The notes under the pieces are model-generated. The model made no database searches, had not been told where the DNA came from, and saw only the letters and a program-made list of their open reading frames with translations. Positions 1-64,000 of a stretch of DNA of 64,000 nucleotides are shown here, piece by piece. Positions within the stretch are counted from its first letter, which is position 1. Each line of letters opens with the position of its first letter. Made by a program: the position numbers and the translations under genes. Source of the DNA: a bacterium (lineage in GTDB: Bacteria > Verrucomicrobiota > Lentisphaeria > Victivallales > GWF2-38-69); contig JAJXWI010000003.1 in NCBI GenBank assembly GCA_021781705.1, forward strand, positions 2,919-66,918, in the 5' to 3' direction.

Positions 1-85
1 AGCCTCAAAAACGTCTCATAAACGCTAAAGCCTGGCTAGGAAATACCCCCCAGACACGGGATACCCCCATATTGTATTTTTCCAA

Positions 86-150
86 GGTAGGGATACCTCG
101 CCGAGGGCGCCGCGTTTTCTTATGGTAGGGCAATTCCTTTAGCCATGCGT
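86..150 (+). repeat. Two REP-like modules (GGTAGGG + CCTCGCCGAGG palindrome; GGTAGGG + caattcctttagcc)
   Basis: GGTAGGG at 86-92 and 124-130, each followed by sequence matching modules seen again at 52445-52470, 60030-60050 and 62249-62268. Confidence 0.6.
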
Positions 151-244
151 TTTAGCAAGGCGCCGTAAAGTGCCGCAATGCTGCATATACTATCTTTACT
201 ATAATTCAGACCGTTGTTGGTTGCACTCCACTCTTAAATGTAGC

Positions 245-1816
245 TTATAATTTCCGATTTAACCCAAGTTTGGAGCTTATCAATATTGCCCAGTCGCGTT
301 GTTCCTCTGACTTCATTACATGGTTTATTGCAAAATAGATAATGCAAAAAATCGTGACCCCTAGGCAAAGTGATACAGAACCTTTCCAGTCTATTAGATT
401 TATGAAAGAAATCATATTGATAAGATTGCCTGCATAAATTGAAGTCAATACGGCAATCAAAGAAGAAAAACTTATTTTACAAAGACAGAGAAAAACTTCA
501 TTGTTGCCTGCCAATACAGTATGACGTTTTTTGAAAATATAAGTAAGTACAAGACAGTTAACTATCGACGATATTACAGTTCCGAGAGCTATTCCTCCCT
601 GCTTTAAATGAAACATCAGTATAAGATTGATGATGAAATTCAGCAGGATGCACCATAGAGCTACTTTGACAGGTGTTTTTGTGTCTTTTTGGGCGTAAAA
701 AGCTGAAGAAATTATCTTCATAGCGCAAAATGAGGGAATTCCGAAACAGTAGAACAGCATTGCCCAGGCGGTTTCATCAATGGACTTTTCTCCGAATCTG
801 TTGCCTCCGTAAACTACGTTAAGTATCGGGTACCTGTAAAATATGAAAATCACTGCCATTGGCACCGAAATATATATTACTTGCCTCAGCCCATATCTTA
901 AATCTTTTATAACGTGTGAAATTTTATTTTCGGCCATATGCTTAGTCATGGAAACTAGGCACACATTACCGAGAGAAACAGCAAAAAGTCCTATTGGCAG
1001 AAAAACAACTCTCTCTGTGAAGTAAAGGGCTGGCGCTGCAAAACTACTGATGTACAATGCCATGAGGCTATCCATTAGTGAACTAACCTGAGCTGCCGCT
1101 GCCCCAAAAAAACGAGGGATAGCTAACATAAAAAACTCTTTTACTATTGGTGTTTTCCATCCGCCCGGCCTAAAGGTTGTAGGGAAAGCATCTTCTTTTT
1201 TCAGGAGATATAAGAGCCAGCCTAGCTGTAATACCCCGGAAATTAACGATGCCCAGCTCATTTTTATGATTAATGCTTCTGGTGTTTGGTAGTAAAAAAT
1301 CAATATGGAAAGTATAATTGCAACATTTAGCAGTACAGATGTCAGCATAGGCAGAAAATACTTATCGAATAGGTTTAGAACGCTGGAACAAATGCTCGTG
1401 AGACATACAAAGAAAGTATAAGGCATAAGAATCGGCATAAGCGCAAGCGCAGCGCTAACACGATAAATAGGAAAAACAGGAATAAGAAGTATGCATATCG
1501 CTGAGACAAGAATACTGATTATCCCAAGTATTATGGCAAGCGTGGCAAGCATTATACCTAAATCCCGCCTGAATTTCTCTTTCCCCTCAGTATGAATTGT
1601 TTGCCCGAGCAAGGGGATTAGGGCTTGTGTTGCTGCTCCTTCTCCTAGCAATCCTCTGAAGGTGTTGGGAATCCTGAATGCAAGGACCCATGCGCTCATT
1701 ACAGAGCCTCCTCCCAGAAATCTTGCTATAAGCATGTCCCTGACCAGTCCGGTTAAACGGCTTATCAATACTGCAGACATCCCTAATGTTCCCTTAGCTA
1801 TAATTTTTCTTGACAT
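245..1816 (-). CDS. murJ: Lipid II flippase MurJ/MviN
   Basis: 523-aa polytopic membrane ORF; N-terminus LISRLTGLVRDMLIARFLGGG...AFRIPNTFRGLLGEGA matches the MurJ family pattern. Confidence 0.85.
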   Translation of the reverse strand: MSRKIIAKGTLGMSAVLISRLTGLVRDMLIARFLGGGSVMSAWVLAFRIPNTFRGLLGEGAATQALIPLLGQTIHTEGKEKFRRDLGIMLATLAIILGIISILVSAICILLIPVFPIYRVSAALALMPILMPYTFFVCLTSICSSVLNLFDKYFLPMLTSVLLNVAIILSILIFYYQTPEALIIKMSWASLISGVLQLGWLLYLLKKEDAFPTTFRPGGWKTPIVKEFFMLAIPRFFGAAAAQVSSLMDSLMALYISSFAAPALYFTERVVFLPIGLFAVSLGNVCLVSMTKHMAENKISHVIKDLRYGLRQVIYISVPMAVIFIFYRYPILNVVYGGNRFGEKSIDETAWAMLFYCFGIPSFCAMKIISSAFYAQKDTKTPVKVALWCILLNFIINLILMFHLKQGGIALGTVISSIVNCLVLTYIFKKRHTVLAGNNEVFLCLCKISFSSLIAVLTSIYAGNLINMISFINLIDWKGSVSLCLGVTIFCIIYFAINHVMKSEEQRDWAILISSKLGLNRKL

Positions 1817-2084
1817 TTAACTCCTCTGGAACTGGCGCGAAAAGTGGTTCGTCCCAGCTATAATTGTTTGATACTTAGATTCATACTATAACACTCAAAA
1901 TTCTGATTTAAAATAAGGCTGCAACCTATTTATATACAATTGCAAGGCTTGCTGCAGAAAAAGGAGTCTTTGAATAAAATTTCTGCTAATTTATGAAACG
2001 TACTAAAAATTTGTATGTATGCCTATTACAATAACAGCGTAGTAAAAAAGATAGAAAAACAAAAAACAAGGAGAATGGGAGTTT

Positions 2085-2627
2085 ATGGTCCCCACTAAAG
2101 TTTTCTTCACTAAAGGCGTAGGAGTTCATAAAGACAGGCTGGCAAGTTTTGAGCTTGCTCTCAGAAAAGCTGGTATAGAAAAGTGCAATCTAGTTTATGT
2201 GTCGAGCATTTTTCCGCCGCACTGCAAAATAGCGCCAAGATCTTATGGTATAAAACTTCTCAAGCCGGGGCAGATTACGTTTTGCGTAATGGCCAGAAAT
2301 GAAACTAATGAGCCTAACAGATTAGTATCTTCTGCCATAGGGTTGGCAGTACCTGTTAACAGGGATTCTTATGGATATTTGTCAGAGCACCACGCATTTG
2401 GTGAAACAGATGAAATATCAGGAGCGTATGCGGAAGATCTAGCGGCAACTATGCTAGCTACTACCCTGGGGATAGATTTTGACCCTAAAGTAGCATGGAC
2501 AGAAAGAGAACAGATATACAAGGCCTCAGGGAAAATTTTTGAAAGTACAAAAAAAGTCCAGTCTGCAATCGGCAATAAGGACGGATTGTGGACAACAACA
2601 ATAGCTGTTGCTGTATTTATTGAATAG
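2085..2627 (+). CDS. pdaD: Pyruvoyl-dependent arginine decarboxylase
   Basis: 180 aa; [12 protein letters not shown] start and [10 protein letters not shown] self-cleavage-type serine motif typical of PdaD; AGGAG-like RBS upstream; followed by agmatinase. Confidence 0.85.
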
Positions 2628-2649
2628 AATTTCTCAGGAGATTTAAAAC

Positions 2650-3498
2650 ATGGCAAGATATGGCAACTTCCCTGAAACTTTCACACAATACGACAATTCG
2701 AAAATAGTTATTCTTCCAGTCCCGTACGATGGAACGAGTACTTGGGGGAAGGGCGCAGACAAAGGGCCTGAGGCGCTTCTTGATGCATCGCATTATCTTG
2801 AAAATTATGACATTGAAACTAATTCAGAGCCTTATAATTTAGGAATTCATGTAACTTCTCCTGTAACTGAATCCTTAAGTCCAGATGCGATGGTTGCCGC
2901 CGTTAAAACAAGAGTTTCTGAACTTATTAGAGATAGCAAGATGGTTGCGATGATAGGCGGAGAACACTCCGTAACTATTGGCTCAGTTCAGGCTCATTGT
3001 GAACATTATCCTAATATGTCAGTAATTCAGCTTGATGCGCATGGAGATTTGCAGGAAGTCTATCACGATTCGAAATATAATCATGGATGCGTAATGGCTC
3101 GGGTAAAAGAAGTTTGCCCTTTTGTTCAAGTCGGAATAAGGAGCATGGATGTGGCGGAAGAGAAAAATATGTCCAGAGAGAGGGTTTTCTTCGCTGAGAA
3201 TATTTATGACCATGATAGGTGGATAAATAAAGCAGTATCTTTGCTCTCCGATAATGTTTATATTACTATAGATTTGGATGTTTTTGAGCTTGGCTCAATG
3301 ATGTCAACAGGGACGCCTGAGCCTGGAGGGCTGGGATGGTATCAGATTCTTCATTTGCTGAAAAAAATCGTAAACAAGAAAAATGTGGTGGGTTTTGACA
3401 TAGTAGAACTTTGTCCCAAAGAATTTTACAGGGCGCCTGATTTTCTTGCAGCAAAACTGTTATATAAGATTCTGGCATACATTTATACCAAAAAATAA
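2650..3498 (+). CDS. speB: Agmatinase (arginase fold)
   Basis: Arginase-family metal motifs GGEHSVT, QLDAHGDL, ITIDLDVF, TGTPEPGGL; adjacent to pdaD, giving an arginine to putrescine route. Confidence 0.85.
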   Translation: MARYGNFPETFTQYDNSKIVILPVPYDGTSTWGKGADKGPEALLDASHYLENYDIETNSEPYNLGIHVTSPVTESLSPDAMVAAVKTRVSELIRDSKMVAMIGGEHSVTIGSVQAHCEHYPNMSVIQLDAHGDLQEVYHDSKYNHGCVMARVKEVCPFVQVGIRSMDVAEEKNMSRERVFFAENIYDHDRWINKAVSLLSDNVYITIDLDVFELGSMMSTGTPEPGGLGWYQILHLLKKIVNKKNVVGFDIVELCPKEFYRAPDFLAAKLLYKILAYIYTKK

Positions 3499-3586
3499 GT
3501 ACGGATAATTTTTAGTTCGTAGAGCATTTGGGCAGAAATGGAATTTGCAATAATTTTTTCACGCTGTATTTTCTCTCCTCTTTTTT

Positions 3587-3671
3587 GCGCGGGTGGCGGA
3601 ATTGGCAGACGCGCCAGATTTAGGATCTGGTGCCTTACGGCTTGGGGGTTCGAGTCCCCCCTCGCGCACCA
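3587..3671 (+). tRNA. tRNA-Leu (anticodon UAG), CCA encoded
   Basis: 85 nt; acceptor GCGCGGG/CTCGCGC, anticodon arm CCAGA-TTTAGGA-TCTGG, long variable arm, T arm GGGGG-TTCGAGT-CCCCC, A73 + CCA. Confidence 0.9.
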
Positions 3672-3832
3672 TGTTAATCAAAACGCGGGTGTTTTCTTGT
3701 TCCACAGTCGAAAAGGGACAAAATAGACATTTTATTTTTCCGTAGTCGTTGGCTTTTTTTAAAAAACTTCTATAATGGGATTGCGGAAATATTAATAAAA
3801 GCAAATAAGACTAGAATTAAAAAATTAAAGCT

Positions 3833-4297
3833 ATGACTTTTACCATTAAAAACAAAATCAAGAGACCGGTAAATATCCTGATCAACGATGGGTGCAAAGA
3901 AGAAATATCGCATATAATCTTTTTAGACACATTGCCCGAAACCGAAGAGGCCGAGTCCATAAAGGATTACCTGGAAAGAAATATAGACTTGTTTGTTCCT
4001 TCATTGATGTACCAAACTGAAACTACCACGGTTTTTAGAGCTCTGAAGGTAAGCAGTATATGCTATATAAAGGATCTTTATCCGATAGAAAAAATAATTG
4101 AAATAAAAAAAGAAATATCTTTTGTTTTTTCAAATGGCACCAAACTTAATGTCGCTATTGATAAAGAGTCGGACAAAGACCAAAACAGGGTAATAGATTA
4201 TTTAAACCGTCCAGAAAGGTTTATAGAACTCGTAAGCAGCAGATCGTCAATATTTATCAATAAAGATCTGGTCTCTGATGTAACAGAAATTGAATAG
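3833..4297 (+). CDS. Hypothetical protein
   Basis: 154-aa ORF with no overlapping competitor; no motif recognised. Confidence 0.45.
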   Translation: MTFTIKNKIKRPVNILINDGCKEEISHIIFLDTLPETEEAESIKDYLERNIDLFVPSLMYQTETTTVFRALKVSSICYIKDLYPIEKIIEIKKEISFVFSNGTKLNVAIDKESDKDQNRVIDYLNRPERFIELVSSRSSIFINKDLVSDVTEIE

Positions 4298-4323
4298 GGA
4301 AGAAACCCCATATTTTCAATAAT

Positions 4324-5283
4324 CTAAAGCATTTGAGAAATCATTTTTTCGAGTTTAATTGTATCTACGGTAAAACTTCTAATTCCTTCTGCAAGCTTTT
4401 CGGTTGCCATAGCGTCTTCGTTGTGCATCCACCGGAATGTTTTCTCATCAAGAGTTATCTTATTCATGACTTCTGCCATTGTTTCAGACTTATTCAGCTT
4501 TCGATCCATTTTTTCAGTTTCAGCAGATTTAAGCTCATTCAAAAGCTCGGGAGATATTGTAAGATAATCGCATCCGGCTAATTCTGTAATCTGATCTACA
4601 TTTCTGAAACTCGCACCCATCACTATAGTTTTATAGCCATTTTTCTTGTAGTAATTATAAATTTTCTTGACAGATAGCACTCCGGGATCCATGGAAGGCG
4701 CATACTCTTCCATAACACTATTTTTCTTGTACCAGTCCAATATCCTACCTACATATGGAGAAATCAGCGTTACCCCGGCGTCCGCGCATTGAATAGCCTG
4801 AGCAAAACTAAAAAGCAGTGTCAAATTGCAATGTATATTCTCTTTTTCCAGCTGCCTTGCGGCCCTGATGCCTTCCCATGTCGCAGCTATTTTTATAAGA
4901 ATTCTTTCTCTGTTTATCCCAAGATCCCTGTACATGTCAATAATTTCACGCGCTTTTTTCACGGTGCTTTCCGTGTCAAATGACAATCTCGCATCAACCT
5001 CGCTGGAAACTCGACCCGGAATAATCTTAAGGATCTCTCTCCCGAAATTAACGGCAACCCTAGTTATTGCACTGTCCAAAATTTTGTCTTTTCCCGAACA
5101 TTTGGATTTAGCGTAATCAACGGCACCTCTAATCAATCCTCGGTATACTTCATTTTGGGATGATTTTAAAATCAATGAAGGATTTGTGGTGGCATCGGTA
5201 GGAGCAAATTTCGCAATTGAGTTAATGTCTCCGGTGTCCGCAACAACAACAGTCATTTCTCTGAGAAAATCAAGCTTGTTCAT
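4324..5283 (-). CDS. tal: Transaldolase (TalB type)
   Basis: VVADTGD, TTNPSLIL and Schiff-base lysine context ILIKIAATWEGIRAARQLEKENI. Confidence 0.9.
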   Translation of the reverse strand: MNKLDFLREMTVVVADTGDINSIAKFAPTDATTNPSLILKSSQNEVYRGLIRGAVDYAKSKCSGKDKILDSAITRVAVNFGREILKIIPGRVSSEVDARLSFDTESTVKKAREIIDMYRDLGINRERILIKIAATWEGIRAARQLEKENIHCNLTLLFSFAQAIQCADAGVTLISPYVGRILDWYKKNSVMEEYAPSMDPGVLSVKKIYNYYKKNGYKTIVMGASFRNVDQITELAGCDYLTISPELLNELKSAETEKMDRKLNKSETMAEVMNKITLDEKTFRWMHNEDAMATEKLAEGIRSFTVDTIKLEKMISQML

Positions 5284-5447
5284 AAAACCTTACCCCTGTT
5301 TCCTAGTTTATATTTATGATCGTAAAAAATGTACAACAAATCATTACAGTAAACAAATTCTTCCACCATTTTTTATCTAATCGTATTCACTTTTCAGATT
5401 AATGCAATAGAATTAGAAAAGTAACTAAAAACAAGGACACTCTTGCA

Positions 5448-5918
5448 ATGAAAAAATTATTGATATTATTTGTGCTGGCAGGAATAGCCATCGGTGGATT
5501 TTATTTATACAATTCGTATAAAGCTGGGAAATTTTTAACGTCCGGTCCGTTTTCTTCTTCCACAGAGCTGAGAGATAAAGCGCTTGCCAGATTAAATGTA
5601 ACCCTCAGCGATGATCAATATAATCAGGCATTCTATATTACTGCTGATTGGGAATGCGAACTTGGCAATCCCCCTAATTCTTCAGTTCAAATGGATATAG
5701 TGATAACAGAATCAGAGGATGCAAGAGACAAAATAGTCATAAGCTCGACCTCTATGAAGGGGCTTAGCAGTCAAGGAGCCGGCGCAGGTTCTCTGGCCTG
5801 TCATATCTACAGAAAAGAAATTACACGCAGCCATCCATATATGTGGGCAAAAATAACTTGTACAGTTAATGGGCAAAAACAAAAATCTATAGTAAAACCT
5901 TTCGGAAAATTCAAATAA
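5448..5918 (+). CDS. Hypothetical membrane-anchored/secreted protein
   Basis: 156 aa, N-terminal hydrophobic segment KKLLILFVLAGIAIGGFYLY. Confidence 0.45.
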   Translation: MKKLLILFVLAGIAIGGFYLYNSYKAGKFLTSGPFSSSTELRDKALARLNVTLSDDQYNQAFYITADWECELGNPPNSSVQMDIVITESEDARDKIVISSTSMKGLSSQGAGAGSLACHIYRKEITRSHPYMWAKITCTVNGQKQKSIVKPFGKFK

Positions 5919-5957
5919 CAAAAGAATGTATCACGGGAAAAATAAATATGTTTGGGA

Positions 5958-7403
5958 TTAGATAAAAGACTTTTCGTGTCCTATTATAACCATGGTCTGG
6001 TCATCAGACTGCTCTTTATTTTCTGAAAATTCGTCTACGGCTCTTAATATTTTATCAGTACTTTTGCTAGGGGAATTTTTTTTGCAACACGATTCATAAA
6101 ATATCGTCTGCAGATTATCGATTCCGAATTCATCGCCTCTGTTATTTAGTGATTCTATTATGCCGTCAGAAAACATCAATACCGTGTAATATGGTTTAAA
6201 ACAAAATGAGATTGAATCAAAATTCCCAGTAAGTTCATTCGGGAGTAATCCAAGCGCAGTACCATGCGGCCTTAGTTTTCTTATTTTTTTCTTGGAAGAG
6301 TATACCATCAATTCAGTATGTCCGGCTCTGGCAAATTCCACGCTTTCCTCCTGCCTGTCTAACAAGCAGCAGGCAATAGTTGCATACCTGCCTTCATTTG
6401 TGTCTCTGTAGAGATTGGAATTCAGATCAGACATTAAACTGCTCAAGCTTGTAAATCGCTCAGAATTTGCCCTAATAAAACTTCTGGCCATTGTCATTAT
6501 CATGCACGCAGGAATCCCTTTTCCGCTGGCATCTCCAAGTACCACTAATAATCTGTTTTCATCTATTTTTACAAAATCGTAAAAGTCTCCATTCACTTCT
6601 TTTGCGGATCTCGTGAAAGCGTGTATTTCAAAAGGCTTCCAGACCGGAAACTCTCTGGGAATCAAAGATGCTTGTAATAATCTTGCAAACTCAATTTCCT
6701 GATTAAGTCTGTCCTGCTTTGCTGCGACTGAAAAAGTTTGTATTATCTGATGTATTACCGAAACTAATTTTGAAACTGCATCAAACATGGCAAATTGCTG
6801 TTCCGTAAATAGCGAAGTTGCTTTATTGTTTATTGCGCAAACAACCCCCACTACCTGTTCGTTTATAATCATGGGGACTACCATGAGGGAGGATACGGCA
6901 GTTAATGATTCTTCCGAAGAAAGAAGTGCTGCCTCTTTGGATCCTAACAATACAGCTTTTTTACTCAGGCCTACTTCTCCTATGATACCTTCTCCCAATT
7001 CTATTTTTTCTTGTTTTAGTACATCTGTCAGAAACCTAGGTTTACTGAGAATGAAATCTCTTGAGATGTTCAAGGGGGTGAAAGCTTCAGAGTATCCTAC
7101 AGGTATAAAATATTTATTTTCATGTAGATTGTAAATACACACGCTCTCTGCATCTATAAGAGCTGCTATTTTCTCTGCTATGGATGTGTATACATTTTCA
7201 CTTGTAGAATAACTGCATAATTTCTCCGAAAAAAAGTTTACAAAACTACCTATTTCCGTATTTTTTCTAAGGCTGGATACAAGCTTTGTTTCAAGCAGAA
7301 TAACTTTTTTCCTATAAGACAAAATCAAAGCGCCGGCAATGATCAAGGCTATCGTTACCAGACCGCTTAAGGCCAAGATTACAAATATCTCTAATGGAGA
7401 CAT
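5958..7403 (-). CDS. Membrane-anchored GAF-domain PP2C (SpoIIE-family) serine phosphatase
   Basis: N-terminal TM helix, central GAF-like region, C-terminal PP2C motifs GDFYDF, LGDASGKGIPA, SDGIIE, DDQTMVI. Confidence 0.75.
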   Translation of the reverse strand: MSPLEIFVILALSGLVTIALIIAGALILSYRKKVILLETKLVSSLRKNTEIGSFVNFFSEKLCSYSTSENVYTSIAEKIAALIDAESVCIYNLHENKYFIPVGYSEAFTPLNISRDFILSKPRFLTDVLKQEKIELGEGIIGEVGLSKKAVLLGSKEAALLSSEESLTAVSSLMVVPMIINEQVVGVVCAINNKATSLFTEQQFAMFDAVSKLVSVIHQIIQTFSVAAKQDRLNQEIEFARLLQASLIPREFPVWKPFEIHAFTRSAKEVNGDFYDFVKIDENRLLVVLGDASGKGIPACMIMTMARSFIRANSERFTSLSSLMSDLNSNLYRDTNEGRYATIACCLLDRQEESVEFARAGHTELMVYSSKKKIRKLRPHGTALGLLPNELTGNFDSISFCFKPYYTVLMFSDGIIESLNNRGDEFGIDNLQTIFYESCCKKNSPSKSTDKILRAVDEFSENKEQSDDQTMVIIGHEKSFI

Positions 7404-7555
7404 ATTATTCTCATTACTTTCGTTAGTAAATTAATGCGGTATGCGCTGCTACTTTCTAATTAACACTTATCTTAATATTATTTGTATCCAAATAAAAAGT
7501 AAACACTTTTCATAATTTTATGGAATTATATCTTGGCATGACAAAAGGTCTCAAT

Positions 7556-8479
7556 CTAGGGAAAAAAGCGTCTTGATATTATTTTCCACCTGATTTCCGT
7601 ATTATTTTTTTTACAAAACCATGCTTCTGATTTAGATGAATCAGCATAAAATCCTGCTATTTTCTTGATCTCATTATAGCTACATCTAAATAATATAGCA
7701 GGGATGTTTGTAGTTGAAAATCCTGATTTGGCCAGATACCTCTTTGCTTTCTTATAAATATTTACTGATATTTGGTTTCTTATAAGGAGAAATAACGGAT
7801 AAACAAGTATTAGAACCCAGAAAAAACCGCTATTTAATTCGCTACAGAAATATGCTTTGTAAAATTGGACGAGAAACAGTAACAGTATGGGAAGGAATAA
7901 TAAGAGTGAATCTAGAGGGTTTCTGAAGCAATTGCCAAAATGCCTTCTTATTGGGCTAGAGGACAAGTTATAAGCAAAAAATTCCTCCAGCATGTTGTCT
8001 TTTATCGGCATCCTTGCTGCGTGGCACAATTCATGGGTTATGATTTCTTGTAAAGAATAAATCAACCACTTGCTTTTATGTTTGAATTTTCTACTGATCA
8101 ATATGAATGAAAGCCCCGACTCGAAAGTTAAAGTACATGCGCCAGCCAGCAGGCCTATATTCCTGTGGAAAAAAGCGTCAACCCAGTTTATTTGAAAACC
8201 GTACTTTTGAGTAAGCGCTAAATTCGGTGCGATATATTTGTCTTTTGGTAGTTGTTCTTCTGCTTTTATTTCGATTTTGCTATCAATGCAAACATCTTTT
8301 TTTACATTAATCTCAGAATTTACACGAGCTGTATCGCTGCAAATTTTCAGAAGCCTGATTTTGTATTCTATGAAACTTTCATTTACTCCCAACAAGAACC
8401 CTTCTGAGTCCAAATAGCATAAAGCTTCTAAATCTTCTTTTTTTAGATTGTTCACCCGTTCTTTATCCAGAGGAAACAT
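7556..8479 (-). CDS. Hypothetical membrane protein with HExxH motif (putative zinc metallopeptidase)
   Basis: ITHELCHAARMP...LEEFFAY (HExxH plus downstream Glu) followed by hydrophobic helices. Confidence 0.4.
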   Translation of the reverse strand: MFPLDKERVNNLKKEDLEALCYLDSEGFLLGVNESFIEYKIRLLKICSDTARVNSEINVKKDVCIDSKIEIKAEEQLPKDKYIAPNLALTQKYGFQINWVDAFFHRNIGLLAGACTLTFESGLSFILISRKFKHKSKWLIYSLQEIITHELCHAARMPIKDNMLEEFFAYNLSSSPIRRHFGNCFRNPLDSLLLFLPILLLFLVQFYKAYFCSELNSGFFWVLILVYPLFLLIRNQISVNIYKKAKRYLAKSGFSTTNIPAILFRCSYNEIKKIAGFYADSSKSEAWFCKKNNTEIRWKIISRRFFP

Positions 8480-8505
8480 TTCTGAATAATTCCAATTAAA
8501 TAAAT

Positions 8506-9027
8506 TTAGATTTTATGTTTTGTACCACTATCCTTTTGAGTATCTGATTTTGTCCTATCTTTAAAAGGAGTTTTTATAAATATTTGTTCCTGTATCTTCG
8601 TGAAGGCTTCCTGATAAGTTTCAGGAGTTTGTACCGCCGTATCTCTGGCGATTGTTCCACTATTTTGCTGGGTGTATTCTGTATGCCTGACAAAGTTTAA
8701 TCTTATTTTTGTGTTACTATTATCAAGTTCTTCGATAAAAGCTGTAGCTTTCATTTTTTGGTTGCCGCTAAAAAAATCCTGAGTGTTCGGACTTTCAGCG
8801 GTTATGAATCCCGTATTGTATTCTGCCGAGTTTACGATGTACCCCAAATCCTGAAATACAGTCATTACCGAACCAAAAGCTATTTTTTTAGGTGTTTCAA
8901 ATTCTCTGGACTGTATAGACTGGATCTGTAAACTTGTCATTTGCGGTGGTGGTGTAAAAAATTCACACCCTGAAAAAAACAAACAGAAAATAAATGCTAT
9001 TACTGGTATTCTATAGGTTTTGCGCAC
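8506..9027 (-). CDS. Lipoprotein, unknown function
   Basis: GTG start after G-rich RBS; lipobox-like FFSGC after hydrophobic leader. Confidence 0.55.
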   Translation of the reverse strand: MRKTYRIPVIAFIFCLFFSGCEFFTPPPQMTSLQIQSIQSREFETPKKIAFGSVMTVFQDLGYIVNSAEYNTGFITAESPNTQDFFSGNQKMKATAFIEELDNSNTKIRLNFVRHTEYTQQNSGTIARDTAVQTPETYQEAFTKIQEQIFIKTPFKDRTKSDTQKDSGTKHKI

Positions 9028-9044
9028 TTGATTTCCCCCCTATT

Positions 9045-9455
9045 TTAGAAGTTTGCTGACATAAATTTAAAGTCTTTAACTTTTTTATCGTCGTCGAACT
9101 TTATTATTAAAGTTGCTGTTTTTGTAGACTGGTTATATCCGCCCTTGCTAGAGTTAATCCCAGCAAGAATAATTGTTGCATAGTAACCGTCGGAGCTGGA
9201 GGTAGCTGTCATTGAGTTTTTCTGGTAACTCCACACCTCATTTCCCGCACCATCTGTCGTTATAATGTTGGGAGCTCCAAAAGCCCCTAGTACATCAGCT
9301 TGAGAAGTTTCACCCTTTTTGAGATTTAGCTGTATGTTGGCCTGAGTGAGTGTTGTGTCGGTGGTTGAATCTTTCTGTGGTGACGAGCAACCCGTCAGTA
9401 AAACCAGCATGAAAGAAATCGTAATACCCATAACTGTTTTTAGAAAAAATTTCAT
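9045..9455 (-). CDS. Lipoprotein, unknown function
   Basis: Internal Met MKFFLKTVMGITISFMLVLLTGCSS gives signal peptide + lipobox; the longer track ORF start (9503) is less likely. Confidence 0.55.
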   Translation of the reverse strand: MKFFLKTVMGITISFMLVLLTGCSSPQKDSTTDTTLTQANIQLNLKKGETSQADVLGAFGAPNIITTDGAGNEVWSYQKNSMTATSSSDGYYATIILAGINSSKGGYNQSTKTATLIIKFDDDKKVKDFKFMSANF

Positions 9456-9692
9456 TTTGCACCCACTCTCTTTTTTACTATAGAATTTTGTTTTATAGGC
9501 CATACTATATCATGAATGATCCTGCTTTCCATGACAGAAATATAATTTTTCCTTGCTGTTTTGGGTAATTGCCTTTATACTTAAATTTTGTGGCAAGATG
9601 ACATCCATATTTTTTACCGACGTATTGTGAGTTTCCCACTAAAACGAGCGCTCAAATACAGTAAAATAAAAAATATAGGAAAAGATATAAAA

Positions 9693-9893
9693 ATGAAACC
9701 CAGAGTATTCAGTTTGAAATTCGTTGGTACGTTTATATCGGTAATGATGGGAACGCTTGCAATTACTCCAACAGAAAGCCTAGCGAACGATTATGCGACA
9801 AATGTAAGGGCAGTAACCAAAAATGCAGCAATACCTACCACTCATGCAGAGCTGCAAGAAGATCAGAAACCTGCCTACGCCCAGGTGTTTTAG
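9693..9893 (+). CDS. Small secreted hypothetical protein (66 aa)
   Basis: Met at 9693 preceded by AGGAAAAG; MKPRVFSLKFVGTFISVMMGTLAITPTESLA looks like a signal peptide. Confidence 0.35.
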   Translation: MKPRVFSLKFVGTFISVMMGTLAITPTESLANDYATNVRAVTKNAAIPTTHAELQEDQKPAYAQVF

Positions 9894-10292
9894 AGCGCTA
9901 CAACTCTTTTAAAAAGGCCCCATCCTGCCGGCAAGAAGACAAGGATCATCTCGATAGATACTTATATGCCAATGGATATTTTTTACACTAATGTGCTTTA
10001 AAGACCCAGAATTTTCTAACTCCCTTATGTCTTCGTATAGCGACGTTTTGAAGGCTGCCATACTCGAGAAATGCAGTTCTTTTCAGGGCGCGGCACGGTC
10101 CCGGTCCAGACCAGTATTGGCAGTGCATGAAAGATGTGAGAGCATCTATGGAGACTCCTTGGAGTAAAGGGTTGCGAGACGCATTTGTCGATAGGTATTC
10201 AAAGCGCCCCGCCCCCTGCACCTACAACTCGTATAATTATCCGCTATACGACAGGCCATAGTCGATTAATAGCAACACCGCGGGCAGATGCT
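9894..10292. ncRNA. Candidate structured RNA, unclassified (GC-rich island between convergent genes)
   Basis: Markedly more GC-rich than flanks; long-range complementarity CGTATAGCG (~10035) / CGCTATACG (~10243) and CTGCCATACT / AGTATTGGCAG; only poor ORFs. Confidence 0.25.
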
Positions 10293-11711
10293 TTACTTTT
10301 TTTTGAACAGCTCTTTTTGTATATTCAAAAATTTCATTTTATTGTAAAATCCTCGGGAATGTATACCGGCAATTTTTGCAGCTTCCCCTACTCTGCCTTT
10401 AGTTTTTTTAAGAATCATTTCAATATAAAGTTTTTCCGTGTTTGCTAGAACTTTATTTAAAACTTCAGGTAGAGTTTTGTTTTCCCATTCTGTCGGACAT
10501 GCAGTTTTTTCTCCTGATATGGATGAAGTATTAGTAGCATTTTCACTAAAATTTTTCGGCAGGTGGTCTGGGGTAATAGTATTTCCCTTGCAGAGAATTA
10601 CGGTCCGTTCCAATACATTCATAAGCTCCCTAATGTTTCCAGGCCAGTCATATAAGCATAACGCACTCATTGCGGTGTCTGAAATCCCGAAGATTTTTTT
10701 TGCATATTTTTTCCTGTAAAAATCTATAAAATTCCTACTTAGTGATGGTATGTCTTCGCTCCGTTCTCTTAATGGTGGGATTGTCAGAGTCACAACATTC
10801 AGTCGGTAAAATAGATCTTTTCTGAATGTGCCCTTATTTACTTCTTCTTCTATGTCCCTGTTTGTCGCGGCTATAACTCGCACATCTACCCATATTGCCT
10901 TTTCTCCACCAATCGGTCTTAATTCGTAATCCTGTAATACTCTCAAGAGTTTTGACTGTAAATGTAAAGGCATCTCTCCTATCTCGTCCAGAAAAATAGT
11001 TCCATTGTGAGCCAATTCAAAAGCCCCTCTCCTGGATCTTATCGCACCTGTAAATGCGCCTTGTTCGTGCCCAAAAAGCTCGCTTTCCAGCAGCTGTTCT
11101 GGTAACCCTGCTATATTCACAGGAATAAAGGGACCTTTTGATCTTAAACTTTCCGCATGTATCGTTTTTGCCAGGTGCTCCTTGCCTACACCTGTCTCTC
11201 CCAGTATTAAAAGCGGAGTGTTATTTGGTATTATTTGCTGAACTTCATCCATGAACATTCGCATTTTTTCATTGTTTGACGAAAAATCCGCAAGCTTAGG
11301 AGATGCCTTTATTTTATAGTCAACCTGATTTTGCTGATAAAATTTTCTTCTTGACTCAACAGCTGTGTATATCGCTTCAGCAATGCTTGTATCTTGTATG
11401 CCTGCGTATAACACTACGTCTGCTCCGCACGCAAATAACTTTGCGTGCTCCTCCGAAGAATCCCTGTTGTGCAGCAATATTGTTGTTGGCATTTCAGGAA
11501 GCGTATTTAATAATGAAATACTGGATTCTAGAGACAACGGTACAAAAGACTCGCTTATTACTATTACATCGCCGCAACTTCTCACGAGTTTTTGCCAAGG
11601 CGATTTTAAGTGCCCCATACATACTACTTCTATGTCAGGAAGCTCAAAATAATCTTCAATATATTTTTCTAATTTTCTCTCTTTTACAACTAAGAATAAT
11701 CTGATTTTCAT
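10293..11711 (-). CDS. Sigma-54-dependent transcriptional activator (NtrC-family EBP) with degenerate receiver domain
   Basis: AAA+ core GETGVGKE, ESELFGHEQGAFTGA (GAFTGA loop), RVIAATNRDI; C-terminal Fis-type HTH; N-terminal REC-like fold lacks the acidic pocket and phospho-Asp. Confidence 0.85.
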   Translation of the reverse strand: MKIRLFLVVKERKLEKYIEDYFELPDIEVVCMGHLKSPWQKLVRSCGDVIVISESFVPLSLESSISLLNTLPEMPTTILLHNRDSSEEHAKLFACGADVVLYAGIQDTSIAEAIYTAVESRRKFYQQNQVDYKIKASPKLADFSSNNEKMRMFMDEVQQIIPNNTPLLILGETGVGKEHLAKTIHAESLRSKGPFIPVNIAGLPEQLLESELFGHEQGAFTGAIRSRRGAFELAHNGTIFLDEIGEMPLHLQSKLLRVLQDYELRPIGGEKAIWVDVRVIAATNRDIEEEVNKGTFRKDLFYRLNVVTLTIPPLRERSEDIPSLSRNFIDFYRKKYAKKIFGISDTAMSALCLYDWPGNIRELMNVLERTVILCKGNTITPDHLPKNFSENATNTSSISGEKTACPTEWENKTLPEVLNKVLANTEKLYIEMILKKTKGRVGEAAKIAGIHSRGFYNKMKFLNIQKELFKKK

Positions 11712-12005
11712 TTTTTAAAACCTTTTTGACCTTAAATTAAAAATCAGCATAAAAATGCCTGTTTTATTAGTAAATACAAGTATTTATTTGCTGTTTTTGC
11801 CTATTATTGGTTAGCGCTTGCGGTCATTTGATCTGCAACTCAATTTTCAAGAGCAAATATTAAGAAAAAAAATACTGAAATAATCATTTTTTTTAATTCT
11901 TGAAGATGTTTTAATTTAGAAGTAAATGAAAAAACGAAAGATTCAACACCTAACATACTAACAAGCAACATTTTATAAAAATCATTGTTTTTTTACTAAA
12001 AATAT

Positions 12006-12021
12006 TGGCATATATACTGCT
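12006..12021 (+). promoter_or_regulatory. Sigma-54 (-24/-12) promoter candidate
   Basis: TGGCATATATACTGCT places GG and GC at the spacing of consensus TGGCAC-N5-TTGCW; ~75 nt upstream of the 12097 start; divergent from the EBP gene. Confidence 0.55.
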
Positions 12022-12096
12022 TCAGTGAATATTAACGGTTGGTTTTTAAAGATGTCAGAATCGTGAAATAAAACATAAGGAGAGCCTTTATCTAAA

Positions 12097-13065
12097 ATGT
12101 ACAAACTAAAAGTTGTAGATGATGTTGAAGAGTGCGCGTGTATATGGAAAAAACACTGGGATGCAACAAGTCTTTTTGATTTATGGGATGTTCGGAATTG
12201 CTTTGTTGACTCCTTCAAAAGAAACAACATATTTATAGTACTGGAAAATGGTGGGGACATACAGGGTGTTTTACCGCTAAGCTGGATAGGGGAATCTAAT
12301 TTCTACTCTTTCTTTCCTGGAGAGTCATGGCATGGAAAGACATGGCTTGAACAAAACAAGGTCTTTGCTGCAGATAATAATGCTTTCCAAATTTTAATTA
12401 ATAATATTCCCGGGCCGGCCCATATGCGTTATATGAGTGCCAACTCGCTTTATTTTAACGACAGTCTGACTTTTGATGAATCCAACTACCATCTTTACCC
12501 CGGAGAGTTTGATTACACTTTTGACGGGTATATGCAGAAGTTTTCCAGTAAGTCCAGAAAGAATCTATCCAAGGAAGTTTCCCGGTTTTATGAAATGGGA
12601 GCTAAACTTAGATATAACAAGCTTGAAGATATCGAGGCTCTGTTTGAAATGAATTTAGCTGCTTACGAAGAAGATTCTTACTTTAAAGACCCAAGATTTT
12701 ACAACTCCTTCCAATCTTTACTGAAATGGTTATATGACAATAAATTGTTGAGAATAGTAACTGTAGAAATAGGCGGAAAAATAGCTGCTGTGGATATTGC
12801 ATCTCAGTACGGCTCTGAATATGTCGTTCTTTGCGGGGGGACAAATCCTGAATTTCCTGGTATTGCGAAACTTATTAATTTTCATCATATTGAGTGGTCT
12901 TGCTGGAACCGTATGAGAAAAATAGACTTTTTGTGCGGAGATTTCGGATGGAAAGAACGTTTTCACCTTACCTCAAAACCGTTGTATGAAATAAATCTGC
13001 TTACGGCTCAGGAAGCTAAGCTAAGCGAAGGGCAAAGAGAAGACACCGGTACATATGGGATCTAA
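12097..13065 (+). CDS. GNAT-fold acyl/aminoacyl-transferase (CelD/FemAB-like)
   Basis: 322 aa; C-terminal half (LRIVTVEIGGKIAAVDIA...VLCGGTNPEF) resembles the CelD/BioF2-like GNAT family from memory. Confidence 0.5.
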   Translation: MYKLKVVDDVEECACIWKKHWDATSLFDLWDVRNCFVDSFKRNNIFIVLENGGDIQGVLPLSWIGESNFYSFFPGESWHGKTWLEQNKVFAADNNAFQILINNIPGPAHMRYMSANSLYFNDSLTFDESNYHLYPGEFDYTFDGYMQKFSSKSRKNLSKEVSRFYEMGAKLRYNKLEDIEALFEMNLAAYEEDSYFKDPRFYNSFQSLLKWLYDNKLLRIVTVEIGGKIAAVDIASQYGSEYVVLCGGTNPEFPGIAKLINFHHIEWSCWNRMRKIDFLCGDFGWKERFHLTSKPLYEINLLTAQEAKLSEGQREDTGTYGI

Positions 13066-14311
13066 GGTATTAATAGTTGGAACTACGCCAGATTATGTTG
13101 AATGGATTAGAACCTTGCTTAAGTGCGAGGTTTTTTTCATTACCGATTTGAAAGCTAGAAGAAATGCTGTTGAATCATGCCCTGCACCAGTGGAAGAAAT
13201 TCTTTGCAACTTGTCTGACTATAAAAATGCTATTCTCGCTCTCAAAGAACATATAAAACATTACAATATTGAAGTTGCTGGGATCACGTGTTTTGATTGT
13301 GAGTCAATGGAGCTTGCATCATTTATCGCTAATGAACTGAGCCTTAATTTTCAAAGTTCATCTGCAGTACATAATTGCAGAGATAAATTTATATCAAAAG
13401 CGTATTGGAAAGAAAAGCAGCTGTTTACACCCCGCATAGCAAAGATAGAGGGCTTTGAGCAGGCAGAGATTTTCTTTCAAAATATAAAAGGTCAAGTCTG
13501 TGTATTAAAGCCATCTTCAGGCGCAGGAAGTGAATTGGTCTTTCTTTGTCACAATTTAGCAGAGCTAAGGCAGGCATATGAAAAAGCTTCCGAAGGGCTG
13601 AAAGAAAAAACTGGAAACATGTTGTATGATTCTCCTGCTATAAAGAGCTCATTAATATTGGAGGAGTATATTTCAGGAACGGAATATAGTTGCGATTTTA
13701 TTATTAAAGATGACGGTGTAAAGATAATAAGATTGACTGAAAAAATAAAATTCCCAGGACAGATTTTTGGCATTATAGACGGGTATAAATTGATTAATTT
13801 TATTTCTGGCATTTCTGAGAAAAAACTGTATGATACTTTATATAAAGCGGCCTCTTCGGTAGGATTAAACAATTCAATATGCATGATAGATTTTATAGTA
13901 AGAGACAGGAATATTTTTCTTATAGAAATAGCTCCGCGCCCCGGCGGGGATTGTTTACCTCACTTGCTTGAAATAGCTACAGGACAAAATATTTTGGCAG
14001 TAAATATTGATTTAGCGAAGGGAAAAATGCCACAGCTGCTAGATTACAAAACCATTAAACCGTGGATTGCTCTGAGAATATTTGCAGATAGAAAGGGAAT
14101 TTTGTCCGAAATAGACGTTAAAGAACTTCTTAAAAATCCAATGGTTTCAAAAGTTAATATAACATCCTACAAGGGGAAAAATATAGAACTGCCCCCAAAA
14201 GATTATGATAGCTGGGTTTTAGGGAATATTATTCTTAAGCCTGATGTAGCTGATAATAGTTATTCTGTAGCAAAAAAAATAATCGGGCTAGCCCGTATAA
14301 AGATAGATTAA
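13055..14311 (+). CDS. ATP-grasp domain protein (carboxylate-amine ligase type)
   Basis: 418 aa; VLKPSSGAGSELV, EEYISGTEYSCDF, IEIAPRPGG layout typical of ATP-grasp; overlaps the upstream ORF by 11 nt. Confidence 0.7.
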   Translation: MGSKVLIVGTTPDYVEWIRTLLKCEVFFITDLKARRNAVESCPAPVEEILCNLSDYKNAILALKEHIKHYNIEVAGITCFDCESMELASFIANELSLNFQSSSAVHNCRDKFISKAYWKEKQLFTPRIAKIEGFEQAEIFFQNIKGQVCVLKPSSGAGSELVFLCHNLAELRQAYEKASEGLKEKTGNMLYDSPAIKSSLILEEYISGTEYSCDFIIKDDGVKIIRLTEKIKFPGQIFGIIDGYKLINFISGISEKKLYDTLYKAASSVGLNNSICMIDFIVRDRNIFLIEIAPRPGGDCLPHLLEIATGQNILAVNIDLAKGKMPQLLDYKTIKPWIALRIFADRKGILSEIDVKELLKNPMVSKVNITSYKGKNIELPPKDYDSWVLGNIILKPDVADNSYSVAKKIIGLARIKID

Positions 14312-14323
14312 TGGACAATAGGG

Positions 14324-14635
14324 CTAAAGGTTAGTTTTTTTTTCCAGTTCACGAAGAATTATTTCTACTGGGGTCAGATATTTTTTCTCATTGTTGCAGT
14401 TCTTACAGCATGGCGTCACATTTCCCTTAGAAGTTTTTCCTCCCCTGGATAATGGTACGATGTGGTCCATCGTTAATTCGCGTGACGAAAATTTTTGTTT
14501 ACAGTAGTGGCAAACTCCTTTTTGTATTTCGTTTTTCCACCAAGCAGTTTTTTTCAATTCCTCTACTTTTTTCTTTTCTCTGGCGATATGTACAGGATCT
14601 TTTTGTATGTCAATCCAATCAAAATCTGAGTGCAT
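14324..14635 (-). CDS. Small HNH endonuclease-domain protein
   Basis: CHYC...DHIVPLSRGG...NVTPCCKNCNNEK (HNH with two CxxC pairs); 8 nt downstream of the lptD-like gene on the same strand. Confidence 0.8.
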   Translation of the reverse strand: MHSDFDWIDIQKDPVHIAREKKKVEELKKTAWWKNEIQKGVCHYCKQKFSSRELTMDHIVPLSRGGKTSKGNVTPCCKNCNNEKKYLTPVEIILRELEKKTNL

Positions 14636-14643
14636 ATTATACT

Positions 14644-17262
14644 TTAGTAGGTGTGAGGTTCTTCTATTACATCATTGGGAAACAGGCTTTCCCTAGGTAT
14701 TATTTCATAAGCAGGGGTTGCGGTAAATTGTAGAGAAGCAGAAAAATCACAATAGGTAGCTTGTCCATTGCTATTGTTATTAGTTTTCTGGCTTGCATTT
14801 GCATTCAATATTACTTGAAGATTGCAGGGAAGATCTCGTGTAAGAGTTACGCCTGCACCTGGGTACATATTTTCGAAAAAATCATATTGTATGTTAAAGC
14901 TACCCCTTGTTCTATCATTTATTTTAAAGTTTAGCCCCGTGGTGCAGAATGATGATCTTTGATACATTCTTTGGAAAAAAGTACCGCTTTGTATCTGTTG
15001 TTCCAAGCTGCCCATAGAGTAAGTTGAATTGGTATTATTGTCCGTGGAAGAGTAATAGCTTCCTGTAAACCCCCACCCATCCGCAAAAGTCCAGGTGCCT
15101 ATAGTATTAAATGATGTTAAGCAGGTGTCAAAATTACTTCCTACCATTCGTCCTGCATCTACTAATATTTGAGAGCTAAGTGTTAAGTCTTGTGTAGGTG
15201 TGATTTTTATAACATTCCCAAAATCTCCTAAATTCTTCATAGACCCGTTGGGTTCATCTTTTCTACTATCTGTATCGAAAAGGAAATCCAAATAATTATG
15301 CATCTGCGCCCAAGTATATGCTTGAGAAGATTTCCATCCCCCCCTCCTTGTTTGAAGCCTGTTGTCTATTCCTGTTCTTACAAAATTTTGAGTATCTATA
15401 CGATCAATATCATCAAAGTACAAAATATGATCTCGTTTTTTGCTTGGTTGAAGAAATGTATAATCTACGTAAGGTGTGGTTACATGCCTTACCCCGTTCA
15501 TATCCCAGAAGGCATTTTTTACTCCCTCCCAGGATTGAGAGGCTTTAGTATTAAGGTTCATCCCGAACTCAGGAATAAATCTGGCATCAGATCCGCCAGA
15601 GGTATCATAATTATTGAATGTTACCGCCGATGTACTCTCCGGCTGAGACACGGCTATCATATTGTTTAAATCAGTATCAGACACCGCAGTATTTGAACTT
15701 TTATTGTACCCTGTAAGCCTGAATCCGGCCCTAGGGATAAGATTAAAAACATCCATCTGAATAGGGTAATAAGCAAAATTTACTGTATCAATTTTCCAGC
15801 CACTGTAGTTTGCCGGATTAGGCAAATTGCCCGGTCTGGGATTATTAAATTCTGTCCATCTTTGATTAAGGTATGAAACTTGAGTTTGCCCCTGGTGATA
15901 AATGTTAGCAAATAATTCCCGTCTTGGTATGGTCAATTGTAATTTTGGGAGTTCCTGAGCCGTTGTATACCACGTATACGTCTGCGGGCGAAGATTTGCG
16001 CTCAACGCACCCCAGTCAAATTGATAGTCTAAATTCGCGTAAGTAGATGGAGCCGGGTCTATACTTGCTATGGCGCCAAAGTAATCATATAGAAAATATT
16101 CATCGCTTATTTTTGCGAATCTTCCTCTGAAGTCAAGCCTGTCATTGAGATGTGTAAAGTTCCTCACGTCTACGTCGTATCTGTAAGGGTTGAATGGTTT
16201 GAAGCGGCTGTTATCAGGTGCGGAATAATCAGGAATATTATCATTTATGCCGTACAAAAAGGATTGTGTTACTGAATTTGGGGTTGTTACTTCGGTGGCA
16301 TTGCCATATCCAAATCCTCTGATGCTATAGTAATCAAGTAAATTAGAAGTACCTATTTTAAGATCTGGAGTGTCCCAGAGATCCCAGTTATTACTTGTTC
16401 GAAGATATCCACCAAGTTGCGTACTATTTCCATACGTAAATGCCCAGTTCCCCATTCTGTTCGGTGGCGGTTTGTACATTATTGGCAGCCAAAATACCGG
16501 CATACTCCCTATATAAAGAACATTATTATAGGCCCAAAAATGATACTTATTTAAATTTGACACACCTGAATTTAATGTCGTTATCCCATCTGAAGATACG
16601 TCACCACCCGAGGGAAATGCGTTTACTTCGCTCGAGTTAAGACTATAAACTGAATGTCCTTCAAGATAAGAAGAACACGGGCTTATTGAAGCATCTTTTA
16701 TTACTATTTCTCCATCTGCTTTTCTTGTTGCTTTGTCCCCAACGACAGTCCATCCACCTAGATTTGCCTGAAAAGTACCAAACTCAAAAACTCCAGTTAT
16801 TAAATTTCCCATTGCCCTGTCGCCATGCCATGTAAGCACCTGTTTTATAGTATCTACCATCAGTATTTGCCGCCCGGATGGAGTCATTACCGTACCTACA
16901 ACTTGAATTTTGACATTGGGATCTTTTTCAAGTTTTCGGACATCCCAGTACTCCATTTGCTGTCTGGAACGGACTAGATTGTAAAAACTTACGTTCCCTG
17001 ATATTTCTATGTTTTTATTTGTGTTATTAACAATTGCCTTATCTGCATAAAATATTATATCTCCTTTTCTCACGAATATATTTCCGTAAGCGACCATATT
17101 GTCACCAATATATTCGAATGAATCTGCCTTTGCGTTAAGTCCTTGTATTGCTTTTAGAGTATCAATATCGAAAGCTAGCGATTGGGATGTGTGGAAAATA
17201 AAAATGCTGTTGAATAGCAGTAAACCTATAAAAACTTGTAAAACTTTTTGCATTGAGTTCAA
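14644..17262 (-). CDS. lptD: LPS-assembly outer-membrane protein LptD-like
   Basis: 872 aa, signal peptide, OstA-like N-terminal region (GNIFVRKGDIIFYADKAIV...ISGNV), aromatic/Gly/Asn-rich beta-barrel-type remainder. Confidence 0.55.
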   Translation of the reverse strand: MNSMQKVLQVFIGLLLFNSIFIFHTSQSLAFDIDTLKAIQGLNAKADSFEYIGDNMVAYGNIFVRKGDIIFYADKAIVNNTNKNIEISGNVSFYNLVRSRQQMEYWDVRKLEKDPNVKIQVVGTVMTPSGRQILMVDTIKQVLTWHGDRAMGNLITGVFEFGTFQANLGGWTVVGDKATRKADGEIVIKDASISPCSSYLEGHSVYSLNSSEVNAFPSGGDVSSDGITTLNSGVSNLNKYHFWAYNNVLYIGSMPVFWLPIMYKPPPNRMGNWAFTYGNSTQLGGYLRTSNNWDLWDTPDLKIGTSNLLDYYSIRGFGYGNATEVTTPNSVTQSFLYGINDNIPDYSAPDNSRFKPFNPYRYDVDVRNFTHLNDRLDFRGRFAKISDEYFLYDYFGAIASIDPAPSTYANLDYQFDWGALSANLRPQTYTWYTTAQELPKLQLTIPRRELFANIYHQGQTQVSYLNQRWTEFNNPRPGNLPNPANYSGWKIDTVNFAYYPIQMDVFNLIPRAGFRLTGYNKSSNTAVSDTDLNNMIAVSQPESTSAVTFNNYDTSGGSDARFIPEFGMNLNTKASQSWEGVKNAFWDMNGVRHVTTPYVDYTFLQPSKKRDHILYFDDIDRIDTQNFVRTGIDNRLQTRRGGWKSSQAYTWAQMHNYLDFLFDTDSRKDEPNGSMKNLGDFGNVIKITPTQDLTLSSQILVDAGRMVGSNFDTCLTSFNTIGTWTFADGWGFTGSYYSSTDNNTNSTYSMGSLEQQIQSGTFFQRMYQRSSFCTTGLNFKINDRTRGSFNIQYDFFENMYPGAGVTLTRDLPCNLQVILNANASQKTNNNSNGQATYCDFSASLQFTATPAYEIIPRESLFPNDVIEEPHTY

Positions 17263-17427
17263 TTTGAATCTTTTTAAATCAAAACTGTATTAATGGGTTA
17301 CTGTATACGGAAAGTATTAAAAAAACAATAATTTGTTAAAAGTTTTTAGTACCTAATCGGGATAGGCGTGTTATCTTACTTCACAAGTAAAAAAATAAAT
17401 TTTATCCCAAATTAGGAGTCACAATTC

Positions 17428-18240
17428 ATGATTAATATTGTTGTAATTGGTGCCGCAGGCAGAATGGGAAGACTGATTATGAAAAATATTTTAATCATGC
17501 CAAATTTAAAGCTAGTTGGTGCTATAGAGGCAAAACAAAGCCCTCTTTTAGGTACAGATGCAGCTGTTTTAGTCGAAGCGTTGCCATGCGGAATAAAATT
17601 AACTGATGATTTACAACAGTCCCTTAATGGAGCAGACGTGGTTATCGACTTCAGCACTGGTGATATTGTAGGTAATGCCAGAGAATCGGTCAAACATGGG
17701 GCAGGAGTAGTTATCGGCACTACTGCTTTGAGTGAACAGCAAAAGCAGGAACTCAAAAATCTTGTTAGCGCCGGGGCAAGGATAGTGTGTACCCCCAATA
17801 TGAGCGTTGGCATGAATATGTTATTTCATATAGCTGGAGAGGTAGCTAAGATTTTAGGAGAGAGTTATGACATAGAATTAGTAGAATTGCATCATAACCA
17901 AAAGAAAGATGCACCGAGCGGAACTGCAATGAAGCTTGTTGAAATTCTCGCCAAAGCCAGGAATATGGATGTTGATAGAGATATTTGTTACGGAAGGAAG
18001 GGGATAATCGGGGAACGGCCGGCAAAGCAGATAGGCGTCCATGCTGTCAGGTGCGGGGACATAGCTGGAGAGCACACAATAATTTTCTCAACAAATGGAG
18101 AAAGAATTGAATTGATTCACAAAGCTACGACGAGAGAGACTTTTGCACTTGGTGCTTTGAGAGCTGCCATGTACGTAAAAAATGCTAAGCCTGGGTGTTA
18201 TGACATGCAGGATGTGTTGGATATAAAGAAATCCATATAA
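17428..18240 (+). CDS. dapB: 4-hydroxy-tetrahydrodipicolinate reductase
   Basis: VVIGAAGRMG NAD(P) motif, VIDFS, ELHHNQKKDAPSGTA signature. Confidence 0.9.
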   Translation: MINIVVIGAAGRMGRLIMKNILIMPNLKLVGAIEAKQSPLLGTDAAVLVEALPCGIKLTDDLQQSLNGADVVIDFSTGDIVGNARESVKHGAGVVIGTTALSEQQKQELKNLVSAGARIVCTPNMSVGMNMLFHIAGEVAKILGESYDIELVELHHNQKKDAPSGTAMKLVEILAKARNMDVDRDICYGRKGIIGERPAKQIGVHAVRCGDIAGEHTIIFSTNGERIELIHKATTRETFALGALRAAMYVKNAKPGCYDMQDVLDIKKSI

Positions 18241-18266
18241 TTATAATTTTAGGATAATTTTTTCTT

Positions 18267-19190
18267 ATGTCACAGGAAAGCAATATTATAATTTCGGCCA
18301 AGAACATTACTAAGATATTCAAAGATTTCTGGAACAGACCAAAAGCCAAAGCGGTAAATGGGGTCTCTTTTGAAGTTAAGAGAGGAGAGGTTGTAGGTTT
18401 GTTAGGCCCCAATGGATCCGGAAAGTCTACCACGATAAAAATGATACTTAATCTCCTTTACCCAACTGCAGGTGAATTAAAAATATTCGGGAAAGGCACT
18501 AAAGATGTAAATACAAAATCGAAAATAGGCTATTTGCCTGAAGAAACATACCTTTACAAATTCTTGTCAGCTGAAGAAATTCTTAACTTTTTTGGTTCTC
18601 TTTTTAATCTTCCGGCTAAAGAAGTAAAAAAACGAACAGATGAGCTTTTGGAGATGATTGGGATGTCGCATGTCAGAAGGCGATTGGTTGGTGAGTTTTC
18701 TAAGGGTATGGCCAGGCGAATAGGAATGGCTCAGGCTTTGATAAATAACCCTGAACTGTTAATACTTGACGAACCCACTTCCGGCTTAGATCCTATAGCT
18801 TGTAATGAAATGAAAAATCTCATTAGTTTTCTTAAAAACAAGGGAAAAACAATACTCGTAAGTAGTCATCTTTTGAGTGACATAGAAGAAGTATGCGACA
18901 GAATAATAATACTTTATGGTGGTAGGATAGCGGCTGAGGGCAGCCTGGAAAATTTGCTGAAGATATATGATAAAAACATTATTACAATTCCAAAACAGGA
19001 AGATGTTCAAACTGAAAAGTTGCGTAGATATCTGAAAGAAGAACTCTGTATAGAGGACTTTAGCATTGGCAATCCCAGTATGTCCCTTGAAAAATATTTT
19101 GTGAAAACTATGGAAAAAGCCAGAAATGATAAGTCAGAAACAGCTGGCGCTAAACAAGGCAGTGTTATTGCCGAATACTTGAATGAATAG
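18267..19190 (+). CDS. ABC transporter ATP-binding protein (ABC-2 type)
   Basis: Walker A GPNGSGKST, signature-like FSKGMARR, Walker B LLILDEPTSGLD. Confidence 0.85.
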   Translation: MSQESNIIISAKNITKIFKDFWNRPKAKAVNGVSFEVKRGEVVGLLGPNGSGKSTTIKMILNLLYPTAGELKIFGKGTKDVNTKSKIGYLPEETYLYKFLSAEEILNFFGSLFNLPAKEVKKRTDELLEMIGMSHVRRRLVGEFSKGMARRIGMAQALINNPELLILDEPTSGLDPIACNEMKNLISFLKNKGKTILVSSHLLSDIEEVCDRIIILYGGRIAAEGSLENLLKIYDKNIITIPKQEDVQTEKLRRYLKEELCIEDFSIGNPSMSLEKYFVKTMEKARNDKSETAGAKQGSVIAEYLNE

Positions 19191-19208
19191 AAAGAATTAC
19201 CGTTTACC

Positions 19209-20576
19209 ATGAATCGTGACATTGCTATAATTAAGTTGACAATAATAAGTACAATCAGAAGCTATTCTTTTATTTCTATAACTCTACTAAGTTGTATTTT
19301 TGCTTTTTTCATACCTCTGACAGTTTTTAGCGGCGGCGGTTTGGTGGATTTATTTCAAATTCGTATAGATTACTCTCTCGAAATATGCTCAATTCTAATT
19401 TTTATTTCATCTGTTTGGTCCGGCTGCTCTATCATGGCTGAAGATATTGAGCTGTATAAAATTCATATGCTGGTAGTGAAGCCTATTTCCAAGCTCAGAA
19501 TATGGCTCAATCGGTTCTTGGGGGTCTTTATTATTCATCTTTTATTTTTGATGTTAATTTCATTCATCATTTTTTTGATGCTCCATATTATGTCCAATAA
19601 AGGCTCTTTATCATCCCGGGAAAAAATTGAAATAAAGGAAAAGGTTTTTACGGGTAGAAAAAGTTATACAAGCCAACTAAGCGGGCTTAATGAAGAATAT
19701 TCCGGAGAGCTTAATGCAAGAATTAAAAATACCACCCTTTCAGAAAGCGAAAAGATAGAGATGGGAAAAAAGGTAATGTATACCATTATTTCCAGGAGGG
19801 GGGAAGTTAAGCCGGGAGAAAGTAAAACTTTTCTCTTTAACGTCGTGAAGACTAACTATTCTAACAACTCGAATTTTAAGTTTATGCTTTACATAGGTTC
19901 GCCCGATATGCTTGAAAGACAAAACAGACCAAAAGCAGAAGGAATATGGTTGTTACAAGTCAATAACGAAAGGGGCGTTAGTCTTGGCGAAAAACCTGAG
20001 ACTTTTATTTCAAATAATAAATACGAAATGAGTATCTCATTAAAGAATTTGTCAGAAGGGGAAAATGTTATTAAACTGACATACCAGAATTTAGATAAGG
20101 ATAGATCTGTTTTTTTCAGAGTAACTGAGTTTCCCCAAGTACAGATTAAGAGCGCAAATTTTATTGAAAACTACTTAAGATGCTTGTTGATTATGGCTCT
20201 TGGAATCGCTCTCTTATCAGCAATAGGATGCGCTTTGGGATGTGTATTTTCATTTCCTGTTGCGGTGTTCGTCATGGCCGCATATTTACTCTTTGGCAGC
20301 CTTGGTAATTTTATTTTGTCAGGCAACGAAATTTTTCTAAAAAATGACGATATTCAGTTAAAAATAGGGTACAGTCTTAGCAAGTCCTTTTTGAAGGTGA
20401 TTACTCCAATTCAAAAATTTCAGCTCTCTGAATATATTTCCACGGGGATGCTGATCGATAATGGTACTATTATGGAAACTATCAGAAAATATTTTTTGAT
20501 TCAGTTTTTAGCTATTTCGGTGATTGGAATATATGTTTTTTATAGGCGGGAATTAGGGATGGTTGCGAAAAGATGA
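19209..20576 (+). CDS. Putative ABC-2-type permease with large extracytoplasmic insert
   Basis: Hydrophobic helices at both ends with a ~200-aa polar middle; directly follows the ATPase. Confidence 0.45.
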   Translation: MNRDIAIIKLTIISTIRSYSFISITLLSCIFAFFIPLTVFSGGGLVDLFQIRIDYSLEICSILIFISSVWSGCSIMAEDIELYKIHMLVVKPISKLRIWLNRFLGVFIIHLLFLMLISFIIFLMLHIMSNKGSLSSREKIEIKEKVFTGRKSYTSQLSGLNEEYSGELNARIKNTTLSESEKIEMGKKVMYTIISRRGEVKPGESKTFLFNVVKTNYSNNSNFKFMLYIGSPDMLERQNRPKAEGIWLLQVNNERGVSLGEKPETFISNNKYEMSISLKNLSEGENVIKLTYQNLDKDRSVFFRVTEFPQVQIKSANFIENYLRCLLIMALGIALLSAIGCALGCVFSFPVAVFVMAAYLLFGSLGNFILSGNEIFLKNDDIQLKIGYSLSKSFLKVITPIQKFQLSEYISTGMLIDNGTIMETIRKYFLIQFLAISVIGIYVFYRRELGMVAKR

Positions 20577-40247: not shown

Positions 40248-42089
40248 TTATTCCACTGTAACGCTTTTTGCAAGATTCCTAGGCTGATCTATCGAACACC
40301 CTCTTTCTTTTGCGACATAGTATGAAAAAAGCTGAAGAGCAACCACCGTAGGGATCGGCGCTATAAACTGCGAACATTTTGGAATCCAAATAACATCATT
40401 TACCATACTGGCAATTTCAGTATCGCCTTCAGTAGCTGTCGCTATAATGGGAGACTTTCGGGCTTTGCATTCTTGAATATTACTTATCATCTTGTCTTTA
40501 CCAGGAATATCATTCGCCAGCGCAATAACAGGCACTCTTTCTTCAAGCAAGGCAATCGGTCCGTGTTTAAGCTCCGCAGCATGGTAGCCTTCCGCATGTA
40601 TATAGCTTATCTCTTTAAGTTTTAGAGCTCCTTCAAGAGCTACAGGATATAAATATCCGCGACCTATGTAAAAAGCATTTTCAGCTTTGGCATATTTTTT
40701 TGCGATTTTTTGAATGTCTTTGGCTCTTTTTAAAACCTCTCTTACAATATCTGGGGTTTTTATGATCTCTTCGATAATTTCTATGCCACGCTGCCTGGAA
40801 AACCTTTTAGCTCTCCCAAGCTTTAACGCCATCATAAGAAGAACAATCACCTGACATGTAAATGCTTTCGTCGAAGCAACACCAATTTCTGGTCCTGCAT
40901 GCAGATAGACCCCGACGCCCGTCTCTCTCGCAATCGTAGACCCTACTATATTACAAATTCCTGCGACAACCGCACCTTTGTTCTTTCCCTCTCTTACAGC
41001 AGCAAGAGTATCAGCCGTTTCACCTGACTGACTAATAGCCAATACCAATGTGTCAGGCCTAATTATAGGATTTCTATACCTGAATTCTGCAGCTTGCGCA
41101 ACTTCCGTAGGAAGATCCGCAATGTCTTCAAAATAATACTCTCCTACAAGTCCCGCATTATAACTCGTCCCGCACGCCGCAATTATCACATTTGATATTG
41201 ACGCTAACTCTCTCGAAGAATACCCAAGCCCGCTTAACACAGAAGATCCGTCTTCAAAATTAAGCCGTCCTCTTGTCCCATTGGTTATAGCCTCTGGCTG
41301 TTCAAAGATTTCCTTTATCATAAAGTGCTCGTATCCACCTTTTTCCGCAGCATTAGCGTCCCAATCTATATGCGCAAGTTCCCTTGTCACCGGAATTATG
41401 TCTATATTCCTGATATCAACCTCTTCAGCCCTGAGAACTGCAATATCCCCATCATCAAGGTAAATAACTTTTCTGGTATACGAAATAAGCGCAGAGACAT
41501 CACTTGCAACAATCATCTCATCATTCCCTACTCCAATAATTATTGGGCTTCCTTTCCTTGCCGCAATAATGGTGTCTGGATGCGCCTTGGAAATCACAGC
41601 AATCCCGTAAGTCCCGCTGAGCTGTTTTAAGGAAGCGGCGACAGCCTTCAAAAAATCGCCCTCATAAAGTTCTGAAATCAAATGAACTATAACTTCCGTA
41701 TCTGTTTCTGAAACAAACTTGTGCCCTTTGCCTATCAAATGTTCTTTTAGTGACGCGTAGTTTTCTATTATGCCGTTATGAACAAGCGCAAAGTTACCCT
41801 TTTCATCAAGGTGTGGATGTGCATTTTTCTCTGTAGGCGCACCATGAGTAGCCCATCTGGTATGCGCAATTCCTATACTTAATTCATTTTCATTCTGGCT
41901 AAAAGAAACCTTATCTACCGCCTCCCTTAAAGCATCCACCTTTCCTGTTCTCTTAATGACCTTTATCTGACTCTCTTTCAAAATAGCGATTCCGGCAGAA
42001 TCATACCCCCTATATTCCAACCTTTTCAATCCGTTTAACAATGTATTGACAATGGGTCTTTTCCCGACATATCCAACAATACCGCACAT
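40248..42089 (-). CDS. glmS: Glutamine--fructose-6-phosphate aminotransferase
   Basis: MCGIVGY N-terminal nucleophile, two SIS domains, C-terminal KSVTVE. Confidence 0.95.
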   Translation of the reverse strand: MCGIVGYVGKRPIVNTLLNGLKRLEYRGYDSAGIAILKESQIKVIKRTGKVDALREAVDKVSFSQNENELSIGIAHTRWATHGAPTEKNAHPHLDEKGNFALVHNGIIENYASLKEHLIGKGHKFVSETDTEVIVHLISELYEGDFLKAVAASLKQLSGTYGIAVISKAHPDTIIAARKGSPIIIGVGNDEMIVASDVSALISYTRKVIYLDDGDIAVLRAEEVDIRNIDIIPVTRELAHIDWDANAAEKGGYEHFMIKEIFEQPEAITNGTRGRLNFEDGSSVLSGLGYSSRELASISNVIIAACGTSYNAGLVGEYYFEDIADLPTEVAQAAEFRYRNPIIRPDTLVLAISQSGETADTLAAVREGKNKGAVVAGICNIVGSTIARETGVGVYLHAGPEIGVASTKAFTCQVIVLLMMALKLGRAKRFSRQRGIEIIEEIIKTPDIVREVLKRAKDIQKIAKKYAKAENAFYIGRGYLYPVALEGALKLKEISYIHAEGYHAAELKHGPIALLEERVPVIALANDIPGKDKMISNIQECKARKSPIIATATEGDTEIASMVNDVIWIPKCSQFIAPIPTVVALQLFSYYVAKERGCSIDQPRNLAKSVTVE

Positions 42090-42300
42090 AAATTTATCTC
42101 CTGTTCTATATAAAATAGTAATAAACCTTTAAACAATAATATTTTTCAGATAAGAAAAAAAACAAGCTATTAAACATCTTTAGTACTGCGCGTTTGTAAA
42201 ATAAACATTTGTTTTTTCTCTGTTTGACTTAATTTAAATGCCTTGTAAGGTATACTTCATCTCATGATTTTATAGGTAATAAAAATTTTAAAGGAGTATT

Positions 42301-42414
42301 ATGGGAAAGCAGTATAATAAATGTGAAAAAAGAGCTAGACGCAAAAGACACGACGACAGGCTAAAAGAAAAAGTAAAAAAAGTAATCAAAGCTAAAGCTA
42401 AAGTTAAAAAATAA
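42301..42414 (+). CDS. Candidate small highly basic protein (37 aa)
   Basis: AAAGGAG 4-5 nt upstream of ATG; MGKQYNKCEKRARRKRHDDRLKEKVKKVIKAKAKVKK; below the ORF-track cutoff. Confidence 0.35.
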   Translation: MGKQYNKCEKRARRKRHDDRLKEKVKKVIKAKAKVKK

Positions 42415-42415
42415 A

Positions 42416-43267
42416 TCAGACTATTATTCCAAAATATAAAAGCAGAACATAGAATAGCGGCGCATTAATAAGCAGGCTATCTACCAAGTCTAAAACACCT
42501 CCTATTCCGGGAATTGCATTTCCGGAATCTTTTATTTCTGCACACCTTTTCAGTGAAGATTCAGCCAAATCTCCTATAAACCCGCCGATGAATAATCCTG
42601 CACCAAGCACTATCGCCGTAACCATTGGGATTTGATATAAACGGCACATAATCACCGACACAACAATAGATGTAATAAGTCCTCCAATGGTACCTTCCCA
42701 GGATTTCTTAGGACTTATTGAAGGAATAATTTTATGATTCCCGTTTTTAATTTTAGATGTTAACGTTCCGATGGTATATGCACCAATGTCGCCAAACTTG
42801 GTAACAAGAATCAAAAAGACAACTAAATTTACGCCAAGATAATGAAGCCCATAGTCTTGCATAAATATCAGCGTTATAAAATTCATCGGAATTATTAAAA
42901 TTACAAAAACACTTGCCAAATTTATGGCTTTCAAAATTTCCTCTTTCTTATTGATGGAAAGTAAAATTTTTACCCATAATACTATTATAAAAATAACAAG
43001 TACGAATATGCCGGTACCAATATCGGGTTCATAAATACCGTTAAAAATAAAAATGGCAAAAACAAAAGCCGCAAACACCTCATTTGCATATGCAAATTTA
43101 CTAAGCCCAAACTTACAGAAAATAAGCGAAAGTTCTCTCGCCGCAAATATGGACAAAAAGATGCCAACAATAATAAAAATAGTTAACCCCAGAGCTCCCT
43201 TTATAAGAACAATGAAAAAGAAAACTGCCAATATAAGTACACTGCTAAAAAGTCTTGGTAAAAACAT
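42416..43267 (-). CDS. cdsA: Phosphatidate cytidylyltransferase
   Basis: Polytopic; C-terminal signature SSLKRCAEIKDSGNAIPGIGGVLDLVDS (the usual His and Arg positions read Ile and Leu). Confidence 0.8.
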   Translation of the reverse strand: MFLPRLFSSVLILAVFFFIVLIKGALGLTIFIIVGIFLSIFAARELSLIFCKFGLSKFAYANEVFAAFVFAIFIFNGIYEPDIGTGIFVLVIFIIVLWVKILLSINKKEEILKAINLASVFVILIIPMNFITLIFMQDYGLHYLGVNLVVFLILVTKFGDIGAYTIGTLTSKIKNGNHKIIPSISPKKSWEGTIGGLITSIVVSVIMCRLYQIPMVTAIVLGAGLFIGGFIGDLAESSLKRCAEIKDSGNAIPGIGGVLDLVDSLLINAPLFYVLLLYFGIIV

Positions 43268-43981
43268 TTACACTCCTCCGTGTCGTCTTTCTCTCTTATA
43301 ATAATTTTTAATAGCTTCTTCAAAATCCTTCTCCCCAAAATCAGGCCATAGTACATCAGTAACCCAAAGTTCAGAATAGGACAATTGCCACAATAAAAAG
43401 TTGCTAATCCTCATCTCCCCGCTGGTACGTATCATAAGGTCAGGATCGGGAACATCAGGTGCATATAAATACTTCGAAAAAAGCTTCTCGTCTATATCTT
43501 CAGGGCTAAGTTCTTTATTTTCAACATCCGTTGCTATTTTTTTAACAGCATCAACTATCTCTGCCCTGCCTCCATAACTTAGCGCCAATATTAACTGCCT
43601 GTCCGTGTAATGGCTTGTATCTTTTATAACCTTTTTTAATACGGTTCTGGTTATGTATGGAAGATCATCAATTCTTCCTATAACCCTAAGCCTTGTCTCA
43701 TTTTTTTTTAAAAAAGATAAATTCCCTTCCAGAAACTCTTTTAAAAGAGACATAAGCCCCGAAACTTCGTCTTTCGTCCTTTTCCAGTTCTCTGTACTAA
43801 AAGCGTATAGTGTAATATATTCTATATCAAAAGCCTTTGCCGCTTTGAGCACTCTCTCTACCGTTTTTGCCCCTTCTTTATGCCCTTCACTCCTTGGCAA
43901 TCCCCTTTGTTTTGCCCACCTCCCGTTTCCATCCATTATTATCGCAACGTGCTTAATTTTCTTTTCCGGAGTTTCAGCCAT
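43268..43981 (-). CDS. uppS: Undecaprenyl-diphosphate synthase
   Basis: HVAIIMDGNGRWA, YAFSTENWKR, RTSGEMRISNFLLWQ. Confidence 0.9.
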   Translation of the reverse strand: MAETPEKKIKHVAIIMDGNGRWAKQRGLPRSEGHKEGAKTVERVLKAAKAFDIEYITLYAFSTENWKRTKDEVSGLMSLLKEFLEGNLSFLKKNETRLRVIGRIDDLPYITRTVLKKVIKDTSHYTDRQLILALSYGGRAEIVDAVKKIATDVENKELSPEDIDEKLFSKYLYAPDVPDPDLMIRTSGEMRISNFLLWQLSYSELWVTDVLWPDFGEKDFEEAIKNYYKRERRHGGV

Positions 43982-44612
43982 AGAAATATTCCTCCAGCAT
44001 TAAACAGAGTGTGTGGTATATAGGTAGATGGTATTCTTGAATTTTATAAGTCTCTTTCTCCGGTACTTTAATTGTCTTATCTGCAATTTTAGCACATTTC
44101 CCCCCGTGCACCCCTGTAAGCAATACTGTCTTTACACCAATCACAGAGGCGACGTGCATAGCGCGCATTACATTCCTGGCATTGCCTGAAGTGGAAATAG
44201 CAAATAACAGATCCCCGGGCTTAGCCAATACATACAATTGCTGAGCGAAAACCATTTCCGCATTTACATCGTTGGCGAATGCAGAATGTAAAGCCGGATG
44301 GCTCATCAAGGATATGGCTCTTAGCCCCATTTGAAGCGATTTTGATAAAAAAAGTCCTTCCTCTCCGTACAGACTTTCAAGCTTTTTTTTCATATTATCA
44401 TCTTTTAAATTCCTTGGAAGCGCAAATCCTTTCATCAATTCCCCAACTATGTGCTCAGAATCAGAGGCGCTTCCTCCATTCCCACAAACAAAAAGAGTCC
44501 CCTCTTTTTTATAACATTCTTTGATTATTTCGAATACTTCGGTTATATCTGTTTCCAGAGATGATAATTCCTTATATCTTGATAAAAGAGATGTTAAATA
44601 TTTACTTGTCAT
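43974..44612 (-). CDS. gmhA: SIS-domain sedoheptulose-7-phosphate isomerase (GmhA-like)
   Basis: CGNGGSASDSEH, ISTSGN, IQEYHL pattern parallel to GmhA; 8-nt overlap with uppS. Confidence 0.7.
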   Translation of the reverse strand: MTSKYLTSLLSRYKELSSLETDITEVFEIIKECYKKEGTLFVCGNGGSASDSEHIVGELMKGFALPRNLKDDNMKKKLESLYGEEGLFLSKSLQMGLRAISLMSHPALHSAFANDVNAEMVFAQQLYVLAKPGDLLFAISTSGNARNVMRAMHVASVIGVKTVLLTGVHGGKCAKIADKTIKVPEKETYKIQEYHLPIYHTLCLMLEEYFYG

Positions 44613-44856
44613 ATTAGTGTATTTTTAGTGTTGATAACTTTATTAATACTGTTCATAATATTGTCTATGAAAAAACAATTAACATTCGATATATTATAAG
44701 TCAACATAATATTAACACCATCAATTTTAGGTAAATTGTATCTGTTTAGTGGTTTTATAAACATTATTTACACGTTATAATAATACGGATTTATAAAGTA
44801 TATTAAGATATTGTTATAATAAGTATTGTTAATATCTAAAATAATTCGGAGAAAAA

Positions 44857-45951
44857 ATGAAAATAAAAGTTTCGAAAAATGTTTTATTAACGGCTCTTCA
44901 AAAGGTTGACAGCATAGTAGGAAGCAGGTCCACACTACAAATACTGAGTAATGTTTTTATAAAGGCTGTGGATAATAAACTTATTCTTGTAACTACAGAC
45001 TTGGACATCCGCATTAAAAAAGAAATACATGCCGAAGTAATAGAACCTGGGGAAACAACATTGCCGGTCAAGAAGTTTTTTGAAATAGCCAGAGAATTAT
45101 TAGGTGATGAAGTATATCTGGAAACAGAGCAAAATCATATGACAATAAGAAATGGCAGTGCAAATTTTAAACTTTTAGGCCTGCCTGCTGATGATTTTCC
45201 TGCGCCTGATGAAAGTTCAGTAATAAGAAGTTTCACTATAAATCAAAATGAATTATCTAGAATTCTTAATTTGATATCTTATGCCGTAAAACAAGATGAG
45301 ACTAGAAAATCATTGAATGGAATACTCCTGAGCACAAGTGAAAATAATATTACCAGCGTGGCAACGGATGGAAGGCGGCTTGCTCTTGTTGAGAGAGGTC
45401 TCGAAAATTTTACAGGCACTGACGGCAATGTTATTATTCCAATAAAGAGCGCCAAAGAACTTGGAAAGCTATTAGGAAAAACAGGGTCGGTAAGGATAGA
45501 AATTTCGGTTAACCTTGTAAATTTCATTATGGATGATGCTACAGTTATGACTACAAAAATAATTGAAGAAAATTATCCTAATTACAGGCAGGTCATACCG
45601 GTAGCTTTTTCCAAAAACATTAATGTAAAAAAAGAAAGCTTTCTTTCTATTTTAAAAAGAGTGTCGACGGTTGTTTCCGAAAGAAGTAGTTACATAAAAG
45701 TAGTTTTTTCTAAAAATAAACTGGAAATGAGTGCGGCAAGCACTGAATTTGGAGAAAGCTGCGATTTTATGGAGATAGAATATGATGGGCCTGAGATAAT
45801 AATCTCTTTCAATCCAATATTCTTAAAAGAACCATTAGAACATATTGATTCTGATAATGTTTCGATAAAAATGAACGATGGCTCCAGTCCTGTAGCCCTA
45901 TCAAATGATGATGGTTTTCTATATGTTGTAATGCCTATGCGTAATAAGTGA
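44857..45951 (+). CDS. dnaN: DNA polymerase III beta sliding clamp
   Basis: 364 aa, three-domain clamp pattern, ATDGRRLA motif, C-terminal MPMR; followed by recF. Confidence 0.9.
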   Translation: MKIKVSKNVLLTALQKVDSIVGSRSTLQILSNVFIKAVDNKLILVTTDLDIRIKKEIHAEVIEPGETTLPVKKFFEIARELLGDEVYLETEQNHMTIRNGSANFKLLGLPADDFPAPDESSVIRSFTINQNELSRILNLISYAVKQDETRKSLNGILLSTSENNITSVATDGRRLALVERGLENFTGTDGNVIIPIKSAKELGKLLGKTGSVRIEISVNLVNFIMDDATVMTTKIIEENYPNYRQVIPVAFSKNINVKKESFLSILKRVSTVVSERSSYIKVVFSKNKLEMSAASTEFGESCDFMEIEYDGPEIIISFNPIFLKEPLEHIDSDNVSIKMNDGSSPVALSNDDGFLYVVMPMRNK

Positions 45952-47024
45952 TGATAGAACGACTGATTTTGTCCAATTTTAGAAACTATCAGAGTCAGGA
46001 TATAAAATTTGGGGGGAAAGTAAATATTCTGACAGGAGAAAACGGGCAAGGCAAGACGAATGTATTGGAGGCAATATATTTTCTTTCATTTTTAAGATCC
46101 TTCAGGACAACTTGTATAGATGATTTGAAAAAAATTGGGACAGCAGGTTTTTATTTAGGAGCAGTATTGCTGTCAGAAAAATGGAATAGATTAATAGAAG
46201 TTGAAAATTTTGATAAAAAATCTTTAAGGATAGATAAACTTCCGATAAAAAAATCAAGCGATTTTATAGGGTTGATAAAGCCTATAGTTTTCAGCCATGA
46301 AGATATAAAATTCATAACAGGTACGGCTAAAACCAGAAGAAGAAATCTTGACATATTTATTTCATTGCTGAATAAAAGCTACTTTTCAGACTTGCAGAAT
46401 TATGTGGCGGCTCTGAAATCCCGTAATTTTATGCTCAGACTTGCAGAAAAGGATTTAAAAGCTATAGAATCTTACGAGCCCGTGCTAGCTTCTTACGGGG
46501 AAAAAATAGTTCTTGAAAGATATAGGGTTGTTTCTCTGCTTGAGGAAAAAGCGGATAAAATCATTAAGGAAATAAAAGGGAATGAGTTTTCGCTGAAAAA
46601 AAAATACTTTTCACGTATTAAATTTGAAGATTCCAATAGAGACTGCATTTTACGTCACATGGCTCAGGAAAGGCAAAGAGATATTAAAAGGGGCTACTCA
46701 GGAGTGGGGCCGCATTTGGATGATGTAGAGTTATATCTAAATAACAGAAGTTTGAAGTCTTTCGGGTCTATTGGCGAGTGTCGTATCGCGTCTTTGTGTT
46801 TGAAGCTTGCGGAGGCTGAGATAATAACGGAAAAAGATAGCCAGACGAGCATCGCGCTTGTTGATGATGTCAGCGGTGAACTTGATGCAAAAACCAAGGA
46901 TGCTTTTTACAAAACGATAGACAGGTTCAGCCAGGTGTTTTTGACTTTTACAAAAGTTCAAAAAGAGTCTTATTTTGAAAAATCCACTAATTACTTTGTA
47001 AAAGAAGGAACTGTGTGCTGCTAA
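45948..47024 (+). CDS. recF: DNA replication/repair protein RecF
   Basis: FRNY...GENGQGKTN Walker A, ATGA overlap with dnaN, C-terminal LVDDVSGELD Walker B. Confidence 0.85.
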   Translation: MMIERLILSNFRNYQSQDIKFGGKVNILTGENGQGKTNVLEAIYFLSFLRSFRTTCIDDLKKIGTAGFYLGAVLLSEKWNRLIEVENFDKKSLRIDKLPIKKSSDFIGLIKPIVFSHEDIKFITGTAKTRRRNLDIFISLLNKSYFSDLQNYVAALKSRNFMLRLAEKDLKAIESYEPVLASYGEKIVLERYRVVSLLEEKADKIIKEIKGNEFSLKKKYFSRIKFEDSNRDCILRHMAQERQRDIKRGYSGVGPHLDDVELYLNNRSLKSFGSIGECRIASLCLKLAEAEIITEKDSQTSIALVDDVSGELDAKTKDAFYKTIDRFSQVFLTFTKVQKESYFEKSTNYFVKEGTVCC

Positions 47025-47030
47025 CTTCTT

Positions 47031-49202
47031 ATGTGCAACTTGTTACTTAAAAAATGTTGTTTTGTTTTTGTCAGGATTTTTTATAGAGTCAGAATTTTTG
47101 GGCTTGAGAATATCCCCAAAAATGAAGCTGTAATTTTCGAGTCAAATTACAGCTCGGCAATGGATCATTTGTTTATCGCGCTTGCGTGCAAAAGAAATGT
47201 CTGTTGTGTAATTCCGAAGCAAAACAGATCATTTTTGTTCTCTTTTATTTTTAAAATCTTAAAGTGCATAGAAGAACCTCAAGAAAAAACACTCCAGACG
47301 CATGCCGAATTTATAAAAAAAATAAAAAAAGCTTTGGCACAAAAAAGGGCACTCTGTTTTTTCCCTGAAAATCAGGTAACAAAAAATGGGCTCATAGGAA
47401 AGTTTCATGATAAACTTGCTGATATTGCATGGGAATATTCACAAGTAAAAATAGTTCCGGTTTATATTGGTCCGCCATTGCGCGGGAAAAATGGGTACGA
47501 AAAAAATATAAGAAAAAAAGGATTTATCAATGTTTGTTTTGGGAATACCATGTCCATTGACACAGAGCCATACAAGGTCAGAAATGCCGTCATGGAGCTT
47601 TCTGCAGAGGTAGAATATCTGCCAAGACACAATGAAAAAACATTGCATTACGCTTTTTTAAATAATGCAAAGGCAAAACTGTGGAAAAAGCTCTTTCATG
47701 AGGCTGAAGGAAAAACTCTTTCCATGTTTGAGATACTTTTAAAGAGTTTGCTGCTTAGCAGAATAATAAAACAGAAACAAAAACAGAGCCGCTACATAGG
47801 AGTTTTACTGCCAAACAGCAATGCGGCAGCAATTTCCATTCTCTCCGTTATGTACGCGGATTTAGTGCCTGCGATATTAAATTTTTCGATGGCGCCTCTT
47901 GTCTTCAAAAGAGCTCTTGAGAAATCAGGGATAGATGTGATTTTAACCAGCAGGTTATTCATAGAGAAGATTAAGTTTGAAAAAATGGCTGAAATGGTTT
48001 TTTTAGAAGATATCGCAAAAGAAATAAATCCTGTGGACAAGCTGTTTTTTGTATTGGCAATTTTATTTTTGCCTTCAGTGGTGCTCATAAGATTATTTTC
48101 AAAAGCAAGCTATGCAAACTTGCGAAATGCTGCGGTCTTGCTTTTTTCAAGCGGTTCCAGCGGCACGCCTAAGGGGGTTATCCTTTCTCATCATAATGTA
48201 AACAGTAATGTTAATTCATTCATAAATATTATGGGGATGCAGGCTGGGATGGATAAAATATCAGGATGCCTTCCTCTATTTCATTCGTTCGGGATGAATA
48301 TTTGTTTCTGGGTGCCGCTAATGTACGGGGTTAGCGTTGTTTTTATAAAAAATCCTCTTGAAATAGATGAAGTAATAAAAAGCATAAGGGATTATAAATT
48401 AACGCTTTTGGCAACAACCCCGACCATATTGAATGCGTATATTAAAAAATCAGAAAGATCAGATTTTAAAACGCTAAGGCTGCTTATTCTCGGGGGCGAG
48501 AAATTCAATTCTAAGGACGCTAAGGGAATAAGAAATCTGACAGGGATAGAGCCCATTGAAGGATTTGGGTGTACAGAACTTTCTCCTGTAGTATCGATAA
48601 ATATAGCTGATGATTTCAAAGATTTTAGCACAATGTCAGGAAAGGTTGGAAGCATAGGAAAAGCTTTGCCCGGGATAGCTGCAAAAATAGTTAATCAGGA
48701 TACATGGAAGGATGTACTTCCTGATCGAAAAGGTTTGCTTTTGATAAAGTCTCCATCCGTCATGGAAGGATATTTATCTGAAGAAGCTACAAAAAATGCG
48801 ATTATTGACGGATGGTATAATACCGGAGATATTGCCTCGATTGACGAAGAAGGATATATAACCATTGTCGGGAGAGTTTCAAGATTTAGCAAAATAGCCG
48901 GAGAAATGGTGTCCCACGAGCTTATTGAAGCCCTGATTTATGAATATTTGAATATTGGCGACAGGTTGCTGGCTGTTATGGGAGTAAAGGATGCTATGAA
49001 GGGAGAACGACTTCTTGTTCTTTATTCGGGGTTAAAATTAAACCCTCATAAAATTATTGGCTTTCTACTGAAAAAGGGGCTTTCTAATCTTTGGATTCCC
49101 AAAATTAAGGACTTTATTAAAATAGACGAAATTCCTCTTCTTGGAACAGGCAAGATGGATATTGCGAAACTGAATGAAGTGGCGCTGCGCTTTTCTTCCT
49201 AG
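47031..49202 (+). CDS. Bifunctional PlsC-like acyltransferase / acyl-ACP (AMP-forming) synthetase, Aas-like
   Basis: N-terminal acyltransferase domain (the HX4D box reads NYSSAMD), C-terminal AMP-binding domain SSGSSGTPKGV. Confidence 0.75.
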   Translation: MCNLLLKKCCFVFVRIFYRVRIFGLENIPKNEAVIFESNYSSAMDHLFIALACKRNVCCVIPKQNRSFLFSFIFKILKCIEEPQEKTLQTHAEFIKKIKKALAQKRALCFFPENQVTKNGLIGKFHDKLADIAWEYSQVKIVPVYIGPPLRGKNGYEKNIRKKGFINVCFGNTMSIDTEPYKVRNAVMELSAEVEYLPRHNEKTLHYAFLNNAKAKLWKKLFHEAEGKTLSMFEILLKSLLLSRIIKQKQKQSRYIGVLLPNSNAAAISILSVMYADLVPAILNFSMAPLVFKRALEKSGIDVILTSRLFIEKIKFEKMAEMVFLEDIAKEINPVDKLFFVLAILFLPSVVLIRLFSKASYANLRNAAVLLFSSGSSGTPKGVILSHHNVNSNVNSFINIMGMQAGMDKISGCLPLFHSFGMNICFWVPLMYGVSVVFIKNPLEIDEVIKSIRDYKLTLLATTPTILNAYIKKSERSDFKTLRLLILGGEKFNSKDAKGIRNLTGIEPIEGFGCTELSPVVSINIADDFKDFSTMSGKVGSIGKALPGIAAKIVNQDTWKDVLPDRKGLLLIKSPSVMEGYLSEEATKNAIIDGWYNTGDIASIDEEGYITIVGRVSRFSKIAGEMVSHELIEALIYEYLNIGDRLLAVMGVKDAMKGERLLVLYSGLKLNPHKIIGFLLKKGLSNLWIPKIKDFIKIDEIPLLGTGKMDIAKLNEVALRFSS

Positions 49203-49307
49203 CCCGGTTTTTTGAACACCCAAATGGCTTTTAATCATTAGGTGGGTTATACTAATGTCGCGTCGGGAATAAATGCTGAATGGAGTGTTGATAGTTCAGT
49301 AAAGCAT

Positions 49308-49410
49308 GTGGAGGGGCGAGCTTCGTCTCGTCCGCCCTTATTTTCGGCTCCGACGAAGCGGAGCCCTCCATCTCACTCACCAGTATTCGACATGTGCACA
49401 TAGTTTGGGG
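49308..49410 (+). repeat. Repeat module I (GTGGAGGG-bounded double hairpin + tail), copy 1
   Basis: Outer stem TGGAGGG/CCCTCCA enclosing GCGAG-CTTCGT-CTCGT and GGCTCCG-ACGAAG-CGGAGCC; a second copy lies at 61967-62078. Confidence 0.75.
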
Positions 49411-49433
49411 CAATATTTACATGGAGTGTTGGT

Positions 49434-50837
49434 ATGGACATAAAAGATATTAATTCTGTTTCTTCTGATTTGAAACAGGCTTTTAGCAAAGCGCTTCAGG
49501 CTATTGATAAAAATAATCTTGAATATGCTACTGAAATTCTAAAAGGGCTGGTGTTGAAGGAGCCTGGATTTATTCAAGCCCGGGAAAAGCTTAGAGTCGT
49601 AGAAAAAATGCGAGCCAAAACAGGCTTTTTTGGGAGCGCGATATCCTCCATAAAAGTAAAAAAGACAGTAAAGCTTGCGCAATTAGACATTCTTAGGGGA
49701 AAATATTCCGATGCTATGGTTAAAGCAGAAGAAGCTCTTGCCATTCATGTAAGAGATTTGGGCGCTTTAAAAGTACTGGCGGAAGCCGGCACGGCTCTTT
49801 CGGCGTTGTTTATAGCTGTTGAAGCATATGAACTGGCTTACAGCTTTTATCCCGATAATCCTGAAGTGATAAAACTTTTGTCAGAAGTTTACAGGCTGGC
49901 AGGAAGAGGAAAAGATGAGCTGAAGATGCGGCAAAAACTTGTTAGCATGTTTCCTGACGATCTTGAGTATAAGCAAGAATCCAGATCTGCCGGAGCACTG
50001 GCTACCATGGAAAAAGAAAAATTTAATAATCTGGACTCCTCGTACAGGGATAAGTTAAAGGACGCTGAAGAATCGGGGCTTTTAGAGCAGCAGGAGAAGA
50101 TCGTTCACAATATTGATGATGTCAGAGGGCTGGTTAATAGTCTGGAAGAACAATTGAAGGAATCTCCAAATTCTGTTTATATTCTCAGAGATCTGGCCTG
50201 GGCTTACTATAAGGCTGAATGTTACGAAAAGGCCTTAACCTATTTTCGAAAACTGCACACTTTGCAGGAACATTTCGATTTAAGTGCGGACAAGGCGCTT
50301 GAGGGTTCAGAATTAGCTATTTTGAATAGAAAGATAGACTCTTTGGCTAAAGATGCTGAAAGCTGTGGGGAAAAGGAAAAGCAAGCAGGGCTGATGCAGG
50401 AATTGGAAAGCCTGACAAGTAATAAATACAATATCCGAAAAGGATATGCAGAAAACAGAGTTAAGCTTTACCCTAATGATTTACAACTACATTATGATCT
50501 CGGAATTATATACTGGGTAGGGAAAGATATAGAACGTGCAATAGAAGAGTTTCAGATGGCTCGGAAACATCCCAAATGGAGCTTCTCCTCTCAAGTTCAT
50601 CTAGGTTTGTGTTTTTATCAAAAAGGACATTATGAACTAGCCAAGGATCAGCTGAGTAACGCTATAAAAATGGAAAGTTCGAATGACAAGGAACTGCTAG
50701 ATGCCGTTTATTTCTTAGGTCTTTCTTTTGAAAAATTAAAAGATGTTCCAAATGCAAAAGAATGCTTTAAGAAAGTTTATTCTGTAAATGTCAGATACAG
50801 AGATATATCTGAAAAAATAAAGCTATACTACAATTGA
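49434..50837 (+). CDS. TPR-repeat protein
   Basis: 467 aa with repeated A/Y/L-spaced helical-hairpin pattern (AWAYYKAECYEKALTYF, LGLCFYQKGHYELA, etc.). Confidence 0.7.
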   Translation: MDIKDINSVSSDLKQAFSKALQAIDKNNLEYATEILKGLVLKEPGFIQAREKLRVVEKMRAKTGFFGSAISSIKVKKTVKLAQLDILRGKYSDAMVKAEEALAIHVRDLGALKVLAEAGTALSALFIAVEAYELAYSFYPDNPEVIKLLSEVYRLAGRGKDELKMRQKLVSMFPDDLEYKQESRSAGALATMEKEKFNNLDSSYRDKLKDAEESGLLEQQEKIVHNIDDVRGLVNSLEEQLKESPNSVYILRDLAWAYYKAECYEKALTYFRKLHTLQEHFDLSADKALEGSELAILNRKIDSLAKDAESCGEKEKQAGLMQELESLTSNKYNIRKGYAENRVKLYPNDLQLHYDLGIIYWVGKDIERAIEEFQMARKHPKWSFSSQVHLGLCFYQKGHYELAKDQLSNAIKMESSNDKELLDAVYFLGLSFEKLKDVPNAKECFKKVYSVNVRYRDISEKIKLYYN

Positions 50838-50940
50838 TGTTTATTTATAAATCATAAGGAAAAATCAAAAAAAATAAATTCCGGGCTTGCCTTTAATTTT
50901 CTACTTGTGTACTTTATAATCCATTTTGCTTCTAATATGT

Positions 50941-51017
50941 GGTTCCGTAGCTCAGTTGGTTAGAGCAGATGACTCATAATCATCGGGTCGCTGGTTCGAG
51001 TCCAGCCGGGACCACCA
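50941..51017 (+). tRNA. tRNA with CAU anticodon (elongator Met or lysidine-modified Ile2), CCA encoded
   Basis: 77 nt cloverleaf; acceptor GGTTCCG/CGGGACC, anticodon arm GATGA-CTCATAA-TCATC. The T arm GCTGG-TTCGAGT-CCAGC resembles E. coli ileX as I recall it, so Ile2 is possible. Confidence 0.9.
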
Positions 51018-51031
51018 TTTTCTTTTCACGA

Positions 51032-51129
51032 ACAGATCGCCGAGCTGTCCGTTTGGTGTGTGCGCATACTTCACTAAACCCTTAACCTCCATCTCATTCA
51101 CCAGGATTTAATATTTGCGCATAGTTTGA
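51032..51129 (+). repeat. Partial repeat modules F and I-tail downstream of the tRNA
   Basis: ACAGATCGCCGAGCTGTCC (module F hairpin without the GGTAGGG core) and ...cctccatctcattcaccag...gcgcatagtttg, which matches the 49365-49408 tail. Confidence 0.6.
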
Positions 51130-51223
51130 TGAATGTTTTCTATATTTTTGGTGTTATAGCTTTATATTAAACCAGAAAGTTGAGTATTTAATAATCAAAC
51201 TTATAGAGCTGGAGAATGTTCTT

Positions 51224-52366
51224 ATGCGAAAAGATTTTTTGCCTTTCTGCAGGCCGTCCATAAATAAAGAAGATGTAAAAGCCGTTGACGAAGTTTTACT
51301 TTCCGGCTGGATTACCACCGGCAAATGGAATAACGAATTCGAAAAGCAACTATGCGAATATACTGGAGCAAAATATGGCGTAGCGTTAACTTCTGCTACT
51401 GCCGGAATGCATATACTCCTCAAGGCACTGAATATCGGCCCCGGCGACGAAGTTATCACACCTTCTCTGACTTGGGTTTCTACAATAAATTTAATTACTC
51501 TTTCAGGCGCAACCCCGGTATTTCCAGACATTGATCGCGACACATTAATGGTGACCCCCGATTCAATAAAAAAGTGCATCACAGCTAAAACAAAACTTAT
51601 CATACCTGTTCACTATGCCGGTGCGCCAGTCGACCTTGACGCAATCAATTCTCTAGCTAAACAGCATGGTATTACTATTGTAGAAGATGCTGCTCACGCC
51701 ATTGGCACTTTTTATAAAGGCAAACATATCGGGCATGAAAATACGGCAATTTATTCTTTCCACCCAATAAAGAACATCACTACCGGCGAAGGCGGCATGA
51801 TTACGACAAATGATCCGGAATTAATAGAAAAGCTCAGACGCCTAAAATTTCACGGGCTTGGTGTTGATGCTTTTGACCGCCAGCAGCAAGGCCGTTCTCC
51901 TCAGGCTCAGGTAGTTGATCCCGGATACAAATATAATCTTACGGATATTGCCGCAGTTCTTGGAGTTAAACAGCTTTCAAGGATTGGAGAAATAAACAAA
52001 AAACGTACTGAAATAGCCATGATGTACAGGCAAAAGCTGCAGGGAATTGAAGGGATTCTTCCGCTTAAAGATCCAAATTATGAATTTACCCATGCATGGA
52101 ATCTCTTCATTGTCAGGGTGACGACTGATAAGATAACCAGAAATGCTTTCATGGAAGAGCTCAAAAAGCTTAATATTGGAACAGGCCTTCATTTCCTAGC
52201 GGCGCATGTTCAGAAATATTACCGAGAAACTATGAATATTGCCCCAGGAGTATTAGCAAATACAGAATGGAACTCTGACAGGATGTGCTCAATTCCATTA
52301 TTCCCTGACATGACAGAGCAGGATGTTGATGATGTTGTGTCAGCTATCAGGAAAGTTGTTGGGTGA
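51224..52366 (+). CDS. arnB: UDP-4-amino-4-deoxy-L-arabinose--oxoglutarate aminotransferase-like (DegT/ArnB family)
   Basis: Near-colinear with E. coli ArnB as remembered: FLPFCRPS, SGWITTG, TSATAGMH, GDEVITPSLTWVST, IPVHYAGAP, FSFHPIKNIT, LKFHGLGVDA, GYKYNLTDI, NTEWNSDR. Confidence 0.85.
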   Translation: MRKDFLPFCRPSINKEDVKAVDEVLLSGWITTGKWNNEFEKQLCEYTGAKYGVALTSATAGMHILLKALNIGPGDEVITPSLTWVSTINLITLSGATPVFPDIDRDTLMVTPDSIKKCITAKTKLIIPVHYAGAPVDLDAINSLAKQHGITIVEDAAHAIGTFYKGKHIGHENTAIYSFHPIKNITTGEGGMITTNDPELIEKLRRLKFHGLGVDAFDRQQQGRSPQAQVVDPGYKYNLTDIAAVLGVKQLSRIGEINKKRTEIAMMYRQKLQGIEGILPLKDPNYEFTHAWNLFIVRVTTDKITRNAFMEELKKLNIGTGLHFLAAHVQKYYRETMNIAPGVLANTEWNSDRMCSIPLFPDMTEQDVDDVVSAIRKVVG

Positions 52367-52385
52367 TGGGGGATGGATCGTAGAT

Positions 52386-52441
52386 CATAGTTCATAGTTG
52401 GTAGTTGGTAGTTGGTAGTTGGTAGTTGGTGGTTGGTGGAG
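52386..52441 (+). repeat. 7-bp tandem tract (CATAGTT x2, GGTAGTT x4, GGTGGTT, GGTGGAG)
   Basis: Eight consecutive heptamers starting 20 nt after the arnB stop. Confidence 0.85.
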
Positions 52442-52444
52442 GAT

Positions 52445-52470
52445 GGTAGGGACGGCTCGCCGAGCCGTCC
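52445..52470 (+). repeat. REP-like unit: GGTAGGG core + GGACGGCTCG/CGAGCCGTCC palindrome
   Basis: 10-bp arms read directly; same architecture as module F copies. Confidence 0.8.
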
Positions 52471-52500
52471 GGTAAAAGAAGATAGATAAATATTCACTAA

Positions 52501-52771
52501 TATATTTATGTTCTAGCCACTGGCGTGAGCCCGTGGAAAACTTTATCACATAAAAATCAAGCCCTCATGCAGGGAGTGGCGACACTTTGAGTTTTTTCTC
52601 CAACACATTTCCCCGCAAAATACTAAAAAAAGAAATCAGTCGTTTTGAGGTTGCTAACATCTTTATCTGAATTCTTACCCGCCAACTGGTTCACTGGTTC
52701 ACCAGTATAAACGGACAGCTCGGCGATCTGTCCCTACCAAGACTCACTACGATCCACCATCTACGACCCAC
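52501..52771 (+). repeat. ~270-bp composite intergenic repeat, copy a
   Basis: Module order A (ctagCCACTGGCGTGAGCCCGTGG), B (CCCTCATGCAGGG...), C, D, E, F (GGACAGCTCGGCGATCTGTCCCTACC), heptamer tail; ends at the fbaB stop codon. Confidence 0.85.
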
Positions 52772-53824
52772 TCACGCAATCGTGATGGTATTATCGAGAT
52801 ATACATCCTGGACTGCCTGGATAAGCTTAATTCCCTCTTCCATCGGCTTCTGGAATGCTTTTCTTCCCATTATTAGCCCTGTGCCGCCGGCGCGTTTGTT
52901 TATAACTGCTGTTTTAACGGCTTCCTTGAGGTCATTGGTTCCCGATGCTCCGCCGGAGTTTATAAGTCCTATTCTGCCCATGTAGCAGTTAGCCACCTGG
53001 TATCTGGTCAAGTCTATTGGATGGGTTGTAGTTAATTTTGAGTAAACCAGGGAGCTGGTTTTTCCGAATTTTACAGCATTGTACCCGCCATTGTTTGTCG
53101 GGAGTTTTTGTTTTATTATATCGGCCTTAATGGTAACGCCCAGATGGTTAGCCTGTCCTGTTAGGTCCGCTGATTCTTCGTAATTAACTTCGCCCACCTT
53201 GAAAGCATTATTTCTCAAGTAGCACCATAAAACTGTGAACATTCCCAGGGCGTGGGCTTTTTCAAATGCTTTTGAAACTTCTTCTATCTGCCGCCTCGAC
53301 TCAGGAGAACCGAAGTAGATGGTTGCGCCTATGCCTGCTGCGCCCATGTTGAAGGCATCTTCTATCGAGGCGAAGAGCTTCTGGTCGTAGGTATTCGGGT
53401 ACGAAAGAATCTCATTATGATTTATTTTTAACAAAAAAGGGATTTTATGCGCGTATTTTCTAGCGACTGATGCCAAAACGCCTAGTGTCGAAGCTACGGC
53501 GTTGCATTCGGCCTCAATAGCCAGCTTTACTATGTTTTCAGGATCAAAATAGATTGGATTTGGTGCAAATGAGGCTCCTCCCGAGTGTTCTATCCCTTGG
53601 TCTACAGGAAGTATCGAGAGGTATCCCGTTCCTGCAAGACGTCCGGTATTATACAATAATTGAAGGTTCCTAAGAACATTTATAGGCCTGTCTGACGGAG
53701 CAAAAACTTTATCCACAAAATCTCCCGACGGCAGATGAAGCATTTCTTTTGGAATAGCGGTGCACTTGTGGGTTAATAGAAATTCTTTTTCTTCTCCCAG
53801 AACATCGCAGACATTGATTCCCAT
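52772..53824 (-). CDS. fbaB: Class I fructose-bisphosphate aldolase (FbaB/DhnA type)
   Basis: Long colinear match to E. coli FbaB as remembered ([40 protein letters not shown]...). Confidence 0.9.
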
Positions 53825-54105
53825 ATTTCCTCCTGTTTTTACGGGTTGGATTTTTTGAAAGGCCAGAGATTTTAAAATCTATAGTCCGATTATAGCTTGA
53901 GAAGTATAAAATTTTCATCAGCTGTGCGAATTTTTTTTTAAATACTCAAAGTTTAGGGTTTCAAACAGCTTGATTTTCTCACACGGAGGCACAACGGTAC
54001 AAAGATTTCTCTCTGTGGTGAAAATGATCTTCCCAGCACCTTTGAGTGCCGGTATTCTTTTTAAGCATTTATGTCGCAACTCCTTTTAGGAGAGCTTGGT
54101 TATGG

Positions 54106-54422
54106 CTCTTTTTTCTATTCCACGGGCTCACGCCCATGGCTAACATGTCTATTATATTTATATTCTAGCCACGGGCGTGAGCCCGTGGAAAACTTTATCA
54201 CATAAAGATCAAGCCCTCATGCAGGGAGTGGCGACACTTTTAGTTTTAGCAAGGTTGTCGGAACCGTAAAATACTAAAAAAGAAATCAGCCGTTTTGAGG
54301 GTGGTAACATCTTTATCTGAATTCTTACTCGCCAACTGGTTCACTGGTTAGCCTGTTCACCAACATTATCGGACAGCTCGGCGATCTGTCCCTACCCAGA
54401 CCAACCACGATTCATGAACCAA
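54106..54422 (+). repeat. Composite intergenic repeat, copy b, with an extra inverted A hairpin at its left end
   Basis: 54153-54422 aligns with copy a. 54106-54253 is nearly identical to the reverse complement of 60322-60471. Ends at the stop of the 54423 gene. Confidence 0.85.
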
Positions 54423-55265
54423 CTACTCCTGCCCCCTATTTCCAATGTATACCATTTTTGTGAACGTTACTTGACGGCTTGTTCTGAATGCCTGAGCGGC
54501 TGGAGTTTCATTTGCCGGATAAACATTGGCACCTTGGAGTTTTATCCATTTCTGCCATGAGTCTTTATCCATTACTGTCAGATCAACAGTAACTACAGAA
54601 GGAAAAGGAGTTGGTGAAGGAGCAGTAGTACTTATATCAGGATTAATAATCGTACTAGTATCAGTACCTGTAGCACAAGTAAAAGAGAGGTCTATGACAT
54701 AAGGAATAAGTTTCTGGTAAGCTTCTGACGAGTTAGAATTTGCAGTAAAGGCCGATGTATCAGCTGCGAATCCCACTGTAAGATTATTAAGGTAGTTCCA
54801 TTTTGGATTATCACTGCCATCTGAATTCTTGTCGCCTGTAACGCTTCTTCTGACCCATCCCTCATTTGCGTCATGATTAGTCGCATAATAGAGTTGATAT
54901 TTTACTTCACAAAGAGTGGACGCACACTCAGAATTAGGAGGGATTGGTGTATCTGCTACAAATGCCAGCAATTCGTTCCTATACTCACCCCAGCCAGCCG
55001 GCCGGCCGCCATTCCAGTGCCAAAAAGGAGCAGAACCTTCACCATGATAAGCGCTTTCGAGATCCCTTGAAATCAGGTCTAGAGCTATACGTGCATCTTC
55101 AAAGGTTGATCTTTTTGCATCCGTTGTAGTCCAAGTGTTTTGCGCAGTTGAAAAAAAATGAAATGCTACAAGGATCAGGACTGAAAAAACAGCCATAACA
55201 GCCAGCAATTCAACTAAGGAAAAATACTTCCGTTTTGTCTTATCTTTCATAAATCTGGCTTTCAT
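54423..55265 (-). CDS. GspJ/PulJ-like minor pseudopilin
   Basis: GGAG 7 nt before the Met at 55265; MKARFMKDKTKRKY-FSLVELLAVMAVFSVLILVAF prepilin-type hydrophobic N-terminus; ARIALDLISRDLESA resembles GspJ. Confidence 0.65.
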   Translation of the reverse strand: MKARFMKDKTKRKYFSLVELLAVMAVFSVLILVAFHFFSTAQNTWTTTDAKRSTFEDARIALDLISRDLESAYHGEGSAPFWHWNGGRPAGWGEYRNELLAFVADTPIPPNSECASTLCEVKYQLYYATNHDANEGWVRRSVTGDKNSDGSDNPKWNYLNNLTVGFAADTSAFTANSNSSEAYQKLIPYVIDLSFTCATGTDTSTIINPDISTTAPSPTPFPSVVTVDLTVMDKDSWQKWIKLQGANVYPANETPAAQAFRTSRQVTFTKMVYIGNRGQE

Positions 55266-55331
55266 TAGAAACTCCAATAACTACCCAGTTTCCCGGCAAG
55301 TCCTTCAGCAAAGGACGTCATTAAGTCTATC

Positions 55332-55356
55332 AGACAGCTCGGCGATCTGTCCCTAC
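55332..55356 (-). repeat. Solo REP-like module F inside the pseudopilin operon
   Basis: GACAGCTCGGCGATCTGTCCCTACC; on the gene-sense (minus) strand this is GGTAGGG + hairpin, between the 55522 stop and the 55265 start. Confidence 0.75.
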
Positions 55357-55521
55357 CTAATTGTTTTCCCAAGGTTTTCTTATAGCAGGGCGTCCTTCTT
55401 TTACCACTTATTTCACTAAATACTTATCTCCGCTCGTAACTAGAATATACACCGAAGGTTAAAGAAACAAAGGAGCTCCTTACAAAACAGAAACAACTTT
55501 CCCAATTTTTATAAATACTAA

Positions 55522-58176
55522 CTAGTCAGACAGATAAATAAATCTCTTAACGTAGAACTTGCTGGGCGAGGTTGTGAAGTCACGTTTAATAATTGCAAGA
55601 ATCTTCTGAGACGCCAATATCTCATCGGCGTTGGGATCATAAACACTTGTATCTGTAGGAGTTGAAAGAGATTTTCCATATCTATCAAAACGAGTTCCTC
55701 CAATATCTCTAATAGCCTCCCCAACAGCTATTACAGTGTATTCTTCAGGAGACTCAGCCTTTGTAAGATTTATGAATTTTCCAATGAATTCTTCTTTCGT
55801 AGCATCCGTAGTACCCGTTGTCAACAAGTTCGCAACCGTCGTGTTGTTTAAGGTGTTAGCTCTTGTAGTAAAAGCCGTTCCTGTTCCCTGACTGCCGTTA
55901 ACAGCTATTATATTATTCGCAATAGTATTTGCAGTTGTCACACTCGTAGCAGTCCCTCCAGAGCCTGGATTGTCCTTGCTGCTGCCTATTTTTATATTAT
56001 CGAACAATGTTCTCAGAACGGATTGATTATCAGAATTTAGATTAATTTTTCCAAGGGTCGTAGTCCTTGATGTCATTTTTACCTGATCGAGGATGTTAGC
56101 ATCTCCATCATCATAATTATTTCCTCCTGCTCCCACATTAACGCCTTCAGTTGTGTTATATTTCTTTAGATTTAAAGTTTGGAATGCTTTAGCTCTGTGA
56201 ATTAATCCTAACTCCCATGGAGACTTCATGGGCGCATTCCGAATATACGCAGTAGATATTAGATAAGGATATGTTGCTGAAGGCTCGGGATCTGTAGAGC
56301 CTCCTGGATTTGGTGCAAAAACTGTGTTATTAGCAGTCAAACTTGGAGGAGGAGTAGAAGAAGTAGTAGTATAGGTCTTGAGACTCCAGTCGCTTGTAAG
56401 GGTATTCTGTCTTGGGTCATTTGTTTCATAAACGAAAATGAGCGTACCGGTAGTAGGAGTAGAAGAAGTACTTGATGCATTGGAAACTACCGGATACCAT
56501 GTAGTATTATTGTCAAATATGAAAGAATAATCATATAAATCTGCAGTCCCGGCGCCAAACAGCCTCACTTTTAGACTGTTTATTCTTGCCATTATTCTGG
56601 TATCAGCATAAGAACTGCTGGTAGTTGTAGTAAGGGTACGCACGGCATCTCTTTGAAGCGTATAGTTGATTGTAGGAAGAATAGACAGTGTCGTGTTTGA
56701 ATACCCATTACTAGTTGGTGCTGCTGAAGTTGTGAAAGGTGAAGACATGATTTCAAAGCTTTCAGAATCAAGTGTAGTTATTAAGGTTGGGGAACTGAAC
56801 TTTCCCCATTGAAGTTCAATGTCTTCCATGTCTACTTTAGCCTGTATTGACTTAGAAACTCCATACATATCTACGACTTGAACTGTATCTGCAATATTTT
56901 CAGTAGTAAATGTGTATATATAACGTCTACTTCCTCCCGAAAGTCCATTGGTTGCAACAACAATTTTTCCTGTAATAGACACCATAACACGATTTATATA
57001 GGGTACTTTTTCCAGTCCTATATAAGTGGGATCTGTATTAGTCCCGCTGTCAGTAGTAGGAATATCATTAGAATCGCAGTAATCTATTAAGTTGGCTATA
57101 ATCTGGCTTTGCGCAACACCCTTGTTAGCAAAACCACCTGAAGACTTCCAGCCGTTATCCCCAAGCCATGGTAAATAATTTGATTCACCAGATAAGGCAG
57201 TCATAAACTTTATGCCAGAAGCATTTCCTATTGAATTAACAGTTAATGTATCCCAGTCTGTTCTGGTAAGATTAAATCTATGATAGAATTCATTTGTATC
57301 TCTAATATTATCGTCGCTTACATCTACCCAAAAAGCCTCTGGATCTTCAAGCGCGTTTACATAAAATACTTTTCTAAAATAATCCCGTGTAGTATCATTA
57401 TTCGCTGCAATGCCAAGCGCATTAAAAATCTTTTCATAGTCTTTCCAGTTTCCTGCATTTCCAATAGGAACAAGCCCCGGCGGACTGCAGGTTGCAGCAC
57501 TCATTTTTTGAGTATATATAGCTGAAAATGCTGTTGTGTCAGCTTGCAACGAGGCCAGACTTAACTCAGTTAAATCCCTCCCTGGCCTGCCTACTACATA
57601 ATTGCCTGCAGTATCGACCGAAGTATTCCCCCCGCCATAGTTGAATTCAGACGGTGGCGTTATTCCCCACGAATCAGCATTAACACCTGAGTCTATCACT
57701 GCCCATGGATCAATCTTCCCTTTATCTGGAACAACAACATAAGCTATTCGTCCAATGATTGTTCCAGTGTCTGCCTGATTTGTCCTAAAATAAATCCACG
57801 AAACATTGGTAGTATCACTTGCTATACACCCGCTAGGATAATCAACAGGTAAAGAATAGTATGTGATTCCATTAATAACCGTGGTAAGTTTTGAAGCAAG
57901 AGATTCCGTGTCAGCATTGGTCCATGATGTCATATCGCTGCGATGACTCACTATATTACTGAAGCTTTCCTGTGGATTAGTGCTCGCACTCTTCATTAAT
58001 GCCACAGCCCTATTAAAAGCCGTTTGTGCAGCAACTCTTGCAGAAACTATATTCTGGTAGTTTGACGATGCTTTTTTTTCGACTATTGAAGTTGTCACAT
58101 AGGCAATACCCAAACAAAGAAGCAACGCCGTTATGCCTATTGCTAGAATTGTCGCTATACCATTTTCATTTTTCAT
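55522..58176 (-). CDS. Giant GspK/PilX-like minor pseudopilin (~885 aa)
   Basis: Start moved to the ATG at 58176 (MKNENGIATILAIGITALLLCLGIAYV). GspK-like landmarks ANLIDYCDSNDIP and MKSPWELGLIH. The upstream extension in the track ORF is encoded by a terminator hairpin. Confidence 0.6.
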   Translation of the reverse strand: MKNENGIATILAIGITALLLCLGIAYVTTSIVEKKASSNYQNIVSARVAAQTAFNRAVALMKSASTNPQESFSNIVSHRSDMTSWTNADTESLASKLTTVINGITYYSLPVDYPSGCIASDTTNVSWIYFRTNQADTGTIIGRIAYVVVPDKGKIDPWAVIDSGVNADSWGITPPSEFNYGGGNTSVDTAGNYVVGRPGRDLTELSLASLQADTTAFSAIYTQKMSAATCSPPGLVPIGNAGNWKDYEKIFNALGIAANNDTTRDYFRKVFYVNALEDPEAFWVDVSDDNIRDTNEFYHRFNLTRTDWDTLTVNSIGNASGIKFMTALSGESNYLPWLGDNGWKSSGGFANKGVAQSQIIANLIDYCDSNDIPTTDSGTNTDPTYIGLEKVPYINRVMVSITGKIVVATNGLSGGSRRYIYTFTTENIADTVQVVDMYGVSKSIQAKVDMEDIELQWGKFSSPTLITTLDSESFEIMSSPFTTSAAPTSNGYSNTTLSILPTINYTLQRDAVRTLTTTTSSSYADTRIMARINSLKVRLFGAGTADLYDYSFIFDNNTTWYPVVSNASSTSSTPTTGTLIFVYETNDPRQNTLTSDWSLKTYTTTSSTPPPSLTANNTVFAPNPGGSTDPEPSATYPYLISTAYIRNAPMKSPWELGLIHRAKAFQTLNLKKYNTTEGVNVGAGGNNYDDGDANILDQVKMTSRTTTLGKINLNSDNQSVLRTLFDNIKIGSSKDNPGSGGTATSVTTANTIANNIIAVNGSQGTGTAFTTRANTLNNTTVANLLTTGTTDATKEEFIGKFINLTKAESPEEYTVIAVGEAIRDIGGTRFDRYGKSLSTPTDTSVYDPNADEILASQKILAIIKRDFTTSPSKFYVKRFIYLSD

Positions 58177-58198
58177 GGGGCATTTGCCATATTTTGAA

Positions 58199-58230
58199 AA
58201 AATTAAAAAGGCAGGAATTCTTTCCTGCCC
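58199..58230 (-). terminator. Intrinsic terminator between the first and second pseudopilin genes
   Basis: Minus strand GGCAGGAA-AGAA-TTCCTGCC then TTTTTAATTTTTT, starting ~17 nt after the 58247 stop. Confidence 0.65.
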
Positions 58231-58246
58231 CAAAAACCGTTTCCTC

Positions 58247-59836
58247 TCAAGAGGCACCTATACTGTTCAGGTCATAAACTTCAAAATAGTACCTCAGTTT
58301 ATTCCTCTTGCTGTAATCTGTCTGATGCAATGGCCAGCTAATTTCTACATTAACACCTACGCCAACAGTTTTCTCGCTTGTACTAGTTGTTGTTGCACCA
58401 GAAGGAGGCGTAACCGGAGTTCCACCATCAACCGTTACATTTCCATTAGATCCTTCAAGCATTTGAATGTACCAATTCCCGATCCCTCCAGAGGAACCGG
58501 CCTTCCATAGTTTAATTTTCAAAGAACCATTTGACGCGGCATTCATAACTACATTTTTTCCATCAATCAATACATTTTCGCCATTCAGTGCAAGATTAGC
58601 TTCATCTCCACTTTTAGTTCTCAAAACTAAGCTATTTGCAGAATAAGTTCCGGCAGTACTATCACTATTCTTTTTTAAGTCATCTCTTGTAAGATGTGTT
58701 CCATCGGACTTTGTCATATCAAAAGCATAATCACTATTAGTAGGATTTATACCTATTCCGCTTTCGCTTGTTTTAAGAGCACTAGTATCTGTTGGTGCAA
58801 GTGTGGCAACGAGAACAAGATCCTGCATATCATATGCCGAACTTTTTTTATCTTTTGTATAAAGTTCAAAGCCATAAATAACCTGATTATCCGCAAGTTT
58901 GATTTTTCCATCATTAGTTACGTAGTCCTTAACTACTGTTGAAAGGGGTAACTGCGTTCCATACGCATCTATAGTAGGAACAGGATCTCCATTTTTAAGA
59001 ACCCACACCTGATTGCTATCTGTTGATAAAACAGTTCCAGGATTATATTTGCCTTTCTTGTCTGTGTCATACTGGTCAGACTTAGCGCTGACTACAATAC
59101 TTGTTCCAACTGGAGCATTTTCTCCTGAAGGAGTCCAATTATACGAAGACTGAGTAAGAGGACCTGGAGGATTTGCAATAAATGCGGTCCCGTCGGGTTT
59201 TGTAAGAGGAGTTCCGTCAATTTTTGTAGCAGTTACACTGACAGTAACGTTGGGATTGGCTGGCTGCATATATACACCAAGACACTTAAAAGACACATTA
59301 ACCGGCGCAGTATTAGATACGGTTCCGCTTGAAATATTAAACTTAGGCGTTTCAGGAACCGGCGGCGGTTTATAAGCAATCACTTTTTCGTCTTGGCTAT
59401 ACGGTTTGCCCTGCCATATCAGTACTTGAGCGGAATAGTCCTGATCGCTTCTTGATGAAGTGCCTTTGGCTACTACGTAAACACCTTTGTTAGAGGTTGA
59501 ATACATATTATCTCTTCCAGAAATCTTATTTTCCAAGGCAGGCATCGCACTTACAATAAAACTAGGCGTATCAGAACCGTTTAGAAAAATCTTATCTCTT
59601 GAGGGTAATCCAATAATTCCTTTATCATCCCATAAGGCAGAATCTTTTGCCAGACTGGAAATATACGCATAAACATCATCGGCAAAAATCGCTGAATAAT
59701 TTTGCCCCATAGAATCTTTAGCTTGCTTCATTCCCACTGGGAAAAGCGTAATCACCGTGACCGCTCCGACAGCAAGTATACCAATTGCTAACGCGACCTC
59801 CACCATTGAGAACCATTTTTTCATAATCGTTTTCAT
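58247..59836 (-). CDS. Large pseudopilin-like protein (529 aa) with prepilin-type N-terminus
   Basis: GGGAGGTG RBS; MKTIMKKW-FSMVEVALAIGILAVGAVTVITLFPVG; Thr/Ser/Asn/Gly-rich beta-type remainder. Confidence 0.65.
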   Translation of the reverse strand: MKTIMKKWFSMVEVALAIGILAVGAVTVITLFPVGMKQAKDSMGQNYSAIFADDVYAYISSLAKDSALWDDKGIIGLPSRDKIFLNGSDTPSFIVSAMPALENKISGRDNMYSTSNKGVYVVAKGTSSRSDQDYSAQVLIWQGKPYSQDEKVIAYKPPPVPETPKFNISSGTVSNTAPVNVSFKCLGVYMQPANPNVTVSVTATKIDGTPLTKPDGTAFIANPPGPLTQSSYNWTPSGENAPVGTSIVVSAKSDQYDTDKKGKYNPGTVLSTDSNQVWVLKNGDPVPTIDAYGTQLPLSTVVKDYVTNDGKIKLADNQVIYGFELYTKDKKSSAYDMQDLVLVATLAPTDTSALKTSESGIGINPTNSDYAFDMTKSDGTHLTRDDLKKNSDSTAGTYSANSLVLRTKSGDEANLALNGENVLIDGKNVVMNAASNGSLKIKLWKAGSSGGIGNWYIQMLEGSNGNVTVDGGTPVTPPSGATTTSTSEKTVGVGVNVEISWPLHQTDYSKRNKLRYYFEVYDLNSIGAS

Positions 59837-60012
59837 TTCACACCTCCCGACCCCCTGTAGGTCATTTATAAATTAACAGTTTACGGAACCTCATTTTCGC
59901 CTCTTTTCTTCTTCTTTCCTACAATCTAATTATAACCATATCAATGAATAAATAAACAATGGGAAAGCGATTATGGGACAAAAATAACGATAAATATTTA
60001 ACTTCCTAATAA

Positions 60013-60050
60013 GTAGTTCGTGGTGGCATGGCTAAAGGAATCGCCCTACC
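60013..60050 (-). repeat. Heptamer-like tract + module H (ggctaaaggaatcgCCCTACC)
   Basis: Reverse complement GGTAGGGCGATTCCTTTAGCC matches 62249-62268 and 124-144. Confidence 0.65.
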
Positions 60051-60183
60051 AATAAGGCATAAATATTCACTACCATTTTTGATTTAAAATAATTATATAA
60101 CTTGTTTACATACAATAGATTGACTTGAATTGGCGCCATGTTATTGTTGTTTTTACGTAAACTATGACCAATACTCACACAGA

Positions 60184-60238
60184 GAAGGGAAGAGATTCAT
60201 TCTTTGTGTCGTTGTGCTTCCGTGTGAGAAAATTAAGC
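60184..60238. repeat. Module X long hairpin (CTCACACAGAGAA...TTCTTTGTGT...GTGTGAG)
   Basis: Self-complementary; its reverse complement matches 53973-54024 (ttctcacacgga.gcacaacg..acaaaga). Confidence 0.6.
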
Positions 60239-60321
60239 GCCGCATTTAACACCCTTCACTGAACTCTTACCGCTTCGACGGGCGGGGCTGAACGTATGCG
60301 GACGCAACGGTCTTGCTAAAA

Positions 60322-60471
60322 CTAAAAGTGTCGCCGCTCCCTGCATGGGGGCTTGATCTTTATGTGATAAAGTTTTCCACGGGCTCACGCCCGTGGCTAG
60401 AATATAAATATAATAGACACGTTAGCCATGGGCGTGAGCCCGTGGAATAGAAAAAAGAGACATTTTTATTA
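60322..60471 (-). repeat. Partial composite repeat (modules B + double A hairpin), inverted relative to copy b
   Basis: Reverse complement is almost base-for-base identical to 54106-54253. Confidence 0.85.
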
Positions 60472-60512
60472 AATGTCTTGTTTATTTACATGCAAAATAT
60501 ATTTTTATCTAT

Positions 60513-60554
60513 CCCAAAACCCAAAACCCAAAACCCAAAACTTAAAACTTAACA
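60513..60554 (+). repeat. 7-bp tandem repeat (CCCAAAA)x4 followed by CTTAAAA and CTTAACA
   Basis: Read directly; ends 10 nt before the 60565 ATG. Confidence 0.9.
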
Positions 60555-60564
60555 CTAGAGACCC

Positions 60565-61884
60565 ATGAGCATCTTCAAATCTTATGATATTCGGGGGATA
60601 TATCCCTCACAGATAAACGAGGAAATCGTTGAAAAAATAGGCAGAGCTTTTGCTACTTACTTGAGTGCGAAGGAAATCGTTATCGGATACGATATGCGTA
60701 CGCATTCGAAGTCAATTTTCAAAGCTCTGGCAAAGGGTATCGTCTCAACCGGTGCGAATGTTATAAATATCGGGTTATGTTCAACGCCCATGATATATTT
60801 TGCAAACGGCACGCTTAAACCCGATGGGAGCATAATGATTACTGCTTCGCATAATACCGGAGAATGGAACGGCTTGAAGCTTTGTCGCGACAAAGCTATC
60901 CCAATAAGCGGAAAAACAGGCATTAAAGAGATAGAAAAAATTGTTTTTTCCGGGGTATGGAAAACTTCGAAAACAAAAGGTGTAGTTAAAGAACATGATA
61001 TCAGCGAAGCTTATGCGAAACATATAAGGAGTTTTTCAAAATTAACAAGAAAGCTCAAGGTAGTTGTTGACTTTGGGAACGCTGTTGGATCCATAGAGAT
61101 TAAAGGAATCAGAGATCTATTTGAAATAATTCCATTATACGAAGAACTTGATGGTACCTTTCCGAATCACGAAGCCAATCCTCTCGTTACTGAAACACTG
61201 CATGAATTGTGTCGGAAAGTAAAGGAAACAGGGGCTGATTTCGGGGCAGGTTTTGACGGGGACGCTGACCGTTGCGGGTTTGTAGACGACAATGGCGAAA
61301 TTATCCCGATGGACCTTTTTACTGCCCTTATAGCGGAAGATATTCTCAAGGGCGGGCCGCAAACTATTTTGTACGACCTTAGAAGCAGCAGGGTGGTTAA
61401 GGAATCTATTGAAGCTAATGGAGGTAGGGCCGTGATGTGCAGAGTGGGGCACTCATTTATAAAAGCCCAAATGAGAGAAACGAATGCCGCATTTGCCGGA
61501 GAACTTTCGGGCCATTACTATTTTAGAGAGAACTTTACGGCGGAGTCACAGGCTCTCGCTTTCCTTAAATTTGCCAATTTTATATGCGAAACTGGAAAAA
61601 CTGCATCAGAATTGCTTAGGCCATTAAGAAAATATTATGCTACCGGTGAAATAAACTCTGAAGTCAAGGATGTAAAAAGTGTTCTGAATAAAATCAGGCA
61701 AAAATATTCTGACGGAAAAATAGTGGAGCTTGATGGACTTACCGTGGAATACGATGATTGGTGGTTTAATGTGCGTAGTTCAAATACTGAACCACTGCTG
61801 AGGCTCAATCTTGAAGCATCAACAAAAGCCGACATGGAACAGAAACGCAATGAACTGCTTGCGGTGATAAGGGAAGAGGGGTGA
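60565..61884 (+). CDS. Phosphomannomutase/phosphoglucomutase
   Basis: SYDIRG start, phosphoserine loop TASHNTGEWNG, metal loop GFDGDADR, GELSGH sugar-binding loop. Confidence 0.9.
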   Translation: MSIFKSYDIRGIYPSQINEEIVEKIGRAFATYLSAKEIVIGYDMRTHSKSIFKALAKGIVSTGANVINIGLCSTPMIYFANGTLKPDGSIMITASHNTGEWNGLKLCRDKAIPISGKTGIKEIEKIVFSGVWKTSKTKGVVKEHDISEAYAKHIRSFSKLTRKLKVVVDFGNAVGSIEIKGIRDLFEIIPLYEELDGTFPNHEANPLVTETLHELCRKVKETGADFGAGFDGDADRCGFVDDNGEIIPMDLFTALIAEDILKGGPQTILYDLRSSRVVKESIEANGGRAVMCRVGHSFIKAQMRETNAAFAGELSGHYYFRENFTAESQALAFLKFANFICETGKTASELLRPLRKYYATGEINSEVKDVKSVLNKIRQKYSDGKIVELDGLTVEYDDWWFNVRSSNTEPLLRLNLEASTKADMEQKRNELLAVIREEG

Positions 61885-61966
61885 GTAGTTGATGGTTGAT
61901 AATTGATGGCGGGCTGTACGAGTTAACTAAACCATGTGCCAGCAGGGACATAGGTCGATCCATCGA

Positions 61967-62078
61967 GTGGAGGGACGAGCTTCGTCTCGTCCGCCTTTCT
62001 TTTCGGCCCCGACGACATTTCTAACACGCATGGTAAAAGCGGAACCCTCCACTTAAGTCATAATTTGCGTATGGTTTG
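61967..62078 (+). repeat. Repeat module I, copy 2 (second hairpin disrupted by extra sequence)
   Basis: GTGGAGGGACGAGCTTCGTCTCGTCCGCC...GGAACCCTCCAC...gcgtatggtttg aligns with 49308-49410. Confidence 0.75.
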
Positions 62079-62369
62079 TAGTTCGTGGCGGCTTGGGTAG
62101 GGACAGATCGCCGAGCTGTCCGATAATATTGGTGCACCAGTGCACCAGTTGGCGGGTAAGAATTCAGATAAAGATGTTACCAACCTCAAAACGGCTGATT
62201 TCTTTTTTTAGTATTTTGCGGTTCGTGGTTCATGGATCGTGGATCGTGGGTAGGGCGATTCCTTTAGCCTTGCTAAAACTCAAAGCGTCGCCACTCCCTG
62301 CATGAGGGCTTGATTTTTACGTTATAATCTTTTCCACGGGCTTACGCCCGTGGCTAGAATATAAATATA
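62079..62369 (-). repeat. Composite intergenic repeat, copy c (reverse orientation) with a nested ~48-bp insertion
   Basis: Equals the reverse complement of copy b. The exception is 62221-62268, where a heptamer tract + GGTAGGG + module H replaces ~10 bp. Confidence 0.85.
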
Positions 62370-62390
62370 AACTTATTAGCTGGCTCTTTG

Positions 62391-63806
62391 CTATTCCTTG
62401 TACTCGTTAAAGAACGTTTCACCGGCATCGACTGCGCGCTGATTAACTTCCACATATTTTTTATTCTTGATGGATAAAGGAAGAACTTCCTTCAACACAT
62501 CGACAGGGAATACGCCTGTTAGTTTAGCATAAAATGCTAGGATAATGACTGCCGCAGCTGCCGTAAGTCCGAGATTATTGGCCATTTCGGTAGCGGGTAC
62601 GTAATACGCTTTAACATCTTTTCTTGTTACTTTCTTTGGTACGATAGAGGAGTTTACGATAATTATGCCTCCTTTTTCAACGTCATTTTCGAAAGTTTCA
62701 AGAGAAGGCGCATTCATTGCGATAAGAACATCGGGTTTGTCTACTACCGGCGAACCAATCGTTTCATCGGATATTACGATGCTTGCGTAAGCTGTTCCTC
62801 CGCGCATTTCTGCTCCGTATGATGGAAGCCAGGTAGTATTAAATTCAGCGGTTTTTCCGCAGTTTGCAAGCAGTACGCCCACGGACATTATTCCCTGCCC
62901 GCCGAATCCTGCTATTTTTACTTTGTGCTCGCCTATTTTCTTCAACTGTTTTTGAGCCTTTTTTTCGTTTGCCGCAGATACTTCAAGCAGCTCAAAAAGT
63001 TCTTTATCATCCAGGAATGGGAATCTGCCATGACTTTTTATTCCGGTATCAACATCTCTGAAATTCTTTACTTCATAAAATTTTTCAAGATTTTCAATAA
63101 GCCACTTCCTGGAATCTATCGCGTTCATTTTCCAGTTTATCGGACAAGGCGAAAGTATTTCAACGAACGAGAATCCCTTCCTGTTTTTCTGGTTAGAAAT
63201 AGCTTTTTTTATGGCTTTCCTGGTCTTTAAGGTACTTGTTGCATTGCCTACGGAGCACCTTTCGATAAATACAGGAGCTGTGAGAGTATTCAAAAGTTCA
63301 CTCATCCTGATAGGATATCCATCTCTTGTGGCATCTCTGCCGAAAGGAGTTGTTTTTGTTTCCTGGCCTATCAGAGTGGTGGGGGCCATCTGGCCTCCGG
63401 TCATTCCATATATTGCATTGTTAACGAAGAATACTGCAATATTTTCGCCTCTATTAGCGGCGTGTACGATTTCCGCCATGCCTATTCCCGCCAGGTCTCC
63501 ATCTCCCTGATATGATATTACAATTGAATCATCAAGGGTTCTTTTTATCCCGGTGGCTACGGCCGGAGCTCTTCCATGCGGACACTGTACATGTCCCGTA
63601 TCAAAATAATAATGGAGGAATGTGGTGCATCCTACCGGATTGCAAAATATTACCTGGTCCTTAATTCCCATCTCGTCAATGGCTTCAGCTATAAGCTTGT
63701 GAACTGTGCCATGCCCGCATCCTGGACAGTAATGGGTTGTTTTCTGCCCTGGTCCTTTCCTTGTGAAAGTATCGTAAAAGGCATTTGGCTTTGTATGTTT
63801 GATCAT
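62391..63806 (-). CDS. 2-oxoacid:ferredoxin oxidoreductase, fused beta (TPP-binding) and gamma subunits
   Basis: N-terminal CPGCGHG and TPP motif GDGDLAGIG. The C-terminal ~190 aa (KIAGFGGQGIMSVG...EMRGG) is the gamma-subunit domain. Confidence 0.85.
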   Translation of the reverse strand: MIKHTKPNAFYDTFTRKGPGQKTTHYCPGCGHGTVHKLIAEAIDEMGIKDQVIFCNPVGCTTFLHYYFDTGHVQCPHGRAPAVATGIKRTLDDSIVISYQGDGDLAGIGMAEIVHAANRGENIAVFFVNNAIYGMTGGQMAPTTLIGQETKTTPFGRDATRDGYPIRMSELLNTLTAPVFIERCSVGNATSTLKTRKAIKKAISNQKNRKGFSFVEILSPCPINWKMNAIDSRKWLIENLEKFYEVKNFRDVDTGIKSHGRFPFLDDKELFELLEVSAANEKKAQKQLKKIGEHKVKIAGFGGQGIMSVGVLLANCGKTAEFNTTWLPSYGAEMRGGTAYASIVISDETIGSPVVDKPDVLIAMNAPSLETFENDVEKGGIIIVNSSIVPKKVTRKDVKAYYVPATEMANNLGLTAAAAVIILAFYAKLTGVFPVDVLKEVLPLSIKNKKYVEVNQRAVDAGETFFNEYKE

Positions 63807-63821
63807 AGTAATTCCGCCTTT

Positions 63822-64000
63822 CTATATTGTTTTTTTAATTTTATCTACCAGTTCCGTAACTGATGGAACAACTCCGCCGTACCACCCTAACCTCTTTACG
63901 GGAACCGAACACTGTACTGCAAGTTCTATATCATCTGCCATTTGTCCTTCGTTCAACTCTACAGAAATGATAGACTTGAGACTTTTCGAAATTTCAAGGA
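63822..64000 (-). CDS. 2-oxoacid:ferredoxin oxidoreductase alpha subunit, C-terminal fragment (runs off the window)
   Basis: Minus-frame translation LEISKSLKSIISVELNEGQMADDIELAVQCSVPVKRLGWYGGVVPSVTELVDKIKKTI*; stop lies 15 nt before the beta/gamma start. Confidence 0.7.
   Translation of the reverse strand, partial: LEISKSLKSIISVELNEGQMADDIELAVQCSVPVKRLGWYGGVVPSVTELVDKIKKTI

Follow-up and report, generated by a model that had tools for sequence, protein, structure and literature searches.

A putative self-contained sigma-54 module: a pseudo-receiver enhancer-binding protein divergent from a GNAT/ATP-grasp operon in Lentisphaerota and Desulfobacterota

The locus consists of a gene for a sigma-54 enhancer-binding protein (EBP; positions 10293 to 11711, minus strand) and, divergent from it across a 385-bp intergenic region, two enzyme genes on the plus strand of the 64-kb stretch of DNA that was analyzed (the window). 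The 472-residue open reading frame of the EBP matched the Pfam models Sigma54_activat (3e-68), AAA_lid_14 (2e-27), and HTH_8 (1.3e-6; 28.5 bits versus a cut-off of 22). Pfam and conserved motifs placed the AAA+ sigma-54 interaction domain at residues 145 to 309 (10785 to 11279, minus strand), with the GAFTGA loop at residues 218 to 223 (11043 to 11060, minus strand); the Fis-type HTH_8 DNA-binding domain occupies residues 422 to 460 (10332 to 10448, minus strand). More than 120 full-length homologues of the EBP were found, at identities of 57 to 92%, and in their alignment the Walker A motif (GETGVGKE), GAFTGA, and the Walker B motif (FLDEIGE) were conserved, with the majority of positions invariant. 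A first-pass annotation of this DNA had described the AAA+/GAFTGA core and the HTH as intact, and the domain matches and strong motif conservation bear this out.

The first enzyme gene (12097 to 13065, plus strand) encodes a 322-residue GNAT of the Acetyltransf_6 (FemAB/CelD-like) family (1e-17) that also matched the FemAB_like Pfam model weakly (0.005) and belongs to a narrow family (430 proteins in 5.8e9 clusters). The second (13055 to 14311, plus strand) encodes a 418-residue ATP-grasp ligase (ATP-grasp_4; 2.9e-17), the nearest solved structure to which, 4dim, is uncharacterised. A ribosome-binding site, AGGAG (12078 to 12082, plus strand), was read from the sequence 14 nt before the GNAT ATG and is conserved among Lentisphaerota relatives. 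The two genes overlap by 11 nt (13055 to 13065), and both the reading frames and the Pfam families confirmed the earlier description of a translationally coupled GNAT and ATP-grasp pair. Moreover, the pair recurs across related loci as a conserved, co-inherited unit. The trio of EBP, GNAT, and ATP-grasp was found in Lentisphaerota and in about 75 genomes of sulfate-reducing Desulfobacterota; divergent from the EBP lay a GNAT in 61 loci, an ATP-grasp in 49, a pyridoxal phosphate (PLP) decarboxylase in 53, and an AdoMetDC-like gene in 44. The regulon is not uniform, since in Desulfobulbaceae the EBP orthologue drives an operon of other genes (citrate-synthase-like, SET-domain, and lysA-like).

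A sigma-54 -24/-12 element, TGGCAT-N5-CTGCT (TGGCATATATACTGCT; 12006 to 12021, plus strand), recognized by sequence match and by cross-locus conservation, precedes the GNAT ATG by 75 nt and lies 295 nt from the start codon of the EBP. Only three equal-scoring sites occur across both strands of the entire window. Three relatives from the Lentisphaerota, in which the flanks have diverged, have the element unchanged. Of 70 related loci, 93% have a site of at least this score on the strand of the operon and 1.4% on the other strand, compared to 0.6% of shuffled sequences. These frequencies, and the recurrence of the element across phyla, upheld the promoter that had been proposed at this position. 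A chance match in AT-rich DNA, with a sigma-70 promoter serving the operon instead, is scarcely credible: a 9/12 sigma-70-like match (TTGGCA-17-AATATT) does overlap the element, but such matches occur in the region at chance (11 found versus 10.3 expected), it is the GG and GC dinucleotides that are conserved and not the putative -10 hexamer, and the recurring element is strand specific. Neither the window nor any of the related loci retrieved contained an rpoN gene.

A conserved palindrome, GGTA-N6-TACC, stands upstream of the promoter at fixed offsets in the 70 related loci. Sites of this type numbered 118 in these loci, compared to 0.16 per locus in shuffled sequences, with clusters near -100, near -130, and between -250 and -340. 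A position weight matrix (PWM) built only from the other loci was then scanned over the window, and three of its four best matches fell in the 385-bp intergenic region. These three putative upstream activating sites, none assigned to a strand, are AGCA-N6-TGCC at -260 from the -24 T (site 1; 11743 to 11762; 11.0 bits, second best in the window), AGTA-N6-TGCT at -227 (site 2; 11776 to 11795; 10.7 bits, third best), and AGAA-N6-TACT at -143 (site 3; 11860 to 11879; 10.0 bits, fourth best). All three are degenerate, with 3 to 4 mismatches to the 8-base core, and the proximal site 3 is the weakest. Site 1 aligns with the -249 site of related loci L007 and L008, the 33-bp spacing between sites 1 and 2 is identical in L007 to L009, and site 3 is the counterpart of a perfect -132 site in L007 and L008. 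Since the two distal sites lie 32 to 84 bp upstream of the EBP start codon, their position suggests that the EBP is likely autoregulated. From these sequence comparisons, the module appears to be a regulon that spans phyla and has a defined palindrome as its upstream activating site.

The N-terminal 131 residues of the EBP (11319 to 11711, minus strand) gave no Pfam match even at E ≤ 10, the FleQ domain included, although the Pfam searches proposed in the first-pass annotation did match the Sigma54_activat, Acetyltransf_6, and ATP-grasp families. The structure prediction proposed there for the receiver was also carried out and returned a confident (beta-alpha)5 receiver: the AF2 model of the N-domain (pLDDT 90.4) ends in a long continuous alpha5/linker helix over residues 107 to 131, and practically all of the top 50 Foldseek matches in the PDB were receiver domains, the first being Aquifex aeolicus NtrC1 (4l4u; TMq 0.78). 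The AF2 model of the full-length EBP was poor (pLDDT 59). The N-domain is therefore a receiver by its predicted fold and not by any Pfam match. Residue positions were assigned through a phmmer alignment to NtrC1, which covers EBP residues 16 to 384 (E = 1e-74), and a profile alignment to the receiver 6ont. These alignments put V9/K10 at the acidic pair, S53 at the phospho-Asp, H81 at the Thr, and A103 at the Lys. Among 120 homologues, position 53 was Ser in 115 and Asp in just 1, position 10 was Lys in 89, position 81 was His in 97, and position 103 was Ser, Ala, or Thr in 107 and Lys in 2. The counts agreed with both alignments and substantiated the claim that the canonical phosphorylation residues are missing; a conserved phospho-Asp, which would have contradicted it, was not seen. 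Together, these results support the conclusion that the N-domain has kept the receiver fold and cannot be phosphorylated in the usual way. Moreover, since the replacements K10, S53, and H81 are themselves conserved, the old phosphorylation pocket appears from the alignment to be refilled rather than decayed.

Control by a cognate histidine kinase had been considered unlikely, and the gene neighborhoods agreed. Of 101 downstream neighbor proteins (two per related locus), only 2 carried HATPase_c, with no conserved histidine kinase nearby, and the upstream neighbor of the EBP was always the target operon. Together with the replaced residues, this makes control by such a kinase unlikely. The EBP has the receiver-AAA+-HTH order of A. 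aeolicus NtrC1 and of Sinorhizobium DctD, in both of which the receiver exerts negative control; NtrC1 is the best structural match to the N-domain plus linker (4l4u and 1ny5; TMq 0.73 to 0.78), and the long alpha5/linker helix is shared. Unlike NtrC1 and DctD, the EBP lacks the phospho-Asp, acidic pair, Thr, and Lys as well as a cognate kinase, and its N-domain is only about 16% identical; its activating cue would therefore be something other than phosphorylation. FleQ has been listed among pseudo-receiver proteins (PMC12632262). Like FleQ and FlrA, the EBP is a sigma-54 activator with an N-terminal receiver-fold domain, no phosphoacceptor, and no kinase, and its AAA+ domain is strongly similar to that of FleQ (3e-71). 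It differs from them in that it targets a small biosynthetic operon instead of flagellar or exopolysaccharide genes, has no linked FleN-like partner, and has an N-domain that fits no Pfam model, the FleQ domain included.

The locus as a whole is probably best explained as a self-contained sigma-54 regulatory module. Dimers of the EBP would bind the three palindromes 140 to 260 bp upstream of the promoter and assemble the AAA+ ring, which, with ATP and the GAFTGA loops, would open the sigma-54 holoenzyme complex and so drive the bicistronic operon. The input domain would derive from an NtrC1/DctD-type receiver that lost its phosphorylation chemistry but retained its fold, the long linker helix, and the dimer face of alpha4-beta5-alpha5. 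As in NtrC1, this domain most likely keeps the ATPase locked as an inactive dimer, and a nonphosphoryl cue (for example, a small ligand, a redox change, or a partner) would release it. The cue could be sensed at the remodelled pocket (K10/S53/H81) or at a second conserved patch on alpha2/alpha3 (W39, C46, D48, and LPExP).

It is unlikely that the N-domain is instead a constitutive dimerisation or stability module, with the EBP always active and output set only by its autoregulated abundance and by sigma-54 availability. The dimer face is the most conserved N-domain stretch (E87, A90, G96-A97-D98, E112, A113, and R121), no conserved partner gene lies nearby in related loci, the distal sites overlap the DNA immediately preceding the EBP gene, and many pseudo-receivers dimerise intrinsically (PMC12632262). 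However, the pocket and the alpha2/alpha3 patch were conserved as strongly as the dimer face among the 120 homologues (D48 and D98 invariant, C46 in 117), which is unexpected for a purely structural domain. Moreover, energy-costly sigma-54 systems with three enhancer sites are normally signal gated. Covalent control elsewhere than on Asp, either of Ser53 or another residue by a Ser/Thr kinase and PP2C phosphatase or through a Cys46 redox switch, is less probable still. The near invariance of Ser53 and Cys46 would suit it, as would a GAF-SpoIIE/PP2C phosphatase encoded at 5958 to 7403, three to four genes from the EBP, and two pseudo-receivers, RitR and HP1021, have documented redox control through Cys (PMC12632262). 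On the other hand, the PP2C gene is not conserved beside the EBP outside this species, the 101 neighbor proteins included no conserved kinase, and C46, a residue of the alpha2-beta3 loop, is on the opposite face from the former active site.

As for the product of the module, the enzymes of the operon would form amide bonds, and the pairing suggests synthesis of a small peptide or aminoacyl conjugate. The majority of Desulfobacterota operons encode two further enzymes, an AdoMetDC-like pyruvoyl decarboxylase and a diaminopimelate (DAP)-decarboxylase-like PLP enzyme that partly resembles LysA and the N-citrylornithine decarboxylase FslC. These additions point to amine or amino-acid chemistry and, with the amide-forming enzymes, to an acylated or aminoacylated amine. 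The product is thus probably an amine or amino-acid conjugate made from a polyamine or basic amino acid, an idea borrowed from Desulfobacterota because the operon in the window has neither decarboxylase and no homologue of either occurs anywhere in the 64 kb.

It is somewhat doubtful that the pair makes no free small molecule and decorates a cell-envelope polymer (a peptidoglycan stem peptide, exopolysaccharide, or lipid), as is presumed for FemAB-type transferases and for the FemAB/decarboxylase set associated with exosortase A. The ligase is weakly similar to Ddl and pseudomurein ligase, and in the window the module is flanked by envelope genes, which encode MurJ, a BamE-like protein, and a large outer-membrane-like protein. 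Furthermore, the PEP-CTERM/exosortase A set has the same combination of sigma-54 EBP (PrsR; TIGR02915), FemAB-like acyltransferase (TIGR03019; 8.6e-5), DAP-decarboxylase-like enzyme (TIGR03099; 4e-23), and carboxylate-activating ligase. However, the module components match these three models weakly, with scores far under the curated cut-offs (307 versus 503 for TIGR02915, 21.7 versus 260 for TIGR03019, and 82 versus 478 for TIGR03099), a cursory look flagged no module protein as membrane bound or secreted, and the genes flanking the module are not conserved between phyla. The exosortase A-associated set uses an AMP-forming ligase, whereas the ligase here is an ATP-grasp enzyme; PrsR, unlike the EBP, is a true response regulator with a kinase, PrsK; and no exosortase or PEP-CTERM proteins were seen.

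Returning to an amine or amino-acid conjugate, two known systems offer leads. Ngg, a bifunctional enzyme that combines a GNAT with an ATP-grasp, takes part in the synthesis of N-acetylglutaminylglutamine amide; DdaF, to which the ATP-grasp of the window is weakly similar (5e-8), is an L-amino-acid ligase. The likeness to Ngg would be that an acyltransferase and an ATP-grasp ligase yield a small N-acylated dipeptide-like solute; unlike in Ngg, the two enzymes here are separate proteins, the GNAT belongs to the FemAB/CelD-like Acetyltransf_6 family, and no AsnO-like amidotransferase is linked. The PLP decarboxylase of Desulfobacterota matched the model for FslC of rhizoferrin synthesis (3.7e-27; 95 bits versus a cut-off of 500). 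Unlike the rhizoferrin pathway, the module has no NIS synthetase and, in the window, no decarboxylase, but a decarboxylase acting on a ligase-made N-acylated amino acid would fit the gene set, and the Desulfobulbaceae variant has a citrate-synthase paralogue.

The sigma-54 enhancer-binding protein (EBP) of 472 aa is encoded at 10293-11711 on the reverse strand, and divergently from it the forward strand carries the genes of a 322-aa GNAT protein (12097-13065) and a 418-aa ATP-grasp protein (13055-14311), the latter starting 11 nt ahead of the GNAT stop. These coordinates, and that of a -24/-12 promoter in front of the GNAT gene, had been proposed in the first-pass annotation and agreed with the ORF listing and with direct reading of the sequence. 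The EBP and GNAT genes are separated by an A/T-rich spacer of 385 bp, and an AGGAG lies at 12078-12082, upstream of the GNAT ATG at 12097. The EBP matched the Pfam families Sigma54_activat (PF00158, the AAA+ sigma-54 interaction domain; 3e-68, 229 bits versus a cut-off of 20.2), AAA_lid_14 (2e-27) and, with its C-terminal Fis-type helix-turn-helix (HTH), HTH_8 (1.3e-6, 28.5 bits versus 22). Walker A, Walker B and the arginine fingers were kept, with most positions invariant among 21 homologues, and the GAFTGA loop that contacts sigma-54 was exact at residues 218-223. Judged by its AAA+ domain, GAFTGA loop and Fis-type HTH, together with candidate upstream sites, the protein is an EBP of the NtrC family. 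None of the EBP, GNAT and ATP-grasp proteins was assigned to a named NCBIfam equivalog, and a pattern search for an RpoN box found none in the 64-kb window or in 86 related loci.

The -24/-12 element TGGCATATATACTGCT was read directly from the forward strand at 12006-12021. It has the form TGGCAT-N5-CTGCT and lies 295 nt from the EBP start codon and 75 nt before the GNAT ATG. When promoters were scored against TGGCACG-N4-TTGCW with position weights (maximum, 21.5), this element scored 19; only three sites of that score were present in the whole window on both strands, and the other two were inside genes. Among 70 non-redundant loci, 93% had a site scoring at least 19 on the operon strand between the EBP gene and the first operon gene, compared to 1.4% on the other strand and 0.6% in shuffled versions of the same regions. 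Moreover, TGGCATA and TGCT did not vary when the window was aligned with three relatives from Lentisphaerota, while the spacer around them was only about 66% identical. Sigma-70-like matches near the promoter occurred at chance level, and the one that overlapped it had a -10 hexamer that was not conserved. The promoter call of the first-pass annotation was thus well supported by comparison between genomes, and the GG-N10-GC signature in its TGGCA/TGC(A/T) context on the coding strand makes 12006-12021 a well-supported predicted sigma-54 promoter.

Enrichment of 7-mers returned A/T-rich words only, and the putative enhancer motif was found instead by enumeration of inverted repeats. Exact copies of the palindrome GGTA-N6-TACC were present in 33 of 70 loci, a frequency well beyond that of all other arms not composed purely of A/T, and the motif was enriched about tenfold at fixed offsets. 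With one mismatch allowed in the 8 core bases, there were 118 sites in 58 loci (shuffles, 0.16 per locus), and the extended consensus was ATCGGTA-N6-TACCGAT. Measured from the T at -24, the sites formed tight clusters at about -100 and about -130 and occurred again from -250 to -340. A weight matrix built from all loci except those of the window's own species was then scanned over the 64-kb window, and the matches ranked 2, 3 and 4 all fell in the 385-bp spacer. These candidate enhancer sites, at 11743-11762 (-260), 11776-11795 (-227) and 11860-11879 (-143), correspond to the -249, -216 and -132 sites, respectively, of the Lentisphaerota relatives L007 and L008. The copies in the window are degenerate, with GCA or GTA half-sites, and a TGCC half-site variant was also present in several Desulfobacterota sites. 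Since the two distal sites lie 32 to 84 bp upstream of the EBP start codon, their position suggests that the EBP may also be autoregulated. The top matrix match in the window (33185-33204; 12.7 bits) is at the 3' end of a dCache-HAMP-PAS-GGDEF gene (33037-35529), has no -24/-12 element nearby and is probably a chance match. A public gene call of a 43-aa ORF at about 11840-11971 on the reverse strand (7741-7872 in locus L001), between the second enhancer site and the promoter and overlapping the third (11860-11879), is probably not a gene, because it is located in the poorly conserved A/T-rich spacer.

The N terminus of the EBP differs from that of an ordinary response regulator. Residues 1 to 143 had no Pfam match of any kind even at an E value of ≤10, the Response_reg model (PF00072) included, and a phmmer search with residues 1 to 140 recovered only 60 proteins among 1.8 billion cluster representatives, indicating a narrow family and not an ordinary receiver. 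The full-length AF2 model (21 sequences) was poor (pLDDT of 59, with the AAA+ core at about 30), and therefore the N-terminal domain was remodeled alone for the fold search. With 37 family members, AlphaFold gave a model (pLDDT of 90.4; pTM of 0.84) with five successive strand-helix units, the last helix extending to residue 131. The top 50 Foldseek matches in the PDB were essentially all receiver domains, and the best were the receiver-plus-ATPase structures of Aquifex aeolicus NtrC1 (4l4u and 1ny5), with TM scores of 0.73 to 0.78 over 132 residues. As modeled, the domain has the CheY-like (beta-alpha)5 fold. In profile comparisons, the family profile gave only marginal matches to receivers in the PDB (E = 0.006 to 0.3), and an hhalign comparison with CheY gave only a meaningless match of 23 columns.

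Residues were mapped by two independent alignments, phmmer against NtrC1 and the family profile against the receiver 6ont, and both agreed. The acidic pair is replaced by V9/K10, the phospho-Asp by S53 (aligned with D54 of NtrC1 and with the Asp of 6ont), the Thr by H81, and the Lys by A103, with G104 at the position of the following Pro. Among 120 full-length homologues, position 53 was Ser in 115 and Asp in 1, position 10 was Lys in 89 (the acidic pair being I/V/L plus Lys across the family), position 81 was His in 97, and position 103 was Ser, Ala or Thr in 107 and Lys in only 2. The absence of every canonical phosphorylation residue, proposed in the first-pass annotation for the single protein, extends to most of its homologues. 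Moreover, since the replacement residues are themselves conserved, comparison of the homologues indicates that the old phospho-pocket is not eroded and holds a different conserved residue set. Near-invariant residues fell into two further groups, namely, the alpha4-beta5-alpha5 face (E87, A90, G96-A97-D98, E112, A113 and R121) and an alpha2/alpha3 patch (W39, Q40, C46, D48, N69 and L71-P72-E73-x-P75). Receivers of the NtrC family dimerize via alpha4-beta5, and ligand-binding pseudo-receivers often use the region of alpha2, beta3-alpha3 and alpha3 (PMC12632262).

More than 120 full-length homologues of the EBP were found (57 to 92% identity), none of which was annotated with PF00072, and an identical protein is encoded in GCA_027452705.1, a Lentisphaeria-type metagenome-assembled genome (MAG). 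A rare wider superfamily of about 470 to 570 aa has a pseudo-receiver of the same type at 25 to 31% identity (P0135, P0143, P0147, P0149, P0153, P0154, P0162 and P0170 from the phmmer search with residues 1 to 140), in which the W, D48, LPxxP and AG[AC] are conserved. In a few of these proteins the DD pair or the Asp is still present at the receiver positions, which fits descent of the domain from a true receiver and suggests that phosphorylation may have been lost stepwise in the wider superfamily.

The EBP also appeared to be an orphan. Its upstream neighbor was always the target operon, and a histidine kinase ATPase domain (HATPase_c) occurred in just 2 of 101 downstream neighbor proteins, so no linked cognate histidine kinase was apparent at these positions. 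Within the module, the intact EBP, the palindromic motif at enhancer distance, the -24/-12 element and the translationally coupled two-gene operon are each supported by sequence comparison. By analogy with the biology of the family, the EBP would assemble into a ring and drive opening of the sigma-54 closed complex with ATP, and an off-state like that of NtrC1 or DctD would be expected, in which a dimer of the receiver fold and a long linker helix keep the ATPase inactive. Release of this off-state would require a cue other than phosphorylation. Candidates are a ligand bound in the rebuilt pocket (K10/S53/H81) or at the acidic, Cys-containing alpha2/alpha3 patch, and oxidation of C46. A candidate alternative is that there is no cue and that the EBP acts as a constitutive activator. 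The gene of a membrane-anchored GAF-SpoIIE/PP2C phosphatase (5958-7403, reverse strand) is three to four genes away from that of the EBP, an arrangement not conserved in other genomes.

Scanning one genome per species with the alignment of the N-terminal domain gave 80 loci, of which 3 were from Lentisphaerota/Victivallales, about 75 were from Desulfobacterota (Desulfobacterales, Desulfobulbaceae, Desulfatiglandales, Desulfamplus, Desulfobacula and others), and 1 was from a MAG labeled Nitrospirae. ORFs were called in these loci and clustered for neighborhood counts. The GNAT gene was divergent from the EBP gene in 61 loci (45 to 72% identity) and was followed by the ATP-grasp gene in 49 (40 to 52% identity). 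In most Desulfobacterota, the operon comprises four genes, the first encoding a pyruvoyl decarboxylase of the AdoMet_dc family of about 141 aa (44 loci; Pfam, 3e-21) and the last an Orn/DAP/Arg-type PLP decarboxylase of about 435 aa (53 loci); both were well under the cut-offs for AdoMetDC, LysA and FslC. The Lentisphaerota version, including that in the window, consists of the GNAT and ATP-grasp genes only, and no homologue of either decarboxylase was found in the 64-kb window. In Desulfobacula, the operon retains only the AdoMetDC-like and GNAT genes. Since the genes outside the module differ between the phyla, its distribution looks like that of a unit transferred between them.

Several local variants were observed. 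In Desulfobulbaceae, an orthologous EBP stands opposite genes for citrate-synthase-II-like, SET-domain and lysA-like decarboxylase proteins (L047, L049, L052, L058, L062 and L039, about 6500-10000). This is a different operon, yet its GGTA-N6-TACC sites are the same and its TGGCACCATATATGCT promoter is identical, and a DABA-decarboxylase-like gene is convergent with and downstream of the EBP gene; the gene set hints at citrate/diamine chemistry. The Desulfobacula loci (L033, L037, L050, L057, L066 and L086) carry, at about 11400-14500, a second EBP paralogue, located 1 to 2 kb downstream of the first EBP gene. In front of this paralogue are a conserved ORF of 80 aa and a zinc-finger protein of the DksA/TraR-like type. 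In the Lentisphaerae MAG locus L009, the ATP-grasp gene is followed on the same strand (4700-7249, reverse) by two genes, one for a periplasmic binding protein and one for a fused double ABC permease, which are about 6 kb away in L007; this pair could be a partner in uptake or export. In the window, a stand-alone 103-aa HNH nuclease (14324-14635, reverse strand) is convergent with the ATP-grasp gene, 12 bp past its stop. It adjoins the module in L007 and L008 (65 to 68% identity) and not in Desulfobacterota, and in PADLOC it gave only generic HNH-domain matches (Cas9, IscB, PtuB and restriction enzymes).

The GNAT protein matched Acetyltransf_6 (PF13480; 1e-17, 65.1 bits versus a cut-off of 22), as did its homologues, with a weak FemAB_like match as well. 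Its family numbered 430 proteins at an E value of ≤1e-5 among 5.8 billion clusters, annotated just as "GNAT family" or "hypothetical," and no solved relative was detectable by sequence and profile searches of the PDB. The ATP-grasp protein matched ATP-grasp_4 (PF13535; 2.9e-17, 63.2 bits versus 27) and was distantly similar to L-amino-acid-ligase-like proteins (DdaF, 5e-8; PDB entry 4dim, 2e-16), with the uncharacterized structural genomics entry 4dim as the only PDB match. It fell far below the NCBIfam cut-offs for DdaF (32 versus 840), Ddl (28 versus 243), RimK, LysX and cyanophycin synthetase. ATP-grasp enzymes join a carboxylate to an amine, and FemAB-like GNAT proteins use an amine as the acceptor of an acyl or aminoacyl group. 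On the basis of this chemistry and of the two decarboxylases in the fuller operon, the most economical guess is that the product is an acylated or aminoacylated amine. A role in defense was also considered and was rejected, as PADLOC returned no defense match for the GNAT or ATP-grasp proteins and matched the EBP to RtcR-type models only, through its AAA+/HTH part. About 8 kb from the module, a pyruvoyl-dependent arginine decarboxylase gene (2085-2627, forward strand; PvlArgDC, 5.5e-59) is directly followed by an arginase-family, agmatinase-like gene (2650-3498, forward strand), and together these form a putrescine route; no regulatory link between this pair and the module was found.

A less likely alternative function for the GNAT/ATP-grasp operon is that it might serve envelope modification. 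The idea comes from matches of three module components, the regulator and the FemAB-like and PLP decarboxylase proteins, to models associated with PEP-CTERM/exosortase-A. These matches were weak and well under the cut-offs; against TIGR03019 (the XrtA/PEP-CTERM-associated FemAB family), for example, the GNAT protein scored 21.7 bits, and the equivalog requires at least 260. The likeness to PEP-CTERM/exosortase-A systems is one of functional analogy and not of family membership.

Returning to an amine conjugate as the product, a more far-reaching reading, which we think doubtful, is that the rebuilt pocket is a non-covalent ligand site and the EBP a one-component metabolite sensor controlling an undescribed pathway to an amide-linked amine conjugate. 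The pocket would be formed by K10, S53, H81 and the small residue at 103, flanked by the acidic, Cys-containing alpha2/alpha3 patch, and the metabolite might be a phosphoryl-mimicking anion, a polyamine or a basic amino acid. If so, the product could be a derivative of a polyamine, a chelator of the citrate type or a thiol-like compound of low molecular weight, made by a pathway common to sulfate-reducing Desulfobacterota and Lentisphaerota. Apart from this reading, the operon probably marks an unrecognized branch of polyamine or amino-acid metabolism, given its tie to two decarboxylases in sulfate reducers of environmental importance, and its enzymes have no characterized close relative.

The architecture, with a divergent EBP, enhancer sites and a -24/-12 promoter, is that of a standard, textbook sigma-54 regulon. 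What is previously undescribed is a family of EBPs with a pseudo-receiver, for which an enhancer motif could be defined and whose biosynthetic regulon is uncharacterized. NtrC1 is structurally the closest known system, and FleQ and FlrA are EBPs already known to have, as here, a receiver-fold domain that cannot be phosphorylated. However, this EBP is unlike FleQ in sequence, partner and regulon: FleQ and FlrA control flagellar or exopolysaccharide regulons and work with FleN, whereas the EBP described here is paired with a GNAT/ATP-grasp operon, its N terminus matched no FleQ-type domain in Pfam, and no FleN-like neighbor was seen. Literature searches for this combination of EBP and operon returned no mention of the module, the Desulfovibrio vulgaris sigma-54 regulome paper and the SpeD neofunctionalization paper do not mention it either, and Lentisphaerota were not mentioned in sigma-54 survey papers. 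Pseudo-receivers are common, and little is known about what turns them on or off (PMC12632262). As a test case this family is clean, in that a single orphan regulator would act at one promoter with a defined palindromic enhancer site and a compact, small regulon, and the approximately 50% identity of the N-terminal domain across two phyla marks the residues that matter.

Elsewhere in the window, several large proteins had no Pfam match (14644-17262, reverse strand; 19209-20576 and 20573-22069, forward strand; and 37372-39804, reverse strand). They include an 872-aa protein with a TTG start whose place beside dapB is conserved in Lentisphaerota, and two proteins of 455 to 498 aa downstream of an ABC ATPase. 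In addition, a 386-aa protein (24743-25903, forward strand) carries at its C terminus a zf-MYND finger (3e-10), which is more usual in eukaryotic proteins.

Follow-up and report, generated by a model that had tools for sequence, protein, structure and literature searches.

A probable BIME-like mosaic of GTAG-tagged REPs and other hairpin repeats in the intergenic spacers of an uncultured Lentisphaerota bacterium

Results

We analysed a 64-kb stretch of DNA (the window) from a low-GC, Victivallales-like Lentisphaerota MAG, the best named matches of whose DnaN were from Victivallales and Lentisphaerota. A preliminary description had reported a mosaic of short hairpin repeats, designated modules F, H, I, A, B and X, in nearly every spacer between 49.2 and 62.4 kb, where tRNA-Met, a pseudopilin-like gene, a 911-aa gene and a phosphomannomutase gene are located. 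A census of intergenic spacers of at least 60 bp agreed with this, as modules occupied seven of the eight spacers in this region, compared with one of 20 at 1-49 kb. Nearly all modules were found where they had been placed, and they recurred far above chance. The features were as follows.

86-112, plus strand: degenerate F-type REP (GGTAGGGATACCTCGCCGAGGGCGCC), outside the region first described
123-148, plus strand: module H (GGTAGGGCAATTCCTTTAGCC) with a GGTAGGG head, 96% identical to 60026-60051; hairpin absent
36233-36296, plus strand: solo module A, hairpin CCACGGGC-TCAC-GCCCGTGG and tail CTAGAACATAAATAT, outside the region first described
49308-49372, no strand assigned: module I, a GTGG-tagged REP doublet (GTGGAGGG-hairpin...hairpin-CCCTCCAT), -15.9 kcal/mol, z -2.4
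51026-51051, plus strand: headless F hairpin, 13 nt after tRNA-Met
51085-51140, plus strand: module I right arm and conserved tail (CCTCCATCTCAYTCACCAG...GCRCATAGTTTG), left arm missing, as read from the sequence (compare 49364-49415)
52367-52444, plus strand: G/T-rich tract of 7-bp period, ending in (GGTAGTT)x4 and abutting the REP head
52445-52470, plus strand: F-type REP, identical to the cross-phylum consensus GGTAGGGACGGCTCGCCGAGCCGTCC, -10.8 kcal/mol, z -3.3
52497-52771, plus strand: composite c1, with A tail and hairpin (52517-52536), B (52562-52574), linker, half-2 and inverted F (52713-52738)
53968-54005, plus strand: module X, pairing with the arm at 60201-60238 (89%)
54102-54253, plus strand: left arm of a 152-nt inverted repeat, with an A doublet (54120-54139/54169-54188) and half-1; overlaps the start of c2
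54149-54422, plus strand: composite c2; its inverted F (54371-54396) lies 27 nt beyond the pseudopilin-like gene's stop codon
55328-55357, minus strand: solo F-type REP downstream of the 911-aa gene
60026-60051, minus strand: module H
60177-60238, plus strand: module X', a hairpin with a 10-bp stem, and the arm pairing with 53968-54005
60312-60463, minus strand: right arm of the 152-nt inverted repeat, with half-1 and an A doublet (60377-60396/60426-60445)
60513-60556, plus strand: (CCCAAAA)x4 tract with degenerate units, immediately 5' of the phosphomannomutase start codon
61888-61909, plus strand: degenerate 7-bp tract just past the phosphomannomutase stop codon
61967-62052, no strand assigned: second copy of module I, whose second hairpin is interrupted by a 22-nt insertion
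62079-62373, minus strand: inverted composite c3, with F (62096-62121), heptamers and H (62221-62268) and A (62334-62353)

The motif GGTAGGG occurred 11 times in the window (3.1 expected; 0 of 100 shuffles reached 11). Seven intergenic occurrences fell within the region first described (52445, 62096 and 62249, with 52732, 54390, 55351 and 60044 on the minus strand), so that the nine reported there are reached only by including the copies at 86 and 124; a genic occurrence reported at ~50515 was present at 50516, but it was not the only one, as a second genic copy lay at 61423. Module F was recovered at all five positions given for it, and a sixth, headless copy at 51030-51050 brought the window total to six (0.01 expected). 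The tagged elements were built from the head GGTAGGG (or GTGGAGGG) followed by a 9-10-bp hairpin whose GG...CC base and TCG-S-CGA centre are fixed and whose middle is free and covaries, and the F copy at 52450 carried the compensatory stem changes A>G and T>C. The proposal that a GT[AG]G tag 5' of an imperfect palindrome denotes a REP held for modules F and I. Both reported copies of module I (49308 and 61967) were present and 92% identical over 49 nt; the first hairpin of the 49308 copy (GGGCGAG-CTTCGT-CTCGTCC) was both F-like and terminator-like.

Both known copies of module H were also recovered (60026-60051 and 62249-62273), with a third at 123-148. However, H, B and one X copy folded no better than shuffled sequence. 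Module B recurred as reported, but not as a convincing hairpin (z = -0.55), and module X, described as a long hairpin at two sites, was found at both, forming an inverted pair (53968-54005/60201-60238, 89%), with a clear hairpin only in the 60177 copy.

The ~270-bp composite was indeed present three times, c1 and c2 being 85% identical over 254 nt and c3 aligning in two blocks at 89-94%, and alignment placed the nested insertion reported in c3 at 62221-62268 (48 nt, heptamers and H). Its layout was half-1, a variable junction, half-2 and F, where half-2 is an unstructured linker that folded no better than shuffles. We rejected a clean transposon as a description of the composite, a mosaic without sharp ends, terminal inverted repeats or target duplication. 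The two arms of the 152-nt inverted repeat were 97% complementary. Tandem tracts of 7 bp were likewise found (52376-52437, 60513-60556, 61888-61909 and 62223-62249), and in the remainder of the 64 kb the only period-7 array was one trivial case.

Module A had been treated as part of the same family. We found instead a separate, CTAG-tailed hairpin, with an 8-bp stem, a 4-nt loop, then CTAG and an A/T-rich tail. The six copies reported were confirmed (52517-52536, 54120-54139, 54169-54188, 60377-60396, 60426-60445 and 62334-62353), and a seventh lay outside that region at 36246. The doublet at 60377-60396/60426-60445 was strongly folded (-31.4 kcal/mol, z -10.8). Every tail-bearing A copy matched the Acido-Lenti-1 motif at 24.2-24.5 bits, below the Rfam cut-off of 37. 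Module A, together with B (half-1), resembles Acido-Lenti-1 and probably forms a second hairpin family.

A genome search with the F core, without its head, matched more than 118 genome DNA stretches from Verrucomicrobiota, Lentisphaerota, Kiritimatiellota, Planctomycetota and Acidobacteriota, although some of these phylum labels derive from MAGs and could be explained by mis-binning. In those phyla the matches were multi-copy and often base-for-base identical to the unit here. GGTA lay directly 5' of the core in 92 of 122 matches, CG directly 3' in 98, and a CCCTACC-type inverted partner within 80 nt in 69. Among 39 distinct variants, 94.3% of cells were paired, compared with 71% in shuffles and 33-42% in slid controls; both partners had changed in five of nine pairs, and none of 500 shuffles matched the observed score.

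As the preliminary description stated, no RAYT gene was detected in the window by profile search, nor in ~12 kb of the contig next to it, a total of ~76 kb from this genome. The link it drew between such repeats and RAYTs was nevertheless borne out in other genomes, where six RAYT loci (five distinct genes) were flanked by GGTAGGG hairpins. RAYT ORFs directly adjoined F matches in L085 and L021. The L085 protein scored 98.3 bits against NCBIfam NF047646 ("REP-associated tyrosine transposase", cut-off 80), passed Pfam Y1_Tnp and had 613 homologues, many called RayT by JGI. Four more loci, chosen by protein alone and representing three distinct genes (L147 and L148 share one), had GGTAGGG...CCCTACC hairpins on both sides in four of four cases. 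These flanking hairpins were of the F type; no link to a RAYT emerged for A, B, X, H or half-2.

Modules F, I and H were absent from 75 kb of four congeners (L150-L153). Orthologous spacers of congeneric genomes lacked the modules, including that of L151 corresponding to the 49308 copy of module I; the acyltransferase-TPR spacer was 231 bp here and 102 bp in the congener ortholog, and the DegT-aldolase spacer 405 bp here and 137 bp in a closer relative, a 268-bp excess of about one composite. No clean empty-site/filled-site pair was found among the compared orthologous spacers, which differ throughout, so that insertion is not formally told apart from deletion or replacement. L152 carried a related B-plus-A unit in a different spacer. 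Homology with L150 ended at the first base of the headless F at 51026-51051, and synteny with congeners broke off immediately past tRNA-Met and again past the TPR gene. A 6-kb block bracketed by the 152-nt inverted pair was inverted relative to congeners, and homology of the related strain L127 with c3 was lost at 62275. L127 also had module copies in sequence outside the window.

Discussion

We consider that this region is probably a BIME-like mosaic in which linker DNA is combined with two or more hairpin repeat families unrelated to one another. Its GTAG/GTGG-tagged REPs are modules F and I, together with the heads of H. The mosaic is real, but the kind of bacterial junk or structuring DNA that it represents is essentially known; the lineage here is uncultured. 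Its REPs may have been spread within this genome by a RAYT. By analogy with E. coli TnpA-REP work, such an enzyme would recognise the folded single-stranded hairpin with its GTAG tag and nick and rejoin beside it; copies would then spread in trans, landing in intergenic DNA, mostly 3' of genes. Established copies would serve as recombination substrates, and recombination between repeats may have caused the 6-kb inversion and the strain-specific breakpoint. Local copying, through recombination or co-mobilisation, is the most likely source of the composite's copies.

It is also conceivable, though doubtful, that the modules are immobile relics multiplied by segmental duplication, gene conversion and inversion, with no transposase at work in this genome. 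They are so strongly clustered that local duplication accounts for them no less well than transposition across the genome; copies of the composite share 85-97% identity and lie less than 10 kb apart, and the synteny breaks, the repeat-bracketed inversion, the strain-specific breakpoint and the negative RAYT search of ~76 kb fit as well. The setting in this reading is a variable surface-structure and sugar gene region beside tRNA-Met. However, further copies lie 13-49 kb from the mosaic (36233 and 86-148) and in L127, the solo F copies (55328 and 51026) belong to no larger duplicated block, and contigs of several assemblies end inside repeats, as expected if there are many genomic copies. We regard as unlikely a reading in which the composite or its ~100-nt half-1 is the functional unit, a non-autonomous mobile element or a multi-copy RNA gene of the Acido-Lenti-1 kind, with F merely attached at one end. 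The tail-bearing A copies share the loop and CUA tail of that motif, half-1 occurs alone at 60312-60416 and in L127, the unit in L152 and the DegT-aldolase excess are compatible with it, and a promoter-like TTTCCA-18-TAGAAT site spans each tail-bearing A copy. Nevertheless, only two of five such sites point toward a gene start, the scores fall short of the Rfam cut-off, the motif's second hairpin is missing, half-2 and B fold at shuffle level, the composite lacks transposon-like ends, and a search of 133 kb of REP-bearing loci from Lentisphaerota and Acidobacteriota gave no Acido-Lenti-1 match.

Less probable again is retention of the hairpins chiefly because they serve the host at the RNA level, as terminators or 3'-end stabilisers of upstream mRNAs. 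The six F copies are all sense-oriented and each follows the 3' end of a gene, which is in keeping with the REP reading as well, although three of the six sit in duplicated composites, so that this count is not independent. The first hairpin of both I copies is terminator-like, with a T-rich tail, downstream of plus-strand genes, and REPs are mostly downstream of ORFs in the literature (PMC3733652); but the F hairpins had neither a following T run nor a call in terminator prediction, and such a function leaves the RAYT adjacency, the invariant GGTAGGG head and the doublets unexplained. Decay of protein-coding genes is very improbable as their origin: 70-aa and 92-aa ORFs overlap repeats, but these have no Pfam match, the modules occur in both orientations, and conservation tracks base-pairing rather than codons.

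GTAG-tagged REPs and REPtrons (a RAYT with flanking REPs) have reportedly also been treated by Nunvar in 2010 and by Bertels and Rainey in 2011. Both are known from PVC bacteria, where the REPs are mostly downstream of ORFs (Di Nocera et al. 2013, PMC3733652), with families GTAG-17, -19 and -20 listed for Opitutus terrae, a verrucomicrobium, and more for Rhodopirellula baltica, and they can be fused to unrelated stem-loops (PMC3733652). The elements described here share the GT[AG]G tag 5' of a short hairpin, an extragenic, multi-copy and mostly 3' location, singlets and inverted doublets, and compensatory stem variation. In other PVC genomes the F family flanks RAYTs, with the RAYT stop codon within the REP head, the arrangement called "3' overlap" (PMC3733652). 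Pseudomonas putida and P. fluorescens RAYTs have composite TIRs of degenerate GTAG-1 units and unrelated stem-loops (PMC3733652), and here too a GTAG REP and an unrelated stem-loop recur as one fused unit, although this unit is ~270 bp long and has three copies in view, none of them beside a RAYT gene. Multiple copies of Acido-Lenti-1 (Rfam RF01687), an RNA motif of unknown function, are present in Lentisphaera araneosa and Koribacter versatilis (Weinberg et al. 2010, PMC2864571); module A shares the motif's CC-N6/N6-GG 8-bp stem, the U.AC loop closed by G-C, the 3' CUA...UAU tail and a Lentisphaerota host, but has the small hairpin-like B on its 5' side in place of a second hairpin.

The earlier likening to enterobacterial BIMEs stands as an analogy of architecture (REPs and other short motifs filling intergenic spacers in variable order and orientation), not as membership, the sequences being unrelated and lacking a regular alternation of two REP types with defined linkers. 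This locus also differs from known REPtrons in its host phylum, absent from the 2013 survey, in its low GC and the negative RAYT search of ~76 kb, in copies that are mostly singlets fused to unrelated modules, unlike typical inverted REPIN doublets, and in a 26-nt unit identical across several phyla. Furthermore, 7-bp VNTR tracts adjoin the heads here; the (GGTAGTT) tract beside the REP head at 52445 had three units in strain L003 and four in this genome.

Repeat units and their distribution in the window

The region between 49.2 and 62.4 kb of the window is a mosaic of GTAG-type REPs (hairpin repeats tagged with GT[AG]G) in a genome of the Lentisphaerota, and its architecture resembles that of BIMEs. 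Studies of REPs and of the RAYT transposases associated with them have, to our knowledge, dealt almost exclusively with Proteobacteria, and the region offers a well-resolved REP mosaic from an uncultured member of the Lentisphaerota. We consider it modestly notable for the cross-phylum identity of one REP unit, a tie to the Rfam motif Acido-Lenti-1, and rearrangements at the repeats.

We compared the number of repeat motifs in the window with the number expected, and found 11 copies of GGTAGGG (3.1 expected), six of the module F hairpin (0.01 expected) and seven of the module A hairpin (0 expected). Self-comparison also returned both copies of module I, the X pair, the H copies, a partial composite at 60312-60463, and the following three composite units of ~270 bp, one of them inverted. 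These results confirmed the preliminary description both in that the modules are real and in the number and orientation of the composites.

Composite units recovered by self-comparison
52497-52771, composite copy c1
54149-54422, composite copy c2
62079-62373, inverted, composite copy c3

Some of the earlier counts needed adjustment. Nine intergenic GGTAGGG cores had been reported, two of which (86 and 124) lie outside the 13-kb range in which they had been placed, and the genic occurrences, given as at least one near 50515, are two, at 50516 and 61423. Six copies of module A had been counted, and one further copy (36246) lies outside that range. The list of F copies gains a sixth, headless member at 51030, which starts 13 nt after tRNA-Met.

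In a spacer census in which genes were taken as the longest non-overlapping ORFs plus tRNAs, modules were present in seven of the eight spacers of at least 60 bp at 49.2-62.4 kb, compared with one of the 20 spacers before 49 kb, and all module copies in the window were intergenic. Period-7 tandem arrays were essentially restricted to the mosaic region in a scan of the window. Copies beyond the 13-kb region were found at 86, 124 and 36233, and in the related strain contig L127 (~76 kb of genome read). This strong local clustering leaves room for local duplication, rather than transposition, as the mode of spread. Rfam searches of the whole window at the gathering threshold returned two tRNAs only; matches to miRNA families at an E-value threshold were a mere reflection of the long hairpin formed by the module A doublet. 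A decayed gene was rejected as the origin of the modules, as overlapping ORFs gave no Pfam match.

The repeats also bear on assembly and annotation. Contig ends fall within repeats in several assemblies, and REP units fragment MAG assemblies. When REPs are read through, peptides of the types 'GRDGSPSRP', 'RLGEPSLP' and 'GGLGETALP' appear in spurious ORFs, and the units should be masked in annotation.

Module F as a REP

Module F, its variant at 52445, module A, the A doublet and module I folded better than shuffled sequences (z from -2.1 to -10.8). No such advantage over shuffled sequence was seen for modules H and B or for X at 53964. Five of the six F copies carry GGTAGGG directly 5' of a 9-10-bp hairpin, and module I has GTGGAGGG followed by a hairpin, so that a GT[AG]G tag precedes a palindrome in both modules. 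Module H has the GGTAGGG head and lacks the palindrome, and is most readily interpreted as a unit that has decayed or been truncated. Within the window, F occurs singly except for the pair 52445 / 52738, which is 243 bp apart. The F copy at 52445 (core at 52450) shows compensatory A>G and T>C changes in its stem, and is the same as the commonest form in other phyla.

Module I is a GTGG-tagged inverted doublet, present in two copies, whose first hairpin (GGGACGAG/CTCGTCC) is F-like and terminator-like: in both copies (49314-49333 and 61973-61992) it is a candidate intrinsic terminator, a type defined by a G+C-rich hairpin with a U run after it. The hairpin-and-U-run arrangement of an intrinsic terminator was absent from F and A. 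With its inverted doublet, module I is a candidate REPIN, and F in the window is mostly single.

The reading of the whole region as one REP/BIME-like repeat family was upheld in part. It proved largely correct for F and I, which are GTAG/GTGG REPs, and module A stands apart from them. Several of the units described as modules are linkers, and the likeness to enterobacterial BIMEs is one of architecture only, with no sequence relation and no regular Y/Z alternation here. Di Nocera et al. (2013; PMC3733652) described the REPtron arrangement (a RAYT gene with flanking REPs) and GTAG REPs in the PVC bacteria Opitutus terrae and Rhodopirellula baltica. Their paper also reports variants tagged with GTGG, REPs that overlap at the 3' side, REPs located preferentially downstream of ORFs, and degenerate GTAG units fused to unrelated stem-loops.

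Module A and the composite unit

Module A consists of an 8-bp stem, a 4-nt loop, and CTAG with an A/T-rich tail. Every tail-bearing copy scored 24.2-24.5 bits against Acido-Lenti-1 (RF01687), matching its first hairpin and the CUA..UAU linker, with the second hairpin deleted. We rejected membership of that family, because the best score (24.5 bits) is below the gathering cut-off of 37 bits and the second hairpin is missing. Module A, with the half-composite that contains it (half-1), is an Acido-Lenti-1-like hairpin element apart from the REP family. An orphan Rfam motif is tied in this way to REP-like mosaics.

The Acido-Lenti-1 seed is made up mainly of elements that Lentisphaera araneosa carries in multiple copies. 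In this species, many of the seed sequences lie in short, evenly spaced arrays (74 nt at NZ_ABCK01000001 416513-416780; 110-115 nt elsewhere; PMC2864571 supplement), so that the motif behaves as a clustered DNA repeat there. No Acido-Lenti-1 was found in 20 REP-bearing loci of Lentisphaerota and Acidobacteriota.

Half-1, of ~100 nt, comprises module A, module B and a linker of ~30 nt. It occurs alone at 60312-60416 and in strain contig L127, and a recognisably related half-1 is present in the congener locus L152. The full composite adds to half-1 a variable junction, an unstructured half-2 of ~125 nt, and module F; the junction in c3 has acquired heptamers and module H. A MITE or an IS200/IS605-derived PATE was rejected as an explanation for the composite, since alignment of its copies showed ragged, module-wise boundaries with no sharp ends, and neither terminal inverted repeats nor target duplications.

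Every tail-bearing A copy also carries a predicted promoter-like TTTCCA-18-TAGAAT, with the hairpin between the hexamers. Two of five such sites face a gene start (phosphomannomutase and aldolase).

Promoter-like sites on module A
60374-60403 (+), predicted promoter-like site
62331-62360 (+), predicted promoter-like site
54191-54162 (-), predicted promoter-like site

F-family repeats beside RAYT genes in other genomes

Using E. coli TnpA-REP (confirmed as PDB 4ER8) as the query against all ORFs of the fetched loci, we identified two RAYT-like ORFs, in loci L085 and L021 of other genomes, and both were directly abutted by F matches. Upstream of the L085 gene lies a cluster of REPs and downstream of it a REP doublet; the L021 gene has identical REP doublets on either side. 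The L085 protein scored 98.3 bits against NCBIfam NF047646 'REP-associated tyrosine transposase' (cut-off 80), also passed Pfam Y1_Tnp, and had 613 detected homologues, many of which carry the JGI name RayT.

Four further loci (L146-L149) were chosen by protein homology alone and represent three distinct RAYT genes, as L147 and L148 encode the same protein. All four had GGTAGGG...CCCTACC hairpins on both sides of the RAYT gene, with bodies that vary and a constant head, GGTAGGGAC. The same REP family thus flanks RAYT in L085, L021, L146, L147/L148 and L149, which matches the REPtron of Di Nocera et al. (2013). For three of the RAYT genes, the TAG that ends the reading frame belongs at the same time to the GGTAGGG head of the REP downstream.

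RAYT stop codons within a REP head
L085 5643-5660, RAYT stop within REP head
L147/L148 3569-3573, RAYT stop within REP head
L149 1805-1809, RAYT stop within REP head

The absence of a RAYT gene from the window, as first described, was borne out by a profile built from ~100 homologues and E. coli TnpA-REP, which found none in the window, ~12 kb of adjoining contig, the related contigs L125-L132 or the congener loci. A phmmer search with IS608 TnpA (an approximate query) and a strict HUH/Y regular expression also returned nothing. An IS256-family transposase (Pfam Transposase_mut) is represented by two neighbouring ORF fragments at 11837-12627 of the related contig L129, just left of window position 1 and next to the F-like copy and the copy of H within window 86-148.

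Spread of module F across phyla

We searched the F core without GGTA in one genome per species. More than 118 genome stretches matched, among the matches listed, and the phylum labels among these were ~60 Verrucomicrobiota, 15 Lentisphaerota, 10 Kiritimatiellota (including the isolate Pontiella sulfatireligans), 10 Planctomycetota, 11 Acidobacteriota, and singletons. GGTA, which had been left out of the query, lay directly 5' in 92 of the 122 F-core matches listed, CG lay directly 3' in 98 of them, and an inverted CCCTACC-type partner was found within 80 nt in 69. The few headless matches look like chance or coding hits.

The stems of inverted partners differ while head, base and centre are constant, giving the general unit GGTAGG-G-N5-(N)TCG-S-CGA(N)-N5'-C-C. 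Among 39 distinct variants, 94.3% of cells were paired, whereas shuffles gave 71% and slid controls 33-42%; both-sided changes occurred in five of nine stem pairs, and the observed score was reached by none of 500 shuffles. A single family of REP sequences, whose GGTAGGG head is invariant, spans the PVC phyla and Acidobacteriota. F matches were absent from viral contigs, a metagenome scan with the ACAG variant of the window gave 13 loci, none of this species, and a full-text literature search with the F sequence returned unrelated papers only.

The 26-nt unit GGTAGGGACGGCTCGCCGAGCCGTCC is identical base for base in at least five phyla, at G+C contents from 38% to >70%. From this identity we draw a scenario that we offer only tentatively, and think rather unlikely to hold as a whole: either one REPtron lineage would move horizontally across phyla, or a host factor shared by these phyla would constrain the head, base and tip of the hairpin; in this Lentisphaerota lineage the element would have undergone a recent local expansion, fused to an Acido-Lenti-1-like hairpin; and Acido-Lenti-1 itself would then be a REP-like DNA repeat, with the mosaic actively reshaping a pseudopilin gene cluster by inversion.

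Rearrangements at the repeats

Across these 21 kb, strains with >99.9% identity differed by a handful of SNPs and one GGTAGTT unit in a tract abutting a REP head. The congener loci L150-L153 (~80-84% nucleotide identity, 75 kb) lacked F, I and H and had one A pair. Orthologous spacers in relatives were 129-268 bp shorter: the spacer between the acyltransferase and TPR genes is 102 bp without module I in a congener versus 231 bp here, and the convergent DegT-aldolase spacer is 137 bp in a closer relative versus 405 bp here (by gene coordinates; aldolase 94% identical). Beyond tRNA-Met, homology breaks off precisely where the headless F begins. Because orthologous spacers differ throughout, we identified no clean empty site.

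An inversion, a breakpoint specific to one strain and several assembly breaks all coincide with the repeats. Genes P and Q, which are pseudopilin-like, are divergent from the aldolase gene in L152 and L153, and in the window the P-to-Q block is inverted relative to aldolase. Besides the two pseudopilin-like genes, this block (54254-60311, ~6.1 kb) contains an additional gene of 911 aa. It is bounded by the arms of a 152-nt inverted repeat (97%; 54102-54253 / 60312-60463) consisting of half-1 and an A doublet. The opposite orientation of the block was found in none of nine contigs. In strain contig L127 (from SRR13178630, 3781-6068), the oxidoreductase gene and half-1 of c3 are 99.3% identical, and the sequence switches to other DNA at window 62275, the junction within c3, where a Zn-peptidase gene replaces phosphomannomutase. 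A copy of module A at 4796-4885 of this contig carries a 41-nt insertion in its loop.

Synteny with congeners stops after tRNA-Met (L150) or the TPR gene (L151), and the segment from DegT to phosphomannomutase may therefore be a variable region beside a tRNA gene.

End of synteny with congeners
Window, 50941-51017 onward
L150, 13665-13741
L151, from 15862

Gene context

The genes of the region are of ordinary kinds and encode an acyltransferase/AMP-binding protein, a TPR protein, tRNA-Met, a DegT aminotransferase, a class I aldolase, three products without Pfam matches, a phosphomannomutase and a 2-oxoacid:ferredoxin oxidoreductase subunit. Two of the three Pfam-less genes have pseudopilin-like N-termini and weak 'Verru_Chthon cassette' matches. 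Just upstream are dnaN and recF. The MAGs GCA_027452705.1 and GCA_027457625.1 were identified as the source of the window. Because the best named relatives of DnaN are from Victivallales and Lentisphaerota (59-64% identity), we place the host as a low-GC member of the PVC group.

The 911-aa gene (55522-58257, minus strand) has no family match, is called as 884, 903 or 911 aa across strains, and lacks an equivalent in the interval separating the homologues of P and Q in L152 and L153. Elsewhere in the window, the 399-bp spacer at 9894-10292, with neither a module nor an Rfam match, has a G+C of 0.47 versus 0.20-0.37 in other spacers outside the repeat region. An 810-aa ORF (37372-39804, minus strand) is internally duplicated in tandem, at a period of 1242 bp, such that 37372-37850 and 38614-39092 are 70-75% identical, along with more blocks.

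Follow-up and report, generated by a model that had tools for sequence, protein, structure and literature searches.

What element follows the stop codons of several genes in this stretch of DNA, and does its orientation point to a role in RNA? The preliminary description of the window (the whole 64-kb stretch analysed here) reported one recurring order, namely stop codon, G/T-rich heptamer tract, GGTAGGG and hairpin, on the sense strand of at least five genes. It took the consistent polarity as a sign of an RNA-level role and gave polarised insertion as the alternative. The alternative is favoured by the evidence assembled here: relatives carry a repetitive extragenic palindrome (REP) linked to a RAYT transposase, the arnB C-terminus has been overwritten, and the tract is hypervariable. 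The element is probably a REP in a BIME-like mosaic, with a clade-specific, slippage-prone heptamer module at its head and a polarity that arises mostly from the layout of the mosaic and from a stop-rich strand.

Module layout of the window

Contigs of two MAGs, GCA_027452705.1 and GCA_027457625.1, match the window, whose arnB has its nearest named relatives in Victivallales/Lentisphaerota. In a repeat search of the window, the spacers at 49-63 kb prove to be built of recurring modules A, B, C, D and I. Module A is the REP, designated ACAGATCGCCGAGCTGT-type, which occurs in six to seven copies in the 64 kb, nearly all at 51-62 kb. Module B (~100 nt) follows A, module C (~100 nt) has the hairpin CCACGGGCTCACGCCCGTGG at its end, module D is GGTAGGGCGATTCCTTTAGCC, and module I is a long hairpin headed GTGGAGGG. 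The palindrome pair of module C draws generic miRNA-hairpin matches in an Rfam E-value scan. The features are as follows.

86-111, plus strand: REP variant GGTAGGGATACCTCGCCGAGGGCGCC, without tract, antisense to the gene ending at 245
124-148, plus strand: copy of head D, without tract, antisense to the gene ending at 245
49308-49372: second copy of module I, 3' of the Aas-like gene
51032-51051, plus strand: headless REP palindrome (without GGTAGGG), 17 nt after the tRNA gene at 50941-51014
51224-52366: arnB-like gene, DegT/DnrJ/EryC1 aminotransferase, stop TGA at 52364-52366
52367-52444, plus strand: G/T-rich heptamer tract of 78 nt directly 3' of the arnB-like stop, with units GATCGTA/GATCATA/GTTCATA, then GGTAGTT four times, GGTGGTT and GGTGGAG
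52445-52471, plus strand: REP copy A1, head GGTAGGG at 52445-52451, then a perfect palindrome
52450-52470, plus strand: A1 palindrome GGACGGCTCG-C-CGAGCCGTCC, 10-bp arms
52497-52708, minus strand: modules C (52497-52595) and B (~52613-52708), the mosaic interior between A1 and A2
52713-52738, minus strand: REP copy A2, which reads GGTAGGGACAGATCGCCGAGCTGTCC in this orientation and is paired with A1 as an inverted, head-outward partner
52739-52771, minus strand: tract of the fbaB-like (DeoC family) gene, G/T-rich in the sense of the gene, directly after its TGA
54371-54396, minus strand: REP copy A3, followed in the same orientation by modules B (54276-54366) and C (54149-54266)
54397-54422, minus strand: short G/T tract after the TAG stop of the 284-aa 'GspJ-like' ORF
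55332-55357, minus strand: REP copy A4, sense, 165 nt past the stop of a 911-aa ORF, without heptamer tract (G+T 0.37)
60013-60027: tract-like GTAGTTCGTGGTGGC, on the other side of the head D at 60026-60050
60026-60050, minus strand: copy of head D in a divergent (promoter-side) spacer
61885-61915, plus strand: heptamer tract directly after the phosphomannomutase stop, GTAGTT GATGGTT GATAATT GATGG, G+T 0.72
61967-62053, plus strand: module I, long hairpin GTGGAGGG...CCCTCCAC, with an inner hairpin and T-run that resemble a terminator
62073-62122, plus strand: second G/T tract (62073-62095), then REP copy A5 (62096-62122)
62123-62221, plus strand: module B 3' of A5
62210-62248, plus strand: internal heptamer tract GTTCGTG GTTCATG GATCGTG GATCGTG, in register with the next head
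62249-62273, plus strand: head D, GGTAGGGCGATTCCTTTAGCC
up to 62370, plus strand: module C after head D, ending in the hairpin CCACGGGCTTACGCCCGTGG

The spacer between the convergent arnB-like and fbaB-like genes runs tract-A(+)...C(-)B(-)A(-)-tract. Its two REPs, A1 and A2, form a head-outward inverted pair (28 nt, 89% complementary) set 240 nt apart with unrelated modules between them. Inverted repetition also links, in part, the arnB tract to the fbaB tract and takes in the stop regions of both genes. The headless palindrome at 51032-51051 is 100% identical to the copy at 62103.

The sequences quoted in the preliminary description all lie where it placed them, and an element whose head and hairpin are conserved does recur downstream of genes. 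At arnB the strict order holds: heptamers (52367-52444) lead into GGTAGGG and a palindrome with 10-bp arms. The strict order extends to the fbaB-like gene and the 284-aa ORF, for which the label 'GspJ-like' finds no support in Pfam, but not to the remaining two genes. Although the phosphomannomutase does have a tract at its stop and, later, a second tract with GGTAGGG, module I is interposed. The Aas-like gene is an unconvincing case, with a G+T content of 0.53 past its stop, a short G/T run ~78 nt downstream, and GTGGAGGG as head instead of GGTAGGG.

Chance does not account for the pattern. GGTAGGG occurs 11 times in the window against 3.07 expected, a count reached by none of 100 shuffles, and the 20-nt palindrome is present in six copies at 80-100% identity. 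Two GGTAGGG are intragenic and lack the palindrome, a number that fits chance expectation. Among the nine intergenic heads, six lie downstream of the end of a same-strand gene and one lies in a divergent spacer; the two at the window edge are antisense to the sole visible neighbouring gene end. The 35 nt upstream have a G+T content of at least 0.71 at five of these nine heads, compared with 1.7% of 35-mers from the first 49 kb that reach 0.70. Four of the five also have a lag-7 identity of at least 0.43 (joint null for G+T of at least 0.70 and lag-7 of at least 0.40: 0.4%). Periodicity is clearest at arnB, where TRF returns period 7, 6.1 copies and 97% matches with the unit TAGTTGG (G+T 0.86, lag-7 0.86). 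The corresponding G+T and lag-7 values are 0.74 and 0.54 at fbaB, 0.71 and 0.39 at the 284-aa ORF, 0.77 and 0.43 at 62073-62095, and 0.77 and 0.79 at 62210-62248. The tract is missing at four of the nine intergenic heads (86, 124, 55357 and 60050) and the architecture is absent from ~38 other genes of the window, many of which end in classical terminators with a hairpin and T-run.

Identity of the head and hairpin

By sequence, GGTAGGG and its palindrome are assigned to the GTAG-tagged REPs. When species-representative genomes are scanned with the 25-mer GGTAGGGACRGNTCGCCGAGCYGTC, the design GGTAGGG-N4-NTCGCCGAN-N4'-CC, with covarying stems, is found at no fewer than 118 loci beyond the window, in Verrucomicrobiota, Lentisphaerota, Kiritimatiellia, Planctomycetota, Acidobacteriota, Chloroflexota, Rhodothermales and others. 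The 25-mer of A1 is identical in many phyla, and none of the loci listed by the scan comes from the organism of the window. Close to most copies in these loci lies an inverted partner that keeps the design but has another stem, and short-spacer inverted doublets occur in L125 and many other loci. The exact variant GGTAGGGACAGATCGCCGAGCTGTC is found at ten loci in a lineage-specific metagenome scan, none with a tract and none clearly from this organism.

The consensus over all loci is GGTAGGG-N4-N-TCGCCGA-N-N4'-CC. In 133 loci, a hairpin of at least 7 bp follows GGTAGGG in 235 of 301 cases, as against ~2-3% for most permuted 7-mers. Across 61 distinct stem variants, 94.9% of cells are standard pairs and double changes occur at six of eight pairs, a covariation count that is biased because the elements were chosen as palindromic. 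In the window, the arms are 8-10 bp, and GGTAGGG lies directly 5' of the palindrome in five copies, with one copy headless. Immediately 5' of the head, no conserved target sequence is visible. Interpretation as CRISPR, attC or operator was dropped on account of irregular spacing, covarying stems and position 3' of genes. The core element is of a known kind, and its attachment to a heptamer tract is a clade-specific addition.

The palindromes might instead be double-stranded DNA sites for a regulator or nucleoid protein, with the heptamers as iterated half-sites. The central TCGCCGA is a conserved dyad, and the binding of IHF, gyrase and Pol I to E. coli REP/BIME sequences counts in the same direction. 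However, the stem varies freely while compensatory changes keep it paired, which argues for a folded single strand and not for a sequence-specific duplex site; the sites lie 3' of genes instead of at promoters, and no conserved regulator is seen as a neighbour. Recognition as duplex DNA is hardly credible on this evidence.

Association with RAYT transposases

Identification as a REP leads to the question of a mobilizing enzyme. A tblastn search of the collected loci with E. coli RayT identifies an ORF in L057 (E 2.6e-11) that ends 5 nt before a GGTAGGG hairpin, and another in L009 (E 1e-9) with REP doublets on both sides. The two translations are 45% identical, both carry HUH and YxxxNP motifs, and they score 24.7 bits (L057; cutoff 23) and 18.1 bits (L009) against Pfam Y1_Tnp. 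Homologues of the L057 ORF number 643 at E of 1e-10 or below, many of them named 'REP element-mobilizing transposase RayT' (JGI). GGTAGGG hairpins also flank the genes at two further RAYT homologue loci, L139 and L140, so that all four RAYT loci examined (L009, L057, L139 and L140) are adjoined or flanked by this REP family. At the level of sequence, the REP identity and the RAYT link in relatives can be regarded as established.

A REP is the non-autonomous partner of a RAYT, an IS200-like HUH/Y1 transposase whose recognition site consists of the GTAG head and hairpin in single-stranded form. In this Lentisphaerota (Victivallales-like) genome, a BIME-like mosaic of REPs and modules B, C, D and I has filled several spacers at 49-63 kb. 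No RAYT gene lies within the 64-kb window, as expected of a single-copy gene. Mobility of the REP in this genome, and its membership of a REP-RAYT system there, are presumed from the relatives; among near-identical assemblies no REP insertion polymorphism is seen and only tract length differs.

Origin and variability of the heptamer tract

The REP family does not bring the heptamers with it. Upstream of 232 REPs in other organisms the tract is absent and values equal background (G+T 0.50, lag-7 0.256), which rules out heptamers as a family-wide feature. GGTAGGG and tract are likewise absent around arnB orthologues of 79-90% identity (L134-L138). The G/T tract would be a further repeated module joined 5' of the head, with units of seven bases, the length of the GGTAGGG head, several of which carry GTAG; its length would change by slippage. 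The sequence GGTTCATGRATCGTGG is common to the tracts at 54397 and 62210 (62210-62248), and GTAGTTCGTGGYGGC is common to 62073 and 60013. This local homology indicates that the tract is a repeated module and is not made anew at each gene.

Comparison of close relatives documents a tract that is hypervariable and that has replaced the end of arnB. In L121 and L141, assemblies that match the window at 99.9% identity, the tract is shorter by one heptamer, and contig L122 stops inside it. L141 also switches from the arnB-side module B to the phosphomannomutase-side copy, a jump that reflects either chimeric assembly or recombination. The last residues of the arnB protein are ...VVG* in the window, as in P0003-P0005, its closest relatives (91-99% identity), and ...EVMAKTE*, ...EVMAKAK* or ...EVLAKA* in all others compared. 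The underlying 3' DNA, gtt-gtt-ggg-tga, is already tract sequence; the tract has therefore replaced about five arnB codons and supplies the stop. The replacement predates ~9% protein divergence. The convergent arnB/DeoC pair is present in the P0005 contig too, with a gap of 137 bp versus 405 bp in the window, a length that would fit a tract-REP-REP-tract core without modules B and C.

In all five tract cases the tract shares the strand of the head and lies exactly 5' of it, a regularity whose mechanistic cause the REP reading leaves unexplained. Alternatively, the arrays might be primary. Under such a scheme, inverted arrays with the G/T arm first would fold, between convergent genes of PVC-type genomes, into long hairpins that serve as bidirectional terminators or insulators, and REPs and other modules would have been inserted later, mid-array, in this lineage. 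Period 7 is indeed the commonest in 879 kb of related loci, with 41 arrays, compared with 23 for period 6 and no more than 5 for each of the other periods between 5 and 11. In L008 and L066, inverted pairs led by the G/T arm lie directly at the stop codons of convergent genes; L039 has the same G/T-first pair, its right-hand gene uncalled. The hairpins are very stable (z -7.6 in L008, -9.0 in L039), units of L008 (GTTGATA, GGTAGTG and GATGGTT) resemble those of the window, and the arnB and fbaB tracts stand in an inverted relation to each other.

Other observations count against it. Only 3 of the 41 arrays are near REPs, versus 4.9% of bases, which amounts to no enrichment. Several arrays are C/A-rich in sense or lie upstream of genes (L015, L032 and L125), and a unit consensus across taxa is weak, with a mean best match of 4.4/7 versus a null of 3.95. 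In the window itself, 300 nt separate the arnB tract from the fbaB tract, and their complementarity amounts to only ~75%. Primacy of the arrays is thus rather improbable, a minority view in which they would be elements in their own right. A wider proposal is speculative and would most likely prove wrong: period-7 microsatellites that are G/T- and stop-rich in sense might make up a so far overlooked class of intergenic element of PVC-type bacteria, often forming inverted arrays with very long hairpins at convergent gene ends. Physical coupling to RAYT-type REPs would have come about in this Lentisphaerota clade, whether because the GGTAGGG head seeds arrays or because arrays are preferred landing sites, and the combined unit would set translation stops and transcript ends.

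Polarity relative to genes

REPs within 250 nt of gene 3' ends are sense at five genes in the window (arnB-like, fbaB-like, the 284-aa ORF, the 911-aa ORF and the phosphomannomutase) and antisense at two (the POR/TPP gene at 62391 and the gene ending at 245). One further REP copy follows a tRNA and others lie in a divergent spacer, outside this count. Two of the five sense cases are both ends of one head-outward inverted pair.

Orientation statistics were compiled for 133 family loci, with rough counts from a crude, home-made GC3-based gene caller. Tandem gaps are about even, with 35 sense and 28 antisense. In convergent gaps 36 copies are sense to the nearer gene and 21 antisense, an excess expected of head-outward dimers. 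A further 20 lie in divergent gaps and 45 inside called ORFs. The family-wide counts give no sign of strong polarity. With 5 to 2 in the window and 35 to 28 in tandem gaps of the family, consistent polarity fails as an argument for an RNA role.

Layout and strand composition would together produce the appearance. REPs and tracts sit in head-outward inverted pairs, and both genes of a convergent pair therefore meet the same order. The G/T(A) strand of the tract is stop-rich in all frames and its complement nearly stop-free, so that copies at gene 3' ends would be tolerated mainly in sense: a sense copy touching the end of a gene would stop the protein at once, and an antisense copy would add a junk tail. 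Stop codons number 7 in sense and 2 in antisense in the arnB tract, 3 and 0 in the fbaB tract, and 5 and 0 in the phosphomannomutase tract; the sense stops of the arnB and phosphomannomutase tracts fall in all three frames. The apparent polarity is thus attributed to the inverted mosaic layout, to the stop-rich orientation that is tolerated at gene ends and to small numbers, and a selective filter on orientation may have operated.

A possible role in RNA

The order tract, GGTAGGG and hairpin could still have been selected as a module of the RNA 3' UTR. In such a module the hairpin would block 3'-5' exonucleases or pause or terminate RNA polymerase, and the G/U-rich repeats would bind a protein or prevent antisense read-through. 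The element does lie directly past the stops of three to four genes on the sense strand, and the arnB tract is kept in proteins only 91-92% identical; its retention over ~9% protein divergence is also compatible with function. REPs are described as lying mostly 3' of ORFs and as probably transcribed (PMC3733652). RNA-level effects are documented for those of E. coli (PMC3733652), which can stabilise the mRNA upstream of them and bring about partial Rho-dependent termination (bioRxiv 10.64898/2026.03.23.713779). By analogy, mRNA stabilisation or partial termination by the REPs of the window is possible.

Selection for such a module is nonetheless unlikely. Four of the nine intergenic heads do without the tract, and there are copies that sit between divergent genes or run antisense to the ends of two genes. 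The length of the tract differs between near-identical strains, relatives at 79-90% identity do without it, and orientation is about even family-wide. Folds of tract and hairpin are unexceptional as RNA (z +0.3 to -1.65 versus shuffles), and the organism uses ordinary terminators elsewhere. A search of the window with Rfam 15 at the gathering score finds only two tRNAs, and neither the tract nor the REP hairpins are touched by any match with an E value of 5 or less. The terminator check of the window flags no T-run after REP hairpins, so the preliminary remark that the hairpins mostly lack a U-run is right for these, but it does not apply to the inner hairpin of module I (49314 and 61973).

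Implications

Read as a REP mosaic, the locus extends the GTAG-tagged REP/RAYT class of repeats to Lentisphaerota and reveals one REP design common to many PVC, Acidobacteriota and other lineages. It also carries a warning for annotation: such repeats overwrite gene 3' ends, supply stops, and break or mis-join short-read assemblies. Remaining interest attaches only to the 7-base microsatellite joined to the REP head and to the overall surplus of heptamer arrays in these genomes. If functional, or if made by the transposase, these would offer new insight into the origin or action of REPs.

Comparison with known systems

Resemblance to the STRR sequences of cyanobacteria is of layout only. STRR are tandem heptamers, CCCCAGT, TTGGTCA or CAACAGT, found in heterocystous cyanobacteria, with no known function. 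These heptanucleotide tandem repeats were reportedly described by Mazel et al. in 1990. Both kinds of array have tandem 7-base intergenic units, strand-asymmetric composition and variable copy number, whereas unit sequences and phylum differ and the arrays here are joined to REP heads. Membership of the STRR was rejected, since the units in this Lentisphaerota genome are GGTAGTT, GATCGTG and GTTGATG and only period 7 and the tandem layout are shared. Searches of the literature on heptamer repeats in PVC bacteria or small dispersed repeats of cyanobacteria returned nothing usable, and no description of a heptamer tract 5' of REP heads was found in the REP literature consulted (PMC2817692, PMC3116915, PMC3733652, PMC3479197).

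Intrinsic terminators share with the element a GC-rich hairpin shortly after the stop codon but differ in the T/U run, which does not follow the REP hairpins here. Enterobacterial BIMEs are closer, being likewise assemblies of REPs and other short modules in variable order and orientation that fill intergenic spacers, although modules B, C, D and I and the tract are unrelated to theirs in sequence and longer (~100 nt). A REPIN consists of two inverted REPs that form one long hairpin across a short spacer and move together; the pair in the window is inverted and head-outward too, but 240 nt apart.

The closest match is to the GTAG-tagged REPs and REPINs (Nunvar 2010, PMC2817692; Bertels & Rainey 2011, PMC3116915; Di Nocera 2013, PMC3733652; Messing 2012, PMC3479197), which, like the element described here, have a 5' GTAG head before a short GC-rich palindrome, stems that covary between subfamilies and common head-outward inverted pairs. 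They too are extragenic, mostly just 3' of ORFs, and sometimes supply the stop codon, and their repeats flank one small Y1/HUH transposase gene, as in the relatives examined here. GTAG REPs have been found in many phyla, including Verrucomicrobia (Opitutus terrae) and Planctomycetes, mostly as inverted dimers downstream of ORFs near stops, sometimes supplying TAG, and with GTGG-headed variants (PMC3733652). The GTGG-headed REPs of Opitutus terrae have a counterpart here in a GTGG-headed variant. Set against other GTAG-tagged REPs, the present family is distinguished by its invariant extended head GGTAGGG and conserved central TCGCCGA, by its host, a Lentisphaerota MAG, and by a hypervariable 5' tract of G/T heptamers that, compared with described REPs, occurs only in this clade.

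Module I and shared mosaic segments

A repeated element may carry the real terminator of two genes. Module I, one of the small repeats of the window's mosaic spacers, is found 3' of the Aas-like gene and again 3' of the phosphomannomutase gene, and its inner hairpin, GGRCGAGCTTCGTCTCGTCC, precedes a T-rich run; judged by sequence, both copies are flagged as terminator-like. At a third site, a tRNA gene is followed after 17 nt by a REP palindrome lacking the GGTAGGG head, and then by the segment CCTCCATCTCAYTCACCAG...GCRCATAGTTTG. The same segment recurs 3' of module I at 49366 and is a further module that the mosaic reuses.

Mosaic features in the window
49314-49343 (+), inner hairpin of module I, terminator-like
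61973-62002 (+), inner hairpin of module I, terminator-like
51032-51140, headless REP with the shared segment
49366-49410, shared segment again

Heptamer arrays in the window and in other loci

The phosphomannomutase start codon lies 8 nt past the end of a heptamer array, in a divergent spacer where two module C hairpins also stand tail to tail (60375-60447).

Heptamer arrays in the window and example loci outside it
60513-60556 (window), four perfect CCCAAAA units, then AAAACTT units
L008 6523-6662
L039 7830-7955
L066 6987-7672
L125 8727-8898 and 11374-11534

Among the PVC and Acidobacteriota loci fished, seven is the commonest tandem repeat period (41 arrays, against 23 for period 6; the remaining periods between 5 and 11 have no more than 5 each), and one heptamer array comprises 23 perfect TTTCAAT units. 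Several arrays lie as inverted pairs where convergent genes meet, and these pairs fold into hairpins of great length (z -7.6 at L008 and -9.0 at L039).

Assembly and gene content

Short-read assembly is disturbed by these repeats. In the near-identical assembly L141 (about 4340-4444), the arnB-side module B runs into the copy 3' of the phosphomannomutase gene; the two copies stand 9 kb apart in the window, and the junction is either a chimera or a product of recombination between repeats. Another contig, L122, has its 3' end within the heptamer tract.

A more distant locus, L134, whose arnB is 87% identical to that of the window, has no GGTAGGG elements. Its spacers are long and several genes are broken up, with ABC_tran split in two, hexokinase split in three and a chorismate-binding fragment, which suggests gene decay in this relative.

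The name "GspJ-like" in the preliminary description is unsupported. With E values up to 0.01 allowed, Pfam matched neither that ORF nor the two large ORFs upstream. Separately, within an 810-aa ORF at 37372-39804 (-) a stretch of about 480 nt is directly duplicated (spacing 1242 nt, identity 70-75%).

ORFs without a Pfam match in the window
54423-55277 (-), the "GspJ-like" ORF
55522-58257 (-), 911 aa
58247-59836 (-), 529 aa

Module C and Acido-Lenti-1

Module C ends at three window sites in the hairpin CCACGGGCTYACGCCCGTGG CTAGAATAT.

Terminal hairpins of module C in the window
54156-54188 (-)
60377-60409 (+)
62334-62366 (+)

The Rfam family Acido-Lenti-1 RNA matches this hairpin at 24 bits, below its gathering score of 37. 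The two have in common the loop CUnACG and the 3' GGCUA..UAU, and their stems differ by compensated changes. Because loop and 3' part agree while the stem varies with compensation, Acido-Lenti-1 may not be a stand-alone sRNA but a relative of the terminal part of a repeated element.

Follow-up and report, generated by a model that had tools for sequence, protein, structure and literature searches.

Inverted repeats around DNA for surface structures are known from the site-specific switches fimS/FimBE, hin, the Bacteroides PS promoters, and C. difficile cwpV/flg. Such switches have sites of 9-35 bp and a dedicated, usually adjacent recombinase, and they invert a promoter or part of a gene. Repeat-mediated inversions are of another kind: inverted dispersed repeats (IS copies, rrn operons, or REP clusters) bound a stretch of DNA whose orientation differs between related genomes. 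The E. coli BIMEs, pneumococcal BOX, and Neisseria Correia elements are modular repeat families in which the order of the modules is shuffled. GTAG-tagged REPs that lie 3' of genes and are linked to RAYTs are established, PVC bacteria included; REPs are short, GC-rich, TAG- or GTAG-tagged palindromes, intergenic and mostly 3' of genes, and are found singly, as inverted doublets, or in clusters (Bertels & Rainey 2011, PMC3116915; Di Nocera et al. 2013, PMC3733652). Acido-Lenti-1 (Rfam RF01687) was filed in 2010 as a candidate sRNA motif with function unassigned (Weinberg et al. 2010, PMC2864571).

The DNA analyzed here (the window) is a stretch of 64,000 nucleotides whose host appears to belong to the Lentisphaerota, one of the two founding phyla of Acido-Lenti-1. 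Like the switches, it carries inverted repeats around surface-structure DNA: a pseudopilin-like operon lies between a left arm (R2) and a right arm (R3). In each arm, two REPs form an inverted doublet that is joined to a degenerate second hairpin (Table 1). We put at slightly better than even the account in which the repeats form a REP-type family, the operon was inverted by recombination between the repeats or in an event that also made the second copy, and the inversion is now fixed with no programmed switch. Our verdict is that the case is of an ordinary kind, REP-associated rearrangement.

Table 1. Repeat copies, their modules, and the cassette and backbone genes, in window coordinates
Feature	Position	Strand	Description
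Left arm (R2)	54102..54253	+	16-nt flank, inverted doublet of hairpin A, then module B
Right arm (R3)	60312..60463	-	R2-type 152-nt unit, inverted; without modules C-D
REPIN-like doublet, left arm	54118..54190	+	hairpin-A units 54120-54139 and 54169-54188; inward TAG tags; 23-nt AT-rich spacer
REPIN-like doublet, right arm	60375..60447	-	hairpins 60377-60396 and 60426-60445
Module B of R2	54205..54237	+	degenerate "second hairpin"; reverse complement gtcgccACTCCCTGCATGAGGGctt
Module B of R3	60328..60360	-	6-bp stem restored by two substitutions (GCTCCCTGCATGGGGGC)
Modules C and D attached to R2	54267..54396	+	immediately 3' of the pilC stop codon
Isolated D hairpin	55328..55357	+	between pilA and pilC; 29/30 direct repeat of 54367-54396
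D-type hairpin variant	52444..52472	+	after DegT; GGTAG-GGACGG..CCGTCC; compensatory stem change
Copy R0	36233..36296	+	single hairpin A + AT-rich palindrome; directly 3' of the stop codon of ORF 35829-36233
Copy R1	52486..52756	+	single hairpin A (52517-52536) + B + C + D; downstream of the aldolase gene
Copy R4	62093..62373	-	D + C + B + single hairpin A (62334-62353); downstream of PGM
Module X, left copy	53968..54005	+	144 nt upstream of the aldolase start codon
Module X, right copy	60201..60238	-	within the segment; pilB upstream region on one side, R3 on the other
Class I fructose-bisphosphate aldolase (DeoC/LacD family)	52772..53824	-	left backbone gene
pilC-like pseudopilin	54423..55277	-	284 aa; N-terminal matches to Verru_Chthon cassette protein C, GspJ, HpsC
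pilA-like gene	55522..58257	-	911 aa (884 aa from a later start); no family match
pilB-like gene	58247..59836	-	529 aa; prepilin-type N-terminus; sub-threshold match to Verru_Chthon cassette protein B
Phosphoglucomutase/phosphomannomutase (PGM)	60565..61884	+	right backbone gene

The repeat search gave arms of 152 nt that are 97% complementary and separated by 6058 nt. Their pairwise alignment has 148 of 152 identical positions and no gaps, and the BLAST E-value is 6e-70; the near-identical inverted repeats of ~150 bp around the operon, as described in the original prediction, are therefore real. The landmark strings given with them were found in the window. The left arm lies where it had been placed, whereas the right arm, placed at 60322-60471, had been shifted by 8-10 nt. 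The identity ends abruptly at the B/C junction (54253/54254) and reaches 16 nt and ~63 nt past the doublet boundaries. With 25-nt arms (96%) and a 23-nt spacer, the doublets have the paired inverted REPs that characterize a REPIN. As single-stranded DNA, R2 is predicted to fold at -36.8 kcal/mol (z = -9.2). R3 is located in the divergent region between pilB and PGM.

The additional first hairpin and the 16-nt flank are particular to the R2/R3 pair. In the 25-nt center of module B, R2 is the same as R1 and R4, and R3 differs at two positions; the sole SNP against the NCBI MAG contig (54217) is also in module B of R2. Over the 99-nt core common to four copies, the identity is 98% for R2-R3, 95% for R1-R2, 93% for R1-R3, and 87-89% for the pairs with R4. 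[quoted passage not shown] A recent duplication or gene conversion of the arms is plausible.

The other copies show to what kind of family the arms belong. The window contains seven hairpins A, four modules B, three modules C, six D-type hairpins, and two modules X, all intergenic, and every intergenic space from 51 to 62.4 kb has modules, including the non-boundary ones (DegT/aldolase, pilA/pilC, and PGM/POR). As in BIMEs, BOX, and Correia elements, the modules are shuffled. Hairpin A is CCACGGGCTCACGCCCGTGG followed by CTA (on the opposite strand, TAG plus the palindrome), with an 8-bp stem and a 4-nt loop; it and the D-type hairpins are short, GC-rich intergenic palindromes, as REPs are. 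The tag of hairpin A in the window is CTAG or TTAG and not GTAG, whereas hairpin D has the exact GTAG: five of the six copies read GGTAG-GGACAG..CTGTCC, among them module D of R2 (on the gene strand). In full copies, the A-B end is joined via module C to this second tagged hairpin, making a MITE-like composite of roughly 290 nt just 3' of a co-oriented gene. All six D-type hairpins and four of the five A-bearing copies are 3' of co-oriented genes, and pilC is bracketed by D hairpins since the isolated one repeats that of R2. R1 is a direct repeat of R2 and an inverted repeat of R4; R1 and R4 form an outer nested inverted pair (52.5/62.2 kb; 126 nt at 94%, 95 nt at 92%). The occurrence of the same repeats unpaired elsewhere with equal identity had been named as counting against a switch, and half of this was found: copies are present at other loci, at 87-95% identity. 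The family seems somewhat more probably than otherwise to be one of lineage-specific, modular intergenic repeats of tagged GC-rich hairpins of the REP type, with R2 and R3 as its two youngest copies.

The three-gene operon and its upstream region do lie between the arms, as predicted (54423-59836, 5414 nt, and 475 nt upstream, 59837-60311). The cassette proteins show FSLVELL and FSMVEV motifs, and their HMM scores, to which the N-termini alone contribute, are 46.5 bits for TIGR02599 (cut-off 256.5), 30.4 for TIGR02598 (51.4), and 15.5 for TIGR02532 (16.3). The pilA-like protein shares 44-49% identity with the large cassette protein in relatives. The pilC homologues in Lentisphaerota are named type II secretion system protein, and some carry PF07963. 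Horizontal transfer of the segment was rejected, as its GC content (0.40-0.42) resembles that of the neighbors.

Comparison with related genomes indicates what happened to this cassette. In three sister species (aldolase 92-94% identical), the PGM...aldolase backbone is kept, but the pilin cassette is in the opposite orientation and the repeats are absent. The order in L132 is PGM(-) pilA(-) avd(-) pilC(-) pilB(-) aldolase(+), an arrangement seen also on two contigs of ERZ1426827 and in SRR22388267, and pilB is divergent from the aldolase gene in L124 and L125 as well. The window in the same frame reads PGM(-) pilB(+) pilA(+) pilC(+) aldolase(+). This means that the cassette has flipped in evolution relative to the sister species. 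The arms occupy both boundary intergenic regions of the inverted cassette, and since the sister species carry it in the opposite orientation without repeats, the arms mark the ends of a historical inversion. The comparison with sister species supports the inversion suggested in the original prediction as a past event, while the on/off or promoter-orientation switch suggested with it is unsupported by any evidence here.

The intergenic regions of the relatives are short (93-245 nt) and without any module, whereas the repeat family has colonized every intergenic space of the 11-kb stretch in the window. The relatives' intergenic DNA has no significant similarity to the window by alignment, so the breakpoints are placed to the two intergenic regions and not to the arms. 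The internal gene order also differs (B-A-C in the window, B-C-avd-A in relatives); therefore, the history involved more than one clean flip. More distant relatives of the L126 type (aldolase 83%) have no cassette beside the aldolase gene and are thus uninformative on polarity. In a JGI metagenome search, module B gave no matches and pilC relatives returned the L124 contig alone, so the species seems to be absent from these metagenomes. Compared with the known repeat-mediated chromosomal inversions, this one is small in scale (6 kb), its repeats were acquired in the lineage of the window only, and the candidate mechanism is RecA or an event-coupled duplication.

The same comparison bears on the proposal that the operon is a mobilized unit, i.e., a composite transposon bounded by R2 and R3. 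Inverted terminal repeats of 152 bp around a discrete gene cassette would suit such a unit. However, all close relatives have the cassette at the same locus, adjoining the aldolase gene (and PGM), no transposase is present, the outer flanks do not match each other and show no direct target duplication, and there is no compositional break. This proposal is unsupported, and we regard it as almost certainly wrong.

An active invertible element, in which the 6-kb segment flips via RecA (152-bp homology) or a distant recombinase and gives surface-structure phase variation, has more in its favor: long inverted repeats of 97% identity surround a surface-appendage operon, and the cassette was inverted at least once in the clade. 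In addition, both cassette-bearing Logan contigs start or end in modules (X or the R3 region; L129 also D), which means that the assembly graphs branch at repeat modules. However, Logan assemblies break at multi-copy k-mers, as they would for any repeat, and the ends of L003, L129, and L130 at or near repeat modules are uninformative on orientation. The window and the two independent long contigs that were read (NCBI MAG and ENA MEGAHIT k141) show one orientation, and these two contigs cross both arms unbroken; k = 141 resolves the arms, because their longest common exact run is ~71 nt.

The architecture is also unlike that of the known switches. The arms far exceed the sites of invertases, and the whole operon and its 475-nt upstream region are inside the segment, so that flipping would not uncouple the promoter. 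A nearby invertase or recombinase, for which the original prediction suggested a search, was not found within ~72 kb: Pfam was run on the 37 window ORFs, and the precomputed domains of a further five genes (42.4-49.2 kb) and of genes up to 8 kb past the window end were inspected, and neither a serine nor a tyrosine recombinase was seen in the 64 kb and the ~8 kb beyond. Active inversion of this sort is considered very unlikely.

The inversion itself might have created the second arm and the second module X, for instance by breaks staggered around X and around the A-B segment or by template switching at the hairpins (a-X-b...c-R-d to a-X-R'...X'-R-d). Module X does occur on both sides, outside the left arm and inside the right arm, as had been predicted. 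The order X(+) R2(+) ... X(-) R3(-) in the window exactly matches the prediction of this model, and the absence of C-D from R3, the sharp stop of identity at the B/C junction, and the arms being the closest pair are accounted for. On the other hand, the X-R gaps of ~96 and 73 nt (54006-54101 and 60239-60311) are unduplicated and match nothing else. The X copies, with a 38-nt core at 89% but only 44/64 identical positions across a longer span, are far more diverged than the arms (148/152; Fisher p = 1e-8). Duplicates of one age would not be expected to differ so much in divergence, unless gene conversion homogenized the arms. This model is unlikely, though far from negligible.

We give about the same low weight to coincident colonization, in which the cassette was rearranged otherwise and the repeats later entered the enlarged intergenic regions, both arms coming from the same recent master copy. 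The modules in every intergenic space, non-boundary ones too, agree with this, and since the orientation of full composites tracks the upstream gene, the inverted arms could just reflect gene orientation. However, R3 has no co-oriented upstream gene, so the 3'-of-gene rule fails for it, and the 152-nt unit includes a non-hairpin flank that is seen in R2 and R3 only.

Alternatively, the arms might be functional RNA or regulatory sequences (an Acido-Lenti-1-type sRNA, a 3'-UTR stabilizer or terminator, or outward promoters for the aldolase gene and PGM) whose similarity is kept by selection. RF01687 does match below threshold: the best score in the window is 24.5 bits against a gathering threshold of 37, and one such match (60377-60409) is inside the R3 doublet. 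The minus strand of 54102-54420, which extends from the pilC stop codon over modules D, C, and B as far as hairpin A, is predicted to fold strongly as RNA (z = -6.4), and the hairpins are mostly 3' of co-oriented genes, as described above. Furthermore, a weak sigma-70-like TTTCCA-18-TAGAAT in hairpin A is directed toward PGM in R3 and toward the aldolase gene in R2. Against this, promoter-like matches are no commoner than in shuffled sequences (31 versus 27.8), the 3' second hairpin demanded by the Rfam model is missing (its positions are deleted in the alignment of the window copies), and the relatives do without all these modules. Terminator-like matches in the consensus scan were weak only. 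As the explanation of the arms, this reading seems very unlikely, marginally more so than active inversion; a functional RNA is compatible with the main explanation. At the gathering threshold, the only Rfam matches in the whole window were two tRNAs. Permissive Rfam matches to miRNA families were artefacts of the long palindrome.

The nature of hairpin A becomes clearer outside the window. Its 20-mer is found at more than 119 loci in many phyla, where ~1 chance match is estimated for a collection of that size, and many of the loci in other phyla exceed the RF01687 gathering score. It flanks Y1 transposase genes (PF01797/NF033573), which are RAYT-like in L013, L048, and L099 and IS200-like in L009, L028, L077, and L120; in L013, above-threshold RF01687 matches lie 71-330 nt past the Y1 gene. 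Because it flanks IS200-like or RAYT-like Y1 genes elsewhere, hairpin A is a REP-type element. In PVC loci, it carries GTAG (CCACGGG...GTGG-CTAC). As in IS200/IS605 elements, the identical 20-nt hairpin is present at both ends of tnpA (L009 and L077) or beside it (L028 and L120), and ~100-nt forms with the hairpin but without tnpA (L012, L038, and L097) resemble PATEs, the miniature IS200/IS605 derivatives. A literature search for the hairpin sequence itself gave no match.

The window differs from these systems in several respects. It encodes no Y1 transposase gene, RAYT or tnpA, and its copies are clustered in 11 kb, not dispersed as REPs are. The two hairpins of IS200/IS605 are direct, whereas those of the window doublets are inverted. 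No inverted doublet as tight as this one (49 nt start to start) was present among 182 hairpins at 119 other loci, where head-to-tail pairs dominate. Compared with a REPIN, the duplicated unit of 152 nt is larger and has a non-palindromic flank. The doublet as a replicating unit (REPIN) was rejected: there are only two doublets, their identity continues past the boundaries, and the other copies are singlets. Since the identity of the arms runs beyond the hairpins, duplication at the DNA level fits better than REPIN transposition.

Acido-Lenti-1 shares with hairpin A its hairpin 1 (the stem and the GCUCACGC loop region) and the CUA linker. The two differ in that the 3' second hairpin is absent from the window, where the degenerate module B is found ~23 nt on the 5' side instead. 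In contrast to the filing as an sRNA, the evidence here ties the motif to Y1 transposases and REP-type DNA elements.

In the account that we prefer, the inversion would have occurred via homologous recombination between two inverted repeat copies or, alternatively, in an event that also made the second copy, and it would now be fixed. The arms would then be scars or substrates of the rearrangement rather than a programmed switch. From what is known of REP/RAYT systems, a Y1 transposase encoded at another locus may have spread the copies in trans, local recombination may have done so instead or in addition, and transcribed copies may act as 3'-end hairpins. It is highly improbable that the arms serve a hairpin-based inversion system in which a Y1 (RAYT-type) HUH enzyme, with its gene at another locus, cuts and rejoins the REP doublets, or in which RecA uses them often enough to matter. 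If it were true, the cassette would toggle between aldolase-divergent and PGM-divergent states and produce appendage heterogeneity in an uncultured Lentisphaerota lineage, a new kind of switch without serine or tyrosine invertases.

What looked like a lead for a switch is thus a documented example of a small operon inversion, specific to one lineage, with REP-type repeats at its ends. It also gives a caution: long inverted repeats around surface-structure genes are by themselves no evidence of a switch. For the RNA family, hairpin 1 is common to IS200-like ends and RAYT-like Y1 flanks in many phyla, so that the most fitting description of Acido-Lenti-1 is a REP-type, transposase-associated DNA/RNA element. 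Its spread is far wider than Acidobacteria and Lentisphaerae, which is a matter for the curators of RNA families.

A repeat search of the window located two inverted arms of 152 nt each, 97% complementary and separated by 6058 nt. Pairwise alignment of one arm with the other gave 148 identities, four mismatches and no gaps, and the longest exact run common to both is about 71 nt. An inverted repeat thus exists as the original prediction had held; its left arm had been placed correctly (54106-54253), and its right arm (60322-60471) was off by 8-10 nt. As had also been proposed, the operon and its upstream DNA are enclosed by the arms; they comprise three minus-strand genes and 475 nt, respectively. 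Module X of this intergenic repeat family likewise occurs on both sides: its left copy is external to the arm, its right copy internal. The arms are not a private pair: hairpin A and module B recur in the outer copies R1 and R4. In the 99-nt core common to the four copies, the left arm (R2) and the right arm (R3) are 98% identical, R1 and R2 95%, R1 and R3 93%, and the pairs with R4 87-89%. The arms are indeed the closest pair, as claimed, but they do not stand out from the other copies (Fisher p = 0.32). Over 13 kb the window and an NCBI MAG contig show a single difference, a SNP (T vs G) at 54217; it lies within module B of the left arm, at a site of mismatch between the arms (C in the right arm).

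Coordinates of the cassette, the repeat modules and related loci
Feature	Position	Strand	Remark
Left arm (R2)	54102-54253	+	repeat search
Right arm (R3)	60312-60463	-	repeat search
Module X, two copies	53968-54005; 60201-60238		38 nt at 89%; repeat search
R1, hairpin A and B	52486-52600	+	
R4, hairpin A and B	62258-62373	-	
R0, hairpin A alone	36233-36296		
pilB-, pilA-, pilC-like genes	58247-59836; 55522-58257; 54423-55277	-	between the arms
Isolated D-type hairpins	51030-51050; 52444-52472; 55332-55357		after tRNA; DegT; pilA
Other D-type hairpins	52713-52738; 54371-54396; 62096-62122		
Heptamer tandem tracts	52395-52437; 60513-60541; 61888-61909; 62223-62249		
Avd-like gene	L132:5152-5568		sister species; also on ERZ1426827 contig
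RF01687 hairpin with Y1 genes	L009:5055-5591; L077:6679-7224; L013:4937-5736; L048:2990-3530		other genomes

The three cassette genes gave no Pfam match. Two of the three proteins have prepilin-type N-termini (KYFSLVELL and KWFSMVEV), and over these termini they match Verru_Chthon cassette proteins C and B, GspJ and HpsC, though below threshold. Homologues of pilC in Lentisphaerota/Victivallales MAGs are named type II secretion system protein, some with PF07963. The label of pseudopilin operon is a fair one. The cassette is flanked by genes for class I fructose-bisphosphate aldolase and phosphoglucomutase (PGM), and the best named relatives are Lentisphaeria. Elsewhere in the window, an 810-aa ORF (37372-39804) contains an internal 1242-nt tandem duplication with segments 70-80% identical, and no convincing family match was found for it. 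A 386-aa protein (24743-25903) has a MYND zinc finger at its C-terminus (PF01753, E = 3e-10); such domains are mostly found in eukaryotes.

An on/off or promoter switch, suggested by the long inverted arms around the operon, was not borne out, and an active switch seems quite improbable. No recombinase or transposase domain was found in the 37 ORFs scanned against Pfam, nor in the precomputed domains of five further genes (42.4-49.2 kb), nor in the genes lying within 8 kb beyond the end of the window. The 475-nt upstream region lies inside the segment between the arms; therefore, a flip would leave the promoter with its genes. Invertase sites are much shorter than the 152-nt arms. In addition, the arms differ at four positions and share no exact run longer than about 71 nt, and MEGAHIT k141 contigs of 22-83 kb pass through them. 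This favours a single dominant orientation. Homologous recombination may still flip the segment at low frequency. A composite transposon bounded by the arms would be a less likely reading still.

Each arm contains two copies of hairpin A (20-nt CCACGGGCTCACGCCCGTGG) in inverted orientation, with the CTA/TAG tags pointing inwards at an AT-rich spacer of 23 nt. The doublet, 73 nt long, forms a single long hairpin, and the enclosing 152-nt arm, folded as ssDNA, gives -36.8 kcal/mol (z = -9.2). Module B follows the doublet; on the reverse strand it forms a degenerate second hairpin, gtcgcc-ACTCCCTGCATGAGGG-ctt. R1, R2 and R4 are extended by the 130-nt module C-D (88-96% identical among them), which terminates in hairpin D (gene strand GGTAG-GGACAG-ATCGCCGAG-CTGTCC), and R3 is limited to the A-B end. 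The full D-C-B-A unit is about 290 nt, with outward-facing tagged hairpins at both bounds. Each full unit lies just 3' of the stop codon of a co-oriented gene, that is, of aldolase, pilC or PGM. R1 and R4 form a nested outer inverted pair (126 nt at 94% and 95 nt at 92%).

D-type hairpins share the orientation of the upstream gene in six of six cases, one gene being a tRNA, and that after DegT shows a compensatory stem change (GGACGG/CCGTCC). This consistent 3' position suggests either that they act at the 3' ends of RNAs or that their insertion is coupled to transcription. A mainly RNA or regulatory role of the arms is doubtful, about as much so as the switch. The modules and several heptamer tracts crowd into 51-62.4 kb, and in the remaining 53 kb of the window plus about 8 kb beyond there is just a single copy of hairpin A and a single T hairpin.

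Other small repeats were observed. The heptamer tracts (TAGTTGG x6, CCCAAAA x4, GTTGATG x3, TCGTGGA x4) share the same 10 kb; CCCAAAA x4 is just upstream of the PGM start. The first tract is one unit shorter in an ENA contig (L002) and so differs between samples, and the relatives L132 and L134 have similar G/T-rich heptamer-like tracts after stop codons. A third hairpin module, GGAGGGACGAGCTTCGTCTCGTCC with a T-rich tail (49291-49356 and 61950-62015, 82% over 66 nt), follows two plus-strand genes; of the sites downstream of PGM, it most resembles a terminator. The 21-26-nt mini-module GCTAAAGGAATCGCCCTACC is common to the pilB upstream region (60030-60050), copy R4 (62249-62269) and the extreme left of the window (123-148).

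Proteins identical to those of the window were found on 6-9 contigs from NCBI (GCA_027452705.1), ENA and Logan. Where DNA is available, identity with the window is 99.96-100%, and the long contigs cross both arms in the same orientation. The sister species are arranged differently. Contig L132 (aldolase 92%, PGM 89%) reads PGM(-) pilA(-) avd(-) pilC(-) pilB(-) aldolase(+), whereas the window in the same frame reads PGM(-) pilB(+) pilA(+) pilC(+) aldolase(+). In sample ERZ1426827 (aldolase 94%; genes identified from length and Pfam domains), the L132-like order is found on two contigs, with DegT beyond aldolase as in the window. In sample SRR22388267 (aldolase 94%), pilB is divergent from aldolase on one contig, as also in L124 and L125, and pilC-pilA-PGM are co-directional on a second. 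Hence, with the flanks conserved, an inverted cassette is confined to the lineage of the window.

Intergenic regions in the relatives are AT-rich, measure just 93-245 nt and lack modules A, B, C, D and X, and the aldolase-DegT spacer is 405 nt in the window vs 137 nt in the closest relative. The repeats were therefore acquired in the same lineage as the cassette rearrangement. That spacers already enlarged were colonised later by repeats is unlikely. The arm pair sits in both boundary regions of the inverted cassette. The history is, in addition, more than a single clean flip: the order is B-A-C in the window vs B-C-avd-A in the relatives, the avd-like gene is missing from the window's cassette, and pilC is bracketed by D hairpins (29/30 identical). 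In the sister species a 138-aa Avd-like gene (PF22296 bAvd / PF05635) lies between pilC and the large pilA-like gene, a hint of a link to a diversity-generating retroelement.

When one genome per species was scanned for exact matches, the hairpin A 20-mer was found in more than 119 loci among the matches listed, where by our estimate chance would give roughly one. The listed phyla include Planctomycetota, Verrucomicrobiota, Lentisphaerota, Omnitrophota, Elusimicrobiota, Desulfobacterota, Acidobacteriota, Nitrospirota and CPR. Loci from PVC bacteria and Acidobacteria show the 20-mer alternating with another hairpin that covaries (gtcgCCCCCtgcGGGGGct and variants). Many of them score above the Rfam gathering threshold for RF01687 (Acido-Lenti-1), a motif published as a candidate sRNA with unknown function in Acidobacteria and Lentisphaerae (PMC2864571). 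The window copies score 24.5 bits (threshold 37), matching hairpin 1 and the CUA linker only. The 20-mer brackets a gene of 144-145 aa in L009 and L077, stands beside a homologue in L028 and L120, and is found around a more distant homologue in L013, L048 and L099. All four genes scanned (L009, L077, L013, L048) are IS200-type Y1 transposases (PF01797 / NF033573); for those of L028, L120 and L099 the assignment comes from phmmer similarity alone. L013 has three above-threshold RF01687 matches 71-330 nt 3' of the Y1 gene, and Desulfobacterota have tnpA-less derivatives of about 100 nt with both end hairpins.

On the opposite strand, the hairpin A motif is (G)TAG plus a palindrome, the pattern that marks the GTAG-tagged REP superfamily. 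Members of this superfamily are tied to RAYT transposases, mostly stand 3' of genes and are known from PVC bacteria (PMC3733652; PMC3116915). We therefore take hairpins A and D to be of REP type and regard the doublet as REPIN-like. There are differences: no Y1 transposase gene is encoded in the window, the tag of window hairpin A is CTAG/TTAG, the duplicated unit exceeds a REPIN doublet, and no tight inverted doublet was seen among 182 hairpins examined in other genomes.

Taken as a whole, the best reading, to which we give somewhat better than an even chance, is that two inverted copies of a REP-type composite recombined, so that the cassette would have been inverted and the inverted state fixed since. 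The family might have spread through a Y1 transposase whose gene lies elsewhere, through local recombination, or both, and the role of the elements, if any, would be that of 3'-end hairpins. In a close rival, in itself unlikely, the A-B segment and X were both duplicated by the inversion itself. Their order, X-R ... X'-R', is exactly that of a staggered-break model, which also accounts for R3 without C-D; however, the gaps between X and R are unduplicated, and X is far more diverged than R.

The first hairpin of RF01687 corresponds to the end hairpins of IS200-like elements and to the flanks of RAYT-like Y1 transposase genes, and Acido-Lenti-1 looks like a GTAG-tagged REP, not a free-standing sRNA. 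Its hairpin ranges over far more phyla than its two namesakes, and its link to Y1 transposases in many phyla usefully revises the annotation, a result incidental to the inversion finding. REP/REPIN-type repeats and repeat-associated inversions are already known; the present case is that of a lineage-specific modular family in Lentisphaerota marking a 6-kb inversion of an operon.
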